Of a stretch of 64,000 bases of DNA, positions 1 through 64,000 are shown piece after piece (positions within the stretch are counted from its first letter, which is position 1; each line of letters starts with the position of its first letter). The translations under genes were made by a program, and so were the position numbers. The notes under the pieces are model-generated. The model was not told the DNA's origin. It worked only from the letters and a program-made list of their open reading frames with translations, and searched no databases. The stretch comes from an uncultured Eubacteriales bacterium. GTDB lineage: Bacteria; Bacillota_I; Bacilli_A; RF39; UBA660. The stretch covers positions 905 to 64,904 of the forward strand of contig CAJMAC010000007.1 in NCBI GenBank assembly GCA_905211265.1, read 5' to 3'.

Positions 1-1
1 T

Positions 2-607
2 CAAGAATATAAAGAAAAAGAAGAAAAGATGAGAACATTACTTCTTCGTCAACAAATTAATCCCCATTTTGTTTTCAATTCACTTACTACTATAAAAGAT
101 ATGTATCATAAAGATTTAAAAAGTGGAGATGAAACTCTTAATCTTTTTGCCAGATATTTAAGATTAAATATTGAATCAATTAATAACGATTTAATACCTT
201 TTGAGCAGGAATTAACTAATATTGAAAACTACATAAATTTAGAACAAATAAAACGTAGTGAAGATTTAAATATTGTTTATAACATAGATTATTACGAATT
301 TACTGTTCCAGTCTTAGCTATTCAAGTATTTGTCGAAAACGCCATAAAGTATGCCAAAACCACTTTTAAAAAAGACGGATATATAGAAATTTCATCATAC
401 TATAAAAACGGATATATATTTTTAGAAATTATAGATAATGGAGTAGGTTTTGAAACTAGCAAAATAAAATCGACATCTTGTGGAATTAAAAACGCCTTTG
501 AAAGATTTAAAATTTTAAAGAAAGAAGTCAAAACAGAAATTGAAAGTGAAGTTGGAAAAGGGACAAAAGTATCAATAAGATTTAAAAAAGAAGGAGAAAA
601 GAAGTAA
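2..607 (+). CDS. Sensor histidine kinase, C-terminal part (5' end outside window)
   Basis: The frame is open from nt 2. LRQQINPHFVFNSL is an H-box typical of LytS/YesM-type sensors. HATPase_c boxes follow (ENAIKYA, IDNGVGF, GKGT). Confidence 0.8.
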   Translation, partial: QEYKEKEEKMRTLLLRQQINPHFVFNSLTTIKDMYHKDLKSGDETLNLFARYLRLNIESINNDLIPFEQELTNIENYINLEQIKRSEDLNIVYNIDYYEFTVPVLAIQVFVENAIKYAKTTFKKDGYIEISSYYKNGYIFLEIIDNGVGFETSKIKSTSCGIKNAFERFKILKKEVKTEIESEVGKGTKVSIRFKKEGEKK

Positions 608-1392
608 TGAAGCTACTAATTGTCGATGATGAAATAAGTGCACTTTTTGTATTTTTAAATGAAATAATTCACGAGAGTGGTTTAGAGTACAAGTTTTTTC
701 AAGATAATGAAGAAGCAATATTAAATTACGTTACAAACAACCATATTGATTCAGCTTTTTTAGATATAAGAATGCCTAATATCGATGGTATTTCATTAGC
801 AAAAAAGATCTTAAAAATTAAGCCAAAAACAAAAATTGTTTTTATAACTGGATTAACAATAACTATTAATGATCTAGATAAAAGCATTAAAAATAACGTA
901 GTAGGATTTATATATAAACCATACAGTAAAGAAGATGTTTCAAAAATTATAAGAACTCTTTCTAACGAAATAAAAATATTAAAAGTAAATATGTTTGATA
1001 CCTTTGATTGCTATATTAATAATGAAAGAATATTATTTTCTTCAAGTAAAGCAAAAGAATTATTTGCACTGTTATTAGTTTATAGAGAGCGTGGCCTAAC
1101 AATGTATGATGCTATATCTCAACTATGGCCTGATCACGATTTAGAAAAATCAAAGAAGCTTTATAGAGATGCTGTATGGAGATTGCATAAAACTCTTAAA
1201 GAAATTGATTTTGAGTGTGTCGTTTCAAATAGAGGAGAACTATCTTTAATATCTAAAAATATCGATTGCGATTATTGGAACTTTTTAGATGGTAAAGACT
1301 TAACAGTGTTTAAAGGAGAATTTTTAAAAAGTTACGACTGGAGCATTTATTATTTAAGCCATCTAGAAGAAATACAACAAGCAAGAAAATAA
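607..1392 (+). CDS. Response regulator (REC domain plus winged-helix-like C-terminal output)
   Basis: TAATGA stop/start overlap with the upstream kinase gene. Receiver motifs LIVDDE, FLDIRMPNIDG, KIVFITG. The C-terminal half has no LytTR/AraC signature I recognise. Confidence 0.7.
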   Translation: MKLLIVDDEISALFVFLNEIIHESGLEYKFFQDNEEAILNYVTNNHIDSAFLDIRMPNIDGISLAKKILKIKPKTKIVFITGLTITINDLDKSIKNNVVGFIYKPYSKEDVSKIIRTLSNEIKILKVNMFDTFDCYINNERILFSSSKAKELFALLLVYRERGLTMYDAISQLWPDHDLEKSKKLYRDAVWRLHKTLKEIDFECVVSNRGELSLISKNIDCDYWNFLDGKDLTVFKGEFLKSYDWSIYYLSHLEEIQQARK

Positions 1393-1516
1393 CCTTAAAG
1401 TGTTTAATATATAAATAGTAGTTTTTAATTGTCCACAAAAATACTTTTTATAGAATGTTTTTTATTTATTATAAATAATGGTATACTCTTATTATTGGTT
1501 TTGAAAGGAGAAGAAT

Positions 1517-3976
1517 ATGTTAATAGATCTAGCTATAACACTTCCTTTTTTTATATTATTTGCCTTAATAGAAAACGCTTATTACATAATTTTTAAAAAG
1601 AAGACAATTAAAGAAATATTATCGTTTAATTTGCTCTTTGACTTTATATCATATTTTATAATTAGCGTAATAACGTTGGGAATAATACATATTGTTTTTC
1701 CACATACGTCACATGTAAATTTGTTACCTATTAACTTTTTTAACTATATATTAGCTAAAGTTATTAACTTAGAAACTCTATATAAAAAATTCGTTAAAAA
1801 AGAAAATAAAGAGTATAAAAGCTCTAGATTTGTGCTTCTTGGAATATTTATAATAAGTTTTATTTTGGAAGTATCGTATTTCAATTTTCAAGGATTCAAT
1901 CAACACTATAAAAAAGAAACAATATCTTTAACTTCAGAAAAAATTAAATTATCTAATGGCGCTAAATTAACAGATGAAGGTCTTATATATATTCCGAGCG
2001 ACGGAACTATTACAATAGATACTACTGATATTACACTTAAGAACATTTACTTTACTTTTAATAATGTTAGTCTTAACGTCGAAACATATTTTAAAACAAG
2101 TTCACAAGAATTCTCATTTTTAACAAACCCTAAAACAGATCTTTGTAATTATATGGATATTGGAAGAGTAGGGGAGACCCAATCCCTTCAAATAAGATTT
2201 AATATTAAAAATGATCACGAAGATAAATACTTTAAAAATCCAGACTTATATTTAAAAAGTATAACTTTAAATGCACAAATGCCATTTGCATTTAACGCTA
2301 TAAGACAAATTTGTATTATATCACTATTATCACTTATTGTTTTCTTACCTACTATAAGCAAAAAATTTGGTCAATCGCTCAAAAATAATGATAGTAGCTA
2401 TAAGAAGTTAGAATATGGACTACTTTGCATTTTTGGCATTACATTATTAGCCTATTTAATATCTGTTTTATTTATATTCAAAGATAAATTCTTAGTTCAA
2501 TATAGTTCTATTGATATTCAAAATTCCAATATTTATTTTCAACAGTTTGATGCTGTTATGAAAAATAGACTTAGTTTGGATTTGCCTGTTGATGATAGAT
2601 TAATAGCTTTGCCAAATCCTTATGATACAAATAGTAGAAATGGCATTCCATATTATTGGGATCATGCCTTCTATAACGGAAAATATTATTGTTATTATGG
2701 AATAGCTCCTGTAATTTTATTTATGCTACCGGTCTACTATATTTCTGGAGGATATATTCCAAGCATAGCTAGCATACAACAAATGGGAATGATAATCTCA
2801 CTATTTAGTTTGTTGTTAGCTGAAATTGAAGCAGTCAAAGCCTTCACAAAGAAAAACAACCTTAAATTTACAGCTTTTCTTTTATTATGTAGCATATCTT
2901 TATCTTTAACTTTTTATATAACATCTTATAAAACAGGATATTATGTTGAAGGAATTTACCACATTCCATACGCATATGGTATAGCCAATATGTTCTTAAC
3001 TTTCTTCTTTGTTTTAAAAGCTTATAATTCTAAAACAAATAGTCGAATAACATATTTAACACTATCAGCTGTAACTATCGTTTTACTTGTTTTAAGTCGT
3101 CCAAACTTAATTGTAACCTTTATATTTTTAGCTCCTTTATACCTTAAAATGCTTTTTGAAAACAAAGCTTGGAAGAAAAATATTATAAAGTTTATCCCAT
3201 GTTTTGCAATAGTAATCGTCGGGGCTATAGGAGTAATGATTTTTAACAAAGCAAGATTTAACTCTTTCTTTGAATTTGGTCAATCATATCAATTGACAGT
3301 TACTGATCAAACAAATTTACCTTTCAGCAGCAAAGCTTTAATAAGTGCTATTTTCCATTTCTATTTACAACTACCAGCTTTTTGTAATTCCACAAATGGT
3401 ATGCCTTTCTTTGATGCTTCTTACTATTATATAGGTATGGAAACTCATCCATATACTTCTTACACAATAGGTCTTTTCTTTGCACCTATATTCTTAGTTT
3501 GTTTTGCTATTCCATTATGCTTTAGAAAAGAAGAAGATAACTATATTAAATCAAGTATTATCCTTCTTCCTATTGCTAGCTTAATAATCAGTACTATAAC
3601 TGCTAGTTATGCAGGAATATGTGTAAGATATAATCTTGATATTTTCCCGATAATGGCTTTTTCAACATTTATAACTATATCTAAATTATTCGATAAATAT
3701 AGCGATAACAAAAAAGTGATAGAGCCATTATTTAAAGTTATTATCTTTGTATTAATAATTAGTACTATAATTTGCTTCGATTATATATTTGTAAGATTTG
3801 ATGGATTAACTGGCGAAGATGTTAATGGATTATTATTCCACTACACATCTTTCTGGGGACACTATAATACATCGCCATATTCAAATAGTTTTATAATTCC
3901 ACTTGTATCACTAATACTAGTAGCAATAACAAGCAATATACTTACTGAAAAGAAAGTTATAAATAATATTCAATAA
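1517..3976 (+). CDS. Large polytopic membrane protein, GT-C-type glycosyltransferase candidate (YfhO/ArnT-like)
   Basis: 819 aa with many hydrophobic segments. It is convergent with a GtrB/CsbB-like GT2 gene. Called from architecture and context only. Confidence 0.45.
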   Translation: MLIDLAITLPFFILFALIENAYYIIFKKKTIKEILSFNLLFDFISYFIISVITLGIIHIVFPHTSHVNLLPINFFNYILAKVINLETLYKKFVKKENKEYKSSRFVLLGIFIISFILEVSYFNFQGFNQHYKKETISLTSEKIKLSNGAKLTDEGLIYIPSDGTITIDTTDITLKNIYFTFNNVSLNVETYFKTSSQEFSFLTNPKTDLCNYMDIGRVGETQSLQIRFNIKNDHEDKYFKNPDLYLKSITLNAQMPFAFNAIRQICIISLLSLIVFLPTISKKFGQSLKNNDSSYKKLEYGLLCIFGITLLAYLISVLFIFKDKFLVQYSSIDIQNSNIYFQQFDAVMKNRLSLDLPVDDRLIALPNPYDTNSRNGIPYYWDHAFYNGKYYCYYGIAPVILFMLPVYYISGGYIPSIASIQQMGMIISLFSLLLAEIEAVKAFTKKNNLKFTAFLLLCSISLSLTFYITSYKTGYYVEGIYHIPYAYGIANMFLTFFFVLKAYNSKTNSRITYLTLSAVTIVLLVLSRPNLIVTFIFLAPLYLKMLFENKAWKKNIIKFIPCFAIVIVGAIGVMIFNKARFNSFFEFGQSYQLTVTDQTNLPFSSKALISAIFHFYLQLPAFCNSTNGMPFFDASYYYIGMETHPYTSYTIGLFFAPIFLVCFAIPLCFRKEEDNYIKSSIILLPIASLIISTITASYAGICVRYNLDIFPIMAFSTFITISKLFDKYSDNKKVIEPLFKVIIFVLIISTIICFDYIFVRFDGLTGEDVNGLLFHYTSFWGHYNTSPYSNSFIIPLVSLILVAITSNILTEKKVINNIQ

Positions 3977-4256
3977 CTATAAGTAAAATTTAAAGCGTAT
4001 ACTTATCCCCTTCACTATATATAACCGTAAGTTTTAATATGTTTTTGCTCACTTTTTTAACAAATTTTAATTTCTTTACAATTTAAAGGTAATAAAGCCA
4101 AAATTTTTGACCTATAAACACTACACAAAATTATTGACAATTACAATATTACTCTTTATTGATTTAAGTATTATTTATACCTACTTAAAAGCTAAGGTTT
4201 TTAGATAAAAAATATTAAAAAGGGACAAAATAATATAACTTTTTATAAATATAGAC

Positions 4257-4280
4257 TAAAAAAGCGCTCTATGAGCGCTG
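4257..4280 (-). terminator. Rho-independent terminator of the GT2 gene
   Basis: AGCGCTC-TAT-GAGCGCT hairpin (4263-4279), followed on the minus strand by a U run (plus-strand A run 4258-4263). Confidence 0.7.
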
Positions 4281-4284
4281 TTAT

Positions 4285-5226
4285 TTATTTAGAATTAACA
4301 TGTTTTTTATAATCTTGATTAATCTCGTAAAGAGTATGTTCAAATGATTGCTTTTCTTTAATATGTTGAACTTTTAACATTGATCCAGTAATCAATAGTA
4401 AGAAAGCTATTAAAATAAACAATGTACCGATTCCTATAAGAATATAAGATGAAAAATTAACTCCTGTTGCTTTTAAAACTCCTGGAATACCAAAAGCTAA
4501 TCCAACGATAAATGATAATAAAGCTAATATTCCATAGTAAAACATTGGTCTATAACACTTTGTTAATCTTGCTATTGTAAGCATTACTTTAATTCCATCA
4601 CTTACAGTATTAAGCTTTGAGAAGCTTCCTTTTTGTCTATCTTTATATTGAATAACAACATTTTCAAGCTGCATCTTTTTGTCGAGTGAAAATATCGTCA
4701 TTTCTGTTTCAATTTCAAATCCACTAGATAAGCATGGGAACGATTTAACATATTGGTAACTAAAAGCTCTAAAGCCTGTCATAACATCACGAATATTACC
4801 GTGGAAAACATGATTGGTAGAAAATCTAACTAAACTATTGCCAAAATTGTGAAATGGTCTTTTATTTTCGGTAAAGTATGTGGATGAGAGTCTATCTCCT
4901 ACAACCATATCAGCGTTGTGCTTTAAGACTAAATCAATCATCTTTGGAGCAGATGATAAATCATATGTATCATCAGCATCAACCATGATATAACACATGG
5001 CATCAATTTCTCTAAACATTCTTCTAACAACATTGCCTTTGCCTTGTTGATATTCATGTCTTACAATTGCACCTGCTTGGTTTGCTAATTCTACTGATTT
5101 ATCTGTTGAGTTATTATCATAAACATACACTTTAGCTTCAGGTATATATCTATGACAATCTTGAATAACTTTTACTATAGAAAGTTCTTCATTATAACAT
5201 GGAATTAAAACTGCAATTTTATCCAT
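4285..5226 (-). CDS. GT2 polyprenyl-phosphate glycosyltransferase (GtrB/CsbB/ArnC-like)
   Basis: N-terminal IAVLIPCYNEE...DNNSTDKS and VDADDTY GT-A motifs. Two C-terminal TM helices, typical of the GtrB family. Confidence 0.8.
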   Translation of the reverse strand: MDKIAVLIPCYNEELSIVKVIQDCHRYIPEAKVYVYDNNSTDKSVELANQAGAIVRHEYQQGKGNVVRRMFREIDAMCYIMVDADDTYDLSSAPKMIDLVLKHNADMVVGDRLSSTYFTENKRPFHNFGNSLVRFSTNHVFHGNIRDVMTGFRAFSYQYVKSFPCLSSGFEIETEMTIFSLDKKMQLENVVIQYKDRQKGSFSKLNTVSDGIKVMLTIARLTKCYRPMFYYGILALLSFIVGLAFGIPGVLKATGVNFSSYILIGIGTLFILIAFLLLITGSMLKVQHIKEKQSFEHTLYEINQDYKKHVNSK

Positions 5227-5351
5227 ACTAATCTCCTTAATTCTTAATATAAATTATACACTATATTAGATTTAAATAAAATAACTTGTTAATCATCAAA
5301 TTTTTTTAAAAAGTCAATCTATTTTTTTACACGTGTGAAAAAATACACTAA

Positions 5352-6473
5352 ATTAAAAAATTAATAAATAATATCCAAGTAGATAACTCTCGTATCAGTA
5401 CATTTTTAGTAGAAACTCTAACAAATTTTGAAACAATCAAAGGATTAAATATTCACTTAAAACAAAGTAAAAAATACGAAAATATTTATCTAAATACCCT
5501 TAATGATAATTATATGTATTTAAAACTAAATAATATTATAAATTTCTTTAAAGAATTACTTAATGGTATAACTAATATATTTATCTTATTTATAGGAGTA
5601 AATTTATATTTAAATGAAGAATTAAGTATCCAAACACTAATAACATTTAATTATTTATATCCATACTTTACTAATTATCTAAATAATTTATTTGATTTAT
5701 ATAATGAATATTCTTATATGTCAAATAGTATTAAAAGATTAAATAATTTATTTGATGTAGAAAGTATTTCCTTAGATAAAAGTAATTTAATAGTAAATGG
5801 TGATATTATATTTAATAATGTATCATTTAAATATACAGATAAATTAATATTAAATAACATTAGTTTTAGAATAAAAGATAAAGAAAAAGTATTATTAATA
5901 GGTAGTAGTGGAACAGGAAAAAGTACTATATTAAAATTATTATTTAAATATTACCAAATAGAAAGAAACTATATTTCCATAAATAATAATGATATAAATG
6001 ACTATAAAATAATGGACATAAGATCAAATATAGTATATATTTCTCAAAATGAAAAACTATTTAATGATACAATAAAATCTAATATAATATTAGATAGTAA
6101 TGTAAGTGAAGAAGAATTCTTAAATGTTGTAAAACTAACTAAAACAGATGAAATAATAAAAGATGATTTACTAGGATATAACAAAATAGTCGAAGAAGAC
6201 GCAATTAACTTGTCCGGAGGACAAAGACAAAAAATTACATTATCTAGGGCACTACTAAGAAAAAGTAAAATAATTTTAATAGATGAAGGTTTGAACCAAA
6301 TTGATATTAATACAGAACGTATAATATTAAAGAGCATTTTTGAGTATTATAAAAATACTACCTTTATAATAGTATCACATAGACTTAATAATATGGATTT
6401 ATTTGATAAAGTATTATCATTAGAAAATAATAGTATAAATGTTTTAGAAAGAAATGATAGTTATTATGAATAA
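5352..6473 (+). pseudogene. 5'-truncated bacteriocin-type ABC exporter (end of TMD plus NBD only)
   Basis: The frame is open upstream of the track's ATG (5514) back to a stop at 5349-5351. That stretch reads ISTFLVETLTNFETIKGL, an ABC_membrane motif. Walker A GSSGTGKST, signature LSGGQRQK and Walker B ILIDEG are present. The C39 peptidase domain and most of the TMD (roughly 350 aa expected) are absent. Confidence 0.7.
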
Positions 6474-6897
6474 TGTTAATAGTTATATAATTTTAAATAA
6501 AAGTACTAATAAATTAATTAAATTATTTATTATAACTTCATTATTTATAGTATTATTATTAATCTTAACACTAAATATTAAATATAAGAAATATTATTAT
6601 TTATATGGTACTGTTGATAGTAATTATAGATTAATACTATATTGTGATATCAAATATTTAGAAGTAATAAAAAAGAATAACAAAGTAGTTATTAATAATG
6701 ATACCTATAATTATAAAATACTTAGTATTGATACTAACTATACTATACTTAATAATACTAATAATTATATACAAGTAGTAATTGATATTAATTTAAATAG
6801 TGAAGACAAGATAACCAATAATATCCTAAAATTAAAAGTATTAGTTTCTAATAAAAAATTATTTTACTATCTTATAGATTATATAAAGAAAGGATAA
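6454..6897 (+). CDS. Small single-TM protein, possible shortened bacteriocin-export accessory protein
   Basis: Overlaps the ABC remnant. One N-terminal TM segment. Sits where LcnD/HlyD-type accessory genes are found but is far shorter. Called from context only. Confidence 0.35.
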   Translation: MIVIMNNVNSYIILNKSTNKLIKLFIITSLFIVLLLILTLNIKYKKYYYLYGTVDSNYRLILYCDIKYLEVIKKNNKVVINNDTYNYKILSIDTNYTILNNTNNYIQVVIDINLNSEDKITNNILKLKVLVSNKKLFYYLIDYIKKG

Positions 6898-6900
6898 GAA

Positions 6901-7044
6901 ATGAAAGTAGTAAGTGAAGAAGAATTAAAAAGTATTAATGGGGGATTTAATACTACCTTAGCAGTAGTACTTGGAGTAGTAGCAACATTTATTATTGGTA
7001 TATTTAATGGTTATACTAATCCAGAAAAATGTAAAGTTAGATAG
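6901..7044 (+). CDS. Double-glycine-leader bacteriocin precursor (47 aa), not in the ORF track
   Basis: MKVVSEEELKSINGG | FNTTLAVVLGVVATFIIGIFNGYTNPEKCKVR. This is a class II GG leader plus a hydrophobic glycine-rich core. AAAGGA lies upstream. Confidence 0.7.
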   Translation: MKVVSEEELKSINGGFNTTLAVVLGVVATFIIGIFNGYTNPEKCKVR

Positions 7045-7055
7045 GAGGGAATAAT

Positions 7056-7220
7056 ATGAATAAATTAAATGATAATGAATTATATAAAATTAATGGAGGT
7101 AGTGTTACTTCAACATTAATTAATTCAGTAGTCGCAGGATGTAAATTATTATATAATATTGGAGTAAGTCTAGGTAGTTCATTAAGAAGATTAATTGATA
7201 ACAATATGTGTTCAATATAA
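7056..7220 (+). CDS. Double-glycine-leader bacteriocin precursor (54 aa), not in the ORF track
   Basis: MNKLNDNELYKINGG | SVTSTLINSVVAGCKLLYNIGVSLGSSLRRLIDNNMCSI. GGAGGG RBS at 7044-7049. The core has two Cys residues. Confidence 0.7.
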   Translation: MNKLNDNELYKINGGSVTSTLINSVVAGCKLLYNIGVSLGSSLRRLIDNNMCSI

Positions 7221-7311
7221 TATTAATAATATTTAAAGGTAATAAATTAGATTTTATTATCTTTTTTCTTAATAAATATGTTATAATATCTAAGAAAGAA
7301 GGTGCTAACTT

Positions 7312-9042
7312 ATGAAAAATATTAAAGAATTTAAAACGTTATTCAATTTTGTCAAAGAATATAAAACTAAATTAATAATAGCAAGCATTATGATTTTTAT
7401 TTCAGGTATATGTGATATATTCACAGGATATTTAAATGGCGGTGCCGTAACAGAAATAACTAAACTTAATATTAAAGGTGCTTTAATATATTTAGGAATA
7501 TACTTTGCAATAGAAATAATAGTAGGAGGTATATTAATTCATGTTTCTAATTCTATACTTTATAAAATAGAAAGTGCTATAACTAGAAAACTAGGTTATT
7601 ATACCTATGTAAAAGCTTTGAATTTACCTGCTGTAGCCTATGAAGAGTTATCTTCTGGAGAAGTAATAAATCGTATTAACAATGATGCTGATTCATTAAG
7701 TTTTACCTTTGGAAGACTACTTGGCATGATTTCATCATTGGTAGCATCTTTAATAACAATAGTATATGTATTTGCTAATTCATGGATAGTAGGAATAGAA
7801 ATTTTAATATTCTTATTATTACTACTTCTTATCTTAAAAAAATATAATCCCTTACTTAAAAATATTCATAAAGAAAGAAAAAATGAACAAGATAAATTTA
7901 CTTCCTTAACTACTGAATCCATAAGAGGTATAAGAGAAATAAAAACATTAGGAATTAAAAATAATTTAATTAGTGATATGGCAGATATTATAAAAATAAT
8001 ATATAAGAAAAGTGAAACTGAAATAGATATTCAAAAAAGATTTAATATATTAACAAGATTACTTAAAACATGTCTAGAAGTAGGAACTTTTGTTACTTGT
8101 GTAATATTAGTATATTATAACAAAGTAAGTTTAACATTCTTTATAGCAATGACTTATTATATCTATCGATATATGTGGTTAATAGAAAATATAAATGACT
8201 TAACACAAAATTATCAAAAGTTTAGTGTATCTATTTCAAGAGTAAATGATATATTAGAAAATAAATTATATGATGATGTTAAATATGGTAATGTTAATTT
8301 AGATAAAGTTAAAGGAATAATTGAATTTAAAAATGTATCATTTTCCTATCCTAAAGAAGATACAACACTTAAAAACTTTAACTTAGTAATTGAACCTCAT
8401 AAAAAAGTAGCAATTGTAGGTTCCTCAGGTCAAGGCAAAAGTACTTTGTTTAATCTTATAACAAGAATATTTGATGTAAACGAAGGAAGCATATTGATAG
8501 ATAACATCAATATTTTAGATTTAACCGAAGAGTCATTAAGAAAACATATCTCTATAATTAGACAAGAACCATTTATCTTTAATAGAACAATAAAAGAAAA
8601 TTTTGAAATTATAGATAACAATATAACGTTAGATAAAATAAGAAAGTACACTAAAATGGCTTACCTAGATGATTATATAATGTCATTACCCAAACAATAT
8701 GATACATTACTAGGTGAAGGTGGAGTAAATTTATCCGGAGGACAAAAACAAAGACTATCTATTGCTAGAACACTCTCTAAGAAAAGTGAAATTATATTAT
8801 TTGATGAAGCTACAAGTGCACTTGATAATAAAAGTCAAGAATATATTAAAAAATCAATTGATAATCTAGTTAAAGATCATACCATTGTTATTGTAGCACA
8901 TAGATTATCTACCATTATTGACGCTGATATTATTCATGTTGTAGATGATGGCAAAATAATAGCGAGTGGCACCCATGAACAATTACTAAAAAAATGTAAG
9001 AAATATAAAGAATTATATGAATTAAAAAAAGAGGAAGAATAA
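7312..9042 (+). CDS. ABC exporter, fused permease-ATPase (no C39 peptidase domain)
   Basis: 576 aa. N-terminal 6-TM ABC_membrane region, then GSSGQGKST, LSGGQKQRLSIAR, ILFDEATSALD. Confidence 0.85.
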   Translation: MKNIKEFKTLFNFVKEYKTKLIIASIMIFISGICDIFTGYLNGGAVTEITKLNIKGALIYLGIYFAIEIIVGGILIHVSNSILYKIESAITRKLGYYTYVKALNLPAVAYEELSSGEVINRINNDADSLSFTFGRLLGMISSLVASLITIVYVFANSWIVGIEILIFLLLLLLILKKYNPLLKNIHKERKNEQDKFTSLTTESIRGIREIKTLGIKNNLISDMADIIKIIYKKSETEIDIQKRFNILTRLLKTCLEVGTFVTCVILVYYNKVSLTFFIAMTYYIYRYMWLIENINDLTQNYQKFSVSISRVNDILENKLYDDVKYGNVNLDKVKGIIEFKNVSFSYPKEDTTLKNFNLVIEPHKKVAIVGSSGQGKSTLFNLITRIFDVNEGSILIDNINILDLTEESLRKHISIIRQEPFIFNRTIKENFEIIDNNITLDKIRKYTKMAYLDDYIMSLPKQYDTLLGEGGVNLSGGQKQRLSIARTLSKKSEIILFDEATSALDNKSQEYIKKSIDNLVKDHTIVIVAHRLSTIIDADIIHVVDDGKIIASGTHEQLLKKCKKYKELYELKKEEE

Positions 9043-9218
9043 TGAACACAAATAATTTAGAAGATTTTATAGGTTTTATGTTAGCTAATGATATAATAGA
9101 TAATAACTTTGGATTAAAAGAGGATAATAATTGCAATAAAGATAATGAAGATAATTCTAATAATATTGATAATTATAAAGTAAAAGATTATAAAATAAAA
9201 GAAAGAAGAAAGAAATGA
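9042..9218 (+). CDS. Small acidic/Asn-rich ORF (58 aa), translationally coupled at both ends
   Basis: Its ATG overlaps the ABC stop (TAATG) and its TGA overlaps the mtnN ATG (ATGA). No recognisable domain. May be spurious. Confidence 0.3.
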   Translation: MNTNNLEDFIGFMLANDIIDNNFGLKEDNNCNKDNEDNSNNIDNYKVKDYKIKERRKK

Positions 9219-9907
9219 AAAGAATAGGTATAATATTTGCAATGAAGGAGGAATTAGATAGTTTATTAAAATATCTAAAAATAGAAAAAGAATATAATAT
9301 ATTTGATTTAAAATTCTATGAAGGAATGATACATAATAATTATTGTATTTTAACTGAGTCAGGAGTAGGTAAAGTAAACTCTGCTAGATGTACTCAAATA
9401 TTAATTGATAATATGGATGTAGATATGATAATAAATATTGGAGTAGCTGGAGGTATATCAGAAAAATTAAAAGTATGTGATATAGTAATCGGAGAAAAAT
9501 TAGTTCAACATGATTTTGACATAACAGCCTTTAATCATGAAAAAGGTTATATACCTAATGTTGGAGTATACATTGATAGTGATACTTATCTAGTTAATAT
9601 AGCTAAAGAATGTATTAATAATAAAAAATATAATGTAGTAAGTGGCATAATTGCGTCAGGTGATATATTTTGTACAGAGTCTTGGATGAGTAAAAAAATA
9701 AATACTAAATTTAATGCCCTATGCGTAGAAATGGAAGGAGCAAGTATTGCTCAAGTATGTTATTTAAGTAATATACCATTTATTGTAATAAGAAGTATAT
9801 CAGATGTACCAAATAATAATAATGTATTAACTTATGAAGAATTCTTAAATGAAAGTAGTAAAAATGTAAGTAATTTCATATATGAAATAATTAAAAATAT
9901 AAAGTAG
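9215..9907 (+). CDS. mtnN: 5'-methylthioadenosine/S-adenosylhomocysteine nucleosidase
   Basis: IGIIFAMKEE, ESGVGKVNSA, VEMEGASIAQV, IRSISD are the canonical MtnN/Pfs motifs. 230 aa. Confidence 0.9.
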   Translation: MKRIGIIFAMKEELDSLLKYLKIEKEYNIFDLKFYEGMIHNNYCILTESGVGKVNSARCTQILIDNMDVDMIINIGVAGGISEKLKVCDIVIGEKLVQHDFDITAFNHEKGYIPNVGVYIDSDTYLVNIAKECINNKKYNVVSGIIASGDIFCTESWMSKKINTKFNALCVEMEGASIAQVCYLSNIPFIVIRSISDVPNNNNVLTYEEFLNESSKNVSNFIYEIIKNIK

Positions 9908-9916
9908 AGGTGTAAA

Positions 9917-10525
9917 GTGAAAGAATTATTATTTGCAACAGGTAATGTTGCTAAAATTAAAAGATTTAAAGATAAATTAAAAGAAAATGATATTAATTTA
10001 ATAAGTTTAAAAGATATAGATATTTCACTTGATGTTATTGAAGATGGTAAAACAGCCATAGAAAATGCTTTAATTAAAACAAGAGCATACTCTAATAAAT
10101 TAGATATGCCTGTAATAGCCATGGATGATACCTTATATTTTGATAATGTCCCAGAAGATATACAACCAGGATTATATGTAAGAAGAGTAAAAGACAAAGT
10201 ATTAACCGATGATGAAATGATAGAGTATTATTCTAATATTGCTAAAAAATATGGTGTGGATGGTAAAATAGTTGCAAGATGGATATATGGAATGGCTCTA
10301 ATTAACAATGGAAAAGAATATACCTATACTTGGAGTAAAGAAGATTTCTACATAACAGAAACTCCATCAGATATTATTAATCCAGGTTATCCATTAAATT
10401 CAATATCAATTAATATGAAATTAAATAAATATTTTACTGATTTAACTACTGATGATAAAAAAGAATTATATAATGATGAATCAGATGTAATAGATTTTAT
10501 TGTAAAAAGTCTTGAAAAAAAATAA
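9917..10525 (+). CDS. Ham1/RdgB-like non-canonical NTP pyrophosphatase family protein (divergent)
   Basis: GTG start. FATGNVAKIKRF and EDGKTAIENALIKT...VIAMDDTL resemble the ATGNxGK and ExGxTxxENA...ADDSGL motifs. Confidence 0.55.
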   Translation: MKELLFATGNVAKIKRFKDKLKENDINLISLKDIDISLDVIEDGKTAIENALIKTRAYSNKLDMPVIAMDDTLYFDNVPEDIQPGLYVRRVKDKVLTDDEMIEYYSNIAKKYGVDGKIVARWIYGMALINNGKEYTYTWSKEDFYITETPSDIINPGYPLNSISINMKLNKYFTDLTTDDKKELYNDESDVIDFIVKSLEKK

Positions 10526-10540
10526 TAAATATGATATATT
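10512..10540 (+). promoter_or_regulatory. Sigma-A-type promoter for the ABC-F leader
   Basis: TTGAAA (10512-10517), 17-nt spacer, TATATT (10535-10540). Confidence 0.45.
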
Positions 10541-10564
10541 AAGTTTATCAAAGGAGGAAGTACT

Positions 10565-10606
10565 ATGTATAGTTTCAATCATGTTATCATGTATAATTAT
10601 ACCTAG
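10565..10606 (+). CDS. Leader peptide MYSFNHVIMYNYT (13 aa)
   Basis: GGAGG (10553-10557) lies 7 nt before the ATG. The stop codon abuts the first arm of the attenuator stem. Confidence 0.55.
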   Translation: MYSFNHVIMYNYT

Positions 10607-10707
10607 TCATACCTGTTAAATACTTAATATCTATTATAGTATGCAGGTATGACAGTTTTGTTGTGCCTGCATTTCACCATATGAGATGCAGTTTCATATG
10701 GTTTTTT
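10606..10707 (+). promoter_or_regulatory. Transcription attenuator with mutually exclusive stems
   Basis: - GTCATACCTG (10606-10615) pairs with CAGGTATGAC (10644-10653).
- ATGCAGG (10641-10647), CCTGCAT (10666-10672) and ATGCAG (10686-10691) can pair alternatively.
- Final terminator: CCATATGA (10677-10684) with TCATATGG (10694-10701), then T6 (10702-10707). Confidence 0.6.
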
Positions 10708-10708
10708 A

Positions 10709-12334
10709 ATGAAAGAAAGTGGTGTTATGATAGATATAAGTTTAAACAAAATAAAAAAAAATTATGGATTTAATGATGTATTAACAGATATTAACTTTGA
10801 TGTTTATACAAATGATAAAATAGCTTTAGTAGGATTAAATGGAAGTGGCAAAAGTACTATACTTAAATTAATTTATGGCATAGAAAATCCTAATAGTGGT
10901 AATATATCAATTAGAAATAATATTAGTATTGGCTATTTAAGTCAAAATTATGAAAATAAAGATATATTAGTAAAAAATATGTTATATGAAAATTTTAAAG
11001 ATGTTTTAAAATTAGAAGATGAAATAAAAAAAATAGAATCAAAGATGCAGACACAAGAAAATGATTATAAATTAATTACTAAATATTGTAATTTACTAGA
11101 AAAATTAAATGATATCGGAGGATACAAAGTTAAAGAAAAAATAACTAAAACAGTAGATACATTTAAATTAGAAAAGTTATTAGAAAAAAACTTCAATATA
11201 TTAAGTGGTGGTGAAAAGAAATTAGTATTATTAGCAAACATAATGATAAACAATCCTGATGTTATCTTACTAGATGAACCAACAAATTATTTAGATATAA
11301 ATACTCTTGAATGGTTAGAAAATTATTTAATTAATTATAAAGGTAGTTTAATTATAGTAAGTCATGACAGATATTTTTTAGATAAAGTTACAAATAAAAC
11401 TATTTTAATAGAAAATGGTACTAATTATATATTTCATGGTAATTATTCATATTATCTAAAAGAAAATGAAAATAGAATAATAAATGAATTTGAAAAATAC
11501 AAAGATCAACAAAAACAAATTGAAGAAATGAAAAAAACAATAAAAAAATTAAGAGAATGGGGACAATTAGGTAATAATGAAAGATTTTTTAAAAGAGCAA
11601 AATGTATTGAACACCGATTAGAAAAAATAGAATTAATTAATAAACCAAAAGTAAAAAATAACATTCCTATTACATTTAATGATAATAAAAGAACTGGTAA
11701 TGATGTTCTTAAAATAAATAATTTAAATTTAGTTATAGAAGACAAAATACTTTTAGATAATGTTAATTTTGAATTAACCTATGGAACAAGAACATGTATA
11801 TTAGGATCAAATGGAAGTGGTAAAAGTACTTTAATAAAATATATAATTAATAATTATAATAATAGTAAATCAACAGATAACATAAAAATAGGTACTAATG
11901 TAAAAATAGGATATATAGAACAAGAAATAAAATTTAAAAATGAAGATATAAGAGTATACGATGAAGCAAGAAAGTATTTTAATGGTGAAGAATATTTACT
12001 TAGATCAAGTTTATTTAAATTTATGTTCTACGGCGATGATATTTATAAAAAATTAAATAAATTATCCGGTGGAGAAAGAGCAAGACTACTACTATTTTGT
12101 CTAATTCAACAAGAAATTAATTTCCTAATATTAGATGAACCTACAAATCATATAGATATAGAAACAAAAGAAGTACTAGAAGACGCATTAATTGATTTTA
12201 AAGGAACTATTTTATTTGTTTCACATGATAGATATTTTATCAATAAAATCGCAACAAGTATCTTAGAAATAAAAGATAAAAAGATACATAATCATATTGG
12301 AAATTATGATGATTACAAGAACTATTATAAATAA
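10709..12334 (+). CDS. ABC-F family ATPase (two NBDs, no TMD), candidate ribosome-protection/ARE type
   Basis: Two Walker A sites (GLNGSGKST, GSNGSGKST) and two signatures (LSGGEKK, LSGGERA). A charged helical linker separates the NBDs. The true start may be the second ATG at 10727 (MIDISLNKIKKNYG). Confidence 0.85.
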   Translation: MKESGVMIDISLNKIKKNYGFNDVLTDINFDVYTNDKIALVGLNGSGKSTILKLIYGIENPNSGNISIRNNISIGYLSQNYENKDILVKNMLYENFKDVLKLEDEIKKIESKMQTQENDYKLITKYCNLLEKLNDIGGYKVKEKITKTVDTFKLEKLLEKNFNILSGGEKKLVLLANIMINNPDVILLDEPTNYLDINTLEWLENYLINYKGSLIIVSHDRYFLDKVTNKTILIENGTNYIFHGNYSYYLKENENRIINEFEKYKDQQKQIEEMKKTIKKLREWGQLGNNERFFKRAKCIEHRLEKIELINKPKVKNNIPITFNDNKRTGNDVLKINNLNLVIEDKILLDNVNFELTYGTRTCILGSNGSGKSTLIKYIINNYNNSKSTDNIKIGTNVKIGYIEQEIKFKNEDIRVYDEARKYFNGEEYLLRSSLFKFMFYGDDIYKKLNKLSGGERARLLLFCLIQQEINFLILDEPTNHIDIETKEVLEDALIDFKGTILFVSHDRYFINKIATSILEIKDKKIHNHIGNYDDYKNYYK

Positions 12335-12383
12335 TATTTTAATTTATAAATTATTGTGTTATACTTTTTTCTAGGAGGTAATC

Positions 12384-12782
12384 ATGAAAAGAAAAAGAGT
12401 CGGAGGTATTATTGTACTAGATAATAAATTAGCAGTAATATATCGTAGAAAGAAAAAAGAAGATAAAATAATAGAATATTATACTATTCCAGGTGGTGGA
12501 GTAGAAGGCACTGAAACTAATGAAGAAGCCTTAAAAAGAGAATTAAAGGAAGAATTAAATATTGAAGTAGATATAGAAAAATATTTATTTAATATAGAAA
12601 ATGAAAAGAATATAGAATACTTTTATCTATGTAAATATTTAAGTGGAAACTTTACTTTAAATGGTGAAGAATTAGAAAGAATGAACGAAGATAATTATTA
12701 TGAACCAACATTTATACCAATTAGTGATATAGAAAAATATGATATTTTAGATAGTATTAAGAAATATTTTACAAAAAAATAA
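12384..12782 (+). CDS. NUDIX hydrolase
   Basis: Nudix box GGGVEGTETNEEALKRELKEELNI. Confidence 0.8.
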   Translation: MKRKRVGGIIVLDNKLAVIYRRKKKEDKIIEYYTIPGGGVEGTETNEEALKRELKEELNIEVDIEKYLFNIENEKNIEYFYLCKYLSGNFTLNGEELERMNEDNYYEPTFIPISDIEKYDILDSIKKYFTKK

Positions 12783-12842
12783 TATAAAAATATGATTATT
12801 CTAATCTATAACTTTAGAAAGGAATTAATCATATTTTTTTCT

Positions 12843-13313
12843 TTATAAATGTTTTTTATATATAAGTTTATGATTTATATTATTATATTTATTGTATACA
12901 TCACTTACTTCTTCATCTGATGATATTGTTTTATATTCCATATTGGAATCATATAAATCAAATAAATAATTATGCTCTGTAATCCATGATATTTCTTCTT
13001 GTTTAAATTCTTCAATTCTTTGAATAACATCATTTAAAGTAATATTTACTTGATATAATTCAAAAGGAATAAAAATATTTCTAAGTTTAGCAACTTCAAT
13101 AAGTGTTTTTATTCGTTGCATTTTTAATTTATTTAATTCTGTTCTATATGCAATTATATTATATTGACTTAATATTTCTATAGCTTTCATTTCTGACTTT
13201 ATTAATATTTCGTATTTAGGTATTTCTATTTTTAATAAATTTATAATCATATCATCAGTATAATTCTTATATTTAAATAATAAGTTCTTTCTTCTTTTTA
13301 CATTTTTACTCAT
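12843..13313 (-). CDS. Hypothetical protein (156 aa)
   Basis: Long ORF with no recognisable motif. Confidence 0.45.
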   Translation of the reverse strand: MSKNVKRRKNLLFKYKNYTDDMIINLLKIEIPKYEILIKSEMKAIEILSQYNIIAYRTELNKLKMQRIKTLIEVAKLRNIFIPFELYQVNITLNDVIQRIEEFKQEEISWITEHNYLFDLYDSNMEYKTISSDEEVSDVYNKYNNINHKLIYKKHL

Positions 13314-13470
13314 AAATATTTCTCCTTAAAAATTTAAAAATTTACTATATTATATAACTAAACATATAATTTTACAATCCAAAAGTAAACAATTTCATTA
13401 TAAAACATATTAAAATAATAAAAAAATATGAAAGATAACGAAAAAATTATAAAAAATATGTCGAAATTTG

Positions 13471-13499
13471 TTGTATATTAAATTAAAAGATGCTATAAT
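13471..13499 (+). promoter_or_regulatory. Promoter of rpsU-yqeY
   Basis: TTGTAT (13471-13476), 17-nt spacer ending in TGC, TATAAT (13494-13499). Confidence 0.5.
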
Positions 13500-13532
13500 A
13501 ATTTCAGATGCCGAAGGGAGGGAAGTATAGAA

Positions 13533-13727
13533 ATGTCAGTTAGCGTAAGAAATAATAATGTTGATCAAGCATTAAAAATATTTAAAACACAAGTAGCTAA
13601 AAGTGGAACCCTTTCTAAAGCAAGAGAAAGAGCAGAAGGTTATAAAAAACCAGGAGTTAATCGTAGAGAAGAAAAGAAAAAAAATATAATTAATTCAAGA
13701 AAAAATAAAAAGAAAAGAGATTATTAA
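13533..13727 (+). CDS. rpsU: 30S ribosomal protein S21
   Basis: VRNNNVDQALKIFKTQVAKSGTLSKARERAEGYKKPG is typical of S21. GGGAGGGA RBS. Confidence 0.9.
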   Translation: MSVSVRNNNVDQALKIFKTQVAKSGTLSKARERAEGYKKPGVNRREEKKKNIINSRKNKKKRDY

Positions 13728-13741
13728 TTGGAGGTATAATA

Positions 13742-14191
13742 ATGACAATACTAGAAAGATTAAATAGTGATATGAAAGAAGCAATGAAGGCAAAAGATAG
13801 TTTTAGTTTGTCTGTTATTCGTATGGCAAAAGGTGCTATACAACTTGAAGCAATTAATAAAAAGAAAGAATTATCTGATGATGATATGGTTTCTGTTATT
13901 TCTAAACAAATAAAAATGAGAAAAGATTCTATTGAAGAATTTGAAAAAGGAAATAGAAAAGATTTAATTGAGCAGAATTTAAAAGAAATAGAAATTTTAA
14001 ATAAATATATGCCAGAACAATTAAGTAATGAAGAAATAATAAAGATAATTGATGATGTATTTAATACAATCAATCCAACTTCACCAAAAGATATGGGACT
14101 TATAATGAAAGAAATTAGTCCTAAGTTAAAAGGCAAAGCGGATATGGGTTATGTTAATAGTATCATTAAAGATAAATTAACAAACTTATAA
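13742..14191 (+). CDS. yqeY: GatB/YqeY domain protein
   Basis: ERLNSDMKEAMKAKD...VIRMAKGAIQ...ISKQIKMRKDSIEEFEKGNR. Conserved rpsU-yqeY synteny. Confidence 0.85.
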   Translation: MTILERLNSDMKEAMKAKDSFSLSVIRMAKGAIQLEAINKKKELSDDDMVSVISKQIKMRKDSIEEFEKGNRKDLIEQNLKEIEILNKYMPEQLSNEEIIKIIDDVFNTINPTSPKDMGLIMKEISPKLKGKADMGYVNSIIKDKLTNL

Positions 14192-14331
14192 TCGCTTTTT
14201 TGTTGCCATAAAGTTTGGTATCAACTGTGAATACCTAGTAATTCCCATTAGGCAATTAATTTAATATAATTGCTTCCTTATATTCACAGTTTTGATACAT
14301 GATTTATAAAAGAATCATGATATATAAAATA

Positions 14332-14363
14332 AACTAATGATGTAAAAATCGTTAGTTTTTATT
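14332..14363 (+). terminator. Rho-independent terminator after yqeY
   Basis: AACTAATGAT (14332-14341), loop GTAAAA, ATCGTTAGTT (14348-14357), then TTTTTAT. Confidence 0.6.
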
Positions 14364-14430
14364 AACTACTAGTTAATTTTGTAGAAAAACGACATATTAT
14401 TATGGTATACTTGTATTAGGATGTGATAGT

Positions 14431-16431
14431 ATGAAGGAATTAATCGATATCGAAGGAGTCGGTACTAAAACAATTGAACTATTAAATAAACTTGGTATAA
14501 ATACTATTGATGACTTATTACATTATTATCCATATAGATATGATATATTAAAAAGAAGTGATATAACCAATCTTAATGATGGAGATAAAATAATAATTGA
14601 TGGTATAGTTGAAGGACAACCTACAACAATATTTTTATCAAGTAAATTAAAGAAAATTATTTTTAGAATTAATACTAAAACTACTATTCTTAATGTAACT
14701 ATATATAATAAAACATATTTATATCAAGAATTAAAATGTGGTAAAGAAGTAACTATAATAGGAAAATATGATAAAACAAAAAATACTGTTGTAGCAAGTG
14801 ATATTAGATTTGATAAATTACCAATGACTCCAAAAATTGAGCCAATTTATTATACTACAAGTGGTTTATCTAGAAAAAGCATATCAAAATTTATTTCTAG
14901 CGTTTTAAGAGAAGATTATAATGTTATAGATTATATACCAGATTATCTAAGTGATAAATATAATTTTATGTCTAAAAAACAAGCAATATATAATGTGCAT
15001 ATGCCAATAGATATTTTAGACTTAAAGAAAGCTAGACAAAGAATTAAATATGAAGAATTATTTATGTATATGCTTAAGATAAATTATTTAAAAAGAAAAA
15101 TAATTCAAGATAATACTGCAATAGAACGAAAAATTGATAGAGAAAAAATAAAAGAATTTATTAGAGCATTGCCATTTGAATTAACAAGTGATCAGTTAAT
15201 CGCAGTAGACGATATCTTAACTGATTTAGAAAGCAACAAAAGAATGAATAGATTATTACAAGGAGATGTTGGTTCAGGTAAAACAATCGTAGCGTTCATT
15301 ACTACTTATGCTAATTATTTATCTAACTATCAAACTGCCTTAATGGCTCCGACTGAAATACTTGCTAAACAACATTATGATAATGCTAAGAAAGTATTTA
15401 AAAATACTGATATGAAAATAGAATTATTAACTTCTTCTTTAACTAATAAAAAGAAAGAAGAAATATATAATAAACTATATAATAATGAAATAGATTTAAT
15501 TATTGGTACTCAAGCAATTATTCAAGATAAAGTTAATTTTGCTAATTTAGGATTAGTAATAACAGATGAACAGCATCGTTTTGGAGTTAATCAAAGAAAC
15601 TCATTTAAAAATAAAGGAATTACTCCAGATATTTTGTCTATGAGTGCAACTCCAATACCAAGAACTTATGCTTTAACTATCTATGGTGATATGGATGTAT
15701 CAAGTATTAAAACTAAACCAGAAGGTAGAATACCTGTTAAAACATATTTAAAGAAAGAAAAAGATATTCTTGAAGTACTTAATTTAATGAAACAAGAATT
15801 AGATAAACATCATCAAGTGTATGTAATTGCACCACAAATCGAAGATAATGAAAATGATAATGAAACAGTAGAAAAACTACAAGAAAAGATGACTACTGCC
15901 TTTGGAAAATTATTTACTATAAAAAGTGTTCATGGTAAAATGGAACCAGAAGAAAAAGAACAAGTAATGAAAGAATTTGAAAAAGGCGAAGTTAACATTT
16001 TAATTTCTACCACAGTAATTGAAGTAGGAGTAAATGTAGCAAATGCTTCGATGATAGTAATATTTAATGCTAATATGTTTGGACTTTCTACCTTACACCA
16101 ATTAAGAGGAAGAGTAGGAAGAAGTAATATAGAATCATATTGTGTACTTATTGCAAAACAAAATCTAGAAAAATTAAAAATATTAGAAAAAACAAATGAT
16201 GGATTTGAAATAAGTGAATATGATTTCCAAAATAGAGGTGAAGGAGACTTATTCGGAGTAAGACAAAGTGGAGATACAGGATTAATTATGGCGAATATTA
16301 ATAGAGATTTTAAAATGTTGCTAAGAGCCAAAGAAGATGCTGAAGAATTTATTGACACTTTGTTTACAGAAAATACTGACAAATATAATGATATAAAAAG
16401 TGCATTAAAGCAAGTAGAAAATGTAGAATAG
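14431..16431 (+). CDS. recG: ATP-dependent DNA helicase RecG
   Basis: 666 aa. Wedge/OB N-terminus. SF2 motifs GDVGSGKT, DEQHRFG, SATPIPRT, QLRGRVGR. Confidence 0.95.
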   Translation: MKELIDIEGVGTKTIELLNKLGINTIDDLLHYYPYRYDILKRSDITNLNDGDKIIIDGIVEGQPTTIFLSSKLKKIIFRINTKTTILNVTIYNKTYLYQELKCGKEVTIIGKYDKTKNTVVASDIRFDKLPMTPKIEPIYYTTSGLSRKSISKFISSVLREDYNVIDYIPDYLSDKYNFMSKKQAIYNVHMPIDILDLKKARQRIKYEELFMYMLKINYLKRKIIQDNTAIERKIDREKIKEFIRALPFELTSDQLIAVDDILTDLESNKRMNRLLQGDVGSGKTIVAFITTYANYLSNYQTALMAPTEILAKQHYDNAKKVFKNTDMKIELLTSSLTNKKKEEIYNKLYNNEIDLIIGTQAIIQDKVNFANLGLVITDEQHRFGVNQRNSFKNKGITPDILSMSATPIPRTYALTIYGDMDVSSIKTKPEGRIPVKTYLKKEKDILEVLNLMKQELDKHHQVYVIAPQIEDNENDNETVEKLQEKMTTAFGKLFTIKSVHGKMEPEEKEQVMKEFEKGEVNILISTTVIEVGVNVANASMIVIFNANMFGLSTLHQLRGRVGRSNIESYCVLIAKQNLEKLKILEKTNDGFEISEYDFQNRGEGDLFGVRQSGDTGLIMANINRDFKMLLRAKEDAEEFIDTLFTENTDKYNDIKSALKQVENVE

Positions 16432-16474
16432 TTTACATTTAAAAATAAATATATGTAAAGTTTTATAAAATCTA

Positions 16475-16503
16475 TTGTGTTTTTATAGATTATATATTAT
16501 AAT
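16475..16503 (+). promoter_or_regulatory. Candidate promoter of a small RNA
   Basis: TTGTGT (16475-16480), 17-nt spacer, TATAAT (16498-16503), just after recG. Confidence 0.4.
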
Positions 16504-16506
16504 GAT

Positions 16507-16606
16507 ATTGTCATATGAAGATATGACCACTCTCTACGAAATAATGTAGGAGTGTTCAACCAAAACCCCCTGAAATCCCGTCAGAAATGGCGGGATACTT
16601 TGTTTA
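16507..16606 (+). ncRNA. Candidate ~100-nt small RNA whose 3' end is the island integration site
   Basis: - Hairpin GTCATAT-GAAG-ATATGAC (16510-16527).
- Hairpin CACTCTCTAC...GTAGGAGTG (16528-16554).
- Unpaired C-rich stretch CAACCAAAACCCCCUGAAAU.
- Terminator CCCGTC-AGAAAT-GGCGGG (16577-16594) plus a U-rich tail.
No ORF. Confidence 0.35.
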
Positions 16607-16637
16607 TAAGGGCTTTATGCCATTTGATATATGTATT

Positions 16638-16658
16638 AGGTACCCAAATAGGTACCCA
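16638..16658 (+). repeat. Arm-type direct repeats AGGTACCCA x2 (left arm)
   Basis: AGGTACCCA at 16638-16646 and 16650-16658, 12-nt period, between the core and the integrase stop. Confidence 0.6.
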
Positions 16659-16660
16659 TT

Positions 16661-17776
16661 TTAATTTAGTTTGTCTATAATATTAATTATTTCATTTAAT
16701 TGATTCTTAAATAGGTGAGAGTAAGTATTTAATGTCTCATCTATTTTTGTGTGTCCTAAATACTTTGCTACAACGTTTATAGTAGCACCACTATTAATTA
16801 AAAGTGACGCACAACTATGTCTAAAATCGTGTATTCTAATTTGTTTAACATCTGCTAACTTACAATCCTTGTTTTTTCTATGCCTTAACTTTCCATTTGT
16901 AATTGGATCAGTATCTCCAAACAAATACCAGTCATCATTAAATCCATAATGTCTTTTAGAAACTTCATATAATACTTTCATATCTTCCATTAATACTTTT
17001 GGTATAGGAATATTTCTTATACTAGATTTTGTTTTAGGTGTAGTTACCATATATGGTTTCTTTTCATCACCTTGAGTTGCTACAATATTTTTGTTAACAC
17101 TTAAATATTGATTTTTAAAATCTATATCTTTCCATGTTAGTCCTCTAAGTTCACCCCTACGAAGTCCACAATAATATAAAGTTTCAAATAATGTTTTAAA
17201 TAGAATATCATCTTCTACCGATATGAATTTTTTAAATTCTTCATAAGTGAAAAATAACATTTCTTTTGGTATTTCGTTTGGGTCAGTAAAATTAGTCATT
17301 TTATTATAAGTTGCTGTAAAGTTAAAATTGTACCACTTAGTAGCAAAGTTTAATAATTCTTTAAAGAATTTGAATAAATGATTTTTATGATTAGTTGTAT
17401 ATCCATAAGAATTTATTTGCTTTTTCCATTTTTCAAAATGTTCAATATTAAAATCTTTTAATTTAACATTATCTAAGTCTTTGAAAAATTTTTCTCTATC
17501 ACGATAAGTTTTTAAAGTAGTATGTTTTACTTTATCTTCTTTGTATGCATAGAAGAGTGTATATAAATCTTTGAAAGTCATATTACGGTCTTTATCACTT
17601 CTATCAGTGTTAATTGTTAAAAATTCTCTTTCAGCTTTTAACGCTTCTGTTTTAGTAAAAAACTTCTTCGATTTATACTTTCTTCTAGAACCATCTAAAT
17701 TCTTAACATAGTCATAAAAAATCCATTTACGACCATCTTTTGTCCATTCATCTTTGTCTAATAGTTTAACTGCCAT
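16661..17776 (-). CDS. int: Tyrosine site-specific integrase
   Basis: 371 aa. N-terminal SAM-like domain. C-terminal catalytic motifs GLRRGEL, HDFRHSCASLL, LGHTKIDETLNTYSH. Confidence 0.9.
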   Translation of the reverse strand: MAVKLLDKDEWTKDGRKWIFYDYVKNLDGSRRKYKSKKFFTKTEALKAEREFLTINTDRSDKDRNMTFKDLYTLFYAYKEDKVKHTTLKTYRDREKFFKDLDNVKLKDFNIEHFEKWKKQINSYGYTTNHKNHLFKFFKELLNFATKWYNFNFTATYNKMTNFTDPNEIPKEMLFFTYEEFKKFISVEDDILFKTLFETLYYCGLRRGELRGLTWKDIDFKNQYLSVNKNIVATQGDEKKPYMVTTPKTKSSIRNIPIPKVLMEDMKVLYEVSKRHYGFNDDWYLFGDTDPITNGKLRHRKNKDCKLADVKQIRIHDFRHSCASLLINSGATINVVAKYLGHTKIDETLNTYSHLFKNQLNEIINIIDKLN

Positions 17777-17778
17777 AA

Positions 17779-18783
17779 TTATTCCTCCTTTGAATTTAAA
17801 TTATTACTATTACTTTCTGAAAAAATATTATCAGCAAGTATTTCCAAAGGTTCCCTATATTTAGCAGTATATAGTCTTTCTGTTTGTGTTCTTTTACATT
17901 CTATAAATAATCCTAGTTTTTCGAGTTCATCTTTATTACTTGATATTAATTTACCTAAGACGGGTGGAGTAATAAATAAATTTAATTTACTAACCAATTC
18001 TGAAATAGTAAAAGTAAACTCTTTTTTACTAATTGCATATTTTAAAAATTGAATTAAATTTGGATTAAGTGTTTCTTCTGTTTTTTCATCAATACTTAGG
18101 ATTAAATTATAATTTCTTTTTAGTACATAATTAAGTGCTTGGTAATCTCTACTTTCATAATTTAAGTAGAAAGTTGATTTGATGTTTTCATCTTGTTTTA
18201 ATGCAAGTTTACCATCTACACAAGTATCAATAGCAGTACTTCCTAAAGATTTACCTTTACGATTTAAATGATGAACTATGATGATACTAACATTATAGTT
18301 ATTACATAATTTACGCAATTGTGGAAATATATTTTGACTCATATCTTGGTAATTATTTAAATCGTAATAACTTCCAAAATTTATGCCATTAAACATATCA
18401 ATAAATACTAATTTGCCGTTATATTTTTCTTTAAATTCACTTATTTCTTTTTCAACTTTTAATATGCTTAGTTGTGTCATATTATCTTCTGGGAAAGTAT
18501 ATAGAAAATCATTTTCCATTAAATTACATTTCATAAAATTAATACGACTTATAGTCTCAGATGGATTCATTTCTGTACTTAAATACAAAATAGGTGTTTT
18601 GTTAGTCTTTAAATTCAAGAAAGGAATACCATTACAAACAGAATTTGCTATTTGAAGAGCTAGAGCAGATTTTCCTACTTTAGCTTCTCCAAGTAAACAA
18701 TATAAACCATTTTCTCTAATCATATTTTCAATAATATAATTAATATCGACAATACTATTTTTTAATTCTTCAATTGTTTTCAT
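17779..18783 (-). CDS. RecA-fold AAA_25/RepA-like ATPase (element replication/mobilisation)
   Basis: Walker A GEAKVGKS, Walker B LVFIDMF, IIIVHHLNRKG. Typical of small integrative elements. Confidence 0.7.
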   Translation of the reverse strand: MKTIEELKNSIVDINYIIENMIRENGLYCLLGEAKVGKSALALQIANSVCNGIPFLNLKTNKTPILYLSTEMNPSETISRINFMKCNLMENDFLYTFPEDNMTQLSILKVEKEISEFKEKYNGKLVFIDMFNGINFGSYYDLNNYQDMSQNIFPQLRKLCNNYNVSIIIVHHLNRKGKSLGSTAIDTCVDGKLALKQDENIKSTFYLNYESRDYQALNYVLKRNYNLILSIDEKTEETLNPNLIQFLKYAISKKEFTFTISELVSKLNLFITPPVLGKLISSNKDELEKLGLFIECKRTQTERLYTAKYREPLEILADNIFSESNSNNLNSKEE

Positions 18784-18794
18784 ATAATTCCTTT

Positions 18795-19031
18795 CTATAA
18801 ATTTTCTTTAGCCATTTTTTCTAAATAATTAATATTAATTTTTAGCTTATTAACGACTTCAATCATTGGTAATCTGTTATTAGGAAGAGTATAACCTCTA
18901 TTTATTAGGTCATTTTTTATTTCTCTTCTAAGTTTAACGGCATTGTTTTTACCTATTTCAGCAAGTTTCATTAGATCATCAAGATTACACCATTGCTTTG
19001 AAATAAGTTTTAAAGTTTCTCTAGCATTCAT
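18795..19031 (-). CDS. Small DNA-binding protein, excisionase/regulator-like
   Basis: The track start is 19052. AGGAGGA (complement of 19041-19047) sits 9 nt before the internal ATG at 19031. The 78-aa protein has a helix-turn-helix-like segment (LMKLAEIGKNNAVKLRREI). Confidence 0.5.
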   Translation of the reverse strand: MNARETLKLISKQWCNLDDLMKLAEIGKNNAVKLRREIKNDLINRGYTLPNNRLPMIEVVNKLKININYLEKMAKENL

Positions 19032-19060
19032 ATAAACTAATCCTCCTTTCATTTAGACTC

Positions 19061-19192
19061 TAGATATAAATATATCTATGTAAAGATTACCAACTAAAGA
19101 AAGAAATTATATTGTGAGGTATACTCACAATATAATAATACCATTTAATATTAATTAATGTCAATAAAATTTGTGAGTTTTAATCACAAAAT
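19061..19192. promoter_or_regulatory. Divergent control region with three palindromic operators
   Basis: - TAGATATA-aa-TATATCTA (19061-19078).
- TTATATTGTGAGgtataCTCACAATATAA (19107-19135).
- ATTTGTGAgttttaaTCACAAAT (19168-19192).
The last two share the TTGTGAG/CTCACAA half-site. Confidence 0.6.
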
Positions 19193-19255
19193 AATTGTTG
19201 AATAATCTGTTTTGTGGTAAAATGGTATTAGGAAGTTATGAAGAGGTGTAATTTA

Positions 19256-19900
19256 ATGAATAGAAAAGAAAAATTAAAATCATTAATAGAAAAAGGAAAA
19301 GAACTGCTTGATAATCATAGTGGAAAAGATAATCCAAAATTTAGTGCTTGGAATACTTCAATTATTAGATTTATGGAAAGAGAATTTGGTTCTGATAATA
19401 CTGATACTAAAAGACTAAAAAATAGATACTATTATCCGAGTGTTTTATCAATTGGTTCTGATAACAGTGAAATTATTTATAGAAAATATAAAAGCGATTT
19501 GGAAAAAACATTATCTGAATTAGAGTCAATTTATGAGGAATATGAAGATATTATTTTAGATAAAGAAATGGTGAAAAGTAATGATAATTACAATATAAAT
19601 GTTCCAAATATTACTTTAAATGTTGATAATAGTAATTATAATTCAAATGTTAATAATATTAATATTACATTTGAAAGTATTATAGAAAGTATAAATAAAG
19701 ATAATAATATATCAGAAGAAAATAAAGAAGATATTATAGATTCTGTAAATGAAATTAAGGAAATTTGCAACGATAAAGAATTATCAAAAAAAGATAAGTG
19801 GAAAAAAATTAAAATAATATTAAGTTTCTTATTAGATAAAGGTGTCGATTTTGTAATTGCGTATTTACCTCAAATAATTTTATTAATTGGAAAAATTTAA
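19256..19900 (+). CDS. Hypothetical protein with C-terminal TM helix
   Basis: Track start is 19238. The second ATG (19256) has the better GAGGTG RBS. Asn-rich middle and a hydrophobic tail. Confidence 0.45.
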   Translation: MNRKEKLKSLIEKGKELLDNHSGKDNPKFSAWNTSIIRFMEREFGSDNTDTKRLKNRYYYPSVLSIGSDNSEIIYRKYKSDLEKTLSELESIYEEYEDIILDKEMVKSNDNYNINVPNITLNVDNSNYNSNVNNINITFESIIESINKDNNISEENKEDIIDSVNEIKEICNDKELSKKDKWKKIKIILSFLLDKGVDFVIAYLPQIILLIGKI

Positions 19901-20039
19901 GATATGTAATTGATAAAAGTATCTTGAAGAATTCGTTGATTAATTTCAAAAATAAAATAAAAAAACACAACAAAATATTAACAGCAAACTAGAAGAAATA
20001 ATATGTAAAATTACAAAATTCAAAAAGAGGTGTGATTGA

Positions 20040-20567
20040 ATGAACGATAAAACTTTAGCTAGTGTAGTAAAAGAAGCTAGAGAGAAAATTAATATATCCC
20101 AAAGAGAATTATCAAGAATAACTGGTATAGATAATAATACGATTGCTAAAATTGAAAAAGGCGAAAGAAAGAAGCCTAATGTATTATCTTTAAAAAAGTT
20201 AAGTTCAGTATTAAATCTTTCTTTAGAGATGCTAATGGAGTTATGTGCGTATAGTAAGGAAGAAATAGATTCAACGGTGAATAATTCTTATAGCAGTATG
20301 GTTATTAAACCTGAAAATGCTCCAATTCTTGTACTTGATGATATAGTTAATCAAATGCAAGATGAACTATATATGAAAATGGTTATTAAAGAATTATTAG
20401 ATAACTGTGATTTAGAAGAGTTAAATTTTATTTCTGAATTAAATAAAAAGGACAAAAATAGAGTTATCAAAGTAATTAAAAATTATGTTAAAGATAATGA
20501 AAAAGAAATAAAAAAACAAAAACAATCTCTTGATGATTTAAAAAAATTACTTACTGAAGAAGAATGA
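20040..20567 (+). CDS. XRE-family HTH regulator
   Basis: ISQRELSRITGIDNNTIAKIEKGERKKPNVLSLKKL is an HTH_3 motif. Paralogous to the regulator at 27106. Confidence 0.85.
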   Translation: MNDKTLASVVKEAREKINISQRELSRITGIDNNTIAKIEKGERKKPNVLSLKKLSSVLNLSLEMLMELCAYSKEEIDSTVNNSYSSMVIKPENAPILVLDDIVNQMQDELYMKMVIKELLDNCDLEELNFISELNKKDKNRVIKVIKNYVKDNEKEIKKQKQSLDDLKKLLTEEE

Positions 20568-20658
20568 TTTTTTAGTTAGTAATGACAATATGACAGGAAA
20601 TAGAGATATATGGGTATGTTGTAATAAACGCGTCATTGTTGTCATTGGGAATATAATA

Positions 20659-20722
20659 TTTGTCTAGCAAGCAATGAATTTGTACTCCCATACGAAATTC
20701 GCATGTGGGAATGCCCAAGCCC
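20659..20722 (+). repeat. Left arm of a ~65-bp inverted repeat
   Basis: TTTGTCTAGCAAGCAATGAATTTGTACTCCCATACGAAATTCGCATGTGGGAATGCCCAAGCCC. Roughly 85-90% identical by eye to the reverse complement of 23350-23415. Contains an internal palindrome CCCATACGAAATTCGCATGTGGG. Confidence 0.8.
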
Positions 20723-20817
20723 TTTAAATAGAATCTAGAAAAAAATAGAAGGAATTTTACTAGGAAAATAGTAGGAAAATACTATGATTAATTCAATTAT
20801 AATTAGAGGTGATTAAA

Positions 20818-21399
20818 ATGATAGAAATTCCAACCCCATGCAAAAATGAAGTAGAAAAATATTTGAAAAAGTGGGATTCATTAGAAAACTATGTACTACA
20901 AGAAAAAAGTTTAGATAAATTGTTTTTTATAACTTATCCAAACAACAATGAAATAGAAGATATATTAATAAAAGTTAGTTCATTAAATGACTTTTATAGT
21001 ACTAATATATTTTCTGTATTTCCTGTGGCAAAACATATATTAAATTTAGATATTGATAACAGGTTAAAAAGCAATGATGAAACTCTTGTTAATGATATTG
21101 CTAATTTAAGTATTAATGGTAAAAAGAAATTTTTTTATTCTTTTGCAACAAAATATTGTTCTCATCACAATCCTATTAATTTTCCAATTTATGATAGTTA
21201 TGTAGATAAAATTTTAAATTATTATAAAAGAAAAGATCATTTTTATGATTTTAAAAGAGATGATTTAAAAAACTATATCGTTTTCAAGAAAGTTTTGATA
21301 GCATTCAAAAAATTTTATAGCATAGATGAGTATAATTTGAAAGATATTGATAGATATCTTTGGCAATTGGGAAAAGACTATTTTCCTAATAAGTATTAA
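20818..21399 (+). CDS. Hypothetical protein (193 aa) inside the IR-flanked module
   Basis: Track start is GTG 20809. AGAGGTG precedes the ATG at 20818. The motif YSFATKYCSHHNP...FPIYDSYV is not assignable by eye. Confidence 0.5.
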   Translation: MIEIPTPCKNEVEKYLKKWDSLENYVLQEKSLDKLFFITYPNNNEIEDILIKVSSLNDFYSTNIFSVFPVAKHILNLDIDNRLKSNDETLVNDIANLSINGKKKFFYSFATKYCSHHNPINFPIYDSYVDKILNYYKRKDHFYDFKRDDLKNYIVFKKVLIAFKKFYSIDEYNLKDIDRYLWQLGKDYFPNKY

Positions 21400-21417
21400 A
21401 GTATAGGAGTTTGTCTT

Positions 21418-23253
21418 ATGAAAATAAAAAAATTATTAAGTGATAATGAAAAATTAATGAGTGAATGGGATTATGAAAAAAATAAAGATATAGATTTGTC
21501 TAAAATTACTTTTTCTAGTTCAAAAAAATTTTGGTGGAAATGTTCTGAAGGTCACAGTTATTATTCAAGTGTTGCAACTAGAAATTCTGGTAGTGGCTGT
21601 CCAATTTGCAGTGGGCATAAGGTTCTTTTGGGATATAATGATTTATTTACTGTATGTCCTAATTTAAAAAATGAATGGGATTTTAATAATAATTCTTTAA
21701 ATCCGTATGAGTTAACTGCTGGTTCGAATAAAATTGCAAATTGGATTTGCAAAAAAAATCATAGTTTTAGTATGAAAATATCTCACAGAAAAGACGGACA
21801 TGGATGTCCATTTTGTGCTGGAATTAAAATATTACAAGGTTTTAATGATTTAGAAACTTGGTGTAATCAAAATAATAATATTATATTAAAAAAATGGAAT
21901 TATAAAAGAAATAATATTTTACCATCTGAATGTTCAAGGACAAGCAAAACTAAAGTTTGGTGGAAATGTAATATATGTGGTTATGAGTATCAAAATTCTA
22001 TTTGTAACGAAGTATCTAATATTTATTGTCCACAATGTAATAAAAGGAATAAAACTTCTTTCCCGGAGCAAATAATATATTATTATTTAAAAAAAATATT
22101 TTCAGATGCAATAAATGGATATAAGGACATTGAAAATGAAATCAGTGAAATAGATATATATATTCCTTCATTAAATATTGGTATTGAATATGATGGTATT
22201 AATTGGCATAGAGGAGAACTATCATATAAAAAAGAATTAAAAAAATACGAAGCTTGTAAAAATAAAAATATTTATTTAATCAGATTTAAAGAAAAAGTTT
22301 TAGAACGAGATTTTAAGACTTGCGATGAAATACTTTTTTCTTCATATAACTATAGTATTTCTAAATTTAATGATGAAATTCAGAATTTTATTAATAGATA
22401 TAGTTCTTCGGTAAAAGTAAATGTAGAAAAAGATAGAAATGATATATATAATCAGTATTTATCAATATTAAAAAACAAATCATTAGGCAAAATGTATCCT
22501 AAAATAGCAAGTGAGTGGGATTATGATAAAAATTATCCTTTAACACCTGATATGATTCCTGCTTTTATTAATGAAAAATTTTACTTTATTTGCGAAAAAG
22601 GACATTCATATCATATTAATGTTTCTAAAAGGACTTCAAGAGGTGATTCATGCCCAATATGTTCTGGTAAAAGAGTGCTAAAGGGATATAATGATTTAGA
22701 AACTACTAATCCTGAGTTAATAGAAGAGTGGGATTATGAAAAAAACATTGTTAAGCCATATGAAATATCTAAAGGTTATGATAAAAAGGTTTGGTGGAAG
22801 TGTAATAAATGTGGTCATTCATATTGCAATAGTCCAAATTCTAGAACTTCTCAAAATGTCGGATGCAAATATTGTAAGGGTGGTGTTGCAAAAAAAGTTA
22901 TTCAATATGATAAGAATGGGAAATATATTGCGATATATGATAGTTGCTCTTCTGCTGCTAGAGTTTTAGGAGTATCAAATGGTGCGATTTCAAATGCCTG
23001 TAAGAAAAAAAGTTTATGTTTAGAATATCAATGGAGATATCAGGATAATAATAAAAATTTAAATAATATTGAAAAATATAATCCAGGTACTTACAATAAT
23101 AAAGAAGTATGTCAATATACATTAAATGGAACTTATATTAAAACCTATACTAGCATTACTATGGCTGAAAAAGAAACTGGTGCTACTAAAATTGGAATGG
23201 TTTGTGCTGGAAAAAGAAAATCATCAGGTGGTTTTATTTGGAAATATAAGTAG
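21418..23253 (+). CDS. Multi-zinc-ribbon protein with central PD-(D/E)xK (Vsr/DUF559-like) nuclease domain and C-terminal NUMOD-like HTH repeats
   Basis: - At least six repeats of EWDxxKN...WWKC..GH......R..G.GCP.C.G..VL.GYNDL (DUF4379-type treble-clef ribbons).
- Middle segment FPEQIIYYYLKK...IDIYIPSLNIGIEYDGINWH...NIYLIRFKE.
- C-terminal repeats VIQYDKNGKYIAIYDSCSSAARVLGVSNGAISNAC and VCQYTLNGTYIKTYTSITMAEKETGATKIGMVC. Confidence 0.7.
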   Translation: MKIKKLLSDNEKLMSEWDYEKNKDIDLSKITFSSSKKFWWKCSEGHSYYSSVATRNSGSGCPICSGHKVLLGYNDLFTVCPNLKNEWDFNNNSLNPYELTAGSNKIANWICKKNHSFSMKISHRKDGHGCPFCAGIKILQGFNDLETWCNQNNNIILKKWNYKRNNILPSECSRTSKTKVWWKCNICGYEYQNSICNEVSNIYCPQCNKRNKTSFPEQIIYYYLKKIFSDAINGYKDIENEISEIDIYIPSLNIGIEYDGINWHRGELSYKKELKKYEACKNKNIYLIRFKEKVLERDFKTCDEILFSSYNYSISKFNDEIQNFINRYSSSVKVNVEKDRNDIYNQYLSILKNKSLGKMYPKIASEWDYDKNYPLTPDMIPAFINEKFYFICEKGHSYHINVSKRTSRGDSCPICSGKRVLKGYNDLETTNPELIEEWDYEKNIVKPYEISKGYDKKVWWKCNKCGHSYCNSPNSRTSQNVGCKYCKGGVAKKVIQYDKNGKYIAIYDSCSSAARVLGVSNGAISNACKKKSLCLEYQWRYQDNNKNLNNIEKYNPGTYNNKEVCQYTLNGTYIKTYTSITMAEKETGATKIGMVCAGKRKSSGGFIWKYK

Positions 23254-23349
23254 ACTTGTTTGGTTTATGCTAAATTTATGATAAAACTTGATGTTATGGA
23301 AAATTTAAAATAATTATTATTCATTACTTAAATTGATTTATAAACAATA

Positions 23350-23415
23350 GGGGATTGGGATTTTCCTACATACGAATTTCGTACGGGAGTACAAATTCAG
23401 TGCTGGCTAGACAAA
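23350..23415 (-). repeat. Right arm of the ~65-bp inverted repeat
   Basis: The reverse complement reads TTTGTCTAGCCAGCACTGAATTTGTACTCCCGTACGAAATTCGTATGTAGGAAAATCCCAATCCCC. Confidence 0.8.
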
Positions 23416-23496
23416 AGTTTGCCTACCAAATGATAAATTTGATATATTGCATGATCAAATCGAAAATTTTGAAATTGTTAAAATGGAGGTGAAATA

Positions 23497-25836
23497 ATGA
23501 TAAAAATAATAGTTTTTAATAAAACACTCCTAGTATTTTTGAAATTAATGTTTGCTTTAATTTCAAAAGTTTGGTCTATATTACATATTTGTATTGACTT
23601 TATTTTATATACTGGTGATAAATACAATGAATTAGTATTGGTATTAATAGGAGGAGAATTAACTTTAATAACCTTATTTTTCGCACTAATACCTACATTA
23701 GTAGATAAAAGAAATGATCAATATTATTTAGGTTATAAAATTTCAGAAATATTTTTATATGGTAACGGTAAAAAAAGTGAACTTACAAAAACTTGGATAG
23801 GCGGAATAATATTAGCATCAATAAATATTATATTTTGTTTACTAAAATTAGATAATTTATCATTTTTTTGTTTTACTATTTTTATAATGTTTTTTACTTT
23901 CAAAATTTTAAAATATTTAAATTTTATTTCGAATGATGATGAAATAAAAAATGAAATAGAAAAAAATTTTGTTAAAGAAGTTAATAGTAATTATAGTAGT
24001 TTAATTCAAAATATGTTTGATACATCTAAAGATAGTATGAAAAATATATATGATAATATGAATTTTTTATTTAAAATTAATGAAGATTCTAGAATTTTAA
24101 ATGATTACACTAATAAGTTATTAGATATAAAAAATATTAATCAAGATTCTATTTATTTTAAAATAGGTGAGTTTATTGAAGAAAAAAAATATAATTATTA
24201 TTTTAAGTTTGATTATTCTAAATTATATAAATATTTAAGAAATTCCATAAATGATTTTAATAAAGAAGACTATTATGGATTCATTCATACTCTATTGATT
24301 AATAATTATAATTGTTATATAAATAAACAAATGGAAAATATGGATGTTCTTGTACTACCTATATTTAGTGCAATAGATGATTCAAAATTATCAGCAAATA
24401 ATAGGCAAAACTTAAAAAATAGAATTATTAATAACATGAATATTTACATAAAAAAAGAGTATAGCATTTCTGATAAAGAGTACCCATATGTATATAAATA
24501 TGAATTCTATGTGTTGAAATATATTGTTGATAATAAAGATTTAAATTTATTTAATAAATTTATTAGAAATAATGATTCAAATTATACTAATTATGGAATT
24601 ATATATGATTTATATTTAACTTGTTTTTTATATTTATATTATCTAATTGAAATTGAAACAAAAAAATATGTTTCATTAGCTGATAAAAAAATATATAAAG
24701 AAATGTATAATCAATTATGCAAAGCATTTGACATTTCTAATTTTGAATTAAATGATTATTATTATAGAAATTTTAACGCTTTTTTCAAAAATCTAAATGA
24801 AGTCACTAATTGGTGGGAAAAATTTAATCTTGAAGATCAATGGGATTTAAAGACTTGCTTAGTGGATAGTTCTATAATTCAGTGTAAGAAAGCATTATTT
24901 ATAATTTTTGGGAAAGATTTTATAGGTAAAAAATATTCTATATCAGATGAAATTGTTAACTTGTTCAAATATGATTTTGAAAACGGAATTTTAAAGATTC
25001 AGAGTAAAGAGCAATTAAAAAGTGTTTTATTATTTTTTAAATATAATATAAATGATGAGTTAGAAAAATTTGAAGAAGATTTTTTAGAATTTGTATCAAA
25101 TAATTATAAAATTGATGAATTGTCAAAAAAAATAGATATTGAAAATTTATCGAAAAAATTAAATAATGAATTATCGATAATAAAAGAAAAAATCAATAAA
25201 TTGAGTATTATAAATAATAAAAAATGTAGCAATTTTGAGGAATGTTTTTGTAATATTAATTGCAGTAAAGATTTTTTAGATAGTTTTTATGCTAATAAGA
25301 ATTTGCTTAATGATTTGAATTTAGAATCGGCCTTAGAAAAATATGCATATGAATGTATTTTAAGCAAAGTAGAAAATAAAATATATCATAGCTACAAAGA
25401 TGATAAAATTATTGTTGATACTTTAGATAAAATTAAAAGTAGATATTTTTATTTTAGACCATCAAATGATTTATTAGGCGAAAAATGGAAGTTTGGAAAT
25501 AAATATAAAAATATAATATCGAGATATGAATTAGTCGATACTAGCATTTCAAAAATAAGAATATTAGTAAAAGATTATAATTGCTCAATAGAGAATATTT
25601 CATTAGAGTTAAAAGAAGTGACTGATGATTTTATTAAAAGTAAACTAAGAAGTCATTTTATTTCAAGAAATAAGTATTGCATAAAAAATGAATTTGGATT
25701 AGAGATATTTTTTACTAAAAAGGAATTTTTAAATTACTTAAAAAATACTGAGGTATTACTTCAAATAAAGATTAAATTTGGATTAGATATTTTTGGAAAT
25801 AAAAATATAGCATTTATTAGAAAAAAGGATAGTTGA
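23497..25836 (+). CDS. Large membrane-anchored hypothetical protein (779 aa)
   Basis: About 4 N-terminal TM segments, then a ~600-aa soluble Asn/Lys-rich region without recognisable motifs. Confidence 0.5.
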   Translation: MIKIIVFNKTLLVFLKLMFALISKVWSILHICIDFILYTGDKYNELVLVLIGGELTLITLFFALIPTLVDKRNDQYYLGYKISEIFLYGNGKKSELTKTWIGGIILASINIIFCLLKLDNLSFFCFTIFIMFFTFKILKYLNFISNDDEIKNEIEKNFVKEVNSNYSSLIQNMFDTSKDSMKNIYDNMNFLFKINEDSRILNDYTNKLLDIKNINQDSIYFKIGEFIEEKKYNYYFKFDYSKLYKYLRNSINDFNKEDYYGFIHTLLINNYNCYINKQMENMDVLVLPIFSAIDDSKLSANNRQNLKNRIINNMNIYIKKEYSISDKEYPYVYKYEFYVLKYIVDNKDLNLFNKFIRNNDSNYTNYGIIYDLYLTCFLYLYYLIEIETKKYVSLADKKIYKEMYNQLCKAFDISNFELNDYYYRNFNAFFKNLNEVTNWWEKFNLEDQWDLKTCLVDSSIIQCKKALFIIFGKDFIGKKYSISDEIVNLFKYDFENGILKIQSKEQLKSVLLFFKYNINDELEKFEEDFLEFVSNNYKIDELSKKIDIENLSKKLNNELSIIKEKINKLSIINNKKCSNFEECFCNINCSKDFLDSFYANKNLLNDLNLESALEKYAYECILSKVENKIYHSYKDDKIIVDTLDKIKSRYFYFRPSNDLLGEKWKFGNKYKNIISRYELVDTSISKIRILVKDYNCSIENISLELKEVTDDFIKSKLRSHFISRNKYCIKNEFGLEIFFTKKEFLNYLKNTEVLLQIKIKFGLDIFGNKNIAFIRKKDS

Positions 25837-25840
25837 AATT

Positions 25841-26143
25841 TCAATTATCCTTTAATTGTGTGATTGTAGATATTTTTAAATTATATTTAATTCTGAGTAT
25901 TTTTTTTACCTGTGGAACTAATTTATCAATATTACATCTTACATTAAATATATCTAGTGCAGAATTAATATGATTACGAAGTGGACAATCTGATAAACAG
26001 TTTCTACTATATCCATTTGCTAAGTAAAATGCTACAGCTTCTGGTATTACAAATCTAATAAGATATTCATTATAATTATTGTAGAATGGTAATAATATTT
26101 CTTCAAATTCTTTGTCAGTAATATCTTCTTTACCTTTAATCAT
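25841..26143 (-). CDS. Hypothetical protein (100 aa)
   Basis: ATGA overlap with the upstream tnpV-like gene. No motif. Confidence 0.45.
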   Translation of the reverse strand: MIKGKEDITDKEFEEILLPFYNNYNEYLIRFVIPEAVAFYLANGYSRNCLSDCPLRNHINSALDIFNVRCNIDKLVPQVKKILRIKYNLKISTITQLKDN

Positions 26144-26502
26144 ATTTCATCTCTATAAATAATCTCTTTTAAAATTATTTCTTCAGCAATGCTTTTATAA
26201 TTATTCATTTTTTGAACCCATAATAATTGATTTTCAAGTTTTAGTTTTTCTGTAATAGAAGTATCAGATTTTATTAATTCATTAATTATATGATTTACTT
26301 TATTTTCAGCATCTATACTTACTGAAAAAAGATGTTCATTTAATTTATCTTTCATAAGTAATTCTTGATATAATACTTTTTTATTATTCTTTAAATACTC
26401 TAATCTTAATAATCCATATTTATTTAATTGTTTGTTTTCTTTTTTAGCTAGTGTTAAATTTGGTAATAAATTATCACCACATTTTGTATAAGTTATATTC
26501 AT
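26140..26502 (-). CDS. tnpV: TnpV-like transposon-associated protein
   Basis: Track start is 26550. GAAAGGA precedes the ATG at 26502. YTKCGDNLLPNLTL...KYGLLRLEYLKNNKKVLYQELLMKDKL...EEIILKEIIY matches the TnpV family pattern of clostridial mobile elements (recalled from memory). Confidence 0.6.
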   Translation of the reverse strand: MNITYTKCGDNLLPNLTLAKKENKQLNKYGLLRLEYLKNNKKVLYQELLMKDKLNEHLFSVSIDAENKVNHIINELIKSDTSITEKLKLENQLLWVQKMNNYKSIAEEIILKEIIYRDEI

Positions 26503-26554
26503 AATATTTATCCTTTCATTTCTATGAAGAATTAATAATAGTATTATCAATTTT

Positions 26555-26575
26555 AGGTACCCATTTAGGTACTCA
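26555..26575 (+). repeat. Arm-type direct repeats AGGTACCCA / AGGTACTCA (right arm of island 1)
   Basis: Copies at 26555-26563 and 26567-26575. Same orientation and 12-nt period as the left-arm copies. They lie 116-136 nt left of the right core. Confidence 0.6.
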
Positions 26576-26690
26576 AATTGTAAAATTTGATAATTATATT
26601 TAAAATATTGTAATTAGTTATAATTTATAAATGCTTATAATATAAGGCTTTTAACTAGTAATAATTTATTTTGTGTGTGATATATTTTTG

Positions 26691-26893
26691 CCCCCTGAAG
26701 GAGCCGAAAGGCTCCGCTTTTTGTTTAAATCTAGAATACATACTACTAAAACTTGTATTCTTTTTATTATGTTTACTCTAAGCCTAAGGTCTTAGAGTGT
26801 TAGATTAAGCCTTTATAAAAGTCTTAATCTAATAGCATATGTTATTATTTATGTAGAAGATAACTAAATAAATAATATTATTTCAAAAAATAA
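26691..26893 (+). repeat. Structured repeat unit A (core + terminator + three hairpins + tail)
   Basis: - CCCCCTGAA core.
- GGAGCC-GAAA-GGCTCC followed by T5.
- TAGAATACA...TGTATTCT followed by T5.
- ACTCTAAG-CCTAAGGT-CTTAGAGT.
- TTAGATTAAG...CTTAATCTAA.
- ...GTAGAAGATAACTAAATAAATAATA tail.
Near-identical to unit B. Confidence 0.85.
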
Positions 26894-27023
26894 CTGAATT
26901 AGTAAATAAAGGTACTTGATTGCTAATTTTATTATTAGCATTTCGTAACTTCTAAATTTATTGCACTATTGTTTAAACTGTTATTATAATAGCGATATAA
27001 TTGTGTAAAAAAATTTTTATATA

Positions 27024-27045
27024 TTTGTCCGAAAATGTAGACAAA
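27024..27045. promoter_or_regulatory. Palindromic operator upstream of the XRE/C-protein gene
   Basis: TTTGTC-N10-GACAAA, about 60 nt upstream of the 27106 start. Confidence 0.4.
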
Positions 27046-27105
27046 ATCTAAAAAAAGTGATAAAATTAAATCTAGAAGGAATAATTTGGAGAAAGAAGTG
27101 AAAAT

Positions 27106-27627
27106 ATGAATTCAAATGAACTTAAAAATATTATTGAGAATGCTAGAATTGTTAAAGGAATTTCTCAAAGAGAACTTGCTAAATTATCTGGAATAAGTAG
27201 AAGTACCTTAAATGATATTATTAATGGGAAAATTAAAAAAGTAGATGTTGATTCTTTAAAAAAGATAGCTGAAACTTTAGATTTATCTTTAACTAATCTT
27301 TTAAAAATTGCTGGTTATGATGAATTTTTAGATTATTTGTCTTTAGATAAATATAAAAATAAATCCACGAAGGATTTAAAAGAAATGATTGAAAAATATA
27401 AAAAGTCAGAATTAGATTTATTAGATTTTGATGCACAAAAAAGAAAAAAGGTAAAAAAAGCAAGACAACACTTGTTTTATACAATTGAGCATTTAAAAAT
27501 AATGCAAGAAAGTAAGGATAGTTTATATACAATAGATAAAACTATAGAAGATATTAAATGGTGTTTTGATGAATTAGAAGATGTGGAACAGAAATATGAT
27601 TATGATAAATTACCAAAAGATATGTAG
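27106..27627 (+). CDS. XRE-family HTH regulator, likely R-M controller (C) protein
   Basis: ISQRELAKLSGISRSTLNDIINGK is an HTH_3 motif. The gene sits immediately upstream of the endonuclease gene. Confidence 0.75.
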   Translation: MNSNELKNIIENARIVKGISQRELAKLSGISRSTLNDIINGKIKKVDVDSLKKIAETLDLSLTNLLKIAGYDEFLDYLSLDKYKNKSTKDLKEMIEKYKKSELDLLDFDAQKRKKVKKARQHLFYTIEHLKIMQESKDSLYTIDKTIEDIKWCFDELEDVEQKYDYDKLPKDM

Positions 27628-27636
27628 GAGGATTAT

Positions 27637-28815
27637 ATGAAAATAAGTAATGTAATAGTAGAACAAATTCTTAATTCAACAGTTGTTGAAGATTATGCAG
27701 AAATATTAACTCCAACTGAAATGAAAGAAATAGTATGTGAATCATTTAAAGATTCAAGAGTAAGTTCAGATGGTTATATTTATGGTTCTTACACGGGAAC
27801 AAAATATTGTATATTATGCAAAAATATAAGTTATTTAGGAAATCCACATCCAATATATAAAAAACGCATTCAAATACCAGATGGTTTTATAACTTTATAT
27901 AATGAAAATATAAAAAAAGGTATAACAACGTTATTGATAGGAGTTTATAAATATAAAGATACTATATTATTTTGTGATTTTGATACTTCTAAATATATTA
28001 ACAATAAATCACATAATTCTTCAGCGCATATATATACGATAGATTTATTAAACGGTGTTAGAAATGGCATTTTTAAGAAGAAAGATTATAGAAATAACAT
28101 AATAACTGTTTTTGATGAAAACAATGTTAATAAGTTTCTTGAAATGAAATTAAATGTATCATCAACTACAGGAGTAGAAGTTTTTGATACATTAGATGAG
28201 TTTTTTGCATCTATGTTTAAAGAATGGGTTGGAATTGAATGTTATATGGAAATGATTGAAAATGGTTTTAATAACAAATTTCAACCAGAATGGCCTGGCT
28301 TTTACTTGGAATATAAATTAGAAAAGTATTTAGAGGAAAATCATAAAACAGATATTATTAGATATTGTCAAAATAAAAAGAATGGTGATGTTGATTTAGA
28401 TTTATATTTCCCAAAATTAGGGATGTATGGTGATTTAAAAACACATAGTTTAAATAGTAATGCTATTCAAGGTAATGATTACAATACAATAATGGATTTA
28501 ATAGAAAAACAAAGTGTATATTATATTGTTTGTAGTCATGAAACAGAAAAAGATAAAAACCATGGTTTTGTTGTGACAGAATTTTGGAATAGGGCTCAAA
28601 ATAAAACAGATTTACATAGTTATGGAAACAAAATGAAATATAGTGTAAAAATAACAAAGTATTATATATTGGAAATAAATAAATATAATAAAAAATATTT
28701 AGAAATATTTAAACAAGGAAAAAATAGTGATGGCAAATCTAGAGAACCAAAGATAATGATACCAGATAAATATATAGAAAATTTTCTTGTACATATTGTA
28801 GAATTTGATGATTAA
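27637..28815 (+). CDS. Putative type II restriction endonuclease
   Basis: Lies between the C protein and the C5-methyltransferase genes. Candidate PD-DxK core (DVDLDLYF...YGDLKTH). No family assignment possible by eye. Confidence 0.55.
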   Translation: MKISNVIVEQILNSTVVEDYAEILTPTEMKEIVCESFKDSRVSSDGYIYGSYTGTKYCILCKNISYLGNPHPIYKKRIQIPDGFITLYNENIKKGITTLLIGVYKYKDTILFCDFDTSKYINNKSHNSSAHIYTIDLLNGVRNGIFKKKDYRNNIITVFDENNVNKFLEMKLNVSSTTGVEVFDTLDEFFASMFKEWVGIECYMEMIENGFNNKFQPEWPGFYLEYKLEKYLEENHKTDIIRYCQNKKNGDVDLDLYFPKLGMYGDLKTHSLNSNAIQGNDYNTIMDLIEKQSVYYIVCSHETEKDKNHGFVVTEFWNRAQNKTDLHSYGNKMKYSVKITKYYILEINKYNKKYLEIFKQGKNSDGKSREPKIMIPDKYIENFLVHIVEFDD

Positions 28816-28883
28816 AATGAGTGAAAAGGGTAACTTTTTGAAGAAAAATTTGTTAAAATAAATATAATGTCAGGAGGAAAAAA

Positions 28884-30056
28884 GTGAAAAAGTTTAAATT
28901 TATAGATTTGTTTTCAGGAATTGGTGGATTTCATCAAGCAATGGAAAATTTAGGTGGCGAATGTGTTTTTGCTTCCGATATAGATAAATATGCAATAGAA
29001 ACTTATAAAGAAAATTATGGTATTGATTCAGATATAAATGTAAGAGATATTAAGGAAGAAGATATTCCTAAACATGATGTTTTATGTGCTGGTTTTCCCT
29101 GTCAAACATTTTCAAAAGCTGGAAAAAGAATGGGGTTTCAAGATGAAACAAAAGGAACACTTTTCTTTGAAATTGAAAGAATCTTAAAATACCATAAAAC
29201 AAAATATATAATTTTAGAGAATGTTAGAAATTTGGTATCCCATGATCATGGAAATACATGGAAAACTATTTATACACATTTGAAAGAATTAGGTTATAGA
29301 TTAACACCAAGACCGTTAATATTAAGTCCTCATCAGTTAGGTGTTCCACAATTAAGAGAAAGAGTTGTAATTTTAGGAATATATGATCCTAAAAATAGTG
29401 ATAAAGATTTGGCCTTTAATTTTAATGCTTTAGAAAAACTTAAAACTAAAGAAGATAACAATATATATGATATTATTGAAACAGGAAAAGTTGAAGAAAA
29501 ATATTATATAACTGAAAGAGAAAAATACATTTTAACAGCATGGGATAATTTTTATAAAGGAATAAAAGAAAAGGTGTTAGGGTTCCCTGTTTGGTTTGAA
29601 TATTTTAAAAAGAAACCAACTGATGATATGCCTAATTGGAAAAAGGAATTTATTGAAAAAAATAATAAGTTATATAAAAATAACAAAGAATTTATAGATA
29701 AGTGGTCTAAGGAATATAACAATTTAAAAGATTTTACTCCAACTCAAAGAAAATTTGAATGGCAAGCTGGAGATTCTATTGAGTCATTATGGGACGGATT
29801 AATCCAATTTAGACCATCTGGAATAAGAGTTAAGAAACCAACATGTTTTCCAGCTTTAGTTGCACTTGTTCAGATTCCAATAATAGGAAAGTATCAAAGA
29901 AGATTGACTGTAAGAGAAGCAGCAAGATTGCAAAGTTTTCCGGATAACTTTAAACCAAATAATAATGCTCAACAAGCATATAAGCAGTTTGGAAATGCTG
30001 TAAACGTAAAAGTAATTCAATTGGCAGCAGAAGAATTGTTTAATTACGAAGGGTAG
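28884..30056 (+). CDS. DNA (cytosine-5) methyltransferase
   Basis: GTG start. Motif I FIDLFSGIGGF, motif IV GFPCQTFS, motif VI ENV, motif VIII QLRERV, motif IX RRLTVREAARLQSFPD, motif X GNAVNV. Confidence 0.9.
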   Translation: MKKFKFIDLFSGIGGFHQAMENLGGECVFASDIDKYAIETYKENYGIDSDINVRDIKEEDIPKHDVLCAGFPCQTFSKAGKRMGFQDETKGTLFFEIERILKYHKTKYIILENVRNLVSHDHGNTWKTIYTHLKELGYRLTPRPLILSPHQLGVPQLRERVVILGIYDPKNSDKDLAFNFNALEKLKTKEDNNIYDIIETGKVEEKYYITEREKYILTAWDNFYKGIKEKVLGFPVWFEYFKKKPTDDMPNWKKEFIEKNNKLYKNNKEFIDKWSKEYNNLKDFTPTQRKFEWQAGDSIESLWDGLIQFRPSGIRVKKPTCFPALVALVQIPIIGKYQRRLTVREAARLQSFPDNFKPNNNAQQAYKQFGNAVNVKVIQLAAEELFNYEG

Positions 30057-30070
30057 TTCCTTCTTTTTTT
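30048..30070 (+). terminator. Terminator of the methyltransferase gene
   Basis: GAAGG-gtagtt-CCTTC followed by T7. The stop codon lies in the loop. Confidence 0.6.
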
Positions 30071-30077
30071 GTTCATA

Positions 30078-30108
30078 TTTTTGTAATATATTCAAAATAT
30101 TACAAAAA
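30078..30108. promoter_or_regulatory. Perfect 12/12 palindromic operator
   Basis: TTTTTGTAATAT (30078-30089), 7-nt centre, ATATTACAAAAA (30097-30108). It abuts the -35 box. Confidence 0.6.
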
Positions 30109-30112
30109 TATA

Positions 30113-30140
30113 TTGACAATATGTTCAAAATGTGTATAAT
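30113..30140 (+). promoter_or_regulatory. Near-consensus sigma-A promoter of the GHKL operon
   Basis: TTGACA (30113-30118), 16-nt spacer ending in TGTG, TATAAT (30135-30140). Confidence 0.7.
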
Positions 30141-30165
30141 ATGTGGTGAATGAGGGGTGACTGTC

Positions 30166-30381
30166 ATGGAACAGAAAAAAGCAAAATTTAGAGAATTAGC
30201 TGAAAAAAGAGTTAGCAATGCTTTAAAGCAAATTCAATTAATTGGTAATCTTTCTAACACAAGAGTATATGAATATGATGAGGAAGACATTAAGAAAATA
30301 TTTAAAACATTAAAAGAGGAAATTGGTTTGTCTGAAGCAAAATTCAAATCAAAAGGTAGAGATAGAAATTTTAAGTTTTAG
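30166..30381 (+). CDS. Small charged helical protein (71 aa), first gene of the GHKL operon
   Basis: Track start is GTG 30157. GAGGGG precedes the ATG at 30166. No motif. Confidence 0.55.
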   Translation: MEQKKAKFRELAEKRVSNALKQIQLIGNLSNTRVYEYDEEDIKKIFKTLKEEIGLSEAKFKSKGRDRNFKF

Positions 30382-30386
30382 AGGGA

Positions 30387-32645
30387 GTGATATTGATGTT
30401 GAAGAAATTATTTAATGCAAATAGCGTTAAGGATATTAATGAATTGATTAAACTATTAGAAAGTAAGTATGATACAGAATGGATTCCAGTAGGTAATAAT
30501 GAATCAAATCATTCAACTTTTCAAATGCTTGAAAGAGGCGAGAATGGAATTATAGAAAGGTTAACTAATGCAATAGATGCAGTTATTGAAAAAGAGTATT
30601 TTTTAAATCCTGATGAAAATTTAAATAGTCCAAGAAAATCATCAGAAAAATACTTTGGTATAAAAGAAGGTAATTTGGCTAACTACAATATTAAAGATAT
30701 TAAGAAAGAACTTAAAGATTTAGTAAAATTAAACGTTTTAGAATCAAATAAAAAAGGAAGACCCACTATAGAGATTAGAGATTATGGGATCGGATTATCT
30801 TCAGAAGAATTTGGTAAAACTATTTTAAGTTTACAAGGTGGAAACAAATTGAAAAAATTTTATTTAGCAGGAACATTTGGTCAAGGAGGATCAACTGCAA
30901 ATATTTTTTCTAAACACACATTATTTATCTCAAAGCCAATTCCAGAAAAGAATAATTCTAATAAAATTTCATTTACGATTACAAAAGAATTTAACGATTT
31001 AGATTATAAAACTCCAATTCATAAATATTTAGTATTAAAGAGTACTAAATGTCCTATAACTGTTGAAGATTGTAATAATGAATTTGAACCAGGTACACTT
31101 GTTAGACATATAGAAATGAATATTAATCAATATGGTAGAAGTAGTGCAAAAGCGCCAGGAGATAATAGTATTTATCATTTTGTTAATAAAAAACTATTTA
31201 ATCCAATTTTACCTATTAAAATAACAGAAAATAGATTAGAAGTTGATAGAACTAATATAGAAAGAAATAATAATACTATTGTTGCATTAGGATGTAATTC
31301 TAGATTAAATGATAATAGTAATGTTAAATATAGTGATAAATTGATTACTGAATATATATTCGGTGGAACGATAACAATTAATTATTGGATAATAAATGAT
31401 AGAAATTCATATAAAAACTATAATGATAAATCAACGCCTGTTTTATATACTATAAACGGACAGGTAGAAGGATATGAAACGGCCAATTTTTTTGAAAAAA
31501 TTGGTAAACCTTATTTATTAAATCATTTAATTGTAAATGTTGATTGTGACGGTATGGATGATAGAATTAAAGCAAGATTATTTACATCAGATAGAACTAA
31601 ATTTCAAGATAATGATTATACTGACACATTAAGAAAAAAAGTTATTAATATTCTAATCGAAGATATGAAATTAGTAGAGTTTAATAGATTCTTTAAAGAA
31701 CAAATGTTAAGTGAATCATCTGAGAATATTAGTGATGAGTTAAATAAAAAAATAGAGAATAAATTAAAGGTATTTTTAAATACAGGTGGAATTGGTAAAG
31801 TTTCTAAGGAGATTCCAACTCCAAAACCACCAAGACCAACCACATCAGAACCTTTTGAAAAACCTGAATTATTTGATTTTCCTACATTCCTTGATATTTC
31901 TAATCAAGAGCAATATGAGTTACCAATAAATAAAGATTTAGTATTAAATTATATTTCAGATGCTGACCATGAAAAATATTCAATGGAAGATAATTTGAAT
32001 TTTATAATTGAAAAAGAAAATATGCTAATATTTGATGGATTTAAATTTTATAAAAACGGGCATGGAATAATTAATTATAAATTGGCTCCAGAAGTAAAAG
32101 TTGGTGACGAAATATTCTTTAAATTATTTATAAAAGGATTTGATGATGATTCAAATTTATCATCTTCAATTATGATTAAAATTGTAGATAAAGAGAAAGA
32201 CGATCAACAAAATACAGAACAAACTAAACAACCACCAAAAATAAATACAAGATCTGTTTTTAAAACAAGCCAAGAATTTGATGAATTATTTGGTGAAGAT
32301 GAAGAATTGCCAAGTGTATTAAGAGACTCGGATGAATCTATTGATATATTTATTAATATGGAAAACAAATCATTAAGAAAACTACAAGAAAATACTACGA
32401 AAGGTAGCAATGATAATGATTCTGTTAAAATATTAAATAATGAATATATAAAACAGATTGCTTACTATAGTTTAATTTTACATATAAATGAATCTAAAAA
32501 ATCTGATGATGAAAAAATGAATGATAAATCAAAATCAGAAGAATTAAAAAGAGTAGCTATATTAATTACTGGTATGATTAATGATAATCTTTCAATTTAT
32601 ATAACAGAAAGTGGGAATAATAATGGAATTGAAGAATCTAATTAG
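30387..32645 (+). CDS. GHKL (Bergerat-fold) ATPase with large uncharacterised C-terminal region
   Basis: N box ERLTNAIDA, G1 IRDYGIGLS and G2 GTFGQGGST all fall within the first ~180 aa. There is no DHp/H-box. A PTPKPPRPTTSEP linker is followed by ~270 aa of unknown sequence. An alternative ATG is at 30396. Confidence 0.7.
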   Translation: MILMLKKLFNANSVKDINELIKLLESKYDTEWIPVGNNESNHSTFQMLERGENGIIERLTNAIDAVIEKEYFLNPDENLNSPRKSSEKYFGIKEGNLANYNIKDIKKELKDLVKLNVLESNKKGRPTIEIRDYGIGLSSEEFGKTILSLQGGNKLKKFYLAGTFGQGGSTANIFSKHTLFISKPIPEKNNSNKISFTITKEFNDLDYKTPIHKYLVLKSTKCPITVEDCNNEFEPGTLVRHIEMNINQYGRSSAKAPGDNSIYHFVNKKLFNPILPIKITENRLEVDRTNIERNNNTIVALGCNSRLNDNSNVKYSDKLITEYIFGGTITINYWIINDRNSYKNYNDKSTPVLYTINGQVEGYETANFFEKIGKPYLLNHLIVNVDCDGMDDRIKARLFTSDRTKFQDNDYTDTLRKKVINILIEDMKLVEFNRFFKEQMLSESSENISDELNKKIENKLKVFLNTGGIGKVSKEIPTPKPPRPTTSEPFEKPELFDFPTFLDISNQEQYELPINKDLVLNYISDADHEKYSMEDNLNFIIEKENMLIFDGFKFYKNGHGIINYKLAPEVKVGDEIFFKLFIKGFDDDSNLSSSIMIKIVDKEKDDQQNTEQTKQPPKINTRSVFKTSQEFDELFGEDEELPSVLRDSDESIDIFINMENKSLRKLQENTTKGSNDNDSVKILNNEYIKQIAYYSLILHINESKKSDDEKMNDKSKSEELKRVAILITGMINDNLSIYITESGNNNGIEESN

Positions 32646-33912
32646 TAATATGAATGGTGGAAATATTACTCTTGATGATGGTGTAATAAAAATCGATTCA
32701 ATTATTACTGAAGGAAAATATAATATACTTATTTCATTTTTAAATGAAAAAAATATATTTACAACAAATGATTTAAAAAAAATGAATGTTAATGATTATA
32801 ATAAATTGAAGATGGAAATACCAAATATTGATGGCGTGGGCGAAGAAAGAACCAAGTTGTTTATAAAGAAATTAGATAATGTTAGAAAAAACAAACATGA
32901 AATAAAAGCAAAAACACCAAATAAAAATGATTCTGAATATCCTATTGTAGAATTACTTGGAAAATTTAAAACTACTGTCAATTGGTCAGTAGAAATAAAT
33001 CATATATTATATAATAAATACGATGAGTATGTAGATATAAGACAAGTAAAAAATGATGGTACAAGAGGGAAAGGAATTTCTATAAAAAGACAAGATTTTG
33101 ATAAATTTAAAGAAATTATTTCTTCTATTAATTTGGATATTATAAAAGATAAAATAGTACCTTTAGAAAGTTTAGAATTAGAATCAGGTGATAAGAATGT
33201 TGAATCTACCAATACTTTGAACTTGGAAAAAATATTTTTTGAGAGCAATGAAAAAAAATCTTTAAAAGAACAGATATTAGAAAATGAAGACAGGTTATAT
33301 AAAGTGTTTAAAGATGATTTTGGGTTAGCAATAAAATTTTTTAAAGCAAAAATTGAAAGCCTTAGGGAAGATGGAGATATTGTAAAGTTTTTAGAAAATC
33401 CATCTATTCTTGATATAAAAAAAGAACAATTTGATAAGACACATATCAAAGGTATGAAAACCGCTATTGATATAAAAAATGATTTTGATAAAAGTGATTT
33501 GAAATATACAACAATAGATAGTTTGAATTTAAATGAAAGTGTTAATACAATGACTATTTGTAGTATAGCAAATAATTTTAATGTCATGTTAGGAATGTAT
33601 TATGATGACATAACTAAATCTTTAATATTGAAATGTCAAATTAAAGATGGAACTTATGAAGATAAATGGATTAAACCAAATAAAAAACTATATTATTGTT
33701 TACAAAATGAAACAGATGAAAATTTTTCAAGACTTAGTTTTTCTAAATATCCAAATACAGTCTGTAAGAATATATTATTTGGCTATGATCTAGAAACAAA
33801 AGTATATTTATTTTATAGATATAATAAAAATGATGACTATATATATGCTGGTGAAGTTAAATTAGAAAAATTTGTAAATGGTAATAAAGCAATTATAGTC
33901 AATATCGGATAA
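32623..33912 (+). CDS. HhH + PC4/YdbC-like ssDNA-binding domain protein
   Basis: Track start is GTG 32611. The ATG at 32623 overlaps the end of the GHKL gene. IPNIDGVGEERTKLFIKKL is an HhH motif. YVDIRQVKNDGTRGKGISIKRQDFDKFKEIISSI matches the PC4 signature. The C-terminal ~230 aa are unknown. Confidence 0.6.
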   Translation: MELKNLISNMNGGNITLDDGVIKIDSIITEGKYNILISFLNEKNIFTTNDLKKMNVNDYNKLKMEIPNIDGVGEERTKLFIKKLDNVRKNKHEIKAKTPNKNDSEYPIVELLGKFKTTVNWSVEINHILYNKYDEYVDIRQVKNDGTRGKGISIKRQDFDKFKEIISSINLDIIKDKIVPLESLELESGDKNVESTNTLNLEKIFFESNEKKSLKEQILENEDRLYKVFKDDFGLAIKFFKAKIESLREDGDIVKFLENPSILDIKKEQFDKTHIKGMKTAIDIKNDFDKSDLKYTTIDSLNLNESVNTMTICSIANNFNVMLGMYYDDITKSLILKCQIKDGTYEDKWIKPNKKLYYCLQNETDENFSRLSFSKYPNTVCKNILFGYDLETKVYLFYRYNKNDDYIYAGEVKLEKFVNGNKAIIVNIG

Positions 33913-34026
33913 CGAACACATTTATATAATGTCATAACGTCATTTTGCTAAGTATTAATGAAGAAAACAAACTATAATACAAATAATACGAGTTTATGCT
34001 CTTTTTGGGTTTTGGGAGGTGATATT

Positions 34027-37000
34027 TTGTATTATATTAATGATAAAGTAAAAGAAAAATTTAATAATGATGATTATTTTGACGGAAAAGAATATGTAAG
34101 AAAAATAAAAGAAGCGATTAAAACAAAAGATATTAAATCTATTGGTGTTTATGGCAAATGGGGAATAGGAAAAACATCAATAATCAAAAATGCTATTTCT
34201 GAATTAATTGAGGAAGGAGAATACGCAGAAAATCAAATAGTTGAATACAATGCATGGAAATATAACGAATACGATTTTATGAGAGATTTTTTAATAGTTT
34301 GCTCTAATAAAATTGAAGGAGAAAAAACTGCTAAAGAACGTGAAGAAAGTTATTATAGCGATAGTTCTGAAGATAGACAATTGTATGTGATGTTATGGAA
34401 AAAACTGGGAACATTTATAAAGAAAAGTTGGCGTGTTCTTTTGTTTCTTACAATTACATATATTGTTTCAGTAATAGTAATACTTTATATAAATTATTTA
34501 AAACCAACATTGTTTGATTGTGCTGATTTATTGATACCTTTAACTCTAACTTTAATTAGTTTTATTTTACCACTATTCTTAGTTTCCGAAATAACTCACA
34601 AGTCAATAAGTAAAAAGTTTTCTCCAGAACAATTTGCAAGAGATTTTGAGGATATAGTAAAAAATAAAAAAGTATTAATTTTTATTGATGATATTGATAG
34701 ATGTAGTTATGAAGAAATAAAATCTACTTTTGATACACTAAAAACATTTATTTTAGATGAGAGTTATAATGTTAAGTTTATTATACCGGTAGATCCAAAC
34801 ATTTTATTTAATTCATTGGAAGAACAAACATACGATTATTTTTCTAAAATTATTGATTTTCCTATAGAAATAAAGAATTATACCAAAGTAAAATTTGAAC
34901 CTTTAAAAGAAGAAATATTAAAAGAAGTAAATAATGATTATAAAGAAATAGTTAGTGATGGTTTATATTTAGCATCCAAATTCTACATTGATACACCTAG
35001 AAAAATGAAAAAATTTGCAAATGAATTTGTTAATGAAATATATAATCATTCTCCTAAAGAAATATATGATAAAGGATATATGTTTGCTAAATTGATAATT
35101 TTAAAGAATGAATTTCCAAATTATTATTATAATTTAATTAGGAACTATAATACAGTTATTGAAATAACAAAAGATGAAATAACAAACTATAAATCTAAAG
35201 ATTATACTGAATCAAAGAAACAAAAAAAAGGTGTTGTATTTAGTATGAGATTGCTGGACTTCTTATCAAAAACGGACAGTGTTGATTTATATAATTTCCC
35301 AATGTATGAAAATAAAATTTCATATTCAGAATATAAAATCAAAGCTATATGTGAGGATCCGTTTGTTAAAAATAAATTTGATGATAGAGTAAAAATAGAT
35401 TTAAAAGAAAATATAGTGTATTTAGATTATGAATTTTCTGAAAATATTATTAAACCTATAATAAATAATAAATTTTTATACAGTGATCCATTAAAAAGAG
35501 TCTGCTTTCTTTTCGTCGAATTTAAAAGACAAGAAAATAGTGAAATTTTCAATAAATATTTTGAAGAAATTATTGATAATTTCGAATCATTAAAACAAGA
35601 TTGTAATTTGTTTGTTTCAGAAAAGATAAATGAAGAAAATATTTCACATTTAAATTTAAAATATATATTTGAATGTGTAGAAGATTATATCGATTTATTG
35701 AAAGAACACAATAAGAATTTATTAAAGGATAATCTTTTAATAAAGATACTTCAACTTATACAAAATAATATAGATGGGAGTTTTCAATATGTTGAAGATG
35801 AATTATTAATATTTATTCAAAAATTTAAAGAATTAAAAAATGTTGATGACCCAAATATGATTAAAATAATTGATAAATTATTATCTAATAATTTTGAAAA
35901 ATACTATAAAGAATTAGATTGGTATTTAAAGTTTAGTTCATCTGCAGGTAAAACATGCTTTGTAGGAAATATAATAAAACTAATAGAAAATAATATAGAA
36001 TTAGACGAAGAGTTAATAGAAAAATATTTAGATAATAGATATTTTTCTATAAATACAAACAACTATTTTGATAATGTATCAAATAATATTGCTGATATAT
36101 TAGAGAAACCGAGCATCTATAAATGTATATTGTCACCATTATATAACAATTTAAACAGCAAAGATATTTCTTTTGAAAAACTAGAAAATGTAATTAATAA
36201 TACTAAATATATATCTAATAATGAGGATATTAATAAACTAATTTTAAGAATAGTATTAGAAATGAAAAAATCTATTGGCTTTGATGAAACCAAATATAAA
36301 TTAATTTTAACAAACATTGGTACAGAATATGAAAAAAGCGAATCTATTAGTAATCCATTTAAAGAATTTCTCGAAGAGTGTAACGATGACGATAGATACA
36401 TTCTTCTTGGTTATAATGAAGAAACTAAAATATTTAATAACTTTAAGGTGTTAAAAAATTATAAATTATCATTTGTTAATAAAGATTCATTGTTGTTCAA
36501 TATATTGTGTAATTCATACTGCAAATTTGAAGATTTTGTTGTAAAAACAGACTTAGAAAGACATGGCTTAAAATTATCAAGTCTAAAAAATGAAATAAAA
36601 AATATAATAAAAGAAAATATTGACAATACAATTTACCTTATTAACGATTTTAGTGAAGAAGAAATTAATGATATTGATTTTCAACTTTTAAATATAAATG
36701 AAATAAAGTTAGAATATATAGAAAATAAATATTTATTAACCAAAATTGTAAATCAATTAAAGATGAATGTTGACAATAATATAAGAAATATTAAATCAAA
36801 TAAAGAAAATAAAGAATTAATAAAAGAAGAAGTGGATAAATTATTGCTAAATGCAAATAAATTATATGCAGAAATAAAATATAGCGATAAAACTTTATGG
36901 ACAAAACTAAAAATAATAAATGAGTATCTGGCATTAAATGAATTAATTGATACTTATTATATTCCAAAATTAAAAGAATATCCCAATTTAATTAAATTAT

Positions 37001-37089
37001 TTAGTGAAGGAAGATATAAAGATAATTATATGAAAGATAATATATTTGCAGATAAAATATTAATAGGTATTGGCATAAAAAATGAGTAA
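34027..37089 (+). CDS. KAP-family P-loop NTPase with membrane insert
   Basis: Track start is 33958. GGAGG lies 7 nt before TTG 34027. Walker A GVYGKWGIGKTS. Two TM helices (VLLFLTITYIVSVIVILYI, LIPLTLTLISFILPLFLV) are inserted before Walker B VLIFIDDIDRC, the KAP hallmark. Long helical C-terminus. Confidence 0.8.
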   Translation: MYYINDKVKEKFNNDDYFDGKEYVRKIKEAIKTKDIKSIGVYGKWGIGKTSIIKNAISELIEEGEYAENQIVEYNAWKYNEYDFMRDFLIVCSNKIEGEKTAKEREESYYSDSSEDRQLYVMLWKKLGTFIKKSWRVLLFLTITYIVSVIVILYINYLKPTLFDCADLLIPLTLTLISFILPLFLVSEITHKSISKKFSPEQFARDFEDIVKNKKVLIFIDDIDRCSYEEIKSTFDTLKTFILDESYNVKFIIPVDPNILFNSLEEQTYDYFSKIIDFPIEIKNYTKVKFEPLKEEILKEVNNDYKEIVSDGLYLASKFYIDTPRKMKKFANEFVNEIYNHSPKEIYDKGYMFAKLIILKNEFPNYYYNLIRNYNTVIEITKDEITNYKSKDYTESKKQKKGVVFSMRLLDFLSKTDSVDLYNFPMYENKISYSEYKIKAICEDPFVKNKFDDRVKIDLKENIVYLDYEFSENIIKPIINNKFLYSDPLKRVCFLFVEFKRQENSEIFNKYFEEIIDNFESLKQDCNLFVSEKINEENISHLNLKYIFECVEDYIDLLKEHNKNLLKDNLLIKILQLIQNNIDGSFQYVEDELLIFIQKFKELKNVDDPNMIKIIDKLLSNNFEKYYKELDWYLKFSSSAGKTCFVGNIIKLIENNIELDEELIEKYLDNRYFSINTNNYFDNVSNNIADILEKPSIYKCILSPLYNNLNSKDISFEKLENVINNTKYISNNEDINKLILRIVLEMKKSIGFDETKYKLILTNIGTEYEKSESISNPFKEFLEECNDDDRYILLGYNEETKIFNNFKVLKNYKLSFVNKDSLLFNILCNSYCKFEDFVVKTDLERHGLKLSSLKNEIKNIIKENIDNTIYLINDFSEEEINDIDFQLLNINEIKLEYIENKYLLTKIVNQLKMNVDNNIRNIKSNKENKELIKEEVDKLLLNANKLYAEIKYSDKTLWTKLKIINEYLALNELIDTYYIPKLKEYPNLIKLFSEGRYKDNYMKDNIFADKILIGIGIKNE

Positions 37090-37102
37090 CTGATAAATTT
37101 TC

Positions 37103-37121
37103 ACCCATCAGCTACCCATCA
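37103..37121 (+). repeat. Tandem direct repeats ACCCATCA x2 (possible arm-type sites of island 2)
   Basis: Copies at 37103-37110 and 37114-37121, about 100-120 nt left of the core at 37222. The position mirrors the AGGTACCCA pair of island 1. Confidence 0.4.
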
Positions 37122-37191
37122 AATTAATATAAATTTATCAATTTTTGATTAAATTTTATTAAACTCTATATGAGTTATATGTCGATATTAC

Positions 37192-37218
37192 GGGGATTTT
37201 AAACAATCCTCTTTTTTT
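37192..37218 (+). terminator. Terminator after the KAP gene
   Basis: GGGGATT-ttaaac-AATCCTC followed by T7. Confidence 0.6.
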
Positions 37219-37221
37219 AAG

Positions 37222-37417
37222 CCCCCTGAAGGAGCCGGAAGGCTCCACTTTTTGTTTAAATTTAGAATACATATACTAAGCTTGTATTCTTTTTATTCAC
37301 TCTAAGCCTAAGGTCTTAGAGTGTTAGATTAAGCCTTTATGAAAGTCTTAATCTAATTGCATATGTTAACATTTATGTAGAAGATAACTAAATAAATAAT
37401 ATCATTTCAAAAAATAA
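37222..37417 (+). repeat. Structured repeat unit B (direct repeat of unit A)
   Basis: Same order of elements as unit A, with only scattered substitutions, from CCCCCTGAAGGAGCC to TTTCAAAAAATAA. Confidence 0.85.
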
Positions 37418-37523
37418 TCAAAATATTTTGATTATGATATAATTAGTTATGTAAGAAATATTGAATTAGAGAATATTCTCTTTGTAAAAAAAGGTATAAA
37501 AATAAGAAAGTGAGGAAAGACAG

Positions 37524-37970
37524 ATGAAAGAATTTAAACAATTAGGAGCTTATGGGTTAGTTATTCAAGATGGTAAAATTTTACTTATTAAAAAATTTGG
37601 AGGTCCTTATGATGGAAAATTAGATTTACCAGGTGGAACAATAGAGTTCTGCGAAAGACCGGAAGAGGCTTTAAAAAGAGAATTGATGGAAGAAGTTGGT
37701 ATAGAAGTAGTTGATTATCAATTATTTGATGCTGATTCTGTTGCCTTTGAATGGCAATTTAAAGAAGATATTTTAGTGAAGGTACATCATACTGGTATTT
37801 TCTTTAAAGTTTCAAACTATAATAATGAAATTAAGAAAGAAGTAAAAGTAGATGAAGTAAATGATGATTCACTTGGCGCAAAATTTTTTGATATTGATAA
37901 ATTGTCTAAAAAAGAATTATCTACTATAGCCATAATGGAATTAGAAAAATTAGGGTATAAACTTAATTAA
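37524..37970 (+). CDS. NUDIX hydrolase (cassette gene)
   Basis: Nudix box GGTIEFCERPEEALKRELMEEVGI. Confidence 0.8.
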   Translation: MKEFKQLGAYGLVIQDGKILLIKKFGGPYDGKLDLPGGTIEFCERPEEALKRELMEEVGIEVVDYQLFDADSVAFEWQFKEDILVKVHHTGIFFKVSNYNNEIKKEVKVDEVNDDSLGAKFFDIDKLSKKELSTIAIMELEKLGYKLN

Positions 37971-38053
37971 AAAAATTTAATAAATTACATATTGTGCGTT
38001 TTCCTAAAAAGATAAAGAAAAAAGTAAAATAAATATTTATATTTTAACTTAAT

Positions 38054-38087
38054 TAGAATACATATTACTAAACTTGTATTCTTTTTA
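38054..38087 (+). repeat. Repeat unit D (terminator hairpin only)
   Basis: TAGAATACAtattactaaacTTGTATTCT followed by TTTTA. Confidence 0.7.
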
Positions 38088-38185
38088 TTATATTTGTTTA
38101 AATAATAATAAAATTTCGCACTCTACAAAAAATAGAGTAAAAATGTCAAAGTTTTATGTTAGAATATACTTGTGGGTGAGGAAAT

Positions 38186-38917
38186 ATGACTAATTTAGGA
38201 GAAAAAATTAAAAATATAAGAATTGCAAATAATCTCAAACAAAGTGAACTAGCTAAAATGCTCTTTGTTTCCGAAAAAACAATTTCAAGTTGGGAAAATA
38301 ATAGAACAGTCCCAGATTTAAATATGATTTATAAAATATCAGACTATTTCAAAAAAAGTTTTTATTGTCTAATAAATGATGAACTTGATACAGAAAACAC
38401 AAATGAAATTGAAATAAAGTTAAAAGTTAATGAAGAAGAATATTCTAGAATACTAAATATAATAAAAAATAATTCAGTAAATAAAAGAAATGTTAATCAA
38501 ATTGATACTTATTACACTTTAACAAATAAAAAACTTAACCAAGAATGGCTAAGAATAAGAAATGAAAATGGTAAATATATATTTAATTATAAAAAGAAAA
38601 TAGATAATTCACATTATGAAAAATATGATGTATTAATAGATAATTTTAATAATCTAAATATAATATTAAATACCTTAGGAAGTAAACAAATAGGAACAAT
38701 AAATAAGAATAGAACAATTTATATATATAAAGATAAATACGAATTTTCTTTTGATATAGTTAAAGATATAGGAATTTTTATTGAAATAGAATTAATTAAT
38801 AAAAGTAATGACTTTGAAAAAGATTTCTTTGATTTATTAAATTTATTAGAAGACTTAAAAATAGATTTAAATATAGTGGATAGAAAAAAATATATTGATT
38901 ATTTAGAGGAAAAATAA
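38186..38917 (+). CDS. XRE HTH fused to CYTH (class IV adenylyl cyclase / triphosphate tunnel) domain
   Basis: N-terminal LKQSELAKMLFVSEKTISSWENNR. CYTH motifs EIEIKLKV (ExExK), WLRIRNENGKYIFNYKKK, NKNRTIYIYKDKYEFSFDIVKDIGIFIEIEL. Confidence 0.75.
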   Translation: MTNLGEKIKNIRIANNLKQSELAKMLFVSEKTISSWENNRTVPDLNMIYKISDYFKKSFYCLINDELDTENTNEIEIKLKVNEEEYSRILNIIKNNSVNKRNVNQIDTYYTLTNKKLNQEWLRIRNENGKYIFNYKKKIDNSHYEKYDVLIDNFNNLNIILNTLGSKQIGTINKNRTIYIYKDKYEFSFDIVKDIGIFIEIELINKSNDFEKDFFDLLNLLEDLKIDLNIVDRKKYIDYLEEK

Positions 38918-38919
38918 TT

Positions 38920-39546
38920 ATGAAAAAAACAGAATTAATTAAATTAAAAAAATTATTACAACAAGAAATTATTAAAAGAAATAAAATAAATACTCTACTA
39001 TCTAATGAATTAATCCAAGAATTTAAATCATTAACAAATTTAAATATCAATGAATTACAATTAAATGACAATTGGACTATACTAGAAGAAATTCTAAATA
39101 ATTTTCAAATAACCGAGTCTAATGGAATTCTTGTATGTACTGGAAGTTACTTAGTTTGTTGTAATATCTATTATCAAGAAACAGAATATTACACAAAAGA
39201 ATCGTCATTTAATAATCCCAATATAGAGTATCAAATATTTGAAGACATAGAAACGAGAAAAATGTATGTTGCTTATACAGAAAAATATATCAAAGATAAA
39301 ATAGAAGAACAAAAAAAGTATTACAATATAGAAGATATAACTCCAAGTGAATTTTGTTATAAGAAATATGGAAGATACCTAGTTAGTGACTTAATAAAAA
39401 AATATATAGTACTAAATCCTTATAATTCTTCTGAAAATAGAAATGGATTTAATGATGTTCAAAAGGATTTCTTTATAACTGCAATAGAAAAAGGTCAACC
39501 TAAAGCAAAACAATTAGTATTAAATAAATATCCAAAATTAAAATAA
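38920..39546 (+). CDS. Hypothetical protein (208 aa), second gene of the CYTH operon
   Basis: 2-nt gap to the upstream gene. No motif. Confidence 0.5.
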   Translation: MKKTELIKLKKLLQQEIIKRNKINTLLSNELIQEFKSLTNLNINELQLNDNWTILEEILNNFQITESNGILVCTGSYLVCCNIYYQETEYYTKESSFNNPNIEYQIFEDIETRKMYVAYTEKYIKDKIEEQKKYYNIEDITPSEFCYKKYGRYLVSDLIKKYIVLNPYNSSENRNGFNDVQKDFFITAIEKGQPKAKQLVLNKYPKLK

Positions 39547-39569
39547 TTAAATAAAGGAGAGTGAGTAAA

Positions 39570-40010
39570 ATGGATATAATACCTAACGGAACAGAAGTAT
39601 TAATATTTGAGTATATTAGAGAATGGGGACCAAGGCAAGATGATGAAAATTATATTAGTAAAGGTATAATTAAATCAAGTAAACAATCTGAAGACTTATC
39701 TTATCATGGAAGTCCATGGTATGAACAAATATATGAAGTATTAGGAGAAGACGGAAAAGAATATACTGGTACTTATGGTATAGGATCAGTATTTAATGGA
39801 AATATGTTTTTTAGAACAAAAGAACATCAAATTTATGTCTTAAATCTTAAAATTAGTGACAATGAAGAAAAAATATTAAAACTAAAAGAAAAAAATGATG
39901 AATATTTAAAGAAAATTGCAATATTAAAAAATGAATTAAAACAACAAAGTCAAAATGAACCAGTAAAAACAAAGAAATTAACTTTATCAAAAAATGAAAA
40001 TAATAAATAA
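39570..40010 (+). CDS. Hypothetical protein (146 aa), third gene of the CYTH operon
   Basis: Track start is GTG 39561. AGGAG lies 10 nt before the ATG at 39570. C-terminal coiled coil. Confidence 0.5.
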   Translation: MDIIPNGTEVLIFEYIREWGPRQDDENYISKGIIKSSKQSEDLSYHGSPWYEQIYEVLGEDGKEYTGTYGIGSVFNGNMFFRTKEHQIYVLNLKISDNEEKILKLKEKNDEYLKKIAILKNELKQQSQNEPVKTKKLTLSKNENNK

Positions 40011-40155
40011 TATAACTAGAATACATAAATTAAAGTAATTTTTTTCTTATGTTCACTCTAAGCCTAAAGTCTTAGAGTGTTAGATTAAGCCTTTATGAAA
40101 GTCTTAATCTAATTGCCTATGTTAATATTATATGAAAGATAACTAAATAATAATT
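40011..40155 (+). repeat. Repeat unit C
   Basis: Starts directly after the stop codon with TATAACTAGAATACA. The second terminator arm is eroded. Then CACTCTAAG...CTTAGAGTG, TTAGATTAAG...CTTAATCTAA and ...GAAAGATAACTAAATAATAA. Confidence 0.8.
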
Positions 40156-40233
40156 TTAAAGTGCAAATATGTAACTTTTAAAGTGCAAAAATTGCACTTT
40201 AAAATTGATAAAATAAATAAAATATGCTATAAT
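40154..40233 (+). promoter_or_regulatory. Fic promoter with palindromic operator
   Basis: Half-site TTTTAAAGTGCAAAT (40154-40168). Palindrome TTTTAAAGTGCAAaaaTTGCACTTTAAAA (40176-40204). TTGATA (40205-40210), 17-nt spacer, TATAAT (40228-40233). Confidence 0.55.
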
Positions 40234-40258
40234 ATTTATAGTTAGGAGAATTATTTTT

Positions 40259-41311
40259 ATGAAAGAAAAATGGAATTTAGAATTATCTAAATATATAAAG
40301 CAAGGTGAACCTACGCAAGTAGAAAAAACAAGAAACTGGGAAACAGCCATAGGACTTCAAGAAGTAGATGGTTTGAAGCCATCAAAATATTTAGTTGAAA
40401 CAGCAAAAGAACATATTGAAGGAAAAATTGAACTAGAAGAAGTTAAAGAAAGAATTAATAATTACTATAAAGTTTTAAATGATAGAAAGTCAGAAGAAAA
40501 AGAAGATAGTGAAGAAGCAGACAAAGTATCAGTAAGAATAACAGAAGTATTAAGTGATAAATCATTTAGTTTTAATCCAACTGAATTAATAAGTATTCAT
40601 AAAAAATTATTTACTGGAGTATATAAACATGCTGGTATTATAAGAAATTATAATTTTACAAAAAATGAATGGATTTTAAATGAAGATACAGTTACATATG
40701 CTTCTTATGAAACTATTATGTCAACATTAGATTATGATTTTGAACAAGAAAAAAACTTTTCTTACAAAGATTTATCACTTGACGAATCAATAAAACATTT
40801 ATGTAGATTTACTTCGAATATATGGCAAGTACATCCTTTTTGTGAAGGCAATACTAGAACAACAGCAGTTTTTATTATCAAATACTTAAAAACATTTGGT
40901 TTTAATATTAATAATACTGTATTTGCAAATAACTCATGGTATTTTAGAAATGCATTAGTTAGAGCAAATTATAAAAACTTTGAAAAGAATATTTTTGAAG
41001 ACATAAGTTATTTAGAAAAATTCTTTTATAACCTTTTGTCAAATACAAATTATGATTTAAAAAATAGATATACCCACATTGACTATATCCAAGATACATC
41101 AAACAAAGATTTAAAAAATAAAGACTATACATTAGAAGAACAAGCTATATTAAATTTAATTAAAGAAAATTCTTTTATTAAACAAGAAGAAATAGCACAA
41201 ATTATTGGTAAATCAATAAGAACTGTAAAAACTAAAATGACTGAAATGCAAGAAAAAGGAATAATAACAAGAAAAAACGGAAAGAAAACAGGAGAATGGC
41301 AGATTTTATAA
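40259..41311 (+). CDS. Fic/DOC family protein with C-terminal winged-helix domain
   Basis: Fic motif HPFCEGNTRTTAVF. C-terminal LIKENSFIKQEEIAQIIGKSIRTVKTKMTEMQEKGII is an HTH. Confidence 0.85.
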   Translation: MKEKWNLELSKYIKQGEPTQVEKTRNWETAIGLQEVDGLKPSKYLVETAKEHIEGKIELEEVKERINNYYKVLNDRKSEEKEDSEEADKVSVRITEVLSDKSFSFNPTELISIHKKLFTGVYKHAGIIRNYNFTKNEWILNEDTVTYASYETIMSTLDYDFEQEKNFSYKDLSLDESIKHLCRFTSNIWQVHPFCEGNTRTTAVFIIKYLKTFGFNINNTVFANNSWYFRNALVRANYKNFEKNIFEDISYLEKFFYNLLSNTNYDLKNRYTHIDYIQDTSNKDLKNKDYTLEEQAILNLIKENSFIKQEEIAQIIGKSIRTVKTKMTEMQEKGIITRKNGKKTGEWQIL

Positions 41312-41383
41312 TATAACTAGAATACATGTACTAAGCTTGTATTCTTTTTATTATGTAATAGTTTTAATCTAATTGCCTGTGTT
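41312..41383 (+). repeat. Repeat unit E (terminator hairpin plus truncated distal part)
   Basis: TATAACTAGAATACAtgtactaagcTTGTATTCT followed by TTTTA, then ...TTTTAATCTAATTGCCTGTGTT. Same post-stop junction as unit C. Confidence 0.75.
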
Positions 41384-41512
41384 TTAATTTATATAATTGA
41401 AATTTTAAACTAGTAAATTTTGAAAGTTTATAAAACATTGTAAAAACTTTAAAAAATAGTTTGCTATTTAAAAACAAAATGTTATAATGTTTTTGTAAAA
41501 GGAGATTATAAA

Positions 41513-41593
41513 ATGTATAATGATTTAGGAAAAAAGTTAAAAATATTAAGAAAAAGAAGAAGTATAAAACAAGATGATTTGATGTTAGTATAG
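41513..41593 (+). pseudogene. Remnant of an XRE HTH gene (26 codons)
   Basis: GGAG RBS, then MYNDLGKKLKILRKRRSIKQDDLMLV followed by a stop. It ends inside the HTH. Confidence 0.5.
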
Positions 41594-41764
41594 ATATATA
41601 GATATTTTTAATTAAAATATTTACAAGTGTATATAAAAAATGTTAGAATAAATTATAGGAAGGAAGTGTATTATGAAAACAAAATTACAAGAACAAATTG
41701 TTCTTAAACCAATTAAAGATTTAATTAGAAATAATATAGAAATAAATTTATGGGGGATATAATT

Positions 41765-42400
41765 ATGAATTTATATGAAAGAAATCAAAAACAAAGAACA
41801 TTTTTTAATGAAAAGATAGATACTTATGATGATGTACATGCTACATACATGGATACTAAAAAAACATTAGGAGATAGTCTAGATAAAGATACTAAAAAAA
41901 TACTAGACTTAGGAGCAGGAACAGGACTAGAATTAATTCATGTATTTGAATTATTTCCAAGTGCTGAAGTCACAGTCATAGATATTACCGAAAATATGCT
42001 TGAAGAATTAAAGAAAAGAAACTTTGCAGATCATGTAACAACTATATGTGGAGATTTCTTTGAAGTTGAATTTGGAGATAATTATGATGCAGTTATATCT
42101 ACATCAGCTCTTCATCATTTCAAAACTGAAGAAAAGATTAAACTATATAAAAAGATTTATGATTGTTTAAAAGAAAATGGTCAATTCATTAATTGTGATA
42201 AAATCGCCTTAACACAGGAAATAGAAGATGAACAGTTATATGAATTAGAGTATAATATAGAAAATCATAAACATATAGATACACCACTTACAGTTGAACA
42301 TGAAATAGAAATATTAAAAAGGGGTGGTTTTGAAGATATAACTTCAAGCAATGTTGATAAAGATGATTATAGTCTTATTAAGGCTAGAAAAATCAAATAA
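41765..42400 (+). CDS. Class I SAM-dependent methyltransferase
   Basis: Track start is 41750. Motif I ILDLGAGTGLE, plus DAVISTSALHH. Confidence 0.8.
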   Translation: MNLYERNQKQRTFFNEKIDTYDDVHATYMDTKKTLGDSLDKDTKKILDLGAGTGLELIHVFELFPSAEVTVIDITENMLEELKKRNFADHVTTICGDFFEVEFGDNYDAVISTSALHHFKTEEKIKLYKKIYDCLKENGQFINCDKIALTQEIEDEQLYELEYNIENHKHIDTPLTVEHEIEILKRGGFEDITSSNVDKDDYSLIKARKIK

Positions 42401-42469
42401 TTTTAGATAAGTTATTAGATAAGTTGTTGGATAAAAACTTGCAATATTTCAATAAAAAAATATTAAATT

Positions 42470-42570
42470 AAAATAAAAAATACCAATTTAAAAGGAAAAA
42501 ATTACTTAGTTGTTTTAAAATTTTACCTTGTGGCTCTAGCAAGAAATATAAGAAGTGTTGCGGAAAATAA
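42470..42570 (+). pseudogene. Orphan 3' tail of a SEC-C-motif gene
   Basis: ...LPCGSSKKYKKCCGK followed by a stop (42568-42570). An in-frame stop ~30 codons upstream leaves no gene body. Confidence 0.45.
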
Positions 42571-42641
42571 GTAAAAATATTAAAAAAATGCTAACAAGAA
42601 ATAATTTGTTGGCATTTTTAAATTTAAAAATAAAGTTTTTA

Positions 42642-42995
42642 ATGGAAGGAAATAACAATAATATTGTAATTTATCAAGCTGATGATGGAATGACAAAAAT
42701 AGATGTAAAAATTGAAGATGAAACATTATGGTTATCACAACAACATATGGCTGATTTATATGATACTACTAAATAAAATATAAGTTTGCATATTAAAAAT
42801 ATCTTTGATTAAGAAGAATTAGCAGTAAATTCAACATGTCAAAATTTCCGACAAGTTCAAAAATAAGAAAATAGAATGGTTAATAGAGAAATTCCATATT
42901 ACAACTTAGATATGATTATATCTTTAGGATATAGAATAAAATTAAAAGTTGCTACTAATTTTAGAAGATGTGGATATATCCTACAAGTATCGTAA
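42642..42995 (+). pseudogene. RhuM-family gene remnant with three in-frame TAA codons, 3'-truncated
   Basis: IVIYQADDGMTKIDVKIEDETLWLSQQHMADLYDTTK*NISLHIKNIFD*EEL...VQK*ENRMVNREIPYYNLDMIISLGYRIK. Stops at 42774, 42810 and 42864. The frame is otherwise preserved. Confidence 0.65.
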
Positions 42996-43150
42996 TCTAT
43001 TTATAAAATTTAAAATATTACACTTTTTAGTATTATAACAACATCTATACTTTTAGTACAAGAATGATTGACAGAATTAATGATAAATGTTATATTATCA
43101 TTAGATTTGTCAAAAGCAATGTTTGAACTACAAATATGGAGGAATAATAA

Positions 43151-43513
43151 ATGAAAAAAGGTAGTGTATTATTTTTATCTATTACTTTAATATGCATAGC
43201 AGTAATTGTAGTATTAATAAGATGGTTAATAGAAACTTACTATATATACATAGTATTAATTATAGCTTTTTCTATTATGATAATTAAATATTCCATTGAA
43301 AAAGAAAAAGAAGAAAATAAAGAAGAAATAAGTAAAACGTATATACCAAAAGATATCAATACTAAAAAGAACAAGAAAAAAGAGGAAAATATAGATAATT
43401 ATGATTTAGAAGATTGGCAAAAAGAATTAGTTAATGATGGAAGTTATGAACCATATAACTTTGAAGAAGAAGAACTAGAAGATGATGATTATTATTCAGA
43501 AGATGATGATTAA
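43151..43513 (+). CDS. Small 2-TM protein with strongly acidic C-terminal tail
   Basis: GGAGG RBS. Two hydrophobic helices, then a KEKEEENKEE...EEEELEDDDYYSEDDD tail. Confidence 0.55.
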   Translation: MKKGSVLFLSITLICIAVIVVLIRWLIETYYIYIVLIIAFSIMIIKYSIEKEKEENKEEISKTYIPKDINTKKNKKKEENIDNYDLEDWQKELVNDGSYEPYNFEEEELEDDDYYSEDDD

Positions 43514-43520
43514 GTAATAA

Positions 43521-43565
43521 AAGAGTAAAATAAATATAACTTTATTATATGTTTTACTCTTTTTA
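43521..43565 (+). terminator. Rho-independent terminator
   Basis: AAGAGTAAAA (43521-43530) ... TTTTACTCTT (43552-43561) followed by a T run. Confidence 0.6.
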
Positions 43566-43662
43566 TAATTAGTCATTTCTTAAAAAATAAGTAAAAAGTT
43601 ATGATATAATAGTTTTATGTAATATAAATATATTTACTTAATAATTAATGGAGGTAGTTATT

Positions 43663-46329
43663 ATGAATCCAAGAAAAGAAATGATAATAATAGATAATGA
43701 AATATCAACATCTAAAATATCATATTGTAAATATGATTCAAATGCTTATAAATATTATATAAAATATAAAAATAATGCTACTATTTATAAATATCAAAAT
43801 AGTAGAGTAAAATATATAACTTATAGTGAAAAGATAGATTTAACAAAGTATAGTTTTTTTATAAACCAAGTAAAACTAAAATATATAAAAGAAGCATATG
43901 AGTTTACTTATAATAATTATTATTACTATCATATAATTTTTGATAATAATAAACTTGGAGAATATACAGATAATCAAATAAGGAAAATAAATAATAATAA
44001 AGATGTAATAGAATATATGAAAGAAGTATCAAATATAACTTCTATTAGTACTGAAGATGGAAATAAAATATTATGTAATCAAATAAAGAAAGTAGAAGTA
44101 GATAGTCTAGAAACAGCATTAGCAAACTATTTAAAATTATCAAATAATGTAATAAGAAGTAATAATATAAATTTTCTTATTTTTCCATTTGGTTGTAATT
44201 CTAGTCAATATAAAGCAGTAGAAAATGCTATAAATAATAAAGTGAGTGTAATTGAAGGACCTCCAGGAACAGGTAAAACTCAAACAATATTAAATATTAT
44301 AGCAAACATATTAATTAGAAATATGAATTGTCAGGTAGTATCAAATAATAATGCTGCCATAGAAAATATTGAAGAAAAACTAAAAAAATACAACTTAGAT
44401 TTCTTTGAAGCACTTCTTGGAAAAAGTGTTAATAAAAATACTTTTATAGAAAATCAAAAAGTTAATATACCATTATTTAAAGAGTATGATGATATAAATA
44501 TTGAAGAAATATCTAATGTAATAAAGAAAAATAATTGTATAGTAAAACAGGTATATAATAGTAGGAAAGAAATTGCTATTTTAAGAGAAAAGAAAAATAA
44601 TTTAACATTAGAATATAAATATTTTAAAGAATATATTAAAAATCAGGATAATAATATTATAAAATTAACTAGAATAAATAGAAATAATTTACAAAAATTA
44701 TGGAATGAATTAACAAACACAAATATAAATAAAATAAATTTATTAAATAAATTAAAATATATATTTATATATAAAATAGGAAACTTTAATTTTTACAAAA
44801 ATGACATAGAAATAATAATTAATACTATACAAGATAATTTATATGAAAACGAAATAAAAAAATTAGATGAACTTATAGAAAAAGAACAGTCTTTTGTAGA
44901 AGAAAATAAAGAAATAGAAAAAGAGTTTATAAATTATTCAATGACATATCTAAAAAAATATTTATCTTTAAAATATAAAAGTTTAAGAAAAGAATACACT
45001 TATCAAGAAATAAAGAAAGATAGTAATAATTTTATAAAAGACTATCCAGTTATTTTAAGTACAACATACTCATCTAGAAATACATTTAATAAAGATTTTA
45101 AGTTTGACTATATAATAATGGATGAATCAAGCCAAATAGATGTAGTAACAGGATTACTAGCATTATCATCTGCTAAATATGCTGTTGTAATTGGAGATGA
45201 AAAACAACTACCAAATGTAGTACCAGATATAATTAAAGATAAAACAGATAAAATATTCAATGAATACAATATAGATAATGGTTATAGTTATTCATTAAAT
45301 AGTTTTTTAAGTAGTATAAAAAATATTATTCCAGAGGTACCAAAAATAATGTTAAAAGAACATTATAGATGCCATCCTAAAATAATAAACTTTTGTAACA
45401 AGAAATTTTATAATAATGAATTAGTAATAATGACTGAAGATAAAAATGAACAAGATGTAATAAAAGTAATAAAAACAAATAAAGGAAATCACAAAAGAGA
45501 TAATGCTAATCAAAGACAATTAGATATAATAAAAGATATCTTACCAGAATTAAAAAGTAATGATATAGGCATAATAGCACCATATAATGCTCAAATAAAT
45601 TTAATAAAACAAAATATAAAAGAAATAGAAGTAAGTACAGTACACAAGTTTCAAGGTAGAGAAAAAGACATAATAATAATATCAACAGTAGATGATGAAA
45701 TAACTGACTTTGTAGCAAATTCTAATATATTAAATGTAGCTATATCTAGGGCTAAGAAAAAGTTAATATTTATAGTAACGGGTAATGAAATAAAAAATCA
45801 AAACATTAAAGATTTTATAGATTATACTAAATATGTAAATATGGAAATAGAAGAAAGTAATGTATATTCAGTATTCGATCTATTATATAAACAATATGAA
45901 AAAGAAAGATTAGAATATTTTAAGAAACATAAAAGAATATCAAAATATGACTCAGAAAATATTATGTATAATTTACTAAACAAAGTATTAGAAGATTACA
46001 ACAATCTAGATTTTATTTTTAGATATCAATTAAATAAATTAATAAAAGATAAAACATTATTAACAGAAGAAGAGAAAAAATATGCATCACATCCTAATAC
46101 TCATGTAGATTTCTTAATATATAATAAGATAAGTAAAATACCATTATTAGTAGTAGAAGTAGATGGATATAAATACCATAAAGAAGGAAATAGACAAAAG
46201 GAAAGAGATGTATTAAAGAATAATATTTTATCTAAATATAATATACCTTTAATAAGATTAGCTACTAATGGTAGTAAAGAAGAAAGTATTATAAGAAATA
46301 AATTAGATGAGATAGTTAGTGATAAATAA
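43663..46329 (+). CDS. SF1 (AAA_11/AAA_12, Upf1/Dna2-like) helicase fused to C-terminal Vsr/DUF559-like PD-(D/E)xK nuclease
   Basis: Track start is 43648. GGAGG precedes the ATG at 43663. GPPGTGKT, IIMDESSQ, LKEHYRCHPKII, VHKFQGREKDIIIIS. C-terminal HVDFLIYNK...LLVVEVDGYKYH...ERDVLKNNILSKYNIPLIRL. Confidence 0.85.
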   Translation: MNPRKEMIIIDNEISTSKISYCKYDSNAYKYYIKYKNNATIYKYQNSRVKYITYSEKIDLTKYSFFINQVKLKYIKEAYEFTYNNYYYYHIIFDNNKLGEYTDNQIRKINNNKDVIEYMKEVSNITSISTEDGNKILCNQIKKVEVDSLETALANYLKLSNNVIRSNNINFLIFPFGCNSSQYKAVENAINNKVSVIEGPPGTGKTQTILNIIANILIRNMNCQVVSNNNAAIENIEEKLKKYNLDFFEALLGKSVNKNTFIENQKVNIPLFKEYDDINIEEISNVIKKNNCIVKQVYNSRKEIAILREKKNNLTLEYKYFKEYIKNQDNNIIKLTRINRNNLQKLWNELTNTNINKINLLNKLKYIFIYKIGNFNFYKNDIEIIINTIQDNLYENEIKKLDELIEKEQSFVEENKEIEKEFINYSMTYLKKYLSLKYKSLRKEYTYQEIKKDSNNFIKDYPVILSTTYSSRNTFNKDFKFDYIIMDESSQIDVVTGLLALSSAKYAVVIGDEKQLPNVVPDIIKDKTDKIFNEYNIDNGYSYSLNSFLSSIKNIIPEVPKIMLKEHYRCHPKIINFCNKKFYNNELVIMTEDKNEQDVIKVIKTNKGNHKRDNANQRQLDIIKDILPELKSNDIGIIAPYNAQINLIKQNIKEIEVSTVHKFQGREKDIIIISTVDDEITDFVANSNILNVAISRAKKKLIFIVTGNEIKNQNIKDFIDYTKYVNMEIEESNVYSVFDLLYKQYEKERLEYFKKHKRISKYDSENIMYNLLNKVLEDYNNLDFIFRYQLNKLIKDKTLLTEEEKKYASHPNTHVDFLIYNKISKIPLLVVEVDGYKYHKEGNRQKERDVLKNNILSKYNIPLIRLATNGSKEESIIRNKLDEIVSDK

Positions 46330-46344
46330 TTATATATATTTTAT

Positions 46345-46465
46345 TATGCTCACTATAAGCCTTACTATGTAAGTCTTATTAGTGTTGTTATTAGACCTTA
46401 GGCTAATAACAATATGCTCATTGCATCTATTATATATAAGCAATAACTATATACTAATATTATTT
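46345..46465 (+). repeat. Repeat unit F (diverged homologue of units A-C)
   Basis: CACTATAAGCCTTACtatGTAAGTCTTATTAGTG and TTGTTATTAGaccttaggCTAATAACAA hairpins, with a ...AAGCAATAACTATATACTAATATTATTTT tail. Same element order as units A-C but a different stem sequence. Confidence 0.6.
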
Positions 46466-46739
46466 TAGTATGGAGAAATTCGTCTAAATTTGTTGACTAA
46501 ATGAAAATAAATAGTGGTTATAATACTTCTTTCACCTATAATTATAATAGTATATATTAAAAAGAAGAAAAAAGATAAATGAAATATAATTATATCTATT
46601 ATTTACAATACTTGGAATAAATGTAAAAGGGTACATAAAAATGATAATTAACGAAATAGTTAACATTAATTGTCAACTGCGTCACAAATAAATATAAATT
46701 AATGACTTTATATTAAATTATTGATATAATTAGATTGAG

Positions 46740-47165
46740 GTGGTTACCATTAAAACATTATTATATATATTATTTTTTCCTCTTATATTTGTTTGGTATA
46801 TCTTTAAGATAGGGGCTATTATGTTTTATTATATTTTTATTTTGATGATAGATATTGCCAAATTAGTCTGCTATTTTATAATTTGGTTATTTCAAGTAAT
46901 ATATAATATTTTTAGTAAAAAGAAAATGCATATTAATTTTCCAGAGTCATCTTTTAAGAAAACAAATGTTAAATCAAATAAAATAGTAAAAAGAAATTAT
47001 AAAGATGAAGAATTTGATAAAGAAGCAGAATTATGGGGATTATCAGAAGAGGATAAAAAAATGGCAAAAGAAGAAAGAATGAGTCCGGCAGATTTCATTG
47101 AAGCAGAAGAACGAGATGATGATGAACTTATTACTGATGAATGGGAAGAAGATAAGTATAAATAA
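46740..47165 (+). CDS. Small 2-TM protein with acidic C-terminal tail (architecture twin of 43151..43513)
   Basis: GTG start after GAGGTGG. Two TM helices, then DEEFDKEAELWGLSEEDKK...EERDDDELITDEWEEDKYK. Confidence 0.5.
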   Translation: MVTIKTLLYILFFPLIFVWYIFKIGAIMFYYIFILMIDIAKLVCYFIIWLFQVIYNIFSKKKMHINFPESSFKKTNVKSNKIVKRNYKDEEFDKEAELWGLSEEDKKMAKEERMSPADFIEAEERDDDELITDEWEEDKYK

Positions 47166-47397
47166 CAGTTAAATAAGACATCTGAGTAATAATTATATAC
47201 TAAATATTTTAATAATTAAAGTCTATTATTTTTATTAAATATATAGTAAAATTAATAGTAAAAAGACTAGATAGCAAATAAAAATTTACTTATCTAGTCT
47301 GAACTGTAACAATTTCTAGTACGAATTAGTCGTAAAATATCGAAATTTGTCAAATTGTATGATATAATTTTATATGAGAGATAACAATATTTAGTGG

Positions 47398-48474
47398 GTG
47401 ATGAAGATGAATAAACTGTTCATAGATACAAACATTTTTGAATCCAAAGGATTTAATTTTGATCAAAGAAATATTTTGATAAAATTATTAATTGAAAATG
47501 CAAAAAACAAAAATTATGAGTATTATAATTTATCAGTTATTGATAAAGAAATTATTTCACACATAACTGACCGTTGCAATTCAAGAAAAAAAGAGCTTAT
47601 TGGGAAGTTTAAATGGATAAAACATTATGTTAAAGAGAAAGATATAGATGCGAATTGCAATAAAGAATTAATTGATTATGAAAACTTTAAAAAAAATATA
47701 TTGGCTGTAAATTGTAGTATTGAAAAAATAAATCCTGAGAAGGTCTTTAACAAGTATTTCAAAGTAGAATTGCCTTTTGAATTAAAAAAAGAAAAGAAAA
47801 ATGGTTTTCCTGATGCCTTTATATCTGAATATTTAAATGATCTATCTAAGAAAGATGATAACAAAATTTATTTTATAAGTAATGATGATGGATTAGTACT
47901 GTCATTAGACAAGTCCATTATGACATTTAAAAATATAACTAGCTTTTTTAGTGAAATTAATAGTGGTGATTCAGAAAAAGTCAAACAATTTGCTCGCGAA
48001 ATTATCACTGCAAAATTAACTGAAATAAGTTCTCATGTTTTAGGATTAGGAGAATTTAATACTGTTGGTTTAGAAGATGAAGAAATAGATCCAGAAAGTA
48101 TTCAATTAAGTGATGATTATCATTTAGAAATATTAGAGTCAAACAATGATGAATTATATGTGAATTGTACATTTAAGAAAGTAGAACTAATAGGAAGTTT
48201 TAGTTGCCTAGATTATGAAAATTCTTATTGGCCAAATGATGAAGATTATTATACTTATATCGAATATTTTAAAACCAATAAAATTGAATATGAAAATTAT
48301 GAAGTTAATTTGAAAATATATAATGAAAATGATAATTACAAAATTGAATATGACAATTTGTATAGTTTTAGTATTAGTTATGAAAATATTAAAGAAAATG
48401 CTGTAGAACATCTTAGTCCATTTGACGATTATGATGGTGAAGATAGTTGGTCTCAAGATGATTATATGAGATAA
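47398..48474 (+). CDS. PIN-like (DUF4935-type) domain protein
   Basis: N-terminal LFIDTNIFESKGFNF...SVIDKEIISHI pattern and a later FISNDDG acidic motif. The C-terminal half is unknown. Assignment made from memory of the family pattern. Confidence 0.5.
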   Translation: MMKMNKLFIDTNIFESKGFNFDQRNILIKLLIENAKNKNYEYYNLSVIDKEIISHITDRCNSRKKELIGKFKWIKHYVKEKDIDANCNKELIDYENFKKNILAVNCSIEKINPEKVFNKYFKVELPFELKKEKKNGFPDAFISEYLNDLSKKDDNKIYFISNDDGLVLSLDKSIMTFKNITSFFSEINSGDSEKVKQFAREIITAKLTEISSHVLGLGEFNTVGLEDEEIDPESIQLSDDYHLEILESNNDELYVNCTFKKVELIGSFSCLDYENSYWPNDEDYYTYIEYFKTNKIEYENYEVNLKIYNENDNYKIEYDNLYSFSISYENIKENAVEHLSPFDDYDGEDSWSQDDYMR

Positions 48475-48486
48475 GGAGTAAATAAT

Positions 48487-50055
48487 ATGAATAATAAAAA
48501 AGAAAAAGAAAGAGAAGAATTACATAAAACAATTTGGAAAATAGCAAATGAATTAAGAGGTTCAGTAGATGGATGGGATTTTAAACAATATGTATTAGGT
48601 CTATTATTTTATAGATTTATTTCAGAAAATATAGAAAATTATGTTAATGAAAATCAAAGAAAAGCAGGTATTGAAAATTTTCAATATAGAAATATTTCTG
48701 ATGAAGAAGCATTACTTGGAAAATCACAAATACTTGATGAAAAAGGCTTCTTTATTCTTCCAAGTGAATTATTCTGCAACGTTAGAAAAAATGCCGATAA
48801 AAATGAAAATTTAAATGTAGTAATTTCTAATATATTTAATAATATTGAATCATCAGCAAGGGGAACCGCATCAGAGAATGACGTAAAAGGTTTATTTGAT
48901 GATTTTACAATAGATAATAAATTGGGTAATACAGTTGATGAAAGAAACGAAAAACTTGTTAAATTATTAAATGCAATAGGAGAGTTGAATTTCGGAGATT
49001 ATGAAGAAAATAAGATAGATTTATTTGGAGATGCTTATGAATTTTTGATGACAATGTATGCATCATCAGCAGGTAAATCAGGAGGGGAATTCTTTACTCC
49101 ACAAGAAGTTGGTGAATTACTTGCAAGAATAGTAATAATGGATAAAACATCTGTTAATAAAGTTTATGATCCGGCATGTGGATCAGGTGGTTTACTTTTA
49201 AAATTTGCTAAGATATTAGGAAAAGAAAATGTAAGAGAGGGATTCTTTGGCCAAGAGATAAACCTTACTACTTATAACTTAGCTAGAATCAATATGTTCT
49301 TACACAATATTAATTACAATAACTTTAGTATTGAAAGAGGGGATACATTAATTCATCCAGTTCATTGGAATGATGAACCATTCGATGCGATTGTATCTAA
49401 TCCACCATATTCAATTAAATGGGCAGGTAAATCTAATCCGATATTAATAAATGATGAAAGATTTGCTCCAGCAGGTGTGTTAGCACCAGAATCTAAAGCG
49501 GATTTAGCATTTACTATGCATATGTTATCATGGTTATCGCCTAAAGGAACTGCAGCTATAGTTGAGTTTCCTGGTGTACTTTACAGAGGAGGAGCAGAAC
49601 AAAAGATTAGAAAGTACATGATTGATAACAACTTTGTTGATACTGTTATTCAATTACCTTCTGATTTATTCTTTGGTACATCAATAGCTACTTGTATATT
49701 AGTATTAAAGAAAAATAAATTAGATAATAATATATTATTTGTAGATGCATCTAATGAATTTATTAGAAATACTAATAAAAATAAATTATCAGAAGAAAAC
49801 ATTAATAATATAATTAGTTTATTAAAAGATAGAAAATCAGTTGAAAATAAATCCTATTTAGCTACATATGAAGAAATCAAAGATAATGATTATAATATAT
49901 CAGTTAATTCTTACTTAAGAGCAAATATTGAAGATAAAAAAATAGATATAAATGAAGTAAATAGAAAACTTGCTGAAATTGTGCCTAGCCAACAACGAAT
50001 TAGAGAAGAATTAGAAGAGATAATTAAAGAACTTGAGGTTGATTATCATGAGTAA
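48487..50055 (+). CDS. hsdM: Type I R-M system methyltransferase subunit
   Basis: HsdM_N (LWKIANELRGS..DFKQYVLGLLFYRFISE), DPACGSGGLL, SNPPYSIKW. Confidence 0.95.
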   Translation: MNNKKEKEREELHKTIWKIANELRGSVDGWDFKQYVLGLLFYRFISENIENYVNENQRKAGIENFQYRNISDEEALLGKSQILDEKGFFILPSELFCNVRKNADKNENLNVVISNIFNNIESSARGTASENDVKGLFDDFTIDNKLGNTVDERNEKLVKLLNAIGELNFGDYEENKIDLFGDAYEFLMTMYASSAGKSGGEFFTPQEVGELLARIVIMDKTSVNKVYDPACGSGGLLLKFAKILGKENVREGFFGQEINLTTYNLARINMFLHNINYNNFSIERGDTLIHPVHWNDEPFDAIVSNPPYSIKWAGKSNPILINDERFAPAGVLAPESKADLAFTMHMLSWLSPKGTAAIVEFPGVLYRGGAEQKIRKYMIDNNFVDTVIQLPSDLFFGTSIATCILVLKKNKLDNNILFVDASNEFIRNTNKNKLSEENINNIISLLKDRKSVENKSYLATYEEIKDNDYNISVNSYLRANIEDKKIDINEVNRKLAEIVPSQQRIREELEEIIKELEVDYHE

Positions 50056-51259
50056 ACTAAATGATTTAATAAAAGAAATGTGTCCTAACGGGGTTGAATA
50101 TAAAAAAATATGTGATGTATGTAATGTTGTCGGTAGAATAGGTTTCAGAGGATATAAAAGAGAAGATCAAGTGGAAAAAGGGAATGGTGCTATATCTTTA
50201 AGTCCTTCGAATATTATAAATGGAAAAATTAACTATAATGAATGTACTTATATTAGTTGGGATAAATATAATGAATCACCAGAAATAATGGTAAATGAGG
50301 GAGATGTTATTTTTTGTAAAACAGCATCTGTTGGAAAAACTTGTTATATTGAAAATATGCCTGAAAAAACTACTATTAATCCACAGTTAATTTTATTAAA
50401 AAACATTTCTATTAACTCCAAATATTTATCTTATTGTTTGAAAACTAAAAATTTTCAAATAAAAGCCAATTCAATTAAAGGACTTGGAACAATTCCTACT
50501 TTGTCACAAAAAGATTTTAATGAATTAACCGTACCAGTACCACCATTAGAAGTGCAAGAAGAAATAGTTCGAATTCTTGATAAATTTGGCAAGCTAGAAG
50601 CGGAACTAGAAGCGGAGCTAGAAGCGGAGCTAGAAGTGAGAAAAAGTCAATACGAGTTTTGGCGTGGCAAACTATTGAATAAAAAGAATAATAACTATAA
50701 AAAGTATAATATAACTGAAATATGTAAAAGCATTTCTGCTGGCGGTGATGTTCCAGAAGATACAATTAAAGGCATTTTTAAACCTCAAGATGAGTATAAA
50801 TATCCAGTTATATCAAATGGCGTAGGAGATAATGCTATATATGGATATAGTAAAAATTATAGAGTAGATGTACAATCATGCGTAACTATAGCTGCTAGAG
50901 GCACAATAGGTTATCATGAAGTAAGATATGGTAAATTTACTCCAATAATTCGTTTGATAACTCTTATTCCGGATGAAAAAATAGTTTCTGCTAAATATTT
51001 ACATTATGCATTGTATGGACATGAATTTAAAACATCGGGAGGTAGCATTCCTCAATTGACAACTCCAACAGTTAAGCAGCTTGATTTAATAATTCCTCCA
51101 ATAGAAGAACAGAATCGCATAGTTAGTATATTAGATAAGTTTAATGCGCTGGTTAACGATATAGTTGTAGGCATTCAAGCTGAGATTGAATTAAGAAGAA
51201 AACAATATGAGTATTATAAAAATAAATTATTAAGTTTTGAGGAATATACTAATGAATAA
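50048..51259 (+). CDS. hsdS: Type I R-M system specificity subunit
   Basis: The ATG at 50048 overlaps the hsdM stop (ATGAGTAA). Two TRDs separated by a central helix LPPLEVQEEIVRILDKFGKLEAELEAELEAELEVRKSQYEFWRGKLL, plus the distal helix PPIEEQNRIVSILDKF...ELRRKQYEYYKNKLL. Confidence 0.9.
   Translation: MSKLNDLIKEMCPNGVEYKKICDVCNVVGRIGFRGYKREDQVEKGNGAISLSPSNIINGKINYNECTYISWDKYNESPEIMVNEGDVIFCKTASVGKTCYIENMPEKTTINPQLILLKNISINSKYLSYCLKTKNFQIKANSIKGLGTIPTLSQKDFNELTVPVPPLEVQEEIVRILDKFGKLEAELEAELEAELEVRKSQYEFWRGKLLNKKNNNYKKYNITEICKSISAGGDVPEDTIKGIFKPQDEYKYPVISNGVGDNAIYGYSKNYRVDVQSCVTIAARGTIGYHEVRYGKFTPIIRLITLIPDEKIVSAKYLHYALYGHEFKTSGGSIPQLTTPTVKQLDLIIPPIEEQNRIVSILDKFNALVNDIVVGIQAEIELRRKQYEYYKNKLLSFEEYTNE
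50594..50637 (+). repeat. Tandem 12-nt repeat (CTAGAAGCGGAR x3 plus partial) encoding (LEAE)3LE in the HsdS central helix
   Basis: CTAGAAGCGGAA, CTAGAAGCGGAG, CTAGAAGCGGAG, CTAGAAGTGAG. Confidence 0.85.
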
Positions 51260-51941
51260 AACAGTTGATTTAAATGATTTAGAGTCGTATCCAGAAGAAT
51301 TCTTGAAGTTTGTTAAAACTAATTTTGATAAATTGAAAAATTCATTCATAAGTAAAGAAATTAAAATTAGTGATGGATCAGGTTTATTTGATTTTTTAAA
51401 CCAAATGATGAAAGATTATTATTTTAAATGCATTCATGCCAGTAGAACTTATAATAAAGAATTATTTTATGAAAAAGGTTTATTTGTCTCAAACAGTTCG
51501 GATGAAATTATCGACATATTATTAGAACCAACAAAAGAAATTTTAAGTAATAATTATGTTGCAATATATGAAAAAGTAAAAAATCAGTTAAAAGATGATA
51601 AGTATAAGTCCATTCATTTTGTAATTGGTGATATTGATGATATTACTATTAAAAATGGATTTTGGATGTTAAATAATTATGGTGGTGAACTATTACCTGA
51701 TGTGTTAGGATATGATAATCCAATTTATAAAAAAATATCATTATTAGGAATTCCAGTTGCGGTTATTTTTAGAATAAAATTCAGCAATATTAATGACTAT
51801 ACTTTATCAGAAATCTATTCATTTATGTTGAATAAAGCAATGAAAGATAAAGATGCACATTTATTTAAAGCAACATATGTTTTTGAAGATATTCCTAAGG
51901 AAGATATTATTGAAGTAAAGGAGTTAAAAAAATATGAGTAG
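51252..51941 (+). CDS. Unknown 229-aa protein embedded between hsdS and hsdR
   Basis: Its ATG overlaps the hsdS stop (ATGAATAA) and its stop overlaps the hsdR start (ATGAGTAG). No recognisable motif. Confidence 0.6.
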   Translation: MNKTVDLNDLESYPEEFLKFVKTNFDKLKNSFISKEIKISDGSGLFDFLNQMMKDYYFKCIHASRTYNKELFYEKGLFVSNSSDEIIDILLEPTKEILSNNYVAIYEKVKNQLKDDKYKSIHFVIGDIDDITIKNGFWMLNNYGGELLPDVLGYDNPIYKKISLLGIPVAVIFRIKFSNINDYTLSEIYSFMLNKAMKDKDAHLFKATYVFEDIPKEDIIEVKELKKYE

Positions 51942-54900
51942 TATAGGTTTAATTAGTGAAAATGATAACTCTACTGTATTGGCTGAATATAAAGGATTAA
52001 ATAGGAAAGTTCCATCTTTTCAAAGCGAAGACACTTTAGAAAAAGAATTAATCAAAACCTTAGTTGAACAGGGGTATGAAAGATTAAATATAAACTCTGA
52101 AGATGAATTGATTCTTAATTTAAGAAGACAGTTAGAAAAACTTAATAATTATAGTTTTAGTGATGGAGAATGGGATGATTTTTTTACTAAAGTAATAGCA
52201 AATAAAAATGATTATATTATTGAAAAGACAAGACTTATTCAAGAAGATTATAAACAAGAAATAAATCTTGATTCAGGTGAAAAGAAAAATATCTATTTAA
52301 TAGATAAGAATAATATTCATAACAATAGTCTTCAAGTATTAAATCAATATATTAATAATGAAGGTAATTATGGTAACAGATATGATGTTACAATTCTAGT
52401 GAATGGTCTTCCTTTAGTTCATGTAGAGCTAAAAAAAAGAGGAGTAGATTTAAGAGAGGCATTTAACCAAATAGAAAGATATCAAAGAGATTCATTTTGG
52501 GCTGGTTCAGGATTATATAACTTTGTTCAAATATTTGTTATATCAAATGGAACATTAACTAAGTATTACTCAAATACTACAAGAGAGTTTCATATTAACA
52601 ATCAAAAGAAAAAGAAATCCAACTCATTTGAATTTACTTCATACTGGGCAGATCAAAAGAATAATGGAATCACAGATTTAATAGATTTTGCTAAAACTTT
52701 CTTTACAAAACATACATTATTAAATATATTAACTAAATATTGTGTATTTACAAGTGAGGAAGATTTATTAGTAATGCGTCCATATCAAATAGTAGCAACT
52801 GAAAAGATTTTAAATAGAATAACTATTGCATATAATAATAAATTTTATGGAACTTTAAAATCAGGTGGTTATATTTGGCATACAACAGGTTCTGGAAAAA
52901 CACTTACATCATTTAAAACTTCACAACTTGCTAGTAAATTAGATTTTATTGATAAAGTATTATTTGTTGTAGATAGAAAAGACTTAGATTATCAAACAAT
53001 GAAAGAATACGATAGATTTAAAGAGGGAGCAGCTAACTCTAATACTTCAACGAAAATATTAGAAGGACAATTAAATGATCCTAATGCTAAGATAATAATA
53101 ACTACAATACAAAAGCTATCTCAATTTATAAAGAAAAATGAAAATAGTAATGTATTTGATAAACATGTAGTATTTATTTTTGATGAATGTCATAGGTCAC
53201 AGTTTGGTGATATGCATAAGGCAATTATTAAAAAATTTAAAAAATATTATTTATTTGGATTTACAGGAACGCCAATATTTCCAGAGAATGCTAGAACGAT
53301 TAAAGGTATATCGGAAACAACGGAACAAATCTTTGGCGAGCGATTACATACTTATACAATAGTTAATGCTATAGCAGATAAGAATGTCTTACCGTTTAGA
53401 TATGAGTATGTTGGTAGAGTTGATATAGCAAATAACGTTAAAGATGAAAAAATATATAATATAGATGAAGAAAAATTATTTGATAATCAAATACGTATAA
53501 GTCTTATTACTGATTATATAATAGAACATTTTAGTACAAAAACTAAAACAAGTGAAAGTTATGTTTATTCTACATTAGATAATGTAATAGATGTTGCTAA
53601 AAAACGAGATGTAGAAGAAATAAAATCAAAAAAGAATATTAATGGTTTTAATTCAATATTTGCAGTATCAAGTATTAAAATGGCCAAAGAATATTATTCG
53701 GAATTTAAAAAACAGTTGGAATTCAAAAAAAGCAATTTAAAAGTAGCCTTAATATACTCATATGGAGTTAATGGAGAAGATGGAGTTATAGACGAAAATT
53801 CAGAATCAACAGAAGCGTTAAGTATAGATGATAGAACATTCCTAGAAAGAGCTATTAAAGATTATAATAATATGTTTGGAACCAGCTATGATACATCATC
53901 AGAAAAATTTCAAAATTATTATAAAGATGTTTCTTTAAGAATGAAAAATAGAGAAATAGATATACTAATTGTTGCTAATATGTTCTTAACCGGATTCGAT
54001 GCTAAAACATTAAATACATTATGGGTAGATAAGAATTTAAAATGGCATGGATTAATTCAAGCGTTCTCAAGAACAAATAGAATTTTAAATAGTGTTAAGA
54101 CATACGGTAATATTGTTTCATTTAGAAACTTAGAAGATAGACTAAATGAAGCATTAGCTAAGTTTGGAGATGAACAAGCACGTGGTATTGTATTATTAAA
54201 ACCGTATAATGACTATTATTATGGATATAAAGAAGAAAACGGCAAATCATTTGAAGGATATAAATCATTAGTAGAAAAATTAACTTCAAAATTTACCCCA
54301 GGAGAATTAATGCAAAGTGAAACAGAGCAGAAAGAATTTATTAAATTATATAGTGCTATATTAAGAGTAACTAATATTCTATCTTCATTTGATGAGTTTA
54401 AAAATCAAGAATTAATAAATGAAAGAGATAAGCAAGATTATCATAGTGTATATATTGAATTATATAATGAGTTTAGAAACAAAGCAAAACAAGAAAAAAC
54501 GGATGTTACAGGTGATGTAGTATTCGAAATGGAATTAATTAAATCAATTGAAGTAAATATAGATTATATTCTCGGATTAGTCAAGAAATATCATGATTCA
54601 AATATGGAAGATAAAGAAATATTAGTAAACATCCAAAAAGCTATTATGGCAAGTCCAGATTTGAGAAATAAAAAGGACTTAATCATGGCATTTATTGATT
54701 CATTAGATCAGAATTCAAATGTATATACAGACTTTGAATCATTTATGAATAGTAAAAAGAAAGAAGAATTAGATAAAATAATTGCCGAAGAAAATCTTAA
54801 TAAAGAAGAAACTTATAACTTTATTCAAAGATCATTTGAACAGGGAAGAGTGGAAACTAATGGAACAGAGGTATCAACAATACTTCCGCCAATGAATATG

Positions 54901-55002
54901 TTTACTCCAACAAACGATAGACAAGAAAAGAAAAATAAAGTAATAGATAAATTATTAGAGTTTTTTGATAAATTCTTTAGTTTATCTAATAAAAATTTTT
55001 AA
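51934..55002 (+). CDS. hsdR: Type I R-M system restriction/helicase subunit
   Basis: 1022 aa. N-terminal PD-(D/E)xK (DVTILVNGLPLVHVELKK), HTTGSGKT, DECHRSQ, ANMFLTGFDA, QAFSRTNR. Confidence 0.95.
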   Translation: MSSIGLISENDNSTVLAEYKGLNRKVPSFQSEDTLEKELIKTLVEQGYERLNINSEDELILNLRRQLEKLNNYSFSDGEWDDFFTKVIANKNDYIIEKTRLIQEDYKQEINLDSGEKKNIYLIDKNNIHNNSLQVLNQYINNEGNYGNRYDVTILVNGLPLVHVELKKRGVDLREAFNQIERYQRDSFWAGSGLYNFVQIFVISNGTLTKYYSNTTREFHINNQKKKKSNSFEFTSYWADQKNNGITDLIDFAKTFFTKHTLLNILTKYCVFTSEEDLLVMRPYQIVATEKILNRITIAYNNKFYGTLKSGGYIWHTTGSGKTLTSFKTSQLASKLDFIDKVLFVVDRKDLDYQTMKEYDRFKEGAANSNTSTKILEGQLNDPNAKIIITTIQKLSQFIKKNENSNVFDKHVVFIFDECHRSQFGDMHKAIIKKFKKYYLFGFTGTPIFPENARTIKGISETTEQIFGERLHTYTIVNAIADKNVLPFRYEYVGRVDIANNVKDEKIYNIDEEKLFDNQIRISLITDYIIEHFSTKTKTSESYVYSTLDNVIDVAKKRDVEEIKSKKNINGFNSIFAVSSIKMAKEYYSEFKKQLEFKKSNLKVALIYSYGVNGEDGVIDENSESTEALSIDDRTFLERAIKDYNNMFGTSYDTSSEKFQNYYKDVSLRMKNREIDILIVANMFLTGFDAKTLNTLWVDKNLKWHGLIQAFSRTNRILNSVKTYGNIVSFRNLEDRLNEALAKFGDEQARGIVLLKPYNDYYYGYKEENGKSFEGYKSLVEKLTSKFTPGELMQSETEQKEFIKLYSAILRVTNILSSFDEFKNQELINERDKQDYHSVYIELYNEFRNKAKQEKTDVTGDVVFEMELIKSIEVNIDYILGLVKKYHDSNMEDKEILVNIQKAIMASPDLRNKKDLIMAFIDSLDQNSNVYTDFESFMNSKKKEELDKIIAEENLNKEETYNFIQRSFEQGRVETNGTEVSTILPPMNMFTPTNDRQEKKNKVIDKLLEFFDKFFSLSNKNF

Positions 55003-55093
55003 GAAGTCTATAAAATTTATGATATAATACATAAAGAATAGAGTATATTTCATTTTTAAGATGAAATATATTCTTTTTTAGTAGGAGGTAGTA

Positions 55094-55963
55094 ATGAAAA
55101 AGTCAAAGATAAGAGGTTATATTTACGATCTCGAACATAAAAACAAGAATTTTTCTTTTGATAAAACTTTGAGAATATTAGATATAGGCAATGCAATTTA
55201 CATAGATATGATTGAAAAAACTAAATTCAAAGAAATATCTGATTATAAAAAGTCTAAATATATGTTTAAAGAAATATCAGAAGAACTTGAGGAAATTATT
55301 AATTTATTAAGTAAAGAAAAAACTCTTATGGCTGTGTGTTTATTAAGAAATGTTTTTGAAGAAATAATGTATATAATGGCGACAACTATAGAAAATATTG
55401 ATATTGATGTAATGACTAAAGCTAACTATTTTTATAAAATAGTTGCGGAACATTGTGATGAGCTTTTATTTAGTTATACATCCGAAGATATAAAAGAATT
55501 ATACAGTTATATGTCTAAAATTACACATGTTACGAATGTAAAAGAAGCAACGAGTTATTTAGTTGGCAATAAAAAAATAAAAAAGTATATTAATAATGAG
55601 ATTAAATATGTAGAATTAATTATTGAGAATATTTATTTGGAATTTATTAACAAAAAATTAAAAATAGATAATAATATGTGTGATAATATTATGATTATTT
55701 CAAGTTATGTTGATTTAATAAATGTAATATATTTTACTGCCAACTCTATCGGGGAACACAAAAGAATAGAATTATACTTTTATGGAGAAAAAAATCAAAA
55801 ATATTTAAATGAAAAACGCGAACAAATGATTCGAGAATTTAAAGAACTTCAAAACTCTAATGTTAAAATTACTAAAACCATAAATGTGATTTCAAAAGAA
55901 TTAGATAAACAAATAATGGAAAGAAATTATACAGAAATAGTTAAAAGACTAATTGATACATAA
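55094..55963 (+). CDS. Hypothetical helical protein (289 aa)
   Basis: GGAGG RBS. No motif. Confidence 0.5.
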   Translation: MKKSKIRGYIYDLEHKNKNFSFDKTLRILDIGNAIYIDMIEKTKFKEISDYKKSKYMFKEISEELEEIINLLSKEKTLMAVCLLRNVFEEIMYIMATTIENIDIDVMTKANYFYKIVAEHCDELLFSYTSEDIKELYSYMSKITHVTNVKEATSYLVGNKKIKKYINNEIKYVELIIENIYLEFINKKLKIDNNMCDNIMIISSYVDLINVIYFTANSIGEHKRIELYFYGEKNQKYLNEKREQMIREFKELQNSNVKITKTINVISKELDKQIMERNYTEIVKRLIDT

Positions 55964-56397
55964 GTAAGAATTGAACTTACGATTAATAACGCAAAAGGAA
56001 TAAGGTTTAAAATAAAAATGTAAAATTATCCTACAAAAAAACCGTCAATAAAGGTACTAAAATCAGTAGTACATTGTATGCACACTCGTTAAAAATAGTA
56101 ATTGTTAGCAGGCATTGACTGAAAATCTCTATTTTAAAACTGGAAATTGTTTATCAAAGATAAGGTTCCGTAATCTTAAATATAGATATGAAATCTAATG
56201 ACACACTCATTTGTACTCCAGAGATAATCGACACATATAAATATATGAGTTTAAGAAACTAGTCTTAACACAACTCATATCCCGTGCTCTGTAGTATACC
56301 AGATAACAATTTACTATTATAACAAAGGAAAAGTATATATTTTCACTACTGTTTGTGCCTTAAACGAATGTAGCGAAGTAGAAAGGAATGATTAGAA

Positions 56398-59300
56398 ATG
56401 GAGTATAAAAGATTAAATGATAAAAATAGAAAGTATATGACAGATGGTATAAATAATTATCTAAATTTTGAATGGGAAGATAACCATTTGATTGATCAAA
56501 TTATAAGAAAAATTGACGATATTTATCCATATTCCTCTGATCCACAGGATTTTATTGATGATAAGTATTATTTAGATGAAATTAATAAGCTTTTTAGATT
56601 ATTATTTGATAGAAAGTTAGATAAGACAGACTTCTTAGATAAATTAGAAGATCTGTTTAATGAAATGTTAATTAAATATCCATCGTTAAGCTATCAATAT
56701 AGGTACAATATTAATATGTATAAAGAAATCATTTCTAAATCAAACAGGTTAATTATAAAAGGTTGTGGTGGAATAGGTAAAAGCTATTTTATATATAAAT
56801 TAGAAGAAACTCTTAGCGAAAACAATATAGATCATCTATGCGTTTATGGAAAGTATAATGATTCCATAGTCGAAACTATATATGATGAAGTAAAAAATAA
56901 GAAAAAGGATTTCTACTTTGTTATTGATGCACTAAATGAGTTTAATGAAAGTGAACAGCAAAAAATATTAAATTCTCTTGAACATATTCAAAAGAAGAAA
57001 AATATAAATATTATTATTACTTATAGAACTTCTTCATTAAAGAATAGTATAGTTGAACATTTAAACAGACTCTTAATAAATGAATACGACTTTAAAGGAG
57101 TAAATTTTGAATCAAGTATATTAAAGTTGATTGAAACGTATGGAGTTGAAGTTGTTAGATTAATTGATGTAATTGAATCAAATAATCCTTTATATTTAAC
57201 AATGTTAAATAAGATTCTATTTAATTCAAAAATTAAGGGAGAGAAACTTCCAAGTATAGCACAAATGACTTTTATAATGGAAAGTTATATTAAGGGAATA
57301 TGTGGATTAGAAAATTGGAAACTCGTGAAAGAAATTGGCTCATATATGTTTGATAATAGTAAGATTTCAATAACTGAAGATGAATTAAAAACTATCGCAG
57401 GAAATAAATTTGACCATTTTGTCGAAAAAATGATTCAAAATGATTTCATAGGTTCATATGAGAATGGTAATACAGTGCACTTTTTATTTACTATACAGGG
57501 ATTGTCAGATTATATTATAGCTAGATCATTATTTGATTTTATAAATGATAAAGAAGAAAATGATATTGTTAATATTATTAACGAAAAATTAAACAAAATG
57601 TATTCAATGCATGAAGCATTTGCACTAGTTCTATTAGATAAGTATAAAGACAAAGATATTAATATGGCTCTTCGCATTATATTTAAATCAGATATAGGCA
57701 AAGAACTAGATATAGAAATATTTAAAAAAATTTCATTCAATAATAGACAAATAAAGTGTATACAAGAATTTATTAAGTATGAAAATGTACAAAATCTTTT
57801 CTTGTTATTAGGTGGATATTCTAACAAACCTTTTAATTGCAAAAATTACTTGAATCAAAAAATATTTGATAATGAGAATATCCAAAAAAATTTATTGGTA
57901 AAATATAGGGAATCTAGATATTTAATGCATTTAAAAAATATTGAATATGCTTTGCCATTTCTAGAAAAAGAGATTGATATGTTAGAAGAGTATTTTTATT
58001 ATGCTTTTTGGTTAATGTCTGTACCGGTTGAGAGAATAAGAAAATTAGCAATAAAAGTTGTGTATGATATTTCCTGCAAAAACAATAAATTTGCCAGTTA
58101 TTTAATTGAGTTTTATAATAATATTAATGAACTATACATCAAAAAAGGGATAATACACGTTTTAACCAAACTTTCTAAAACGAGAAAAATAACAAATTTT
58201 ATAAAAAGTGTATATTACAATCCAGAAGAAATCGATGCTGAAATAGTATATAGAACATCTGTTTATTTGAACAAAGAAAATGAATATCAGTTACTAAACA
58301 AGAAAAATTTAAACACTGCTATTTCTAAAGATGTAAGTATAGATTTAAAATTGGATTTAAAACAAGTTATCTTTATTGCAGATATATATGAAAAAAATTT
58401 ACTTAAATTTGAACGATATACTGCTGGAAATACTTTATCATTGTATAATAATTTTATTTTAAATAATAGCAAAGAAATATATGAATATAACAATAAATTG
58501 TGCAAACAATTTAGCTGTATAAAGAATAATGGTTTTTGTAAATATTCTATGGGAAATAATATGTTTAAAGATTATGTGGAAACAATCAATATTGTTAATA
58601 TCGCTCCTGAAAGAATGTTTATATTGTTTCAAGAAATATTCAAAAAGATATGTGATATATATGGATACAACTGCTATGAAAAAGAAAAATTTGATATTCA
58701 TTTAAATAAATTCGAAGATTCACTACTAAAGAAAATCTTGCTATTAAGTCAGGATATTTTATTAGGATCGTTAATGACTAATTATTACACAAATGAGTTT
58801 AGTGTATATAACGATGACCAAAACTTTGGATATAAAAATTATTCTTATATTATGTATGATGAAGAAAAAATCTATTTAACTTCTCCTGTCAGTCCATATA
58901 ATGAATTGATTGATAAGTTGAATAATAAAGTATGTGAAACAGTTGAATTATATAAAAATAATAATTATAGATGGTTTAAAAATAAAAAGGTTTCAATAGA
59001 TAACTGCTGTAAAATGACGAAGCCGATAGTATACGACAATAATAGTTGGAGTCTAATAGGAGGAAATATCCATTTGTTCGTAGCTAATTTTATAAATGTT
59101 TATTATTCATGCTATATGGCTTTTAATTCTCAAAAAAAATTAGTAGGTGATGAAGATTCAAACTATTTAACAATTGAAAATAAAAAGTATTATGGTAATG
59201 TAAGTGACTATTCATCTGAAAAATATAGTAAAAACATGGATATCCCAAATTTTGAATCAAATTCTTTAGATATAAAAGAAACTAACATGGCGTTTCCACC

Positions 59301-59745
59301 ACCAAACTTAGTTAAGTATCTAAATTTAAAATATAATTTTAAAACATCTTCATGGGATGATAATGATGGTAATCAAATTATACTTTGTGATAACAATATT
59401 AAGAATTTTTATAAATATCCAGTGTCAGGTGCTATTTATATTAGAACAGATATATTAGAAGAATTAAAAAAACATAATAATGTAATTTATTGGTGTTATA
59501 CAGAAAAGTTATATAAAAACTATGGATGGAATGAAAAAGCAAGTTTACACCTAGAATTAGATTCAAACGGTAATGTAACAAAAGAATTTAACAATAATAA
59601 TTTATCATACTCTGAAAAAAGAATTCCATTAAAATGTAAAAGATGCAAGTATAATATTTATGAAAAACATAGTAAAATTTCAAATGATGATACAATTAAA
59701 ATAATAAACGATTTGATTAATTATACTAAAGATGATGAACAATAA
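56398..59745 (+). CDS. NACHT-like STAND P-loop NTPase (1115 aa)
   Basis: Walker A IIKGCGGIGKSY and Walker B FYFVIDALNEF (the hhhhDxLDE pattern of NACHT), then IIITYRTSS. A long helical-repeat middle region. The unknown ~350-aa C-terminal region ends with a CKRCKYNIY Cys pair. Confidence 0.65.
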   Translation: MEYKRLNDKNRKYMTDGINNYLNFEWEDNHLIDQIIRKIDDIYPYSSDPQDFIDDKYYLDEINKLFRLLFDRKLDKTDFLDKLEDLFNEMLIKYPSLSYQYRYNINMYKEIISKSNRLIIKGCGGIGKSYFIYKLEETLSENNIDHLCVYGKYNDSIVETIYDEVKNKKKDFYFVIDALNEFNESEQQKILNSLEHIQKKKNINIIITYRTSSLKNSIVEHLNRLLINEYDFKGVNFESSILKLIETYGVEVVRLIDVIESNNPLYLTMLNKILFNSKIKGEKLPSIAQMTFIMESYIKGICGLENWKLVKEIGSYMFDNSKISITEDELKTIAGNKFDHFVEKMIQNDFIGSYENGNTVHFLFTIQGLSDYIIARSLFDFINDKEENDIVNIINEKLNKMYSMHEAFALVLLDKYKDKDINMALRIIFKSDIGKELDIEIFKKISFNNRQIKCIQEFIKYENVQNLFLLLGGYSNKPFNCKNYLNQKIFDNENIQKNLLVKYRESRYLMHLKNIEYALPFLEKEIDMLEEYFYYAFWLMSVPVERIRKLAIKVVYDISCKNNKFASYLIEFYNNINELYIKKGIIHVLTKLSKTRKITNFIKSVYYNPEEIDAEIVYRTSVYLNKENEYQLLNKKNLNTAISKDVSIDLKLDLKQVIFIADIYEKNLLKFERYTAGNTLSLYNNFILNNSKEIYEYNNKLCKQFSCIKNNGFCKYSMGNNMFKDYVETINIVNIAPERMFILFQEIFKKICDIYGYNCYEKEKFDIHLNKFEDSLLKKILLLSQDILLGSLMTNYYTNEFSVYNDDQNFGYKNYSYIMYDEEKIYLTSPVSPYNELIDKLNNKVCETVELYKNNNYRWFKNKKVSIDNCCKMTKPIVYDNNSWSLIGGNIHLFVANFINVYYSCYMAFNSQKKLVGDEDSNYLTIENKKYYGNVSDYSSEKYSKNMDIPNFESNSLDIKETNMAFPPPNLVKYLNLKYNFKTSSWDDNDGNQIILCDNNIKNFYKYPVSGAIYIRTDILEELKKHNNVIYWCYTEKLYKNYGWNEKASLHLELDSNGNVTKEFNNNNLSYSEKRIPLKCKRCKYNIYEKHSKISNDDTIKIINDLINYTKDDEQ

Positions 59746-60623
59746 AATAAAAGTTGAATCAGTTCTTTCTTTATAACATAAAAATAAAATTTTCGCAGCT
59801 TTAAAATTAAATTATGCTTATCAGTATCCAACTTAATTTAAATAGTTATCAAGCAACCATCTTAGCCTTTGCTTAGTAAATTATTAGCACATCGTGAATT
59901 TACTATAATAGGAATAGTTTAATTAATTTTTGAATCATTCATAATAATAACTAAAAAAAGATACATTATCATTAATTGTAGTAATAAATCTATATTTACT
60001 AAGTAGAAGATAACTATTTATGTAATTCATCATTAGTCTCCTTATTGATGCATACAATTGGCCTTAGAAATTCGATATCTATATTAAAGTATTGAATAAC
60101 CATTTTATTAGAAACACAATGAGATGGTAAGTGTTTATCTGAATTCTTTTTCCTAAAGTCTGCCTCTATAGTTTTTTTATTCTATCTGCAGTAGATGAAA
60201 GTATATTAAGTATTTCTCTAGCTTTCAATGTAATATCTTCTCTCAGAAAGTATTGTATTAATCACGTATTTGCTGATAAAATTCAAGATTTTAGGTACGA
60301 AAAATCGTATGTAAAGTGTTAGAGATAACAAATTATAATATAATTATAATGAAAAAATTTGGTATCTCTTAAAGTCTAATTATGTCAACAATTTTTAGCT
60401 AATCAATACATTTATAAAACGAAAAGTACTTTGTTAAAAATAAAATGCTAAATATTTATATAAATATAAATTACCAATGAAGAGAGTAACTATTCATTAG
60501 CAAAAGACTTACTCAACATCACAAACGATGTACTAAGTCTTTTTTTTGATACCTTACAAACTTGTAATATAAAACCCACTAAAATAATGATATAATATAA
60601 TTACAGAAAGAAGGACTAAATAT

Positions 60624-61286
60624 ATGAAAAAAATAATGATAATCGAAGATGATACTATTATATCTAAAGAATTATATGAATTACTAGTAAATGCAGGATA
60701 TAATGTAGTAATACTAAAAGACTTTGCTAATGCCAAAGAAGAAGTGTTAAAAAGTAATATAGATTTAATCTTATTAGATATAAATATTCCATATCAAAAT
60801 GGAGAACAACTACTTAAAGAGCTAAGAAAATGCTCTAATATACCAGTAATAATGGTAACCTCAAGAAATACTGAAACAGATGAAATACTATCTATCTCAT
60901 ATGGTGCAGATGACTATATAACCAAACCATATAATCCTACAATTTTATTACTTAGAATTCAAAATATATTTAAAAGATTAGATAGTACCAGTGAAGTATT
61001 AAAATATAAAGATTTAGAAGTCTCACTATCTCGTGGTACCTTATTTGGTAATAATAAAGAATTAGAACTTACTAAAAATGAAATGCTAATATTCCAACAC
61101 TTACTAAATAATCAAAATAGAATAGTATCAAGAGATGAACTAATGACTATTTTATGGAATAATGAAGAATACATAAATGATAATGCTCTAACTGTAAATA
61201 TCAGTAGACTAAGAAGTAAATTAGAAGGCTTTGGCTACCCAAATGCCATAGAAACAAGAAAAGGACAAGGTTACATATTACTATGA
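60624..61286 (+). CDS. OmpR-family response regulator (BceR-like)
   Basis: IMIIEDD...LLDINIPYQNG...VIMVTSR. C-terminal trans_reg_C (LTKNEMLIFQHLL...ETRKGQGY). Confidence 0.9.
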   Translation: MKKIMIIEDDTIISKELYELLVNAGYNVVILKDFANAKEEVLKSNIDLILLDINIPYQNGEQLLKELRKCSNIPVIMVTSRNTETDEILSISYGADDYITKPYNPTILLLRIQNIFKRLDSTSEVLKYKDLEVSLSRGTLFGNNKELELTKNEMLIFQHLLNNQNRIVSRDELMTILWNNEEYINDNALTVNISRLRSKLEGFGYPNAIETRKGQGYILL

Positions 61287-62302
61287 AATTAACAAGTTAC
61301 ATAAAAAGTAAAATAAATATAATTATCATTTCTATCATATCAATAACCTTAATAATACTATTAGATTTAACATTTAAAGTACCAAAAGAATTAATAATAG
61401 TAACATCATTCCTCCTTATAATAACATTAATAATATCACTACTAATAACATACTTTCAAAAAAGAAATTTTTATAACACATTAATAACCAACACCAAGAA
61501 TCTAGATAAAAAATACTTAGTCCTAGAAACATTACCAAAACCAAATACCTACGAAGAAGAACTAATATATAACACCCTATATGACATAAATAAATCAATG
61601 ATAGAAAATGTAACCACTTACATTACCAGTACCAAAGACTTTAAAGACTATATAGAAATGTGGATACACGAAGTAAAAATACCCATATCAAGCCTAATTC
61701 TTATGACTCATAATCATAAAGATAAAATACCACAAGAATACTTTGAAGAAATAAGAAGACTAGATAACTATATAGACCAAATCCTTTACTATGTAAGAAG
61801 TAATTACACTAGCGAAGACTTTATCTTTAAAAAAGTAAAATTAGAAAAAGTAATATCACAAGTAGCATTAAAAAACAAAGATGACCTATTAGAAAATAAA
61901 ATAGACTTAATCGTAGATATAAAAAATACAGAAGTCTATACCGATACCAAATGGTTAGAATTCATTTTAAATCAAATTATCAATAACAGTATCAAATACA
62001 AAAAAGATATTCCAAACTCTTATATCCAAATAAAAGCCCATGAAGACAATAACCAAGTAACACTATTGGTTAAAGATAATGGCATAGGAATACCTGAAAG
62101 TGATATACCTAATGTCTTTAAAAAATCATTCACAGGTACCAATGGAAGAAATAAAACTAAATCAACTGGAATGGGCCTATACATTGCAAAAAAACTATGT
62201 ACCAAACTAGGACATAAAATAGAAATAGAATCAAAAGAAAAAGAATACACTATCCTTAAAATAACATTAGGCAAAAATAAACTCTATCACCCAGAAGACT
62301 AA
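61283..62302 (+). CDS. Intramembrane-sensing histidine kinase (BceS-like)
   Basis: Two N-terminal TM helices with almost no loop between them. H-box WIHEVKIPIS. HATPase_c motifs NSIKY, DNGIGI, GMGLY. Confidence 0.85.
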   Translation: MKLTSYIKSKINIIIISIISITLIILLDLTFKVPKELIIVTSFLLIITLIISLLITYFQKRNFYNTLITNTKNLDKKYLVLETLPKPNTYEEELIYNTLYDINKSMIENVTTYITSTKDFKDYIEMWIHEVKIPISSLILMTHNHKDKIPQEYFEEIRRLDNYIDQILYYVRSNYTSEDFIFKKVKLEKVISQVALKNKDDLLENKIDLIVDIKNTEVYTDTKWLEFILNQIINNSIKYKKDIPNSYIQIKAHEDNNQVTLLVKDNGIGIPESDIPNVFKKSFTGTNGRNKTKSTGMGLYIAKKLCTKLGHKIEIESKEKEYTILKITLGKNKLYHPED

Positions 62303-62391
62303 CCTTACAAAAAAGTAATATACTGTAATATTAAACTTACGACAAATACCCAACTATTTGATATTATTAATTCATGAAAGGAAGAAAAAAT

Positions 62392-63219
62392 ATGAAAAAT
62401 AATATAGAACACATTAAAGAAAACACTAATGAAAACATCAAAGAAGCAAGCAAAGAAAACATTCTAACAATAGAGAATATTGAAAAATACTATGGAAGTA
62501 AATCAAGTCTAACAAAAGCCATAGACAATATTTCATTCGAAGTAAAACAAGGAGAATTTGTCGCAATAATGGGGTCATCCGGTTCAGGTAAAACAACCTT
62601 ACTAAATTGCATATCTACAGTTGATAGAGTAACCGCAGGACATATCTTCGTAGGTAAAACTGACATAACAAAACTAAAAGGAAATAGTCTAAATAAATTT
62701 AGAAGGGAAGACTTAGGTTTTATCTTTCAAGACTTTAACTTATTAGATACTCTAACAGCATATGAAAATATCGCCTTAGCCTTATCAATTCAAAATATCA
62801 ACTATAAAGAAATAGACAAAAGAATAAATAAAGTGGCTAAAGAACTAGACATTGAATCAGTATTAAAAAAATATCCATATCAAATGAGTGGAGGACAAAA
62901 ACAAAGAGTAGCAGCTGCTCGTGCCATAATAACTAATCCATGCCTAGTCTTAGCAGACGAACCAACCGGTGCCCTAGATTCCAAGTCTTCAAAAATGTTA
63001 TTAGAAAAATTAACATATCTAAATAACAACCTAAAAGCCACAATCCTAATGGTAACACATGATGCCTATGCTGCAAGTTATGCTTCAAGAATAATCTTTA
63101 TAAAAGATGGTAAAATCTATAACGAAATAAGAAAAGGAACAGATACCAGAAAAGAATTCTTCGATAAAATAATAGATGTCGTAACCTTACTAGGAGGAGA
63201 CATAAATGATGCTCTTTAA
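62392..63219 (+). CDS. ABC transporter ATP-binding protein (BceA/MacB-type)
   Basis: Track start is 62374. AAAGGAAG precedes the ATG at 62392. GSSGSGKTT, MSGGQKQRVAAARA, LADEPTGALD. Confidence 0.9.
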   Translation: MKNNIEHIKENTNENIKEASKENILTIENIEKYYGSKSSLTKAIDNISFEVKQGEFVAIMGSSGSGKTTLLNCISTVDRVTAGHIFVGKTDITKLKGNSLNKFRREDLGFIFQDFNLLDTLTAYENIALALSIQNINYKEIDKRINKVAKELDIESVLKKYPYQMSGGQKQRVAAARAIITNPCLVLADEPTGALDSKSSKMLLEKLTYLNNNLKATILMVTHDAYAASYASRIIFIKDGKIYNEIRKGTDTRKEFFDKIIDVVTLLGGDINDAL

Positions 63220-64000
63220 ATTATCTATAAAAAACATAACCAAAAGTATAAAAGACTACGCCATCTATTTCTTTACCTTAGTATTAGGAGTAGCAATATT
63301 CTATGTCTTTAACGCCATAGATAGCCAAACAGTAATGTTAAATGTAACAAGCACCCAGTACGAAGTAATAAAATTAATGACAACCATACTAGGAGGAGTA
63401 AGTGTCTTTGTATCATTTGTTTTAGGATTTCTAATAATATACGCCAGTCGTTTCCTAATAAAAAGAAGAAACAAAGAATTTGGAATCTATCTAACCCTAG
63501 GAATGCCCAAAAGAAAAATATCTCTAATACTTTTCTTTGAAACCCTAATAATAGGAATAATCTCCCTAGGAGTAGGACTAGCCTTAGGAATAATATTATC
63601 TCAATTAATGAGTGTCTTAGTAGCCAATATGTTTGAAGCAGACTTAACAAACTTTAAATTTACTTTTTCATCATCTTCAGCACTAAAAACATTATTATAT
63701 TTTAGTATCATGTATCTAGTAGTAATGATATTTAATACCATAATCATAAATAAATGTAAATTAATAGACTTACTACATGGCAATAAAAAATCAGAAAAAG
63801 TAAAACTTAAGAATCCTATTCTTTGTATAATAGTATTCATAATATCATCAGTAGCATTATCTTATGCATATTACCTAGTAACAGAAGGCTTTACCAAGTC
63901 CCCATTAATGACTACCATAGAAGGAATCTTAATACCAATAGCCCTAGGATGCCTATCAACATTCCTTATATTCTGGTCATTATCAGGATTAATCCTAAAA
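63206..64000 (+). CDS. FtsX-family ABC permease (BceB-like), 3' end outside window
   Basis: Not in the ORF track because it runs off the window edge. AGGAGGA RBS (63192-63198). MMLFKLSIKNITKSIKDYAIYFFTLVLGVAIFYVFNAIDSQ... The frame is open to nt 64000. The start overlaps the ATPase gene end. Confidence 0.85.
   Translation, partial: MMLFKLSIKNITKSIKDYAIYFFTLVLGVAIFYVFNAIDSQTVMLNVTSTQYEVIKLMTTILGGVSVFVSFVLGFLIIYASRFLIKRRNKEFGIYLTLGMPKRKISLILFFETLIIGIISLGVGLALGIILSQLMSVLVANMFEADLTNFKFTFSSSSALKTLLYFSIMYLVVMIFNTIIINKCKLIDLLHGNKKSEKVKLKNPILCIIVFIISSVALSYAYYLVTEGFTKSPLMTTIEGILIPIALGCLSTFLIFWSLSGLILK

Follow-up and report, generated by a model that had tools for sequence, protein, structure and literature searches.

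The window analysed here is a stretch of 64,000 nucleotides in which a small RNA gene downstream of recG is followed by two islands and then by resident array DNA (Table 1). Island 2 (about 26700-37221) lacks an integrase and forms a discrete block between two copies of an att core. Its genes are those listed in the initial annotation: an XRE gene, a restriction-modification (R-M) pair, a GHKL trio and a KAP NTPase. The segment 27637-30056 encodes a predicted type II R-M pair, with adjacent endonuclease and methyltransferase genes. In the three-gene set that follows, the 752-aa protein has the GHKL motifs ERLTNAID (N-box, ExxxNxxD), DYGIG (G1, DxGxG) and GTFGQG (G2, GxxGxG) at residues 57, 132 and 162. 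It had no direct match in Pfam, NCBIfam, PADLOC or PDB; homologues at ~32% identity carry PF13589. The 433-aa protein has a weak PC4-like match and PDB matches only at E ~0.1. The three-gene set and the R-M pair travel together in other contexts. The KAP NTPase has weak matches to QatA and PifA. A Pfam search of the ORFs in 26691-37222 found no integrase (PF00589), relaxase (PF01076), AAA_25 or replication gene.

Table 1. Features of the small RNA locus, the two islands and the adjoining array DNA, in window coordinates.
Feature	Position	Strand	Remarks
Small RNA gene, promoter and body	16475-16574	+	downstream of recG; its 3' end is the attachment site of the islands
Core copy 1	16566-16574	+	left junction of island 1
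Island 1	16575-26690		intact integrative element: tyrosine integrase, AAA_25 protein, XRE, cargo, TnpV
Core copy 2	26691-26699	+	shared junction: right end of island 1, left end of island 2
Repeat A	26691-26892	+	starts at 9-bp core CCCCCTGAA
Terminator hairpin of repeat A	26700-26725	+	GGAGCCGAAAGGCTCC and T-run (terminator scan, fold); replacement 3' end of the small RNA
Unit A	26731-26892	+	AT-rich multi-hairpin intergenic unit
Junction segment, 116 nt	26893-27008	+	promoter-like TTTAAA-18-TATAAT (promoter scan)
Mobile-element backbone: XRE operator/promoter and XRE gene	27009-27637	+	XRE 27106-27627, Pfam HTH_3
MTaX1-family type II restriction endonuclease	27637-28815	+	PADLOC REase_II E = 8.5e-56; Pfam MTaX1
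C5 cytosine methyltransferase	28884-30056	+	PF00145, E = 1.4e-83
Three-gene set	30157-33912	+	74-aa small protein, 752-aa putative GHKL ATPase, 433-aa protein
KAP-family P-loop NTPase	33958-37089	+	PF07693, E = 1.9e-29
Conserved right end (P arm)	37037-37221	+	arm-type ACCCATCA at 37103-37110 and 37114-37121
Core copy 3	37222-37230	+	right junction of island 2
Repeat B	37222-37422	+	starts at core CCCCCTGAA; terminator hairpin GGAGCCGGAAGGCTCC and unit B at 37231-37422
Promoter and leader of NUDIX gene	37423-37523	+	TGATATAAT, extended -10; resident array DNA common to most strains
Unit copy D	38054-38095	+	palindrome alone, truncated
Unit copy C	40016-40158	+	85% match; without core or terminator
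Unit copy E	41317-41356	+	internally deleted

The 3' end of the small RNA gene is a target for many islands across the family. The gene has a TTGACA/TATAAT-like promoter upstream and two hairpins that vary in sequence while pairing is kept, and it ends in the invariant stretch ACCAAAACCCCCTGAA. The stem of its terminator covaries, and the hairpin found at 26700-26725 is also present at unoccupied sites in other genera. A 21-mer, CCAAAACCCCCTGAAGGAGCC, occurs with at most two mismatches in 63 of 301 family genomes, from 44 genera, and nearly always in one copy per genome; an Rfam search of the region gave no match. The core CCCCCTGAA is present exactly three times in the window (at 16566, 26691 and 37222), compared to 0.02 occurrences expected by chance, and homology to conspecific contigs that lack island 1 ends at 16574.

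The direct repeats of ~200 bp that bracket island 2 (repeats A and B) are real, and their similarity begins at the core. They had been described as near-identical, which is too strong since they are only 90% identical: a gapped global alignment of 26691-26900 with 37222-37425 has 190 identical columns out of 211, one 5-nt and two 1-nt indels, and longest perfect runs of 42 and 32 nt. Ungapped matches join 26685-26742 to 37216-37273 (91%) and 26735-26893 to 37259-37417 (86%). Each repeat has two parts. The core and the terminator hairpin are the 3' end of the conserved, unannotated small RNA gene, and the remaining ~160 bp are a species-specific multi-hairpin intergenic unit. In unit A, the palindrome AGAATACA-N13-TGTATTCT and a T-run are followed by three further hairpins, and the unit folds into four to five separate local hairpins (z = -5.8). 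The portion of the repeat from TAGAATACAT onward recurs three times just downstream (unit copies C, D and E), and the unit is therefore not, as had been assumed, special to island 2. Elsewhere in the 1.35-Mb genome, the repeat search suggested in the initial annotation found just a weak 41-nt match, on contig C17.

The units also mark positions at which strains differ. In the conspecific contig L072, the terminator and unit A are 100% identical to those in the window and directly follow the small RNA. The genes 3' of the unit differ among the window, L072 and L056, and breakpoints in homology between strains fall at unit edges (26892, 37423 and 38094). Unit copies are truncated in various ways and the nucleotide at the junction after the unit is not constant; copies C and E start 6 nt past the stop codon of the preceding gene. 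We conclude that repeats A and B are composite. Site-specific integration duplicated the att core and small RNA terminator, and the rest of the two repeats is a pair of diverged copies of a unit that is also interspersed in the resident array downstream.

The two ends of island 2 are not alike. At the right end, ACCCATCA occurs in tandem, 108-119 nt to the left of core B, and these are the only two occurrences in the window. As first noted, their position mirrors that of the island 1 pair TAGGTACCCA/TAGGTACTCA (26554-26575) to the left of core A. At the left end of island 2 there is no ACCCATCA-like site, with one mismatch allowed. The 116-nt segment between unit A and the XRE promoter region has no homologue among the fetched loci or elsewhere in the genome.

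Homology on both sides of the cargo indicates that island 2 derives from an integrative mobilizable element (IME) of a very widespread kind. The region 27009-27637 has 95-96% DNA identity to loci L098-L105 and L107, and 37037-37222 has 82-90% identity to the right ends of complete elements and of an element in the conspecific contig L089. The homologous elements are found in at least 10 different genomic contexts, each with two bounding cores and with ACCCATCA pairs at both ends. From left to right, they contain the core, a terminator, a left arm (ACCCATCA twice), an integrase (380 aa), a Mob_Pre relaxase, an AAA_25 protein, two small genes, an XRE gene (173 aa), a swappable cargo slot, and a right arm (ACCCATCA twice) that is separated from the second core by ~110 nt. 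Genome G223 contains a complete 11.4-kb element with this layout, in which the 173-aa XRE protein is 46% identical over its full length to that of island 2, and the arm-to-core spacing is 114-125 nt, compared to 108-119 nt in island 2. A relaxase with 78% identity carries the label Candidatus Coprovivens, a taxon under Bacilli incertae sedis at NCBI. The cargo slot of the family holds defence systems (R-M, OLD with UvrD, GHKL/KAP). The homologous contigs searched did not include an intact IME with the exact cargo of island 2.

These comparisons bear on two earlier proposals. That island 2 has lost its integrase is supported by the homology of its XRE/promoter region and right arm to a complete element with integrase, Mob_Pre and AAA_25. 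In contrast, the XRE protein is not the R-M controller ("C") protein it was taken for; its gene is part of the mobile-element backbone and precedes unrelated cargo elsewhere. Decay recurs in this IME family. In L106, another remnant, integrase, relaxase and AAA_25 are likewise missing, both cores are kept and the XRE gene is frameshifted, and L088 and L093 contain remnants with truncated AAA_25, XRE and R-M genes in the same array.

Island 1 is a separately mobile element with the same core specificity and different arm sites. Its tyrosine integrase gene is on the minus strand (16661-17776), the island has TAGGTACCCA arm sites at 16637-16658 and 26554-26575, and it stops exactly at core A. L072 is an exact empty site of island 1. 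In another species (L083/L084), the right end of island 1 is 99.8% identical and divergence starts inside the terminator. Tandem arrangements are found in other contigs as well: in L099 and L104, a full IME comes after a right end like that of island 1, and the conspecific L089 combines the same IME right end with another island in tandem.

As initially predicted, conspecific strains differ strongly at this locus, with at least four alternative contents among the conspecific contigs. Homology of the conspecific L070 and L074 to the window resumes at 37423, and most strains keep the NUDIX, CYTH, Fic order. All contigs in which the exact XRE and KAP proteins of island 2 were found either share its flanks or are short and break off at the repeats. 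Neither a clean deletion of island 2 nor island 2 by itself was seen in the conspecific contigs, and the predicted strain with a single repeat and no island was not among them.

We think it probable that island 2 is a decayed IME, that is, a cis-mobilizable element (CIME), that has accreted with island 1 at the small RNA hotspot. The left arm, integrase, Mob_Pre relaxase and AAA_25 module are missing and what is left is homologous to an IME, and therefore island 2 fits a CIME. Genes for integration and transfer are absent, remnants of a homologous IME backbone are present, and island 2 has neither an integrase of its own nor the PF01076 relaxase of an IME. The two junctions have an identical core, with two ACCCATCA sites in the right arm and a host-type terminator and unit on the left. 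Because there is no arm-type site on the left, the att sites of island 2 are only partly retained. Given the absent genes and the one absent arm, island 2 has probably lost the ability to move alone.

We postulate the following history. Elements of the parent family integrate by tyrosine-integrase recombination at the core, which directly precedes the small RNA terminator, and their left end supplies a replacement terminator; the parent IME would have entered in this way. The island would then have lost its left arm, integrase, relaxase and AAA_25 module and retained the XRE gene with its promoter, the defence-type cargo slot, the right arm and the core. A simple internal deletion in the IME leaves the terminator, unit A and the unique 116 nt unexplained, so we assume an additional event in which the left module was replaced by the host-type terminator and unit, which are native after the small RNA in a conspecific strain. 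This replacement could have occurred by a deletion within a tandem array, or else an aberrant excision could have picked up flanking DNA before the element integrated again. Later integration of island 1 at the core beside the small RNA would have resulted in the tandem accretion.

A variant of this history, which we consider unlikely, is that island 2 is a "short-form" element and not a dead remnant. Aberrant excision could have dropped the integrase/relaxase/replication module and captured the host terminator and unit, and the resulting circle would re-integrate at the 17-bp identity around the core with integrase supplied in trans. If so, the units would be portable landing pads or shared homology for integrase-less defence cassettes that move between strains at the small RNA hotspot.

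It also seems quite unlikely that island 2 is a functional satellite without an integrase, moved in trans by the island 1 integrase or as part of a composite. The core is identical at all three junctions, and the tandem resembles ICE/IME-CIME accretions for which composite excision and cis-mobilization have been reported (PMC5704250). In addition, all of the left repeat, starting with the core, is of the L072 type. If repeat B is the resident copy, the crossover would fall inside the 17-bp identity around the core, which would be expected of site-specific and not of homologous recombination. However, the island 1 integrase and the cognate ACCCATCA-type integrase share only 42.6% identity, and no arm site is present at the left end of island 2. 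Mobilization by this integrase, on which island 2 had been suggested to depend, looks unlikely because the arm sites differ. Furthermore, island 1 occurs without island 2 in another species, and the XRE and KAP proteins of island 2 are seen in the same context only. The assembled genome has no other integrase of the ACCCATCA-type family; it is 89.5% complete, so a cognate integrase could be encoded on the unassembled part.

RecA-dependent homologous recombination between the ~200-bp repeats could likewise add or remove the cassette, with the units serving as portable homology between strains. Loss of island 2 in this way is possible in principle, given the long perfect runs shared by repeats A and B. 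The strain breakpoints at unit edges, and the variation among the window, L072 and L056 in the genes 3' of the unit, are also in line with such exchange. However, breakpoints at unit edges are expected anyway, because the units are the only sequence shared. None of the contigs examined has a single-repeat allele or a mosaic A/B repeat, the nucleotide position of the post-unit junctions varies, and the bona fide integrase arm and core at the right end are left unexplained. As the origin of island 2, we regard this explanation as improbable.

The region might be read as an integron-like cassette array, with attC-like units and island 2 as one large cassette: genes are co-directional, a conserved and strongly folded repeat separates them, and copies C and E follow a stop codon by 6 nt. 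We find this very unlikely. There is no integron-type integrase; the integrase of island 1 points away from the array, and its scores of 45.2 and 18.7 bits fall short of the respective cut-offs for TIGR02249 (265) and NF011946 (435). Each unit is made up of several local hairpins, where an attC site would be a single long imperfect palindrome, many copies are truncated differently, the cassettes have their own promoters, and the NUDIX, CYTH, Fic order is conserved in most strains. Lastly, a duplication created by mis-joining at the repeat, as the breaks of short-read unitigs at units (L065, L066 and L068) might suggest, is extremely unlikely, since recG, island 1, island 2 and NUDIX are contiguous in at least one independent ENA assembly and since A and B, differing at ~10% of positions, are two distinct copies.

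The CIME that we favour is a structure of an already known kind, found in a new lineage. Decay of elements and accretion at a hotspot are a known route by which defence islands accumulate (see PMC5704250 for the CIME/accretion scenario). The locus provides a worked example, in an uncultured gut lineage with small genomes, of how a defence island of at least 40 kb is assembled. It could grow by serial insertion at one small RNA att site, decay to cargo-only blocks, and new accretion. The analysis also identifies a very widespread mobilizable family with a swappable slot for defence cargo, together with its conserved RNA gene target. Both should help in the annotation of metagenome-assembled genomes and in predictions of the location of defence genes. 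For the bracketing repeats, the corrected reading is that most of their length is reiterated unit and not att.

CIMEs and the accretion scenario, including Streptococcus thermophilus elements related to ICESt1 and ICESt3, have been reviewed (PMC5704250). Like island 2, the streptococcal CIMEs have lost genes for integration and transfer and kept flanking att sites, which in island 2 are retained only in part. Some are in ICE/IME-CIME tandems, in which the adjoining functional element entered the shared target at a later time, and the three-step history of integration, decay and accretion would be the same. Unlike those CIMEs, island 2 has as its target an unannotated small RNA, at the 3' end, and not a tRNA or protein-coding gene, its left att has a host-type terminator and unit in place of arm-type sites, and its functional neighbour, island 1, uses other arm sites.

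Other known systems resemble parts of the locus. The parent family is similar to streptococcal-type IMEs (PMC5704250) in its tyrosine integrase, PF01076 (MobV/Mob_Pre) relaxase, AAA_25 (RepA-like) and XRE proteins, site-specific insertion at the 3' end of a gene, and accessory cargo. In contrast to those IMEs, island 2 is without integrase, relaxase and replication genes, and the parent family is found here in uncultured gut bacteria with small genomes and carries defence systems in its slot. The proposed origin of island 2 has an analogy in the lambda dgal and lambda bio prophages, in which one end is lost and host DNA from the other side is gained. By this analogy, a circle composed of XRE, cargo, right arm, core, terminator and unit would, on re-integration, give rise to repeats of the host segment; unlike with lambda, there is no phage or packaging, and the event itself is one that we infer. 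Chromosomal integron arrays, with repeats such as those of Vibrio cholerae, share with this region units that run in one direction and a structured repeat of ~120-170 bp. Unlike those arrays, the region has no integron integrase or attI, its repeats are local hairpins that are often truncated, its cassettes have their own promoters, and its order is largely fixed among strains.

Island 2, the defence-gene block without an integrase that lies between direct repeats A and B, appears to be one half of an integrative mobilizable element (IME), running from the XRE gene to the right arm. The parent IME family occupies 494 index blocks of the assembly collection, in many chromosomal contexts and often beside recG. 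Its members have the layout integrase, Mob_Pre relaxase, AAA_25, genes of 84 and 107 aa, XRE (173 aa), a cargo slot, a right arm of ACCCATCA repeats and the core, the 9-bp att sequence CCCCCTGAA. For example, a complete 11.4-kb element in genome G223 lies between two cores and has a ACCCATCA pair at each end. It carries an integrase (380 aa), genes of 190 and 482 aa, AAA_25, XRE (173 aa) and, ahead of the right arm, R-M cargo. Contig L098 likewise encodes a 380-aa integrase of this ACCCATCA type. We assign island 2 to the XRE-to-right-arm half of such an element because its XRE segment and its right end are homologous to these IMEs (see table). The cargo between XRE and right arm differs, and other copies have N6/C5 methyltransferases and an HNH protein, or OLD and UvrD. 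Island 2 lacks the left arm, the integrase, the relaxase and the AAA_25 module, and has no ACCCATCA-like site at its left end; no gene for an integrase, a relaxase or replication lies anywhere between repeats A and B. The initial annotation had described direct repeats that start at the core, tandem ACCCATCA copies and the genes between the repeats, all of which are real (repeat identity is 90%), and its suggestion that island 2 had lost an integrase is borne out by homology to complete IMEs with the other modules absent.

Other remnants of the family were found. One (contig L106) retains both cores and has a frameshifted XRE. Two more sit further along the same array in conspecific strains, and contain a truncated AAA_25 (87 aa), two small genes, XRE and R-M genes. 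A conspecific contig (L089) has the same type of right end as island 2, placed in tandem with another island, and on two contigs (L099 and L104) an island-1-like right end is followed by a full IME.

The left end of island 2 is not what a plain internal deletion would leave. In L106, the element's own terminator adjoins XRE, as expected of such a deletion. Island 2 instead has, at its left end, a terminator and unit A and then a 116-nt segment that is unique; a search for the origin of this segment found no homologue. Over 202 nt, the terminator and unit A show 100% identity to what directly follows the small RNA gene in the conspecific contig L072, where they precede the promoter TATTTTGATTATGATATAAT and a different gene. 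The same promoter lies downstream of unit B, there with a NUDIX gene. One possible history is that, in an L072-like host, an aberrant excision linked the end of the flanking unit to a point upstream of XRE. The product would be a circle that held XRE, cargo and right arm, followed by core, terminator and unit, and that could then have inserted anew at the core in a strain with unit B. Alternatively, a deletion could have occurred inside a tandem array. If the circle formed, the wholly L072-type left repeat would place the crossover within 17 bp of identity around the core, and this would favour integrase over homologous recombination.

The direct repeat itself has two parts. A terminator scan identified the first ~35 nt (core, hairpin GGAGCCGAAAGGCTCC and T-run) as an intrinsic terminator, and the remaining ~160 nt, from TAGAATACAT on, form a unit that folds into four to five hairpins (z = -5.8). 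In a gapped alignment, 26691-26900 and 37222-37425 are 90% identical, and the longest perfect runs are 42 and 32 nt; without gaps, identity is 91% between 26685-26742 and 37216-37273 and 86% between 26735-26893 and 37259-37417. The initial annotation had raised the possibility that the unit recurs elsewhere in the genome (1.35 Mb, 37 contigs, ~23% GC). It does so just downstream, in three more copies, but otherwise only as a single weak 41-nt match on contig C17. Comparison of the copies indicates that they have been shortened in differing ways. In one copy, on L072, both hairpin loops are inverted relative to all other copies and the stems are intact; that is, the spacer between inverted repeats is flipped. 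A 32-mer taken from the unit had 0 exact matches when species-representative genomes were scanned, and a looser palindrome pattern gave only unrelated, chance matches. Because there is no true match in other species-representative genomes, the unit appears to be species-specific. A metagenome scan recovered two related contigs only (L056 and L057), each of which stops shortly past the unit or enters a different gene.

Features at the island locus. Coordinates are those of the window unless a contig is named.
Feature	Coordinates	Remarks
541-aa ABC-F gene	10521-12371	
Putative small RNA gene, unannotated	16475-16574, with terminator at 26700-26725 or 37231-37256	compared at loci L024-L055
Core CCCCCTGAA	16566, 26691, 37222	3 copies in window vs 0.02 expected
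Island 1	16575-26690	
Repeat A	26691-26892	
116-nt segment	26893-27008	
XRE, operator and promoter	27009-27637	95-96% DNA identity to IME family elements
Five-gene set	27637-33912	
Island 2 right end	37037-37222	82-90% identity to right ends of IME family elements
ACCCATCA	37103, 37114	only copies in window
Repeat B	37222-37422	
Unit copy	38054-38095	in front of HTH-CYTH gene
Unit copy	40016-40158	in front of Fic gene
Unit copy	41317-41356	in front of methyltransferase gene
Right flank of array	60624-64000	
Unit copy with inverted loops	L072 12255-12400	
IME remnants	L088 17189-20447; L093 17202-20447	
Islands with 370-aa integrase	L070 12136-16890; L074 4877-9866	
Locus content 1		island 1 + island 2 (window)
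Locus content 2		AAA_15/RloB island + 370-aa integrase
Locus content 3		Fic/ASCH island + same 370-aa integrase
Locus content 4		unit A + Fic and other genes, without NUDIX (L072)

The region in which these elements are inserted is probably a conserved small RNA gene of ~100 nt. Of 301 family genomes, 63 from 44 genera contain the 21-mer CCAAAACCCCCTGAAGGAGCC (allowing up to 2 mismatches), almost always as a single copy. A TTGACA/TATAAT-type promoter and two hairpins lie upstream of the 21-mer in each genome, and these hairpins vary in sequence and preserve their pairing. ACCAAAACCCCCTGAAG is an invariant stretch, the terminator stem covaries and, by eye, so do the two upstream hairpins. The gene is downstream of recG in the window species and in genome G011. 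In many genomes, tandem arm-type repeats (TAGGTAC.. or ACCCATCA) lie directly past the terminator, which points to the 3' end of the RNA gene as a shared attachment site, apparently for at least two integrase lineages. ARAGORN found no tRNA or tmRNA in the window, ruling these out as the integration target, and in Rfam searches of the window, the att region and unoccupied sites in relatives, neither the target nor the unit matched a known RNA family. In many MAGs, a contig stops no more than a few tens of bases from the terminator of the small RNA gene (G011:C2, G024:C37, G079:C12, G106:C68, G320:C44, G226:C6, G316:C5, G146:C46 and G105:C22), consistent with strain-variable islands that break assemblies at a hotspot.

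Island 1 is a separate, active element. It encodes a tyrosine integrase and has TAGGTACCCA pairs inside each end. L072, which has an identical RecG protein and flanks 99.3% identical to the window, joins 16574 straight to 26691 onward, the exact empty site of island 1. Two contigs of another species (L083 and L084) have the island 1 right end at 99.8% identity (versus window 23381-26725). The homology ends within the terminator, with different chromosomal genes beyond, and the near-identity points to a very recent transfer between species. The flanking genes there are ATP_bind_3, tRNA_edit and a cation ATPase.

Conspecific strains have at least four alternative contents between 16574 and 37423 or 38094 (see table). 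The two islands with the 370-aa integrase (on L070 and L074) share the left arm TAGGTACA, the integrase and an S24-like gene, and differ in the cargo between arm and integrase (AAA_15/RloB versus Fic/497-aa/ASCH). Neither has a second core, and in both the window sequence resumes exactly at 37423, which is the right edge of unit B. The ABC-F gene also shows presence/absence polymorphism: conspecific contigs L070, L072, L073 and L074 lack it, with 10520 joined straight to 12372. The initial annotation had pictured island 2 as a potentially mobile cassette, either gained or lost by recombination between the repeats or dependent on the island 1 integrase in trans. Loss by homologous recombination is possible, and none was observed in the contigs: look-ups via RecG, NUDIX (two alleles), XRE, KAP and TnpV, each covering part of the indexed contigs, revealed no clean empty site with one repeat followed by NUDIX. 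The exact XRE and KAP proteins of island 2 were found only in the window's arrangement or on short contigs that break at the repeats; assembly ERZ28620970 is an example with the window's arrangement. Mobilization in trans is not favoured. The island 1 integrase is the sole one of its family in the assembled genome (89.5% complete), and it has 42.6% identity to the cognate IME integrase and uses different arm sites. Membership of the array in an integron was rejected on integrase profile scores and the fold of the unit.

From repeat A to repeat B, the genes encode XRE, a restriction enzyme of the MTaX1 type and a C5 methyltransferase, followed by ORFs of 74, 752 and 433 aa and lastly a KAP NTPase. 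GHKL motifs occur in the correct order in the 752-aa protein, and its distant homologues carry PF13589; direct profile and PDB searches with the 752-aa and 433-aa proteins gave no assignment. In other genomes and contexts (L108-L116), the MTaX1 endonuclease, C5 methyltransferase, a 71-74-aa protein, the GHKL ATPase and a ~410-430-aa protein occur together. That they travel together suggests that the R-M pair and the three-gene set are not separate but belong to a single composite defence system. A search via GHKL homologues for an intact element with island 2 cargo found none, and the five-gene module lay outside complete elements. The ~44 kb from 16575 to ~60600 seem to be one defence hotspot, because the variable array ends at a conserved right flank of response regulator, histidine kinase, ABC and FtsX genes (L109-L116). 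In other strains the hotspot contains BREX, reverse transcriptases, type I R-M and STAND NTPases.

In the published order of events, an element integrates, decays to a cis-mobilizable element (CIME) that keeps its att sites, and is joined by a newcomer that accretes (PMC5704250). The probable history of island 2 matches this streptococcal-type sequence of integration, decay and accretion, and we think it probable, on comparative sequence grounds, that island 2 is a CIME accreted with an integrative element, a known structure. New here are the small-RNA target, an IME family with defence cargo, and the captured terminator and unit.

Follow-up and report, generated by a model that had tools for sequence, protein, structure and literature searches.

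A GHKL ATPase operon beside a type II restriction-modification pair, a candidate accessory module of the MORC/paraMORC type

The three tightly packed genes considered here, which encode a small helical protein, a GHKL ATPase and a candidate DNA reader, raise the question of whether they make up a defence system of their own or belong to the restriction-modification (R-M) genes that precede them in the window, i.e., the whole stretch of 64,000 nt that was analysed. The reading favoured here, with moderate confidence, is that the trio serves as an accessory module of the adjacent pair of an MTaX1 restriction enzyme and a C5 methylase, the whole forming an R-M defence system of the MORC/paraMORC type.

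The locus and its transcription signals

The R-M pair consists of a type II restriction endonuclease of 392 aa with an N-terminal MTaX1 domain (27637..28815, plus strand; PADLOC REase_II over the full length, 8.5e-56; Pfam MTaX1, 4.2e-25) and a C5 cytosine DNA methyltransferase, M.C5, of 390 aa (28884..30056, plus strand; Pfam DNA_methylase, 1.4e-83). The gene of an Xre/C-protein-like HTH regulator of 173 aa (27106..27627, plus strand; Pfam HTH_3, 5.1e-14; PADLOC Control_protein matches) ends 9 nt 5' of the restriction enzyme gene; it is present in the window and in the related loci L014, L016, L098-L100 and L116, is absent from L006, L009 and L017, and is thus an optional component of the pair. 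The trio follows on the same strand with gene 1 (30166..30381), gene 2 (30396..32645) and gene 3 (32623..33912), and next comes the gene of a KAP-family P-loop NTPase of 1043 aa (33958..37089, plus strand; Pfam KAP_NTPase, 1.9e-29; a weak QatA match). The setting is a defence island, as the initial annotation had correctly proposed, although the same annotation had called the island integrase-less, which is refuted by a tyrosine integrase gene at 16661-17776 on the minus strand. Two copies of a repeated multi-hairpin intergenic element (26685..26893 and 37216..37417, both plus strand) flank the 10.5-kb block that runs from the HTH gene through the KAP gene.

The methylase transcript is probably closed by a terminator-like hairpin with a T-run (30048..30071, plus strand), whose hairpin GAAGGGTAGTTCCTTC at 30048-30063 overlaps the methylase stop codon and whose counterpart is retained in the relatives of a seven-locus comparison with differing stem sequences. 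It is followed by the palindrome described earlier as perfect over 12/12 positions (30078-30089 / 30097-30108), which is indeed so and which extends to 18-nt arms (30075-30092 / 30094-30111, 94% complementary); the arms are found in 8 of the 9 window-type loci, and the whole element (30075..30111) is a candidate operator that ends 1 nt 5' of the -35 box of the trio promoter. This sigma-70-type promoter (30113..30140, plus strand), with TTGACA at 30113-30118, a 16-nt spacer and TATAAT at 30135-30140, was likewise confirmed and is the only 12/12 match among the 101 promoter-like hits in the region of 26.5-37.6 kb, where the number of hits, being not above the chance level (a mean of 97.3 in shuffles), is uninformative by itself. 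Across seven loci in which identity between the GHKL proteins is only 52-97%, the -35, the -10 and both arms of the palindrome show little or no change, which is more conservation than chance would give. The claim of a self-promoted operon stands accordingly, the trio being in these seven loci a conserved unit with its own promoter. The 173-aa HTH protein was considered as the binder of the palindrome and rejected because of its absence from L006, L009 and L017.

The gene boundaries were revised in part. The most likely start of gene 2 is the ATG at 30396, since homologues begin with MLKKLF and a ribosome-binding site lies at ~30381-30387; the protein itself is confirmed, with a probable length of 749 aa rather than 750, and the gap between genes 1 and 2 becomes 14 nt instead of 5, while the 23-nt overlap of genes 2 and 3 stands.

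The proteins of the trio

The product of gene 1 has 71 aa, folds into two helices in prediction and ends in a conserved F-x-F tail; no significant family or PDB match was obtained for it. The gene lies directly 5' of the GHKL gene in 46/86 loci, Bacteroidota and archaea included, and so recurs as the conserved small partner of the large GHKL protein.

The assignment of gene 2 to the GHKL ATPases, and not to the histidine kinases, was borne out, as the residues of the Bergerat boxes on which it had been based (E54, R55, T57, N58, D61; D129, G131, G133; G159, G162, G164, G165) are invariant across 35 family members, 13 of which match Pfam HATPase_c_3, and the motifs are invariant in a set of 313 members too. 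According to the AF2 model (pLDDT 82.5), residues ~1-440 form a GHKL plus S5/transducer-like domain, residues 464-489 a disordered Pro-rich linker of low confidence, residues ~499-655 a beta-rich part and residues 658-742 a helical one. Foldseek returned Hsp90 (NTD+MD), MORC (MORC2/3/4), SMCHD1 and MutL at 1e-10 to 1e-7, so that the second domain is modelled as one of the Hsp90/MORC/MutL type. The MORC motif was not found in gene 2, and no conserved catalytic-type residues were found past residue 440, in the C-terminal 300 residues, of the 313 members; gene 2 thus keeps its ATP-binding motifs intact and lacks a conserved nuclease site. The family comprises at least 1,062 clusters at 50% identity in bacteria and archaea, and has no PADLOC model, no NCBIfam model and no full-length Pfam model.

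Gene 3 (429 aa) begins with a helical part (residues ~28-92) bearing a helix-hairpin-helix (HhH)-like motif; this motif, claimed earlier, fits the pattern by eye and is confirmed by no profile. The PC4-like segment, by comparison, was borne out at the family and fold level only: Pfam PC4 matches 17/25 of the gene 3 relatives, a profile matches PDB entries of the SP_0782 type, and the Foldseek TMt is ~0.6. Residues ~105-167 resemble YdbC, SP_0782 and EF_3132 in fold and in the conserved DIR...GKGIS segment, but those proteins are standalone dimers of ~80 aa, whereas here the domain is set within a multidomain protein. After a disordered stretch (residues 174-209) and a helical domain (residues 213-290) with invariant E222 and D250-G-D252, residues ~300-429 adopt in the model an SRA-like fold, assigned from fold similarity only and without sequence-profile support (a ScoMcrA-like SRA protein, 3e-5; SauUSI, 4.4e-4; LpnPI, 3.1e-3; AspBHI, 5.3e-2). 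These best fold matches are the DNA-recognition domains of modification-dependent restriction enzymes (LpnPI and AspBHI of the MspJI family, SauUSI, ScoMcrA), from which gene 3 differs by having no nuclease domain, by being encoded with a methylase and by lacking similarity at the sequence level. Gene 3 is therefore modelled as a combination of a PC4-like fold, of the ssDNA-binding kind, with an SRA-like fold of the methyl-cytosine reader type; one of its homologues carries an additional DpnI_C methyl-DNA-binding domain (1.8e-27).

The earlier statement that the trio could be matched to no named system held, as searches of the trio proteins against PADLOC, NCBIfam and Pfam gave no match (for Pfam, none above threshold). 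Nothing in the three proteins was recognised as an effector or toxin-like domain. The nucleic-acid-sensing role suggested earlier is a plausible prediction.

Linkage to the methylase and the R-M pair

The GHKL family adjoins a DNA methyltransferase in ~72 of 86 loci (~84%) across phyla, the methylase belonging to an N6/N4 cluster in 65 of them and to the C5 class in 7 more. In the window-type loci M.C5 (66-98% identical across all of them) lies directly 5' of gene 1, except in L016, in which the two are separated by a helicase gene. The MTaX1 restriction enzyme, in turn, adjoins the C5 methylase in most relatives and is the sole nuclease candidate of the system. The trio recurs in the related window-type loci, and each trio adjoins the MTaX1 and M.C5 pair despite mosaic divergence, while among the 25 informative relatives of M.C5 the restriction enzyme and methylase stand by themselves in ~18, the trio is present in 3, and 2 belong to MORC-Z1-DUF4420 operons. 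Thus, the trio is always found with the pair and the pair is often alone, which suggests that the trio is the accessory partner. The coupling does not depend on gene order, since in L109 gene 1 and gene 2 (31% identical) are followed after a 4-nt gap by the restriction enzyme and then M.C5. Residues 213-426 of gene 3 have, moreover, 46% identity with a free-standing protein, the product of the last gene in the MORC-Z1-DUF4420 operons, whose M.C5 is 73% identical to that of the window. The methylase linkage, the constancy of the R-M pair and this shared back half of gene 3 argue for an accessory module and not an independent system, so that the initial picture of a separate trio between unrelated R-M and KAP genes is not supported.

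An autonomous trio that senses and acts on invading nucleic acid, its R-M adjacency reflecting the mere clustering of defence genes, is unlikely. The trio could act separately, given its own upstream terminator, promoter and operator and the identities that do not track those of the restriction enzyme (78% for gene 2 against 30% for the restriction enzyme in L006, but 54% against 74% in L016), and the island surroundings agree with this; however, the same M.C5 beside every trio, the methylase linkage across phyla with two methylase classes, the L109 arrangement and the lack of an effector domain in the trio proteins speak against it.

At many family loci there is just a methylase beside the GHKL gene and no nuclease is conserved around them, and therefore nuclease coupling is not general to the GHKL family. 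Accordingly, it may be proposed, as a rather unlikely alternative, that the core is the methylase with the GHKL protein (and gene 1), whose clamp would entrap or compact unmethylated DNA and block its replication or expression, by analogy with nuclease-free BREX or the DNA-compacting eukaryotic MORCs, the nucleases, MORC, AIPR and gene 3 being lineage-specific extras. More than 20 loci with only these genes (with or without gene 1) and unconserved other neighbours, the C-terminal part of gene 2 without catalytic-type residues, and the fold kinship to MORC and SMCHD1 are consistent with such exclusion. However, partner nucleases may be unlinked or too diverse for neighbour clustering, a restriction enzyme is present in the window, PLD nucleases occur at some loci, and the Bacteroidota operons, where the family is paired with a MORC-signature-motif protein in 15/15 complete copies, encode a protein of 265 aa in which a PD..ExK-like motif was recognised, by eye only.

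Genome maintenance on behalf of the methylase is a very unlikely function, whether as MutL-like help in the repair of 5mC-deamination mismatches or as a UHRF1-like reader that guides the methylase to newly replicated, hemimethylated DNA. It would accord with the MutL-class fold of gene 2 and with a 5mC-reader-like fold encoded beside a C5 methylase; in E. coli, MutL stimulates Vsr repair. Possible repair recruitment of such proteins is mentioned by Iyer et al. Nevertheless, most family members accompany N6/N4 methylases, where deamination mismatches of the 5mC type are irrelevant, the locus encodes neither Vsr nor another mismatch nuclease, and the patchy distribution, the island location and the R-M, AIPR, PLD and MORC partners point to conflict systems.

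The KAP NTPase is encoded 45 nt 3' of gene 3 on the same strand with no intervening terminator. A guard, by which a phage that disables R-M or methylation would elicit abortive infection, possibly via this NTPase, would fit the dependence of the trio on the R-M pair for its occurrence, the co-directional KAP gene and the different KAP near the L006 trio; it is, however, most improbable, as the KAP of the window has no homologue in any related locus, KAP is missing from L009 and lies on the opposite strand in L006, and a toxin-like domain is lacking. By these comparisons the KAP NTPase is a neighbour that lies outside the conserved system.

Relation to known systems and proposed mode of action

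The R-M operons of paraMORC1 and prokaryotic MORCs were predicted computationally by Iyer, Abhiman and Aravind in 2008 (PMC2292703), and the system is most likely their paraMORC1, set beside it by description from the passages of that paper drawn upon. By that description both have a GHKL+S5 ATPase, itself not a MORC, that retains its motifs and bears a C-terminal extension of its own; in both, the operon has no helicase gene and contains DNA methylases and restriction enzymes and, in some lineages, a true MORC, and the distribution is patchy and island-borne. The Bacteroidota operons of GHKL and MORC-motif proteins match the context described for paraMORC1. From the names, Pfam MTaX1 ('Methylase-associated X1') may be the 'X1' domain of a figure legend in the same paper. 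In contrast, these passages make no mention of the small partner gene 1, of the PC4/SRA-like reader gene 3 or of an autonomous type II pair to which such genes are added. The claim of an undescribed system thus holds for this variant and for experiments, but not for the class, because GHKL+S5 ATPases in R-M operons had been predicted in PMC2292703.

Other systems are related more distantly. The validated Mza system (mzaABCDE; Gao et al. 2020) also has a GHKL ATPase inside a multi-gene defence operon, and a system of Z1, PD-(D/E)xK and C5 methylase was predicted by Miller et al. 2022 (PMC9523054). The Mza-like operons of L094 and L096, to which the above identities of the methylase and the gene 3 back half refer, contain MTaX1, M.C5, HATPase_c_3, Z1 (MzaC match, 9.7e-32) and DUF4420. 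However, the window has no Z1, DUF4420 or AIPR genes, gene 2 and its relatives match no PADLOC Mza model, and the Z1-type operons lack gene 1. VcSduA, a Shedu protein of the paraMORC3 type validated as anti-phage (Adams et al. 2025, PMC12137116), shares with gene 2 an N-terminal GHKL ATPase, which in VcSduA controls the anti-phage function, but is fused to a DUF4263 nuclease, works as a one-gene system and has no methylase link. MutL with MutH or Vsr likewise joins a GHKL+S5 ATPase (fold match of gene 2 to 1b63, 8.6e-8) to a separate restriction-fold endonuclease and uses a methylation mark for discrimination, whereas the trio lies in a mobile-island context, with no MutS-like sensor and no MutL C-terminal endonuclease/dimerisation domain detected.

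For the favoured accessory module, the following mode of action may be proposed. M.C5 would mark the host DNA with 5-methylcytosine, the SRA-like domain of gene 3 would read the methylation state, and its PC4-like and HhH-like parts would hold unwound or single-stranded DNA. Several different logics could make use of a reader for the mark that the host itself carries. Gene 2 would form a dimer on which gene 1 docks and which closes on DNA as an ATP-gated clamp, a step modelled on the GHKL proteins of the MutL, MORC and Hsp90 classes. By looping or remodelling the DNA, as proposed for paraMORCs by Iyer et al. 2008 (PMC2292703), the clamp would let the MTaX1 endonuclease act on the unmethylated DNA of an invader, and it may thereby connect the recognition and cleavage sites or spare the marked self DNA from cleavage.

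Gene models and control region of the trio

The genes of the trio lie at 30166-30381 (gene 1, 71 aa), 30396-32645 (gene 2, 749 aa) and 32623-33912 (gene 3, 429 aa). The tight packing with a 23-nt overlap between genes 2 and 3, described in the initial annotation, was found as such, but the 5-nt gap proposed there between genes 1 and 2 was not, since the ATG start of gene 2 at 30396 agrees with the homologues and with a ribosome-binding site and leaves 14 nt. The promoter reported in the same place (TTGACA at 30113-30118, TATAAT at 30135-30140, 16-nt spacer, 12/12 match) is present and is the unique perfect one among 101 promoter-like sites in the region 26.5-37.6 kb, the total of which is not above that of shuffles and is by itself uninformative. 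The 12/12 palindrome, also reported earlier, proved to be the core of a longer candidate operator with 18-nt arms (30075-30111), and a terminator-like hairpin (30048-30063) overlaps the stop codon of the methylase gene. Alignment of the methylase-to-gene 1 spacers of seven loci, with GHKL proteins 52-97% identical, shows little or no variation in the palindrome arms, the -35 and the -10, and the post-methylase hairpin is retained with different stem sequences. Because of this conservation across seven loci, the promoter and palindrome are considered to be above chance, and such a separate conserved promoter with a candidate operator places the trio under its own regulation.

No further copy of the window-clade palindrome occurs ahead of the HTH gene or the restriction enzyme gene. 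The 173-aa HTH protein, an Xre/C-protein-like regulator (27106-27627) resembling an R-M controller, was rejected as the palindrome binder, because its gene is absent from three related loci, L006, L009 and L017, where the palindrome is kept. A differing palindrome, ATACTATATTT-N4-AAATATAGTAT, was observed in the Bacteroidota loci L035, L044, L061, L068, L074 and L090, where it precedes the gene 1 homologues by 5-37 nt. Comparison of these spacers suggests that the palindromes upstream of gene 1 homologues may be clade-specific operators; suggestively, the possession of their own palindromes by other clades would fit autoregulation by an operon product.

The GHKL ATPase, its small partner and the putative DNA reader

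The window protein of gene 2 had no significant match in the Pfam, NCBIfam, PADLOC and PDB-sequence searches and no match to the curated GHKL profiles HATPase_c and HATPase_c_3 even at E<=10; among 35 of its relatives, HATPase_c_3 was matched by 13 (best 7.5e-8), and PADLOC gave one weak match, PDC-S33. The homologue search with gene 2 returned 182 proteins, nearly all of 720-820 aa. The N box (ExxxNxxD), G1 (DxGxG) and G2 (GxxGxG) are found in that order, and the Bergerat residues E54/R55/T57/N58/D61, D129/G131/G133 and G159/G162/G164/G165 are invariant in the 35-member alignment and, for E54, N58, D61 and the G1 and G2 residues, 99-100% conserved among 313 family members, in agreement with the initial annotation of gene 2 as a GHKL ATPase. 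Its distinction from the sensor histidine kinases also holds, as the GHKL domain is N-terminal instead of a C-terminal HATPase_c preceded by a DHp/H-box, HisKA was not matched, and the fold matches are those of Hsp90, MORC and MutL.

The AlphaFold2 model of gene 2 (mean pLDDT 82.5) was aligned by Foldseek with the N-terminal and middle domains of Hsp90/GRP94 at about 1e-10, and also with MORC2/3/4, SMCHD1 and MutL, in the range from 1e-10 to 1e-7 over ~440-480 columns. Because of these alignments, residues ~1-440 are assigned, as modelled, to a GHKL plus S5/transducer-type domain, in which we infer that R400, invariant in both the 35- and 313-member alignments, is the catalytic finger of the S5-like part. 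After the S5 region come a Pro-rich linker (464-489), which is disordered, and then two parts modelled with confidence, one rich in beta structure and the other, at the C-terminus, helical. Conservation in the 313 members is limited to the first ~430 residues, and the C-terminal 300 residues contain neither conserved residues of catalytic type nor a conserved acidic, basic or His constellation; therefore, gene 2 is not considered a nuclease.

According to the profile search of 1.84 billion cluster representatives, the gene 2 family comprises at least 1,062 clusters at E<=1e-30, a number that rises to 1,840 when the threshold is relaxed to E<=1e-10, with the full-length architecture of 720-820 aa kept in hundreds of them. 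Its relatives are encoded in 161 stretches of the one-genome-per-species data and belong to Bacteroidota, Pseudomonadota, Bacillota, Acidobacteriota, Chloroflexota and several archaeal lineages. The members are designated as 'hypothetical protein' in RefSeq, with no model for them in PADLOC and NCBIfam. The family was not matched in phages and had only six distant matches in plasmids, all annotated 'hypothetical protein'. Distant members of 806-843 aa on Ensifer plasmid pC (L092) and a Hymenobacter plasmid (L093) are found in a different defence-like context, next to the genes for PAPS-reductase-family, SIR2, DUF262 and large ATP-binding proteins; the stretches displayed contain no annotated methylase.

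A homologue of gene 1 stands directly upstream of the GHKL gene in 46/86 loci, including those of archaea (Methanoregula, Micrarchaeota), and a pattern of two helices is conserved in these homologues, as is an F-x-F tail at the C-terminus. No significant match to gene 1 was obtained in Pfam, NCBIfam, PADLOC and PDB sequences; its candidacy as a known regulator was dismissed, the matches to DUF4145 and RacA-like proteins being only sub-threshold, and no DNA-binding fold is recognisable in it. We are inclined to regard gene 1 as a subunit docking on gene 2. In one related locus (L115, 1541-4933), the gene after the gene 1 homologue encodes a protein of 786 aa, in which GHKL-like motifs are visible by eye (DAIQN, DCGDTG, GLYGQG). 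This protein is not matched in Pfam, its homology to gene 2 is below detection (hhalign probability 0.5%), and its gene adjoins the R-M pair, here too, as well as an MmeI-type enzyme; in another locus (L118), a gene 1 homologue is present and a relative of gene 2 is not. Judging from such sequences, the large ATPases that gene 1 partners with may not all belong to a single family.

The window protein of gene 3 had no significant match when searched against Pfam, NCBIfam, PADLOC and PDB sequences; its 53 homologues all come from contigs that also encode window-clade GHKL genes. The PC4-like domain proposed in the initial annotation is supported at the level of the fold and the family; the window protein's own score against Pfam PF02229 (15.1 bits, E 0.017) is below the cut-off of 25. 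Pfam PC4 was matched by 17/25 homologues at E<=0.1 (best 3.2e-6), and the family profile matched in PDB the PC4-like proteins SP_0782 and EF_3132 (4g06, 2l3a) at E ~0.03. In the AlphaFold2 model (pLDDT 79.8), residues ~105-167 form the four-stranded sheet and helix of the PC4/YdbC fold (strands 108-155, helix 156-167), with SP_0782, EF_3132 and Pur-alpha as the Foldseek matches (TMt 0.56-0.64).

Besides the PC4-type matches, the SRA-type domains were the best for gene 3 in two fold libraries. Residues ~300-429 have an SRA-like fold, matching SauUSI (4.4e-4), LpnPI (3.1e-3) and AspBHI (5.3e-2) in the DNA-recognition domains of these modification-dependent restriction enzymes, and the top match in the viral library was a 'ScoMcrA-like SRA domain-containing protein' (3e-5); the sequence-profile searches against PDB and Pfam gave no SRA match. 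The C-terminal domain of gene 3 is, on the modelled fold, a putative SRA-like domain of the modified-cytosine reader type. As for the helix-hairpin-helix motif noted earlier, the pattern is plausible by eye and the profile match is lacking, both for gene 3 at E<=10 and for 25 relatives at E<=0.1; it stays plausible because P67, G71, V72 and G73 hardly vary and residues ~60-90 are helical. A PD-(D/E)xK site considered in residues 222-266 (E222, D250-G-D252, D264-I-K266) was rejected, because this segment is modelled as an all-helical bundle (pLDDT ~74-92). The gene 3 homologue of locus L016 (12046-13578) carries an extra C-terminal DpnI_C methyl-adenine-DNA-binding domain (1.8e-27).

Gene neighbourhoods, the R-M pair and the island

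For 86 non-duplicate loci, the ORFs were called, and the neighbours of the GHKL gene, up to three genes away in either direction, were clustered, with the clusters named by Pfam. The largest neighbour cluster is an N6/N4-type DNA methylase (DPFxGxGT and SPPY motifs), found in 65/86 loci, mostly adjacent and on the same strand; it is replaced by a C5 methylase in seven loci, those of the window's clade, and by another N6/N4 methylase family in the archaeal loci L053-L055. Contig ends truncate several of the other loci. In 17 Bacteroidota-type loci, the gene order runs from the small protein through GHKL and the N6/N4 methylase to a 265-aa protein, with a 508-aa HATPase_c_3 protein next in 16 of them. 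A PLD/NgoFVII-like nuclease was found in five loci and an AIPR protein in three loci of Bacilli/Mollicutes. In more than 20 loci, only the methylase and GHKL genes stand together among unconserved neighbours. These many loci speak for a family core of two proteins, the methylase and the GHKL protein of 750 aa, frequently joined by the 71-aa partner. Such a core would act as a nuclease-free, methylation-gated clamp to trap or silence unmarked DNA, the window lineage having gained the SRA-like reader; this explanation is considered unlikely.

The neighbouring genes encode a predicted Type II restriction-modification system, with the restriction enzyme containing MTaX1 (27637-28815; PADLOC REase_II, 8.5e-56) and the C5 methylase M.C5 (28884-30056; Pfam DNA_methylase, 1.4e-83). 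M.C5 precedes gene 1 in every window-type locus, the sole variation being L016, in which a Schlafen-group-3-type helicase of 597 aa (7690-9483) was observed between the two. The loci are mosaic: identity to the window amounts to 78% for gene 2, 75% for M.C5 and 30% for the restriction enzyme in L006, and to 54%, 85% and 74%, respectively, in L016. In the locus L109, the order is a gene 1 homologue, a 31%-identical gene 2 relative and, after 4 nt, the restriction enzyme followed by M.C5. When metagenomes were scanned with M.C5, ~25 loci had a methylase of 50% identity or more and no less than 3 kb of sequence downstream of it; of these, 3 contain genes 1-3, 2 a gene 1 homologue (followed in L115 by the different ~786-aa protein), 2 the MORC-Z1-DUF4420 genes, and ~18 the restriction enzyme and methylase alone, for example beside a plasmid Mob gene (L106). 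The R-M pair is therefore taken, from these gene arrangements, as autonomous, and the GHKL modules as predicted add-ons occurring only alongside it.

Since the pair is often alone and the trio is found only with the pair, the trio is read as an accessory of the R-M system, this asymmetry being the main reason. An autonomous defence system, with the trio working by itself under its own promoter, is considered unlikely. A repair or maintenance accessory is regarded as very unlikely, and a guard of the R-M system as highly improbable. The accessory reading, which we hold with slightly better than even confidence, takes as established the intact GHKL and S5 ATPase, the conserved small partner, the PC4-like and SRA-like folds of the other partner, and the obligatory presence of a methylase alongside, in this clade as a member of a Type II pair. 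In the mechanism proposed, the methylase would mark self DNA, gene 3 would read the methylation state together with the DNA structure, and the gene 2 dimer with gene 1 would form an ATP-gated clamp or looping engine, which would couple the reading by gene 3 to cleavage by the MTaX1 endonuclease, following the idea of DNA looping put forward for such ATPases by Iyer et al. (PMC2292703).

The KAP NTPase (1043 aa, 33958-37089, plus strand) begins 45 nt downstream of gene 3 with no terminator between them and has only weak similarity to QatA and PifA; it was rejected as a part of the system because it is not conserved, with no homologue in any related locus. Two predicted transmembrane helices within its P-loop domain and a long, unassigned C-terminal region are visible by eye. 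The region is a large defence island, and contrary to the initial annotation, which called it integrase-less, it contains a tyrosine integrase (16661-17776, minus strand; Phage_integrase, 1.2e-26) directly after RecG (14431-16431). Together with the AAA_25/DnaB_C-like protein (17779-18783, minus), the integrase is probably the left end of an integrative defence island of ~40 kb. These are followed by a 611-aa DUF4379/NUMOD1 protein (21418-23253, plus) with five DUF4379 treble-clef zinc-finger repeats and NUMOD1, the repeats being visible as DNA direct repeats encoding EWDYEKN; a 779-aa ORF (23497-25836, plus) with a hydrophobic N-terminus and no match in Pfam, NCBIfam and PADLOC; the R-M pair with the trio; and KAP. 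Further cargo, within 37524-41311 and 43648-55002, includes in order Nudix, HTH-CYTH, Fic (with a VbhA-like N-terminus and wHTH), an SF1 helicase fused to DUF2726 (893 aa) and a Type I R-M system (HsdM at 48487, HsdR at 51934), as well as two small ORFs.

A repeated intergenic element of 160-210 nt, always in the same orientation (26685-26893, 37216-37417, 40015-40173 and 41318-41395, with a partial copy at 38070-38095), separates the gene blocks of the island like cassette boundaries. It consists of a terminator hairpin and then three or four more inverted repeats (TAGAATACA..TGTATTCT, CTCTAAGCC..GGTCTTAGAG, TTAGATTAAG..CTTAATCTAA), with an RNA fold z-score of -4.96. The element has no Rfam match and is present in none of the 97 loci compared, and the Rfam scan of 20-45 kb also gave no match.

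Relation to paraMORC and Mza systems and meaning of the finding

Prokaryotic MORCs and five 'paraMORC' families of GHKL and S5 proteins in R-M operons were described by Iyer, Abhiman and Aravind in 2008 (PMC2292703), with paraMORC1 defined as a distinct GHKL family having a C-terminal extension and found in helicase-less operons together with MORC plus methylase or restriction enzyme genes (PMC2292703). The MORC motif of the S5 domain, GhXhhpXXRhl, was found in 0/82 members of the gene 2 family and in 15/15 complete copies of the 508-aa Bacteroidota GHKL protein; therefore, gene 2 is not a MORC proper. It fits the published description of paraMORC1 and is a candidate member of it: the family combines GHKL and S5 with a conserved C-terminal extension, and its 17 Bacteroidota-type operons contain a methylase gene and, in 16 cases, a MORC gene. 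Leeuwenhoekiella blandensis appears both in the species list of Iyer et al. (PMC2292703) and among the related loci (L025). In the literature searched, there are few mentions of paraMORCs, no experimental study of the gene 2 family, and no experimentally tested GHKL/MORC-type ATPase of R-M operons apart from Mza and the paraMORC3-type Shedu.

In contrast to Mza, the window contains no Z1 or AIPR gene, and PADLOC gave no Mza match (MzaB, MzaC (Z1), MzaE (AIPR)) for genes 1-3 and the 35 relatives. A profile built from the C-terminal 131 residues of gene 3 leads to a set of ~220-aa proteins, one of which is 46% identical to gene 3 residues 213-426 (8e-60). This homologue of the back half of gene 3 is the last gene of the operons on two long contigs (L094, 1735-8675; L096, 1679-8660), which encode MTaX1 (standalone, 187 aa), a C5 methylase 73% identical to M.C5, HATPase_c_3 (~490 aa), Z1, DUF4420 and the ~220-aa protein, with neither gene 1 nor a gene 2 relative. 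PADLOC recognised only the methylase and Z1 there (MzaC, 9.7e-32; Helicase_II model). This operon resembles the system of Z1, PD-(D/E)xK and C5 methylase predicted by Miller et al. in 2022 and compared by them with the validated mzaABCDE (PMC9523054), and is probably its 'type I' (PMC9523054). With a 46%-identical reader and a 73%-identical methylase in both operon types, the methylase/reader pair is thus joined to two different GHKL cores.

The suggestion that the operon is an undescribed defence system applies to this variant, the trio having no model in the defence-gene libraries searched (PADLOC, NCBIfam), and not to the general kind, which was predicted computationally in 2008 (PMC2292703) and is related to Mza-like systems. 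New here are the gene 1 partner, the PC4/SRA-like reader and the add-on architecture. The gene 2 family is large, extends over bacteria and archaea, and lies outside the current PADLOC and NCBIfam models. The window represents a compact case for testing how the proposed ATP-driven clamp would cooperate with a methylase and a restriction enzyme: the promoter is native and of consensus type, an operator candidate and a defined partner R-M pair are at hand, and a conserved small subunit is encoded along with a putative reader of methylated DNA. Should the nuclease-free clamp be true, it would correspond in bacteria to the eukaryotic silencing axis of 5mC writer, SRA reader and MORC, and might be ancestral to it. 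The window thereby allows one to ask whether SRA-like methylation reading is coupled to a MORC-like engine in prokaryotes, which bears on the origin of eukaryotic MORC silencing.

Follow-up and report, generated by a model that had tools for sequence, protein, structure and literature searches.

Short structured repeats in a recG-linked defence hotspot as probable homology patches for recombination between cassettes

Introduction

In an uncultured gut "Bacilli bacterium", short gene cassettes downstream of recG are punctuated by copies of a hairpin-bearing intergenic repeat. What do these repeats do there? The first-pass annotation of this DNA, a stretch of 64,000 nucleotides with 23.7% GC (hereafter the window), regarded the locus as a platform for the acquisition and turnover of cassettes, conceptually like an integron; alternatively, the repeats would be REP/MITE-like elements that double as terminators. 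From a comparison with other strains and sister species (loci denoted L), we argue that the repeats probably serve as patches of homology for general recombination between defence cassettes.

Results

The recG hotspot

Between recG and a two-component system lies a hypervariable defence hotspot. An identical RecG protein is encoded on at least 23 contigs with differing downstream content. The annotated NUDIX, XRE-CYTH, Fic, methyltransferase and helicase-DUF2726 genes were all recovered, as were the remnants described between them: a RhuM pseudogene (three in-frame stops), a SEC-C tail and an XRE stub (Table 1). The SEC-C gene is intact in L007 (529 amino acids), and L005, L009 and L017 carry a deletion from 41561 to 43302 at a 13-nt microhomology. 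The block between repeat copies A and B, which is bracketed by two copies of the CCCCCTGAA core as well as by the two repeats, was found in this haplotype only, aside from a divergent junction in L019.

The run of genes in one direction is real but not peculiar to the locus: the plus strand carries 42 of the 50 window genes, with a GC skew of +0.18. The run is part of a genome-wide leading-strand bias, and the co-orientation of the cassettes follows from that bias. The Fic, TM and XRE-stub genes are preceded by strong sigma-70-like promoters, and that of Fic, with its operator, is conserved in other species. Judged from sequence, the cassettes carry their own promoters.

Table 1. Positions of the hotspot features in the window
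Feature	Position	Strand	Content	Basis or remark
recG	14431..16431	+	Conserved left anchor of the hotspot	Pfam RecG_wedge/DEAD/Helicase_C
attL core of island 1	16566..16574	+	CCCCCTGAA, in front of the recG terminator	3 copies in window
Island 1	16575..26690		Tyrosine integrase 16661-17776 (minus), AAA_25/DnaB-like, XRE, DUF4379-NUMOD, TnpV	Pfam
Copy A	26691..26905	+	Native sequence downstream of recG	100% identical to L007 7302-7503
Copy A modules	core 26691-26699; hp0 26700-26723; hp1 26732-26765; hp2 26774-26799; hp3 26800-26832; tail 26858-26871	+
A-to-B block	26906..37215	+	XRE controller, type II REase (MTaX1), C5 methylase, 752-aa and 433-aa unknowns, KAP NTPase	Pfam; PADLOC REase_II
Copy B	37216..37420	+		91.7% identical to A over 204 nt
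Copy B modules	core 37222-37230; hp0 37231-37254; hp1 37263-37294; hp2 37298-37323; hp3 37324-37356; tail 37382-37395	+
Copy D	38054..38091	+	hp1 terminator alone
Copy C	40008..40150	+		Starts at stop codon of 149-aa gene
Copy C modules	degenerate hp1 40017-40045; hp2 40054-40079; hp3 40080-40112; tail 40137-40150	+
Copy E	41309..41395	+	hp1 41318-41349, then hp3 right half 41362-41377	Starts at Fic stop codon
Repeat-free debris zone	41514..43150	+	XRE stub 41514-41594, SEC-C N-terminal 15 codons, methyltransferase 41750-42400, SEC-C tail ~42528-42571, RhuM pseudogene 42642-42990
Helicase-DUF2726 (Mko/Hhe-like) cassette	43648..46329	+	Copy F at 3' end	Pfam; PADLOC
Copy F	46339..46465	+	hp2' 46351-46384; hp3' 46385-46412; tail-like 46440-46454	Diverged lineage

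Anatomy of the repeat

The family comprises three full copies (A, B and C), two fragments (D and E) and one copy of a diverged lineage (F), all in the same orientation. Copies B to F lie where they had been placed previously; copy A, outside the range then considered, adds to them. The modules are hp0, a GC-rich recG-type terminator found in A and B only; hp1, TAGAATACA..TGTATTCT and then a T-run, found in A, B, D, E and, in degenerate form, C; hp2, CACTCTAAG-N8-CTTAGAGTG; hp3, TTAGATTAAG-N13-CTTAATCTAA, directly abutting hp2; and a tail, AGATAACTAAATAA. The last three are present in A, B and C. The predicted folds agree with the earlier description and consist of a terminator hairpin and two separate hairpins with stems of 9-10 bp (z-scores of -2.6 to -4.4), which carry mismatched or bulged bases. 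The core 19-mer of the element occurs three times in the window (0.05 expected). The 18-mer that spans the stop codons of two unrelated genes occurs exactly twice (0.1 expected). Copies C, D, E, F and r2 (the last seen in L007) have neither the CCCCCTGAA core nor hp0 and start with hp1 right after a stop codon.

The sequence in L007 that matches copy A directly follows recG there, and the right flank of copy B runs into a promoter that it has in common with L007's copy A. Homology with L005 and L009 begins at 37423, just past copy B, and homology with L007 at 38094, just past copy D, near which 38119-38138 is a possible hp2 remnant (7-bp arms). Copy C is also present in L005, L009 and L040-45. 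Alignment with orthologous copies showed that a 48-nt internal deletion cost copy E its hp2 and the left arm of hp3; the orthologue is intact in L017 and L041-45. The earlier statement that each unit is followed by a copy does not hold throughout: the stretch of methyltransferase, debris and TM gene has none.

Copy F has the architecture of the standard copies with different stems. Its 100-nt hairpin block is bracketed by a 10-nt direct repeat, ATTATATATA, at 46329-46338 and 46429-46438, which could be a duplication or a substrate for slippage. L017 and L018 lack the block at the orthologous position, so that it forms a clean presence/absence polymorphism of 100 nt. In L020, L023 and L028, F follows the helicase-DUF2726 gene or its 3' remnant, and the hp3' loop is inverted.

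The element is found at one locus

An exact scan of 185,579 GTDB species representatives with the core 19-mer gave no true match; the single hit, in L001, was dismissed as a chance match. The element was absent from viral contigs (0 matches) and from plasmid and phage records, whereas four of four metagenome matches lay in the same recG locus. Neither ten right-flank loci nor the core flanks nor the sister species L050 and L065 contained a copy that an nhmmer profile could detect. The right half of the hotspot, in the window and in ten fetched contigs from other samples, is free of copies, and a strict architecture scan of 400 kb yielded no further lineage. Outside this species, Fic homologs come without the element. 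Across three large collections and about 0.9 Mb of fetched contigs, all copies found belong to one locus of one species, with 2-6 copies per genome. The element is thus confined to the recG-proximal part of the hotspot; the rest of the genome was sampled indirectly, and a few diverged copies may exist elsewhere. The repeats go with variable content; they are not strewn through the core genome.

This distribution bears on the idea that the repeats are selfish or regulatory elements of the REP, BOX or MITE kind with a second role as terminators and an incidental link to cassette boundaries. BIME/REP elements of E. coli, pneumococcal BOX/RUP and the Correia elements of Neisseria are likewise intergenic, often located past terminators, and built of palindromic hairpin modules in varying combinations, and recombination and rearrangement are known to occur at them. 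Decay of our copies by deletion and the F indel between 10-nt direct repeats would also fit. However, the known families have tens to hundreds of copies dispersed genome-wide, often linked to a RAYT or transposase, whereas here there are only 2-6, all at one locus of one species. By inspection, F has no terminal inverted repeats at its ends, and no RAYT or transposase was found in the window. Given also the enrichment of breakpoints described below, we consider this explanation very unlikely; the locus restriction seen in the GTDB, metagenome, viral, plasmid and phage searches contradicts a genome-wide REP/MITE family.

Recombination between copies

Ten of 18 synteny breakpoints fall on element copies, which make up 3.6% of the sequence (P≈1e-10; about 15-fold enrichment). 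The remaining eight are ordinary microhomology or illegitimate events off the repeats, so that the anticipated coincidence of strain boundaries with repeats holds for ten breakpoints and fails for eight. In L017 and L030 the methyltransferase and CYTH cassettes are missing and a hybrid copy joins the left flank of r2 to the right flank of C. The copy in L016 is an A/r2 hybrid, that in L019 is a B/A mosaic, and the hp1 alleles of orthologous E copies match those of paralogous copies. Hybrid copies mark cassette deletions, and recombination between copies has taken place. The view of the locus as a zone of cassette turnover is supported by these hybrids (L016, L017, L019 and L030) and by the breakpoints at copies.

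Junctions within the element were found in the left arm of hp1 and behind hp1, hp3 and AGATAAC, as well as 12-40 nt beyond that, and thus at a minimum of five positions over about 170 bp, and the alleles are mosaic. This pattern argues for homologous recombination and gene conversion and against site-specific recombination. Integron integrase events, in contrast, have their junctions at one fixed cleavage position (PMC12614218).

A site-specific platform would work differently: a dedicated enzyme encoded elsewhere, such as a tyrosine recombinase or a protein of the HUH/IS200-IS605 type, would recombine hp2 and hp3 folded in single-stranded DNA. Such an enzyme could account for co-oriented cassettes with a structured imperfect palindrome starting at the stop codon of each, for the mismatched or bulged bases of the hairpins, for the single orientation of all copies and for the clean polymorphism of the F block, and attC x attC events would likewise yield hybrid copies. 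Against it stand the scattered junctions and mosaic alleles, and many copies have lost or disrupted hairpins while the cassettes were kept. Co-orientation reflects the leading-strand bias, the cassettes appear to be self-promoted, and both the right half of the hotspot, which is free of copies, and the Fic homologs that occur in other species unaccompanied by the element speak against attC-like sites. As first annotated, the only recombinase in the window is the island 1 integrase, whose site lies elsewhere; no other recombinase or HUH protein was found there. We therefore regard an integron-like platform as highly improbable. Just as improbable to us is the more specific proposal that the paired mismatch-bearing hairpins are sites of a hairpin- or ssDNA-specific recombinase encoded elsewhere, which would make the locus a new integron-independent capture platform for defence genes in Bacilli; the signatures of homologous recombination would then be a secondary overlay.

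Constraint on the hairpins

Selection on structure had been suggested from copy F. The standard and F lineages differ by six compensated pairs; within lineages there are five disruptive, two wobble and no compensated changes. E, D and L007-r2 have lost entire hairpins. The case for selection is accordingly weak. All four hairpin types do share a common design, in which an outer stem ending in TAAG is followed by a C/T mismatch and then by an inner stem with a triloop, and this design, together with the six compensated pairs, may mean that something binds the hairpins. The hairpins are located between the terminator and the next promoter, and loop inversions turn the loop sequence into its complement. 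A structured non-coding RNA family was rejected, since the element had no Rfam match at gathering thresholds, loops are inverted and stem changes within lineages are uncompensated.

The integrase island uses a separate site

Within the window the CCCCCTGAA core occurs only in front of the recG terminator and in copies A and B. It is invariant in the sister species L050 and L065, and L007 has an empty site. Island 1 sits between recG and copy A, outside the repeat family: homology with L005, L007, L008 and L009 ends at 16574 and resumes at 26691. Its integrase is of the phage-type island class and, as the core copies indicate, uses CCCCCTGAA in the recG terminator, a site other than the repeat. 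The left edges of A and B follow from this attachment site. Related integrase islands occupy the same core in L005, L009, L040-48 and L049.

These data raise the possibility of tandem island accretion, in which the repeats would be att duplications of successive insertions at the recG terminator and the A-to-B block a CIME-like remnant. As in CIMEs, elements stand in a row at one att site by the 3' end of a conserved gene; the three cores bracket both island 1 and the A-to-B block, which has att copies but no integrase; related islands are found at this core; and in L019 the same 130-bp flank lies to the right of another cargo gene and is joined to core, hp0 and element. However, only A and B contain the core, while the remaining ones start with hp1 and have no relation to the att site. 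L007 and L030-39 hold 2-4 copies yet no integrase in the sequence recovered, and the stretch duplicated between A and B is 205 bp, lies on one side of the core, the right, and bears the marks of mosaic conversion. Accretion explains the A/B pair at most, and as an account of the repeats we think it rather unlikely.

Discussion

The family is restricted to one locus, with breakpoints enriched at its copies, hybrid and mosaic alleles, variable junctions and an island site apart from it. We propose that the element is a locus-bound, low-copy intergenic module that starts at the stop codon of the upstream gene and is made up of an intrinsic-terminator hairpin, a pair of imperfect palindromes that abut each other, and an AT-rich tail. 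Copies may act as terminators or spacers between independently promoted cassettes, but their more important role would be to provide 130-200 bp of portable homology. RecA-type recombination and gene conversion between copies, on the same chromosome or with incoming DNA of other strains, would delete, insert and reshuffle cassettes. A cassette looped out between direct copies, presumably as a circle, would take one copy along and could reinsert at any other copy of matching orientation, an integron-like outcome that would require no integrase. A and B in addition bear the recG terminator with CCCCCTGAA, where a family of tyrosine-integrase islands attaches. The hairpins might be upheld mainly by self-correction of the palindromes through template switching, and less by a binding protein. 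No founding placement of the module after the stop codons of unrelated genes, as in the identical 18-mer, was observed among the strains; homologous recombination accounts for maintenance and shuffling better than for origin.

Chromosomal integrons (attC/VCR) are similar in several respects: co-oriented, strain-variable cassettes, many for defence; an imperfect palindromic repeat of about 120-150 bp per cassette at or next to the stop codon; and high repeat similarity within an array, in which hybrid repeats reflect cassette loss. They differ in having IntI, attI and a Pc promoter, none of which we find here, and in their fixed crossovers, while the present hotspot is punctuated only in part. 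An attC site is a single long bulged stem with R''/R' boxes; the element is a terminator followed by two short hairpins, and inspection of its ends revealed no GTTRRRY/RYYYAAC pair. An integron was rejected on these grounds: no IntI is adjacent (the sole integrase is of the island type), the attC fold is absent, junctions are not fixed and promoters belong to the cassettes.

Parallels in setting are the core defence hotspots cDHS1/2 of P. aeruginosa (PMC10250203) and the minimal mobile elements of Neisseria, which are also variable defence regions between fixed core genes with little or no mobility machinery of their own. For hotspots of the cDHS1/2 type, turnover by homologous recombination has been proposed (PMC10250203). 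There the homology is in the flanking core genes, whereas here extra internal patches split the hotspot into exchangeable units. The locus could thus be a concrete example, at the sequence level, of turnover in "core" defence hotspots that lack mobility genes: short structured repeats would be internal homology anchors, and classical integrase islands would dock at the adjoining recG terminator. It is a test case for integrase-free cassette shuffling and does not reveal a new recombination system. These repeats also break assemblies, and knowing them is therefore useful for the annotation of metagenome-assembled genomes.

Setting of the repeats in a defence hotspot

Core genome occupies the left part of the window and ends in recG. 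An exact-protein look-up of RecG led to contigs from many human-gut metagenome samples that shared the genes upstream of recG and differed downstream. At the other side, nearly every contig with the response regulator carried different restriction–modification (R-M) or other defence genes upstream of it. Since content varies beside both genes, the interval from recG to the two-component system is a hypervariable defence hotspot. The GC content of the window is 23.7%. Using PADLOC and Pfam, we assigned cassettes to the following defence families: a type II R-M system with controller, a KAP NTPase, a Mko/Hhe-like helicase-nuclease, PIN, a type I R-M system and nSTAND3. The PIN_12 protein had no match in the exact-protein look-up.

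The segment from 37.2 to 46.5 kb is an AT-rich series of plus-strand genes. The units described in the first-pass annotation were confirmed as NUDIX, XRE-CYTH plus two unknowns, Fic with a winged helix, a class I methyltransferase, a small membrane protein and an SF1 helicase fused to DUF2726. The gene remnants were also real: the RhuM pseudogene has three in-frame stops, the SEC-C tail corresponds to an intact 529-aa gene in L007 (L numbers denote contigs from other strains or samples), and the XRE stub is 26 codons long. The common gene orientation, previously taken as a property of the array, is not specific to it: the plus strand carries 42 of the 50 genes in the window, and the GC skew is +0.18. 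Before the strong promoter of the Fic gene lies an operator-like block of two direct AAAGTGCAAA repeats and an inverted copy. This block is kept in other species (L053 and L059), and L059 has a second copy downstream of the gene.

In the right half of the hotspot, contigs L022 and L025 have type I R-M loci in which multiple hsdS genes or half-genes accompany a neighbouring tyrosine recombinase, an arrangement resembling phase-variable hsdS shufflons. In one haplotype group (L030 to L039), a deletion running from inside Fic to upstream of a SIR2 gene takes the entire right half, including the two-component and ABC/FtsX genes. An ABC-F (ABC_tran_Xtn) gene is present or absent among strains with otherwise identical flanks, and the strong double hairpin ahead of it could be a leader or attenuator.

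Coordinates and composition of the features (window positions unless a contig is named)
Feature	Position	Description
ABC-F gene	10709-12334	Segment 10521-12371
Double hairpin	10641-10702	Ahead of ABC-F gene
Island 1	16575-26690	Tyrosine-integrase island; 16566-26699 with the core at each end
Island 1 terminator hairpin	16575-16605	Own replacement terminator
Copy A	26691-26905	Longer copy
recG terminator stem	26700-26723	Also in L016, L050 and L065, downstream of recG
Third CCCCCTGAA core	37222	Left edge of copy B
hp2-like palindrome	38119-38138	CACTCTA-N6-TAGAGT
Fic operator-like block	40160-40235	L053 5890-5950; L059 5890-5960 and 7090-7150
Off-repeat deletion	41561 to 43302	1.7 kb
Response regulator	60.6 kb	
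Multiple-hsdS loci		L022 6498-9915; L025 1740-5503
Fic–SIR2 deletion		e.g. L030 16065-16500
hp0		GC-rich hairpin and T-run; in A and B only
hp1		TAGAATACA..TGTATTCT and T-run; in A, B, D and E, degenerate in C
hp2		CACTCTAAG-N8-CTTAGAGTG; in A, B and C, directly abutting hp3
hp3		TTAGATTAAG-N13-CTTAATCTAA; in A, B and C, directly abutting hp2
Element tail		AGATAACTAAATAA

Anatomy and distribution of the element

Repeat search and alignment recovered the repeat family described earlier and added copy A. The 19-mer joining hp2 and hp3 occurs three times (0.05 expected), and the 18-mer reported to span two stop codons occurs exactly twice. The hairpins were predicted as drawn (fold z-scores −2.6 to −4.4), and predicted folds gave copy F the same architecture with different stems.

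Both hp2 and hp3 are placed between the terminator and the next promoter. Several functions for this pair were considered and rejected. As XRE operators they would stand some 300 bp away from the start of XRE173, and they are not conserved with the genes; a minus-strand terminator would lack a T-run; no promoter match of at least 10/12 was found within the elements; and by inspection, the only small ORF is an 8-codon frame. Nor does the element behave as an IS200/IS605-type PATE: its copies are not scattered, and the sequence missing from E was not excised precisely. Rfam and tRNA scans gave no match. The four hairpin types share a design (outer stem ending in TAAG, C/T mismatch, inner stem, triloop), which faintly hints at recognition by something, though we give this little weight. 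Just upstream of the XRE-CYTH promoter, a palindrome retains the outer 7 bp of the hp2 arms; it may be an hp2 remnant reused as an operator.

The exact 19-mer had no true match in 185,579 species (one genome each), the single match being a chance cyanobacterial one, and none in the IMG/VR viral contigs; all four matches in the metagenome collection were at this locus. Plasmid and phage records gave no BLAST match to copy B. An nhmmer profile built from ten copies detected the family in recG-proximal contexts only, and no copy in ten right-flank loci (cassettes of other strains plus 10 kb of core). The element therefore does not serve to punctuate the hotspot as a whole. Nor was a copy detected in the sister species (L050 and L065). 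A strict, sequence-independent scan of 400 kb for two abutting long hairpins returned essentially the known copies; only this version is informative, the low-stringency scan (69 versus about 53 in shuffles) being no better than chance. Judged by these searches, the family appears to be locus- and species-restricted, with two to six copies per haplotype. On the collections and contigs searched, this restriction excludes the alternative of a dispersed REP/MITE.

Island 1 and its integration site

Homology of the window to L005, L007, L008 and L009 ends at 16574 and restarts at 26691. The 9-mer CCCCCTGAA is duplicated at both ends of island 1, and L007 has the empty site. Together these show that island 1 is a classical tyrosine-integrase insertion before the recG terminator, for which it provides its own replacement. 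Copy A is 100% identical to the stretch directly after recG in L007 and is the native sequence downstream of recG. The third core means that the A-to-B block (R-M system, two unknowns, KAP) lies between two cores and also between two 205-bp element copies.

The core, just upstream of the recG terminator stem, is invariant. The stem itself covaries between strains and sister species (GGAGCC/GGCTCC, GAGGTC/GACCTC, GACTAGCC/GGCTAGTC and GAGACGC/GCGTCTC), and core and covarying hairpin are both retained in two sister species whose RecG is 82-83% identical. The integrase falls in a cluster of 2601 members at 90% identity, and other strains have related islands at this same core.

Palindrome maintenance

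MAFFT aligned copy F out of register with the standard copies, and stems were therefore scored by hand. Comparison of the standard and F lineages showed six stem pairs in which both bases differ yet still pair. Within lineages, stem changes were two wobble-preserving, five disruptive and none compensated, and whole hairpins have been deleted in E, D and one L007 copy. In three cases the loop is inverted and the stem unchanged: hp2 and hp3 in copy C of L007 and, compared with the window, hp3' of F in L020, L023 and L028. Hairpin template switching yields loop inversion and keeps palindromes intact, the known behaviour of quasipalindromes. Since both outcomes follow from it, neither a binding protein nor an RNA function is needed for the long-term palindromy. 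The argument for selection on structure, first drawn from the different stems of F, is weak.

Breakpoints and recombination mechanism

We compiled 18 distinct synteny breakpoints between 16.5 and 46.5 kb. The proposal that cassette boundaries coincide with the repeats held in part: 10 of the 18 lie within 15 nt of an element copy, but eight lie away from repeats. The copies make up just 3.6% of the interval (binomial P = 1e-10 for the enrichment). The junction of L005 and L009 is the right end of B, that of L007 is just past D, and that of L017 is the left edge of C; L018 departs from the element directly after hp3, and the hairpin block of F is itself an indel. The eight off-repeat breakpoints are ordinary events. 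They include the 1.7-kb deletion of L005, L009 and L017, which occurred at a 13-nt A/G-rich microhomology and fused the region of the XRE stub to the mid-portion of the membrane-protein gene, an exchange of the central part of the SEC-C gene for the methyltransferase, and a deletion inside the helicase gene.

Several contigs carry hybrid copies. In L017 and L030, the left flank derives from the copy behind a 184-aa gene and the right flank from C; both contigs are without the methyltransferase and CYTH cassettes, which in L007 separate the two parent copies. In L016, A is followed by the right flank belonging to the 184-aa gene's copy, and L019 joins the left flank of B to the right flank of A, with mosaic alleles in the order B, A, B, A; L019 also shows a KAP-element-XRE join. 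The hp1 alleles of orthologous E copies are long or short depending on the strain and match those of paralogous copies. Junctions fall in the hp1 left arm, after hp1, directly after hp3, after AGATAAC, or 12-40 nt farther right. For Vibrio attC sites, a single cleavage point is the experimental criterion for integrase junctions (PMC12614218). Distributed junctions and conversion tracts such as these are the signature of general homologous recombination.

The first-pass annotation had proposed an integron-like cassette platform. The island integrase is, as it stated, the sole recombinase recognised in the window; element copies are present in haplotypes without an integrase in the recovered sequence. 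A promoter search indicated that the cassettes are self-promoted. Fic homologs of 78-86% identity in other Bacilli lie in core contexts and keep their own operator, and no element was found with them; one Fic homolog hints at an affinity with relatives of Coprobacillus sp. CAG:605. Scattered junctions, mosaic alleles and cassettes with their own promoters argue against a site-specific platform; the view of the region as a cassette-turnover zone stands, with the repeats as its recombination hot spots. The sequences point to homologous recombination, gene conversion and ordinary illegitimate events, beside a conventional integrase att site. Most economically, the copies would be terminators or spacers that also supply portable homology. 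A cassette that loops out between two copies in direct orientation and re-enters at another could then generate co-oriented 'cassette plus one repeat' units, with no dedicated enzyme needed. The family belongs to a known kind, that of intergenic palindromic repeats which serve as recombination substrates; its strict confinement to one defence hotspot is unusual. Element copies will fragment the locus in short-read MAGs; the Logan unitig-style contigs L002, L003, L014, L015 and L052 end inside element copies, with cassettes on separate short contigs.
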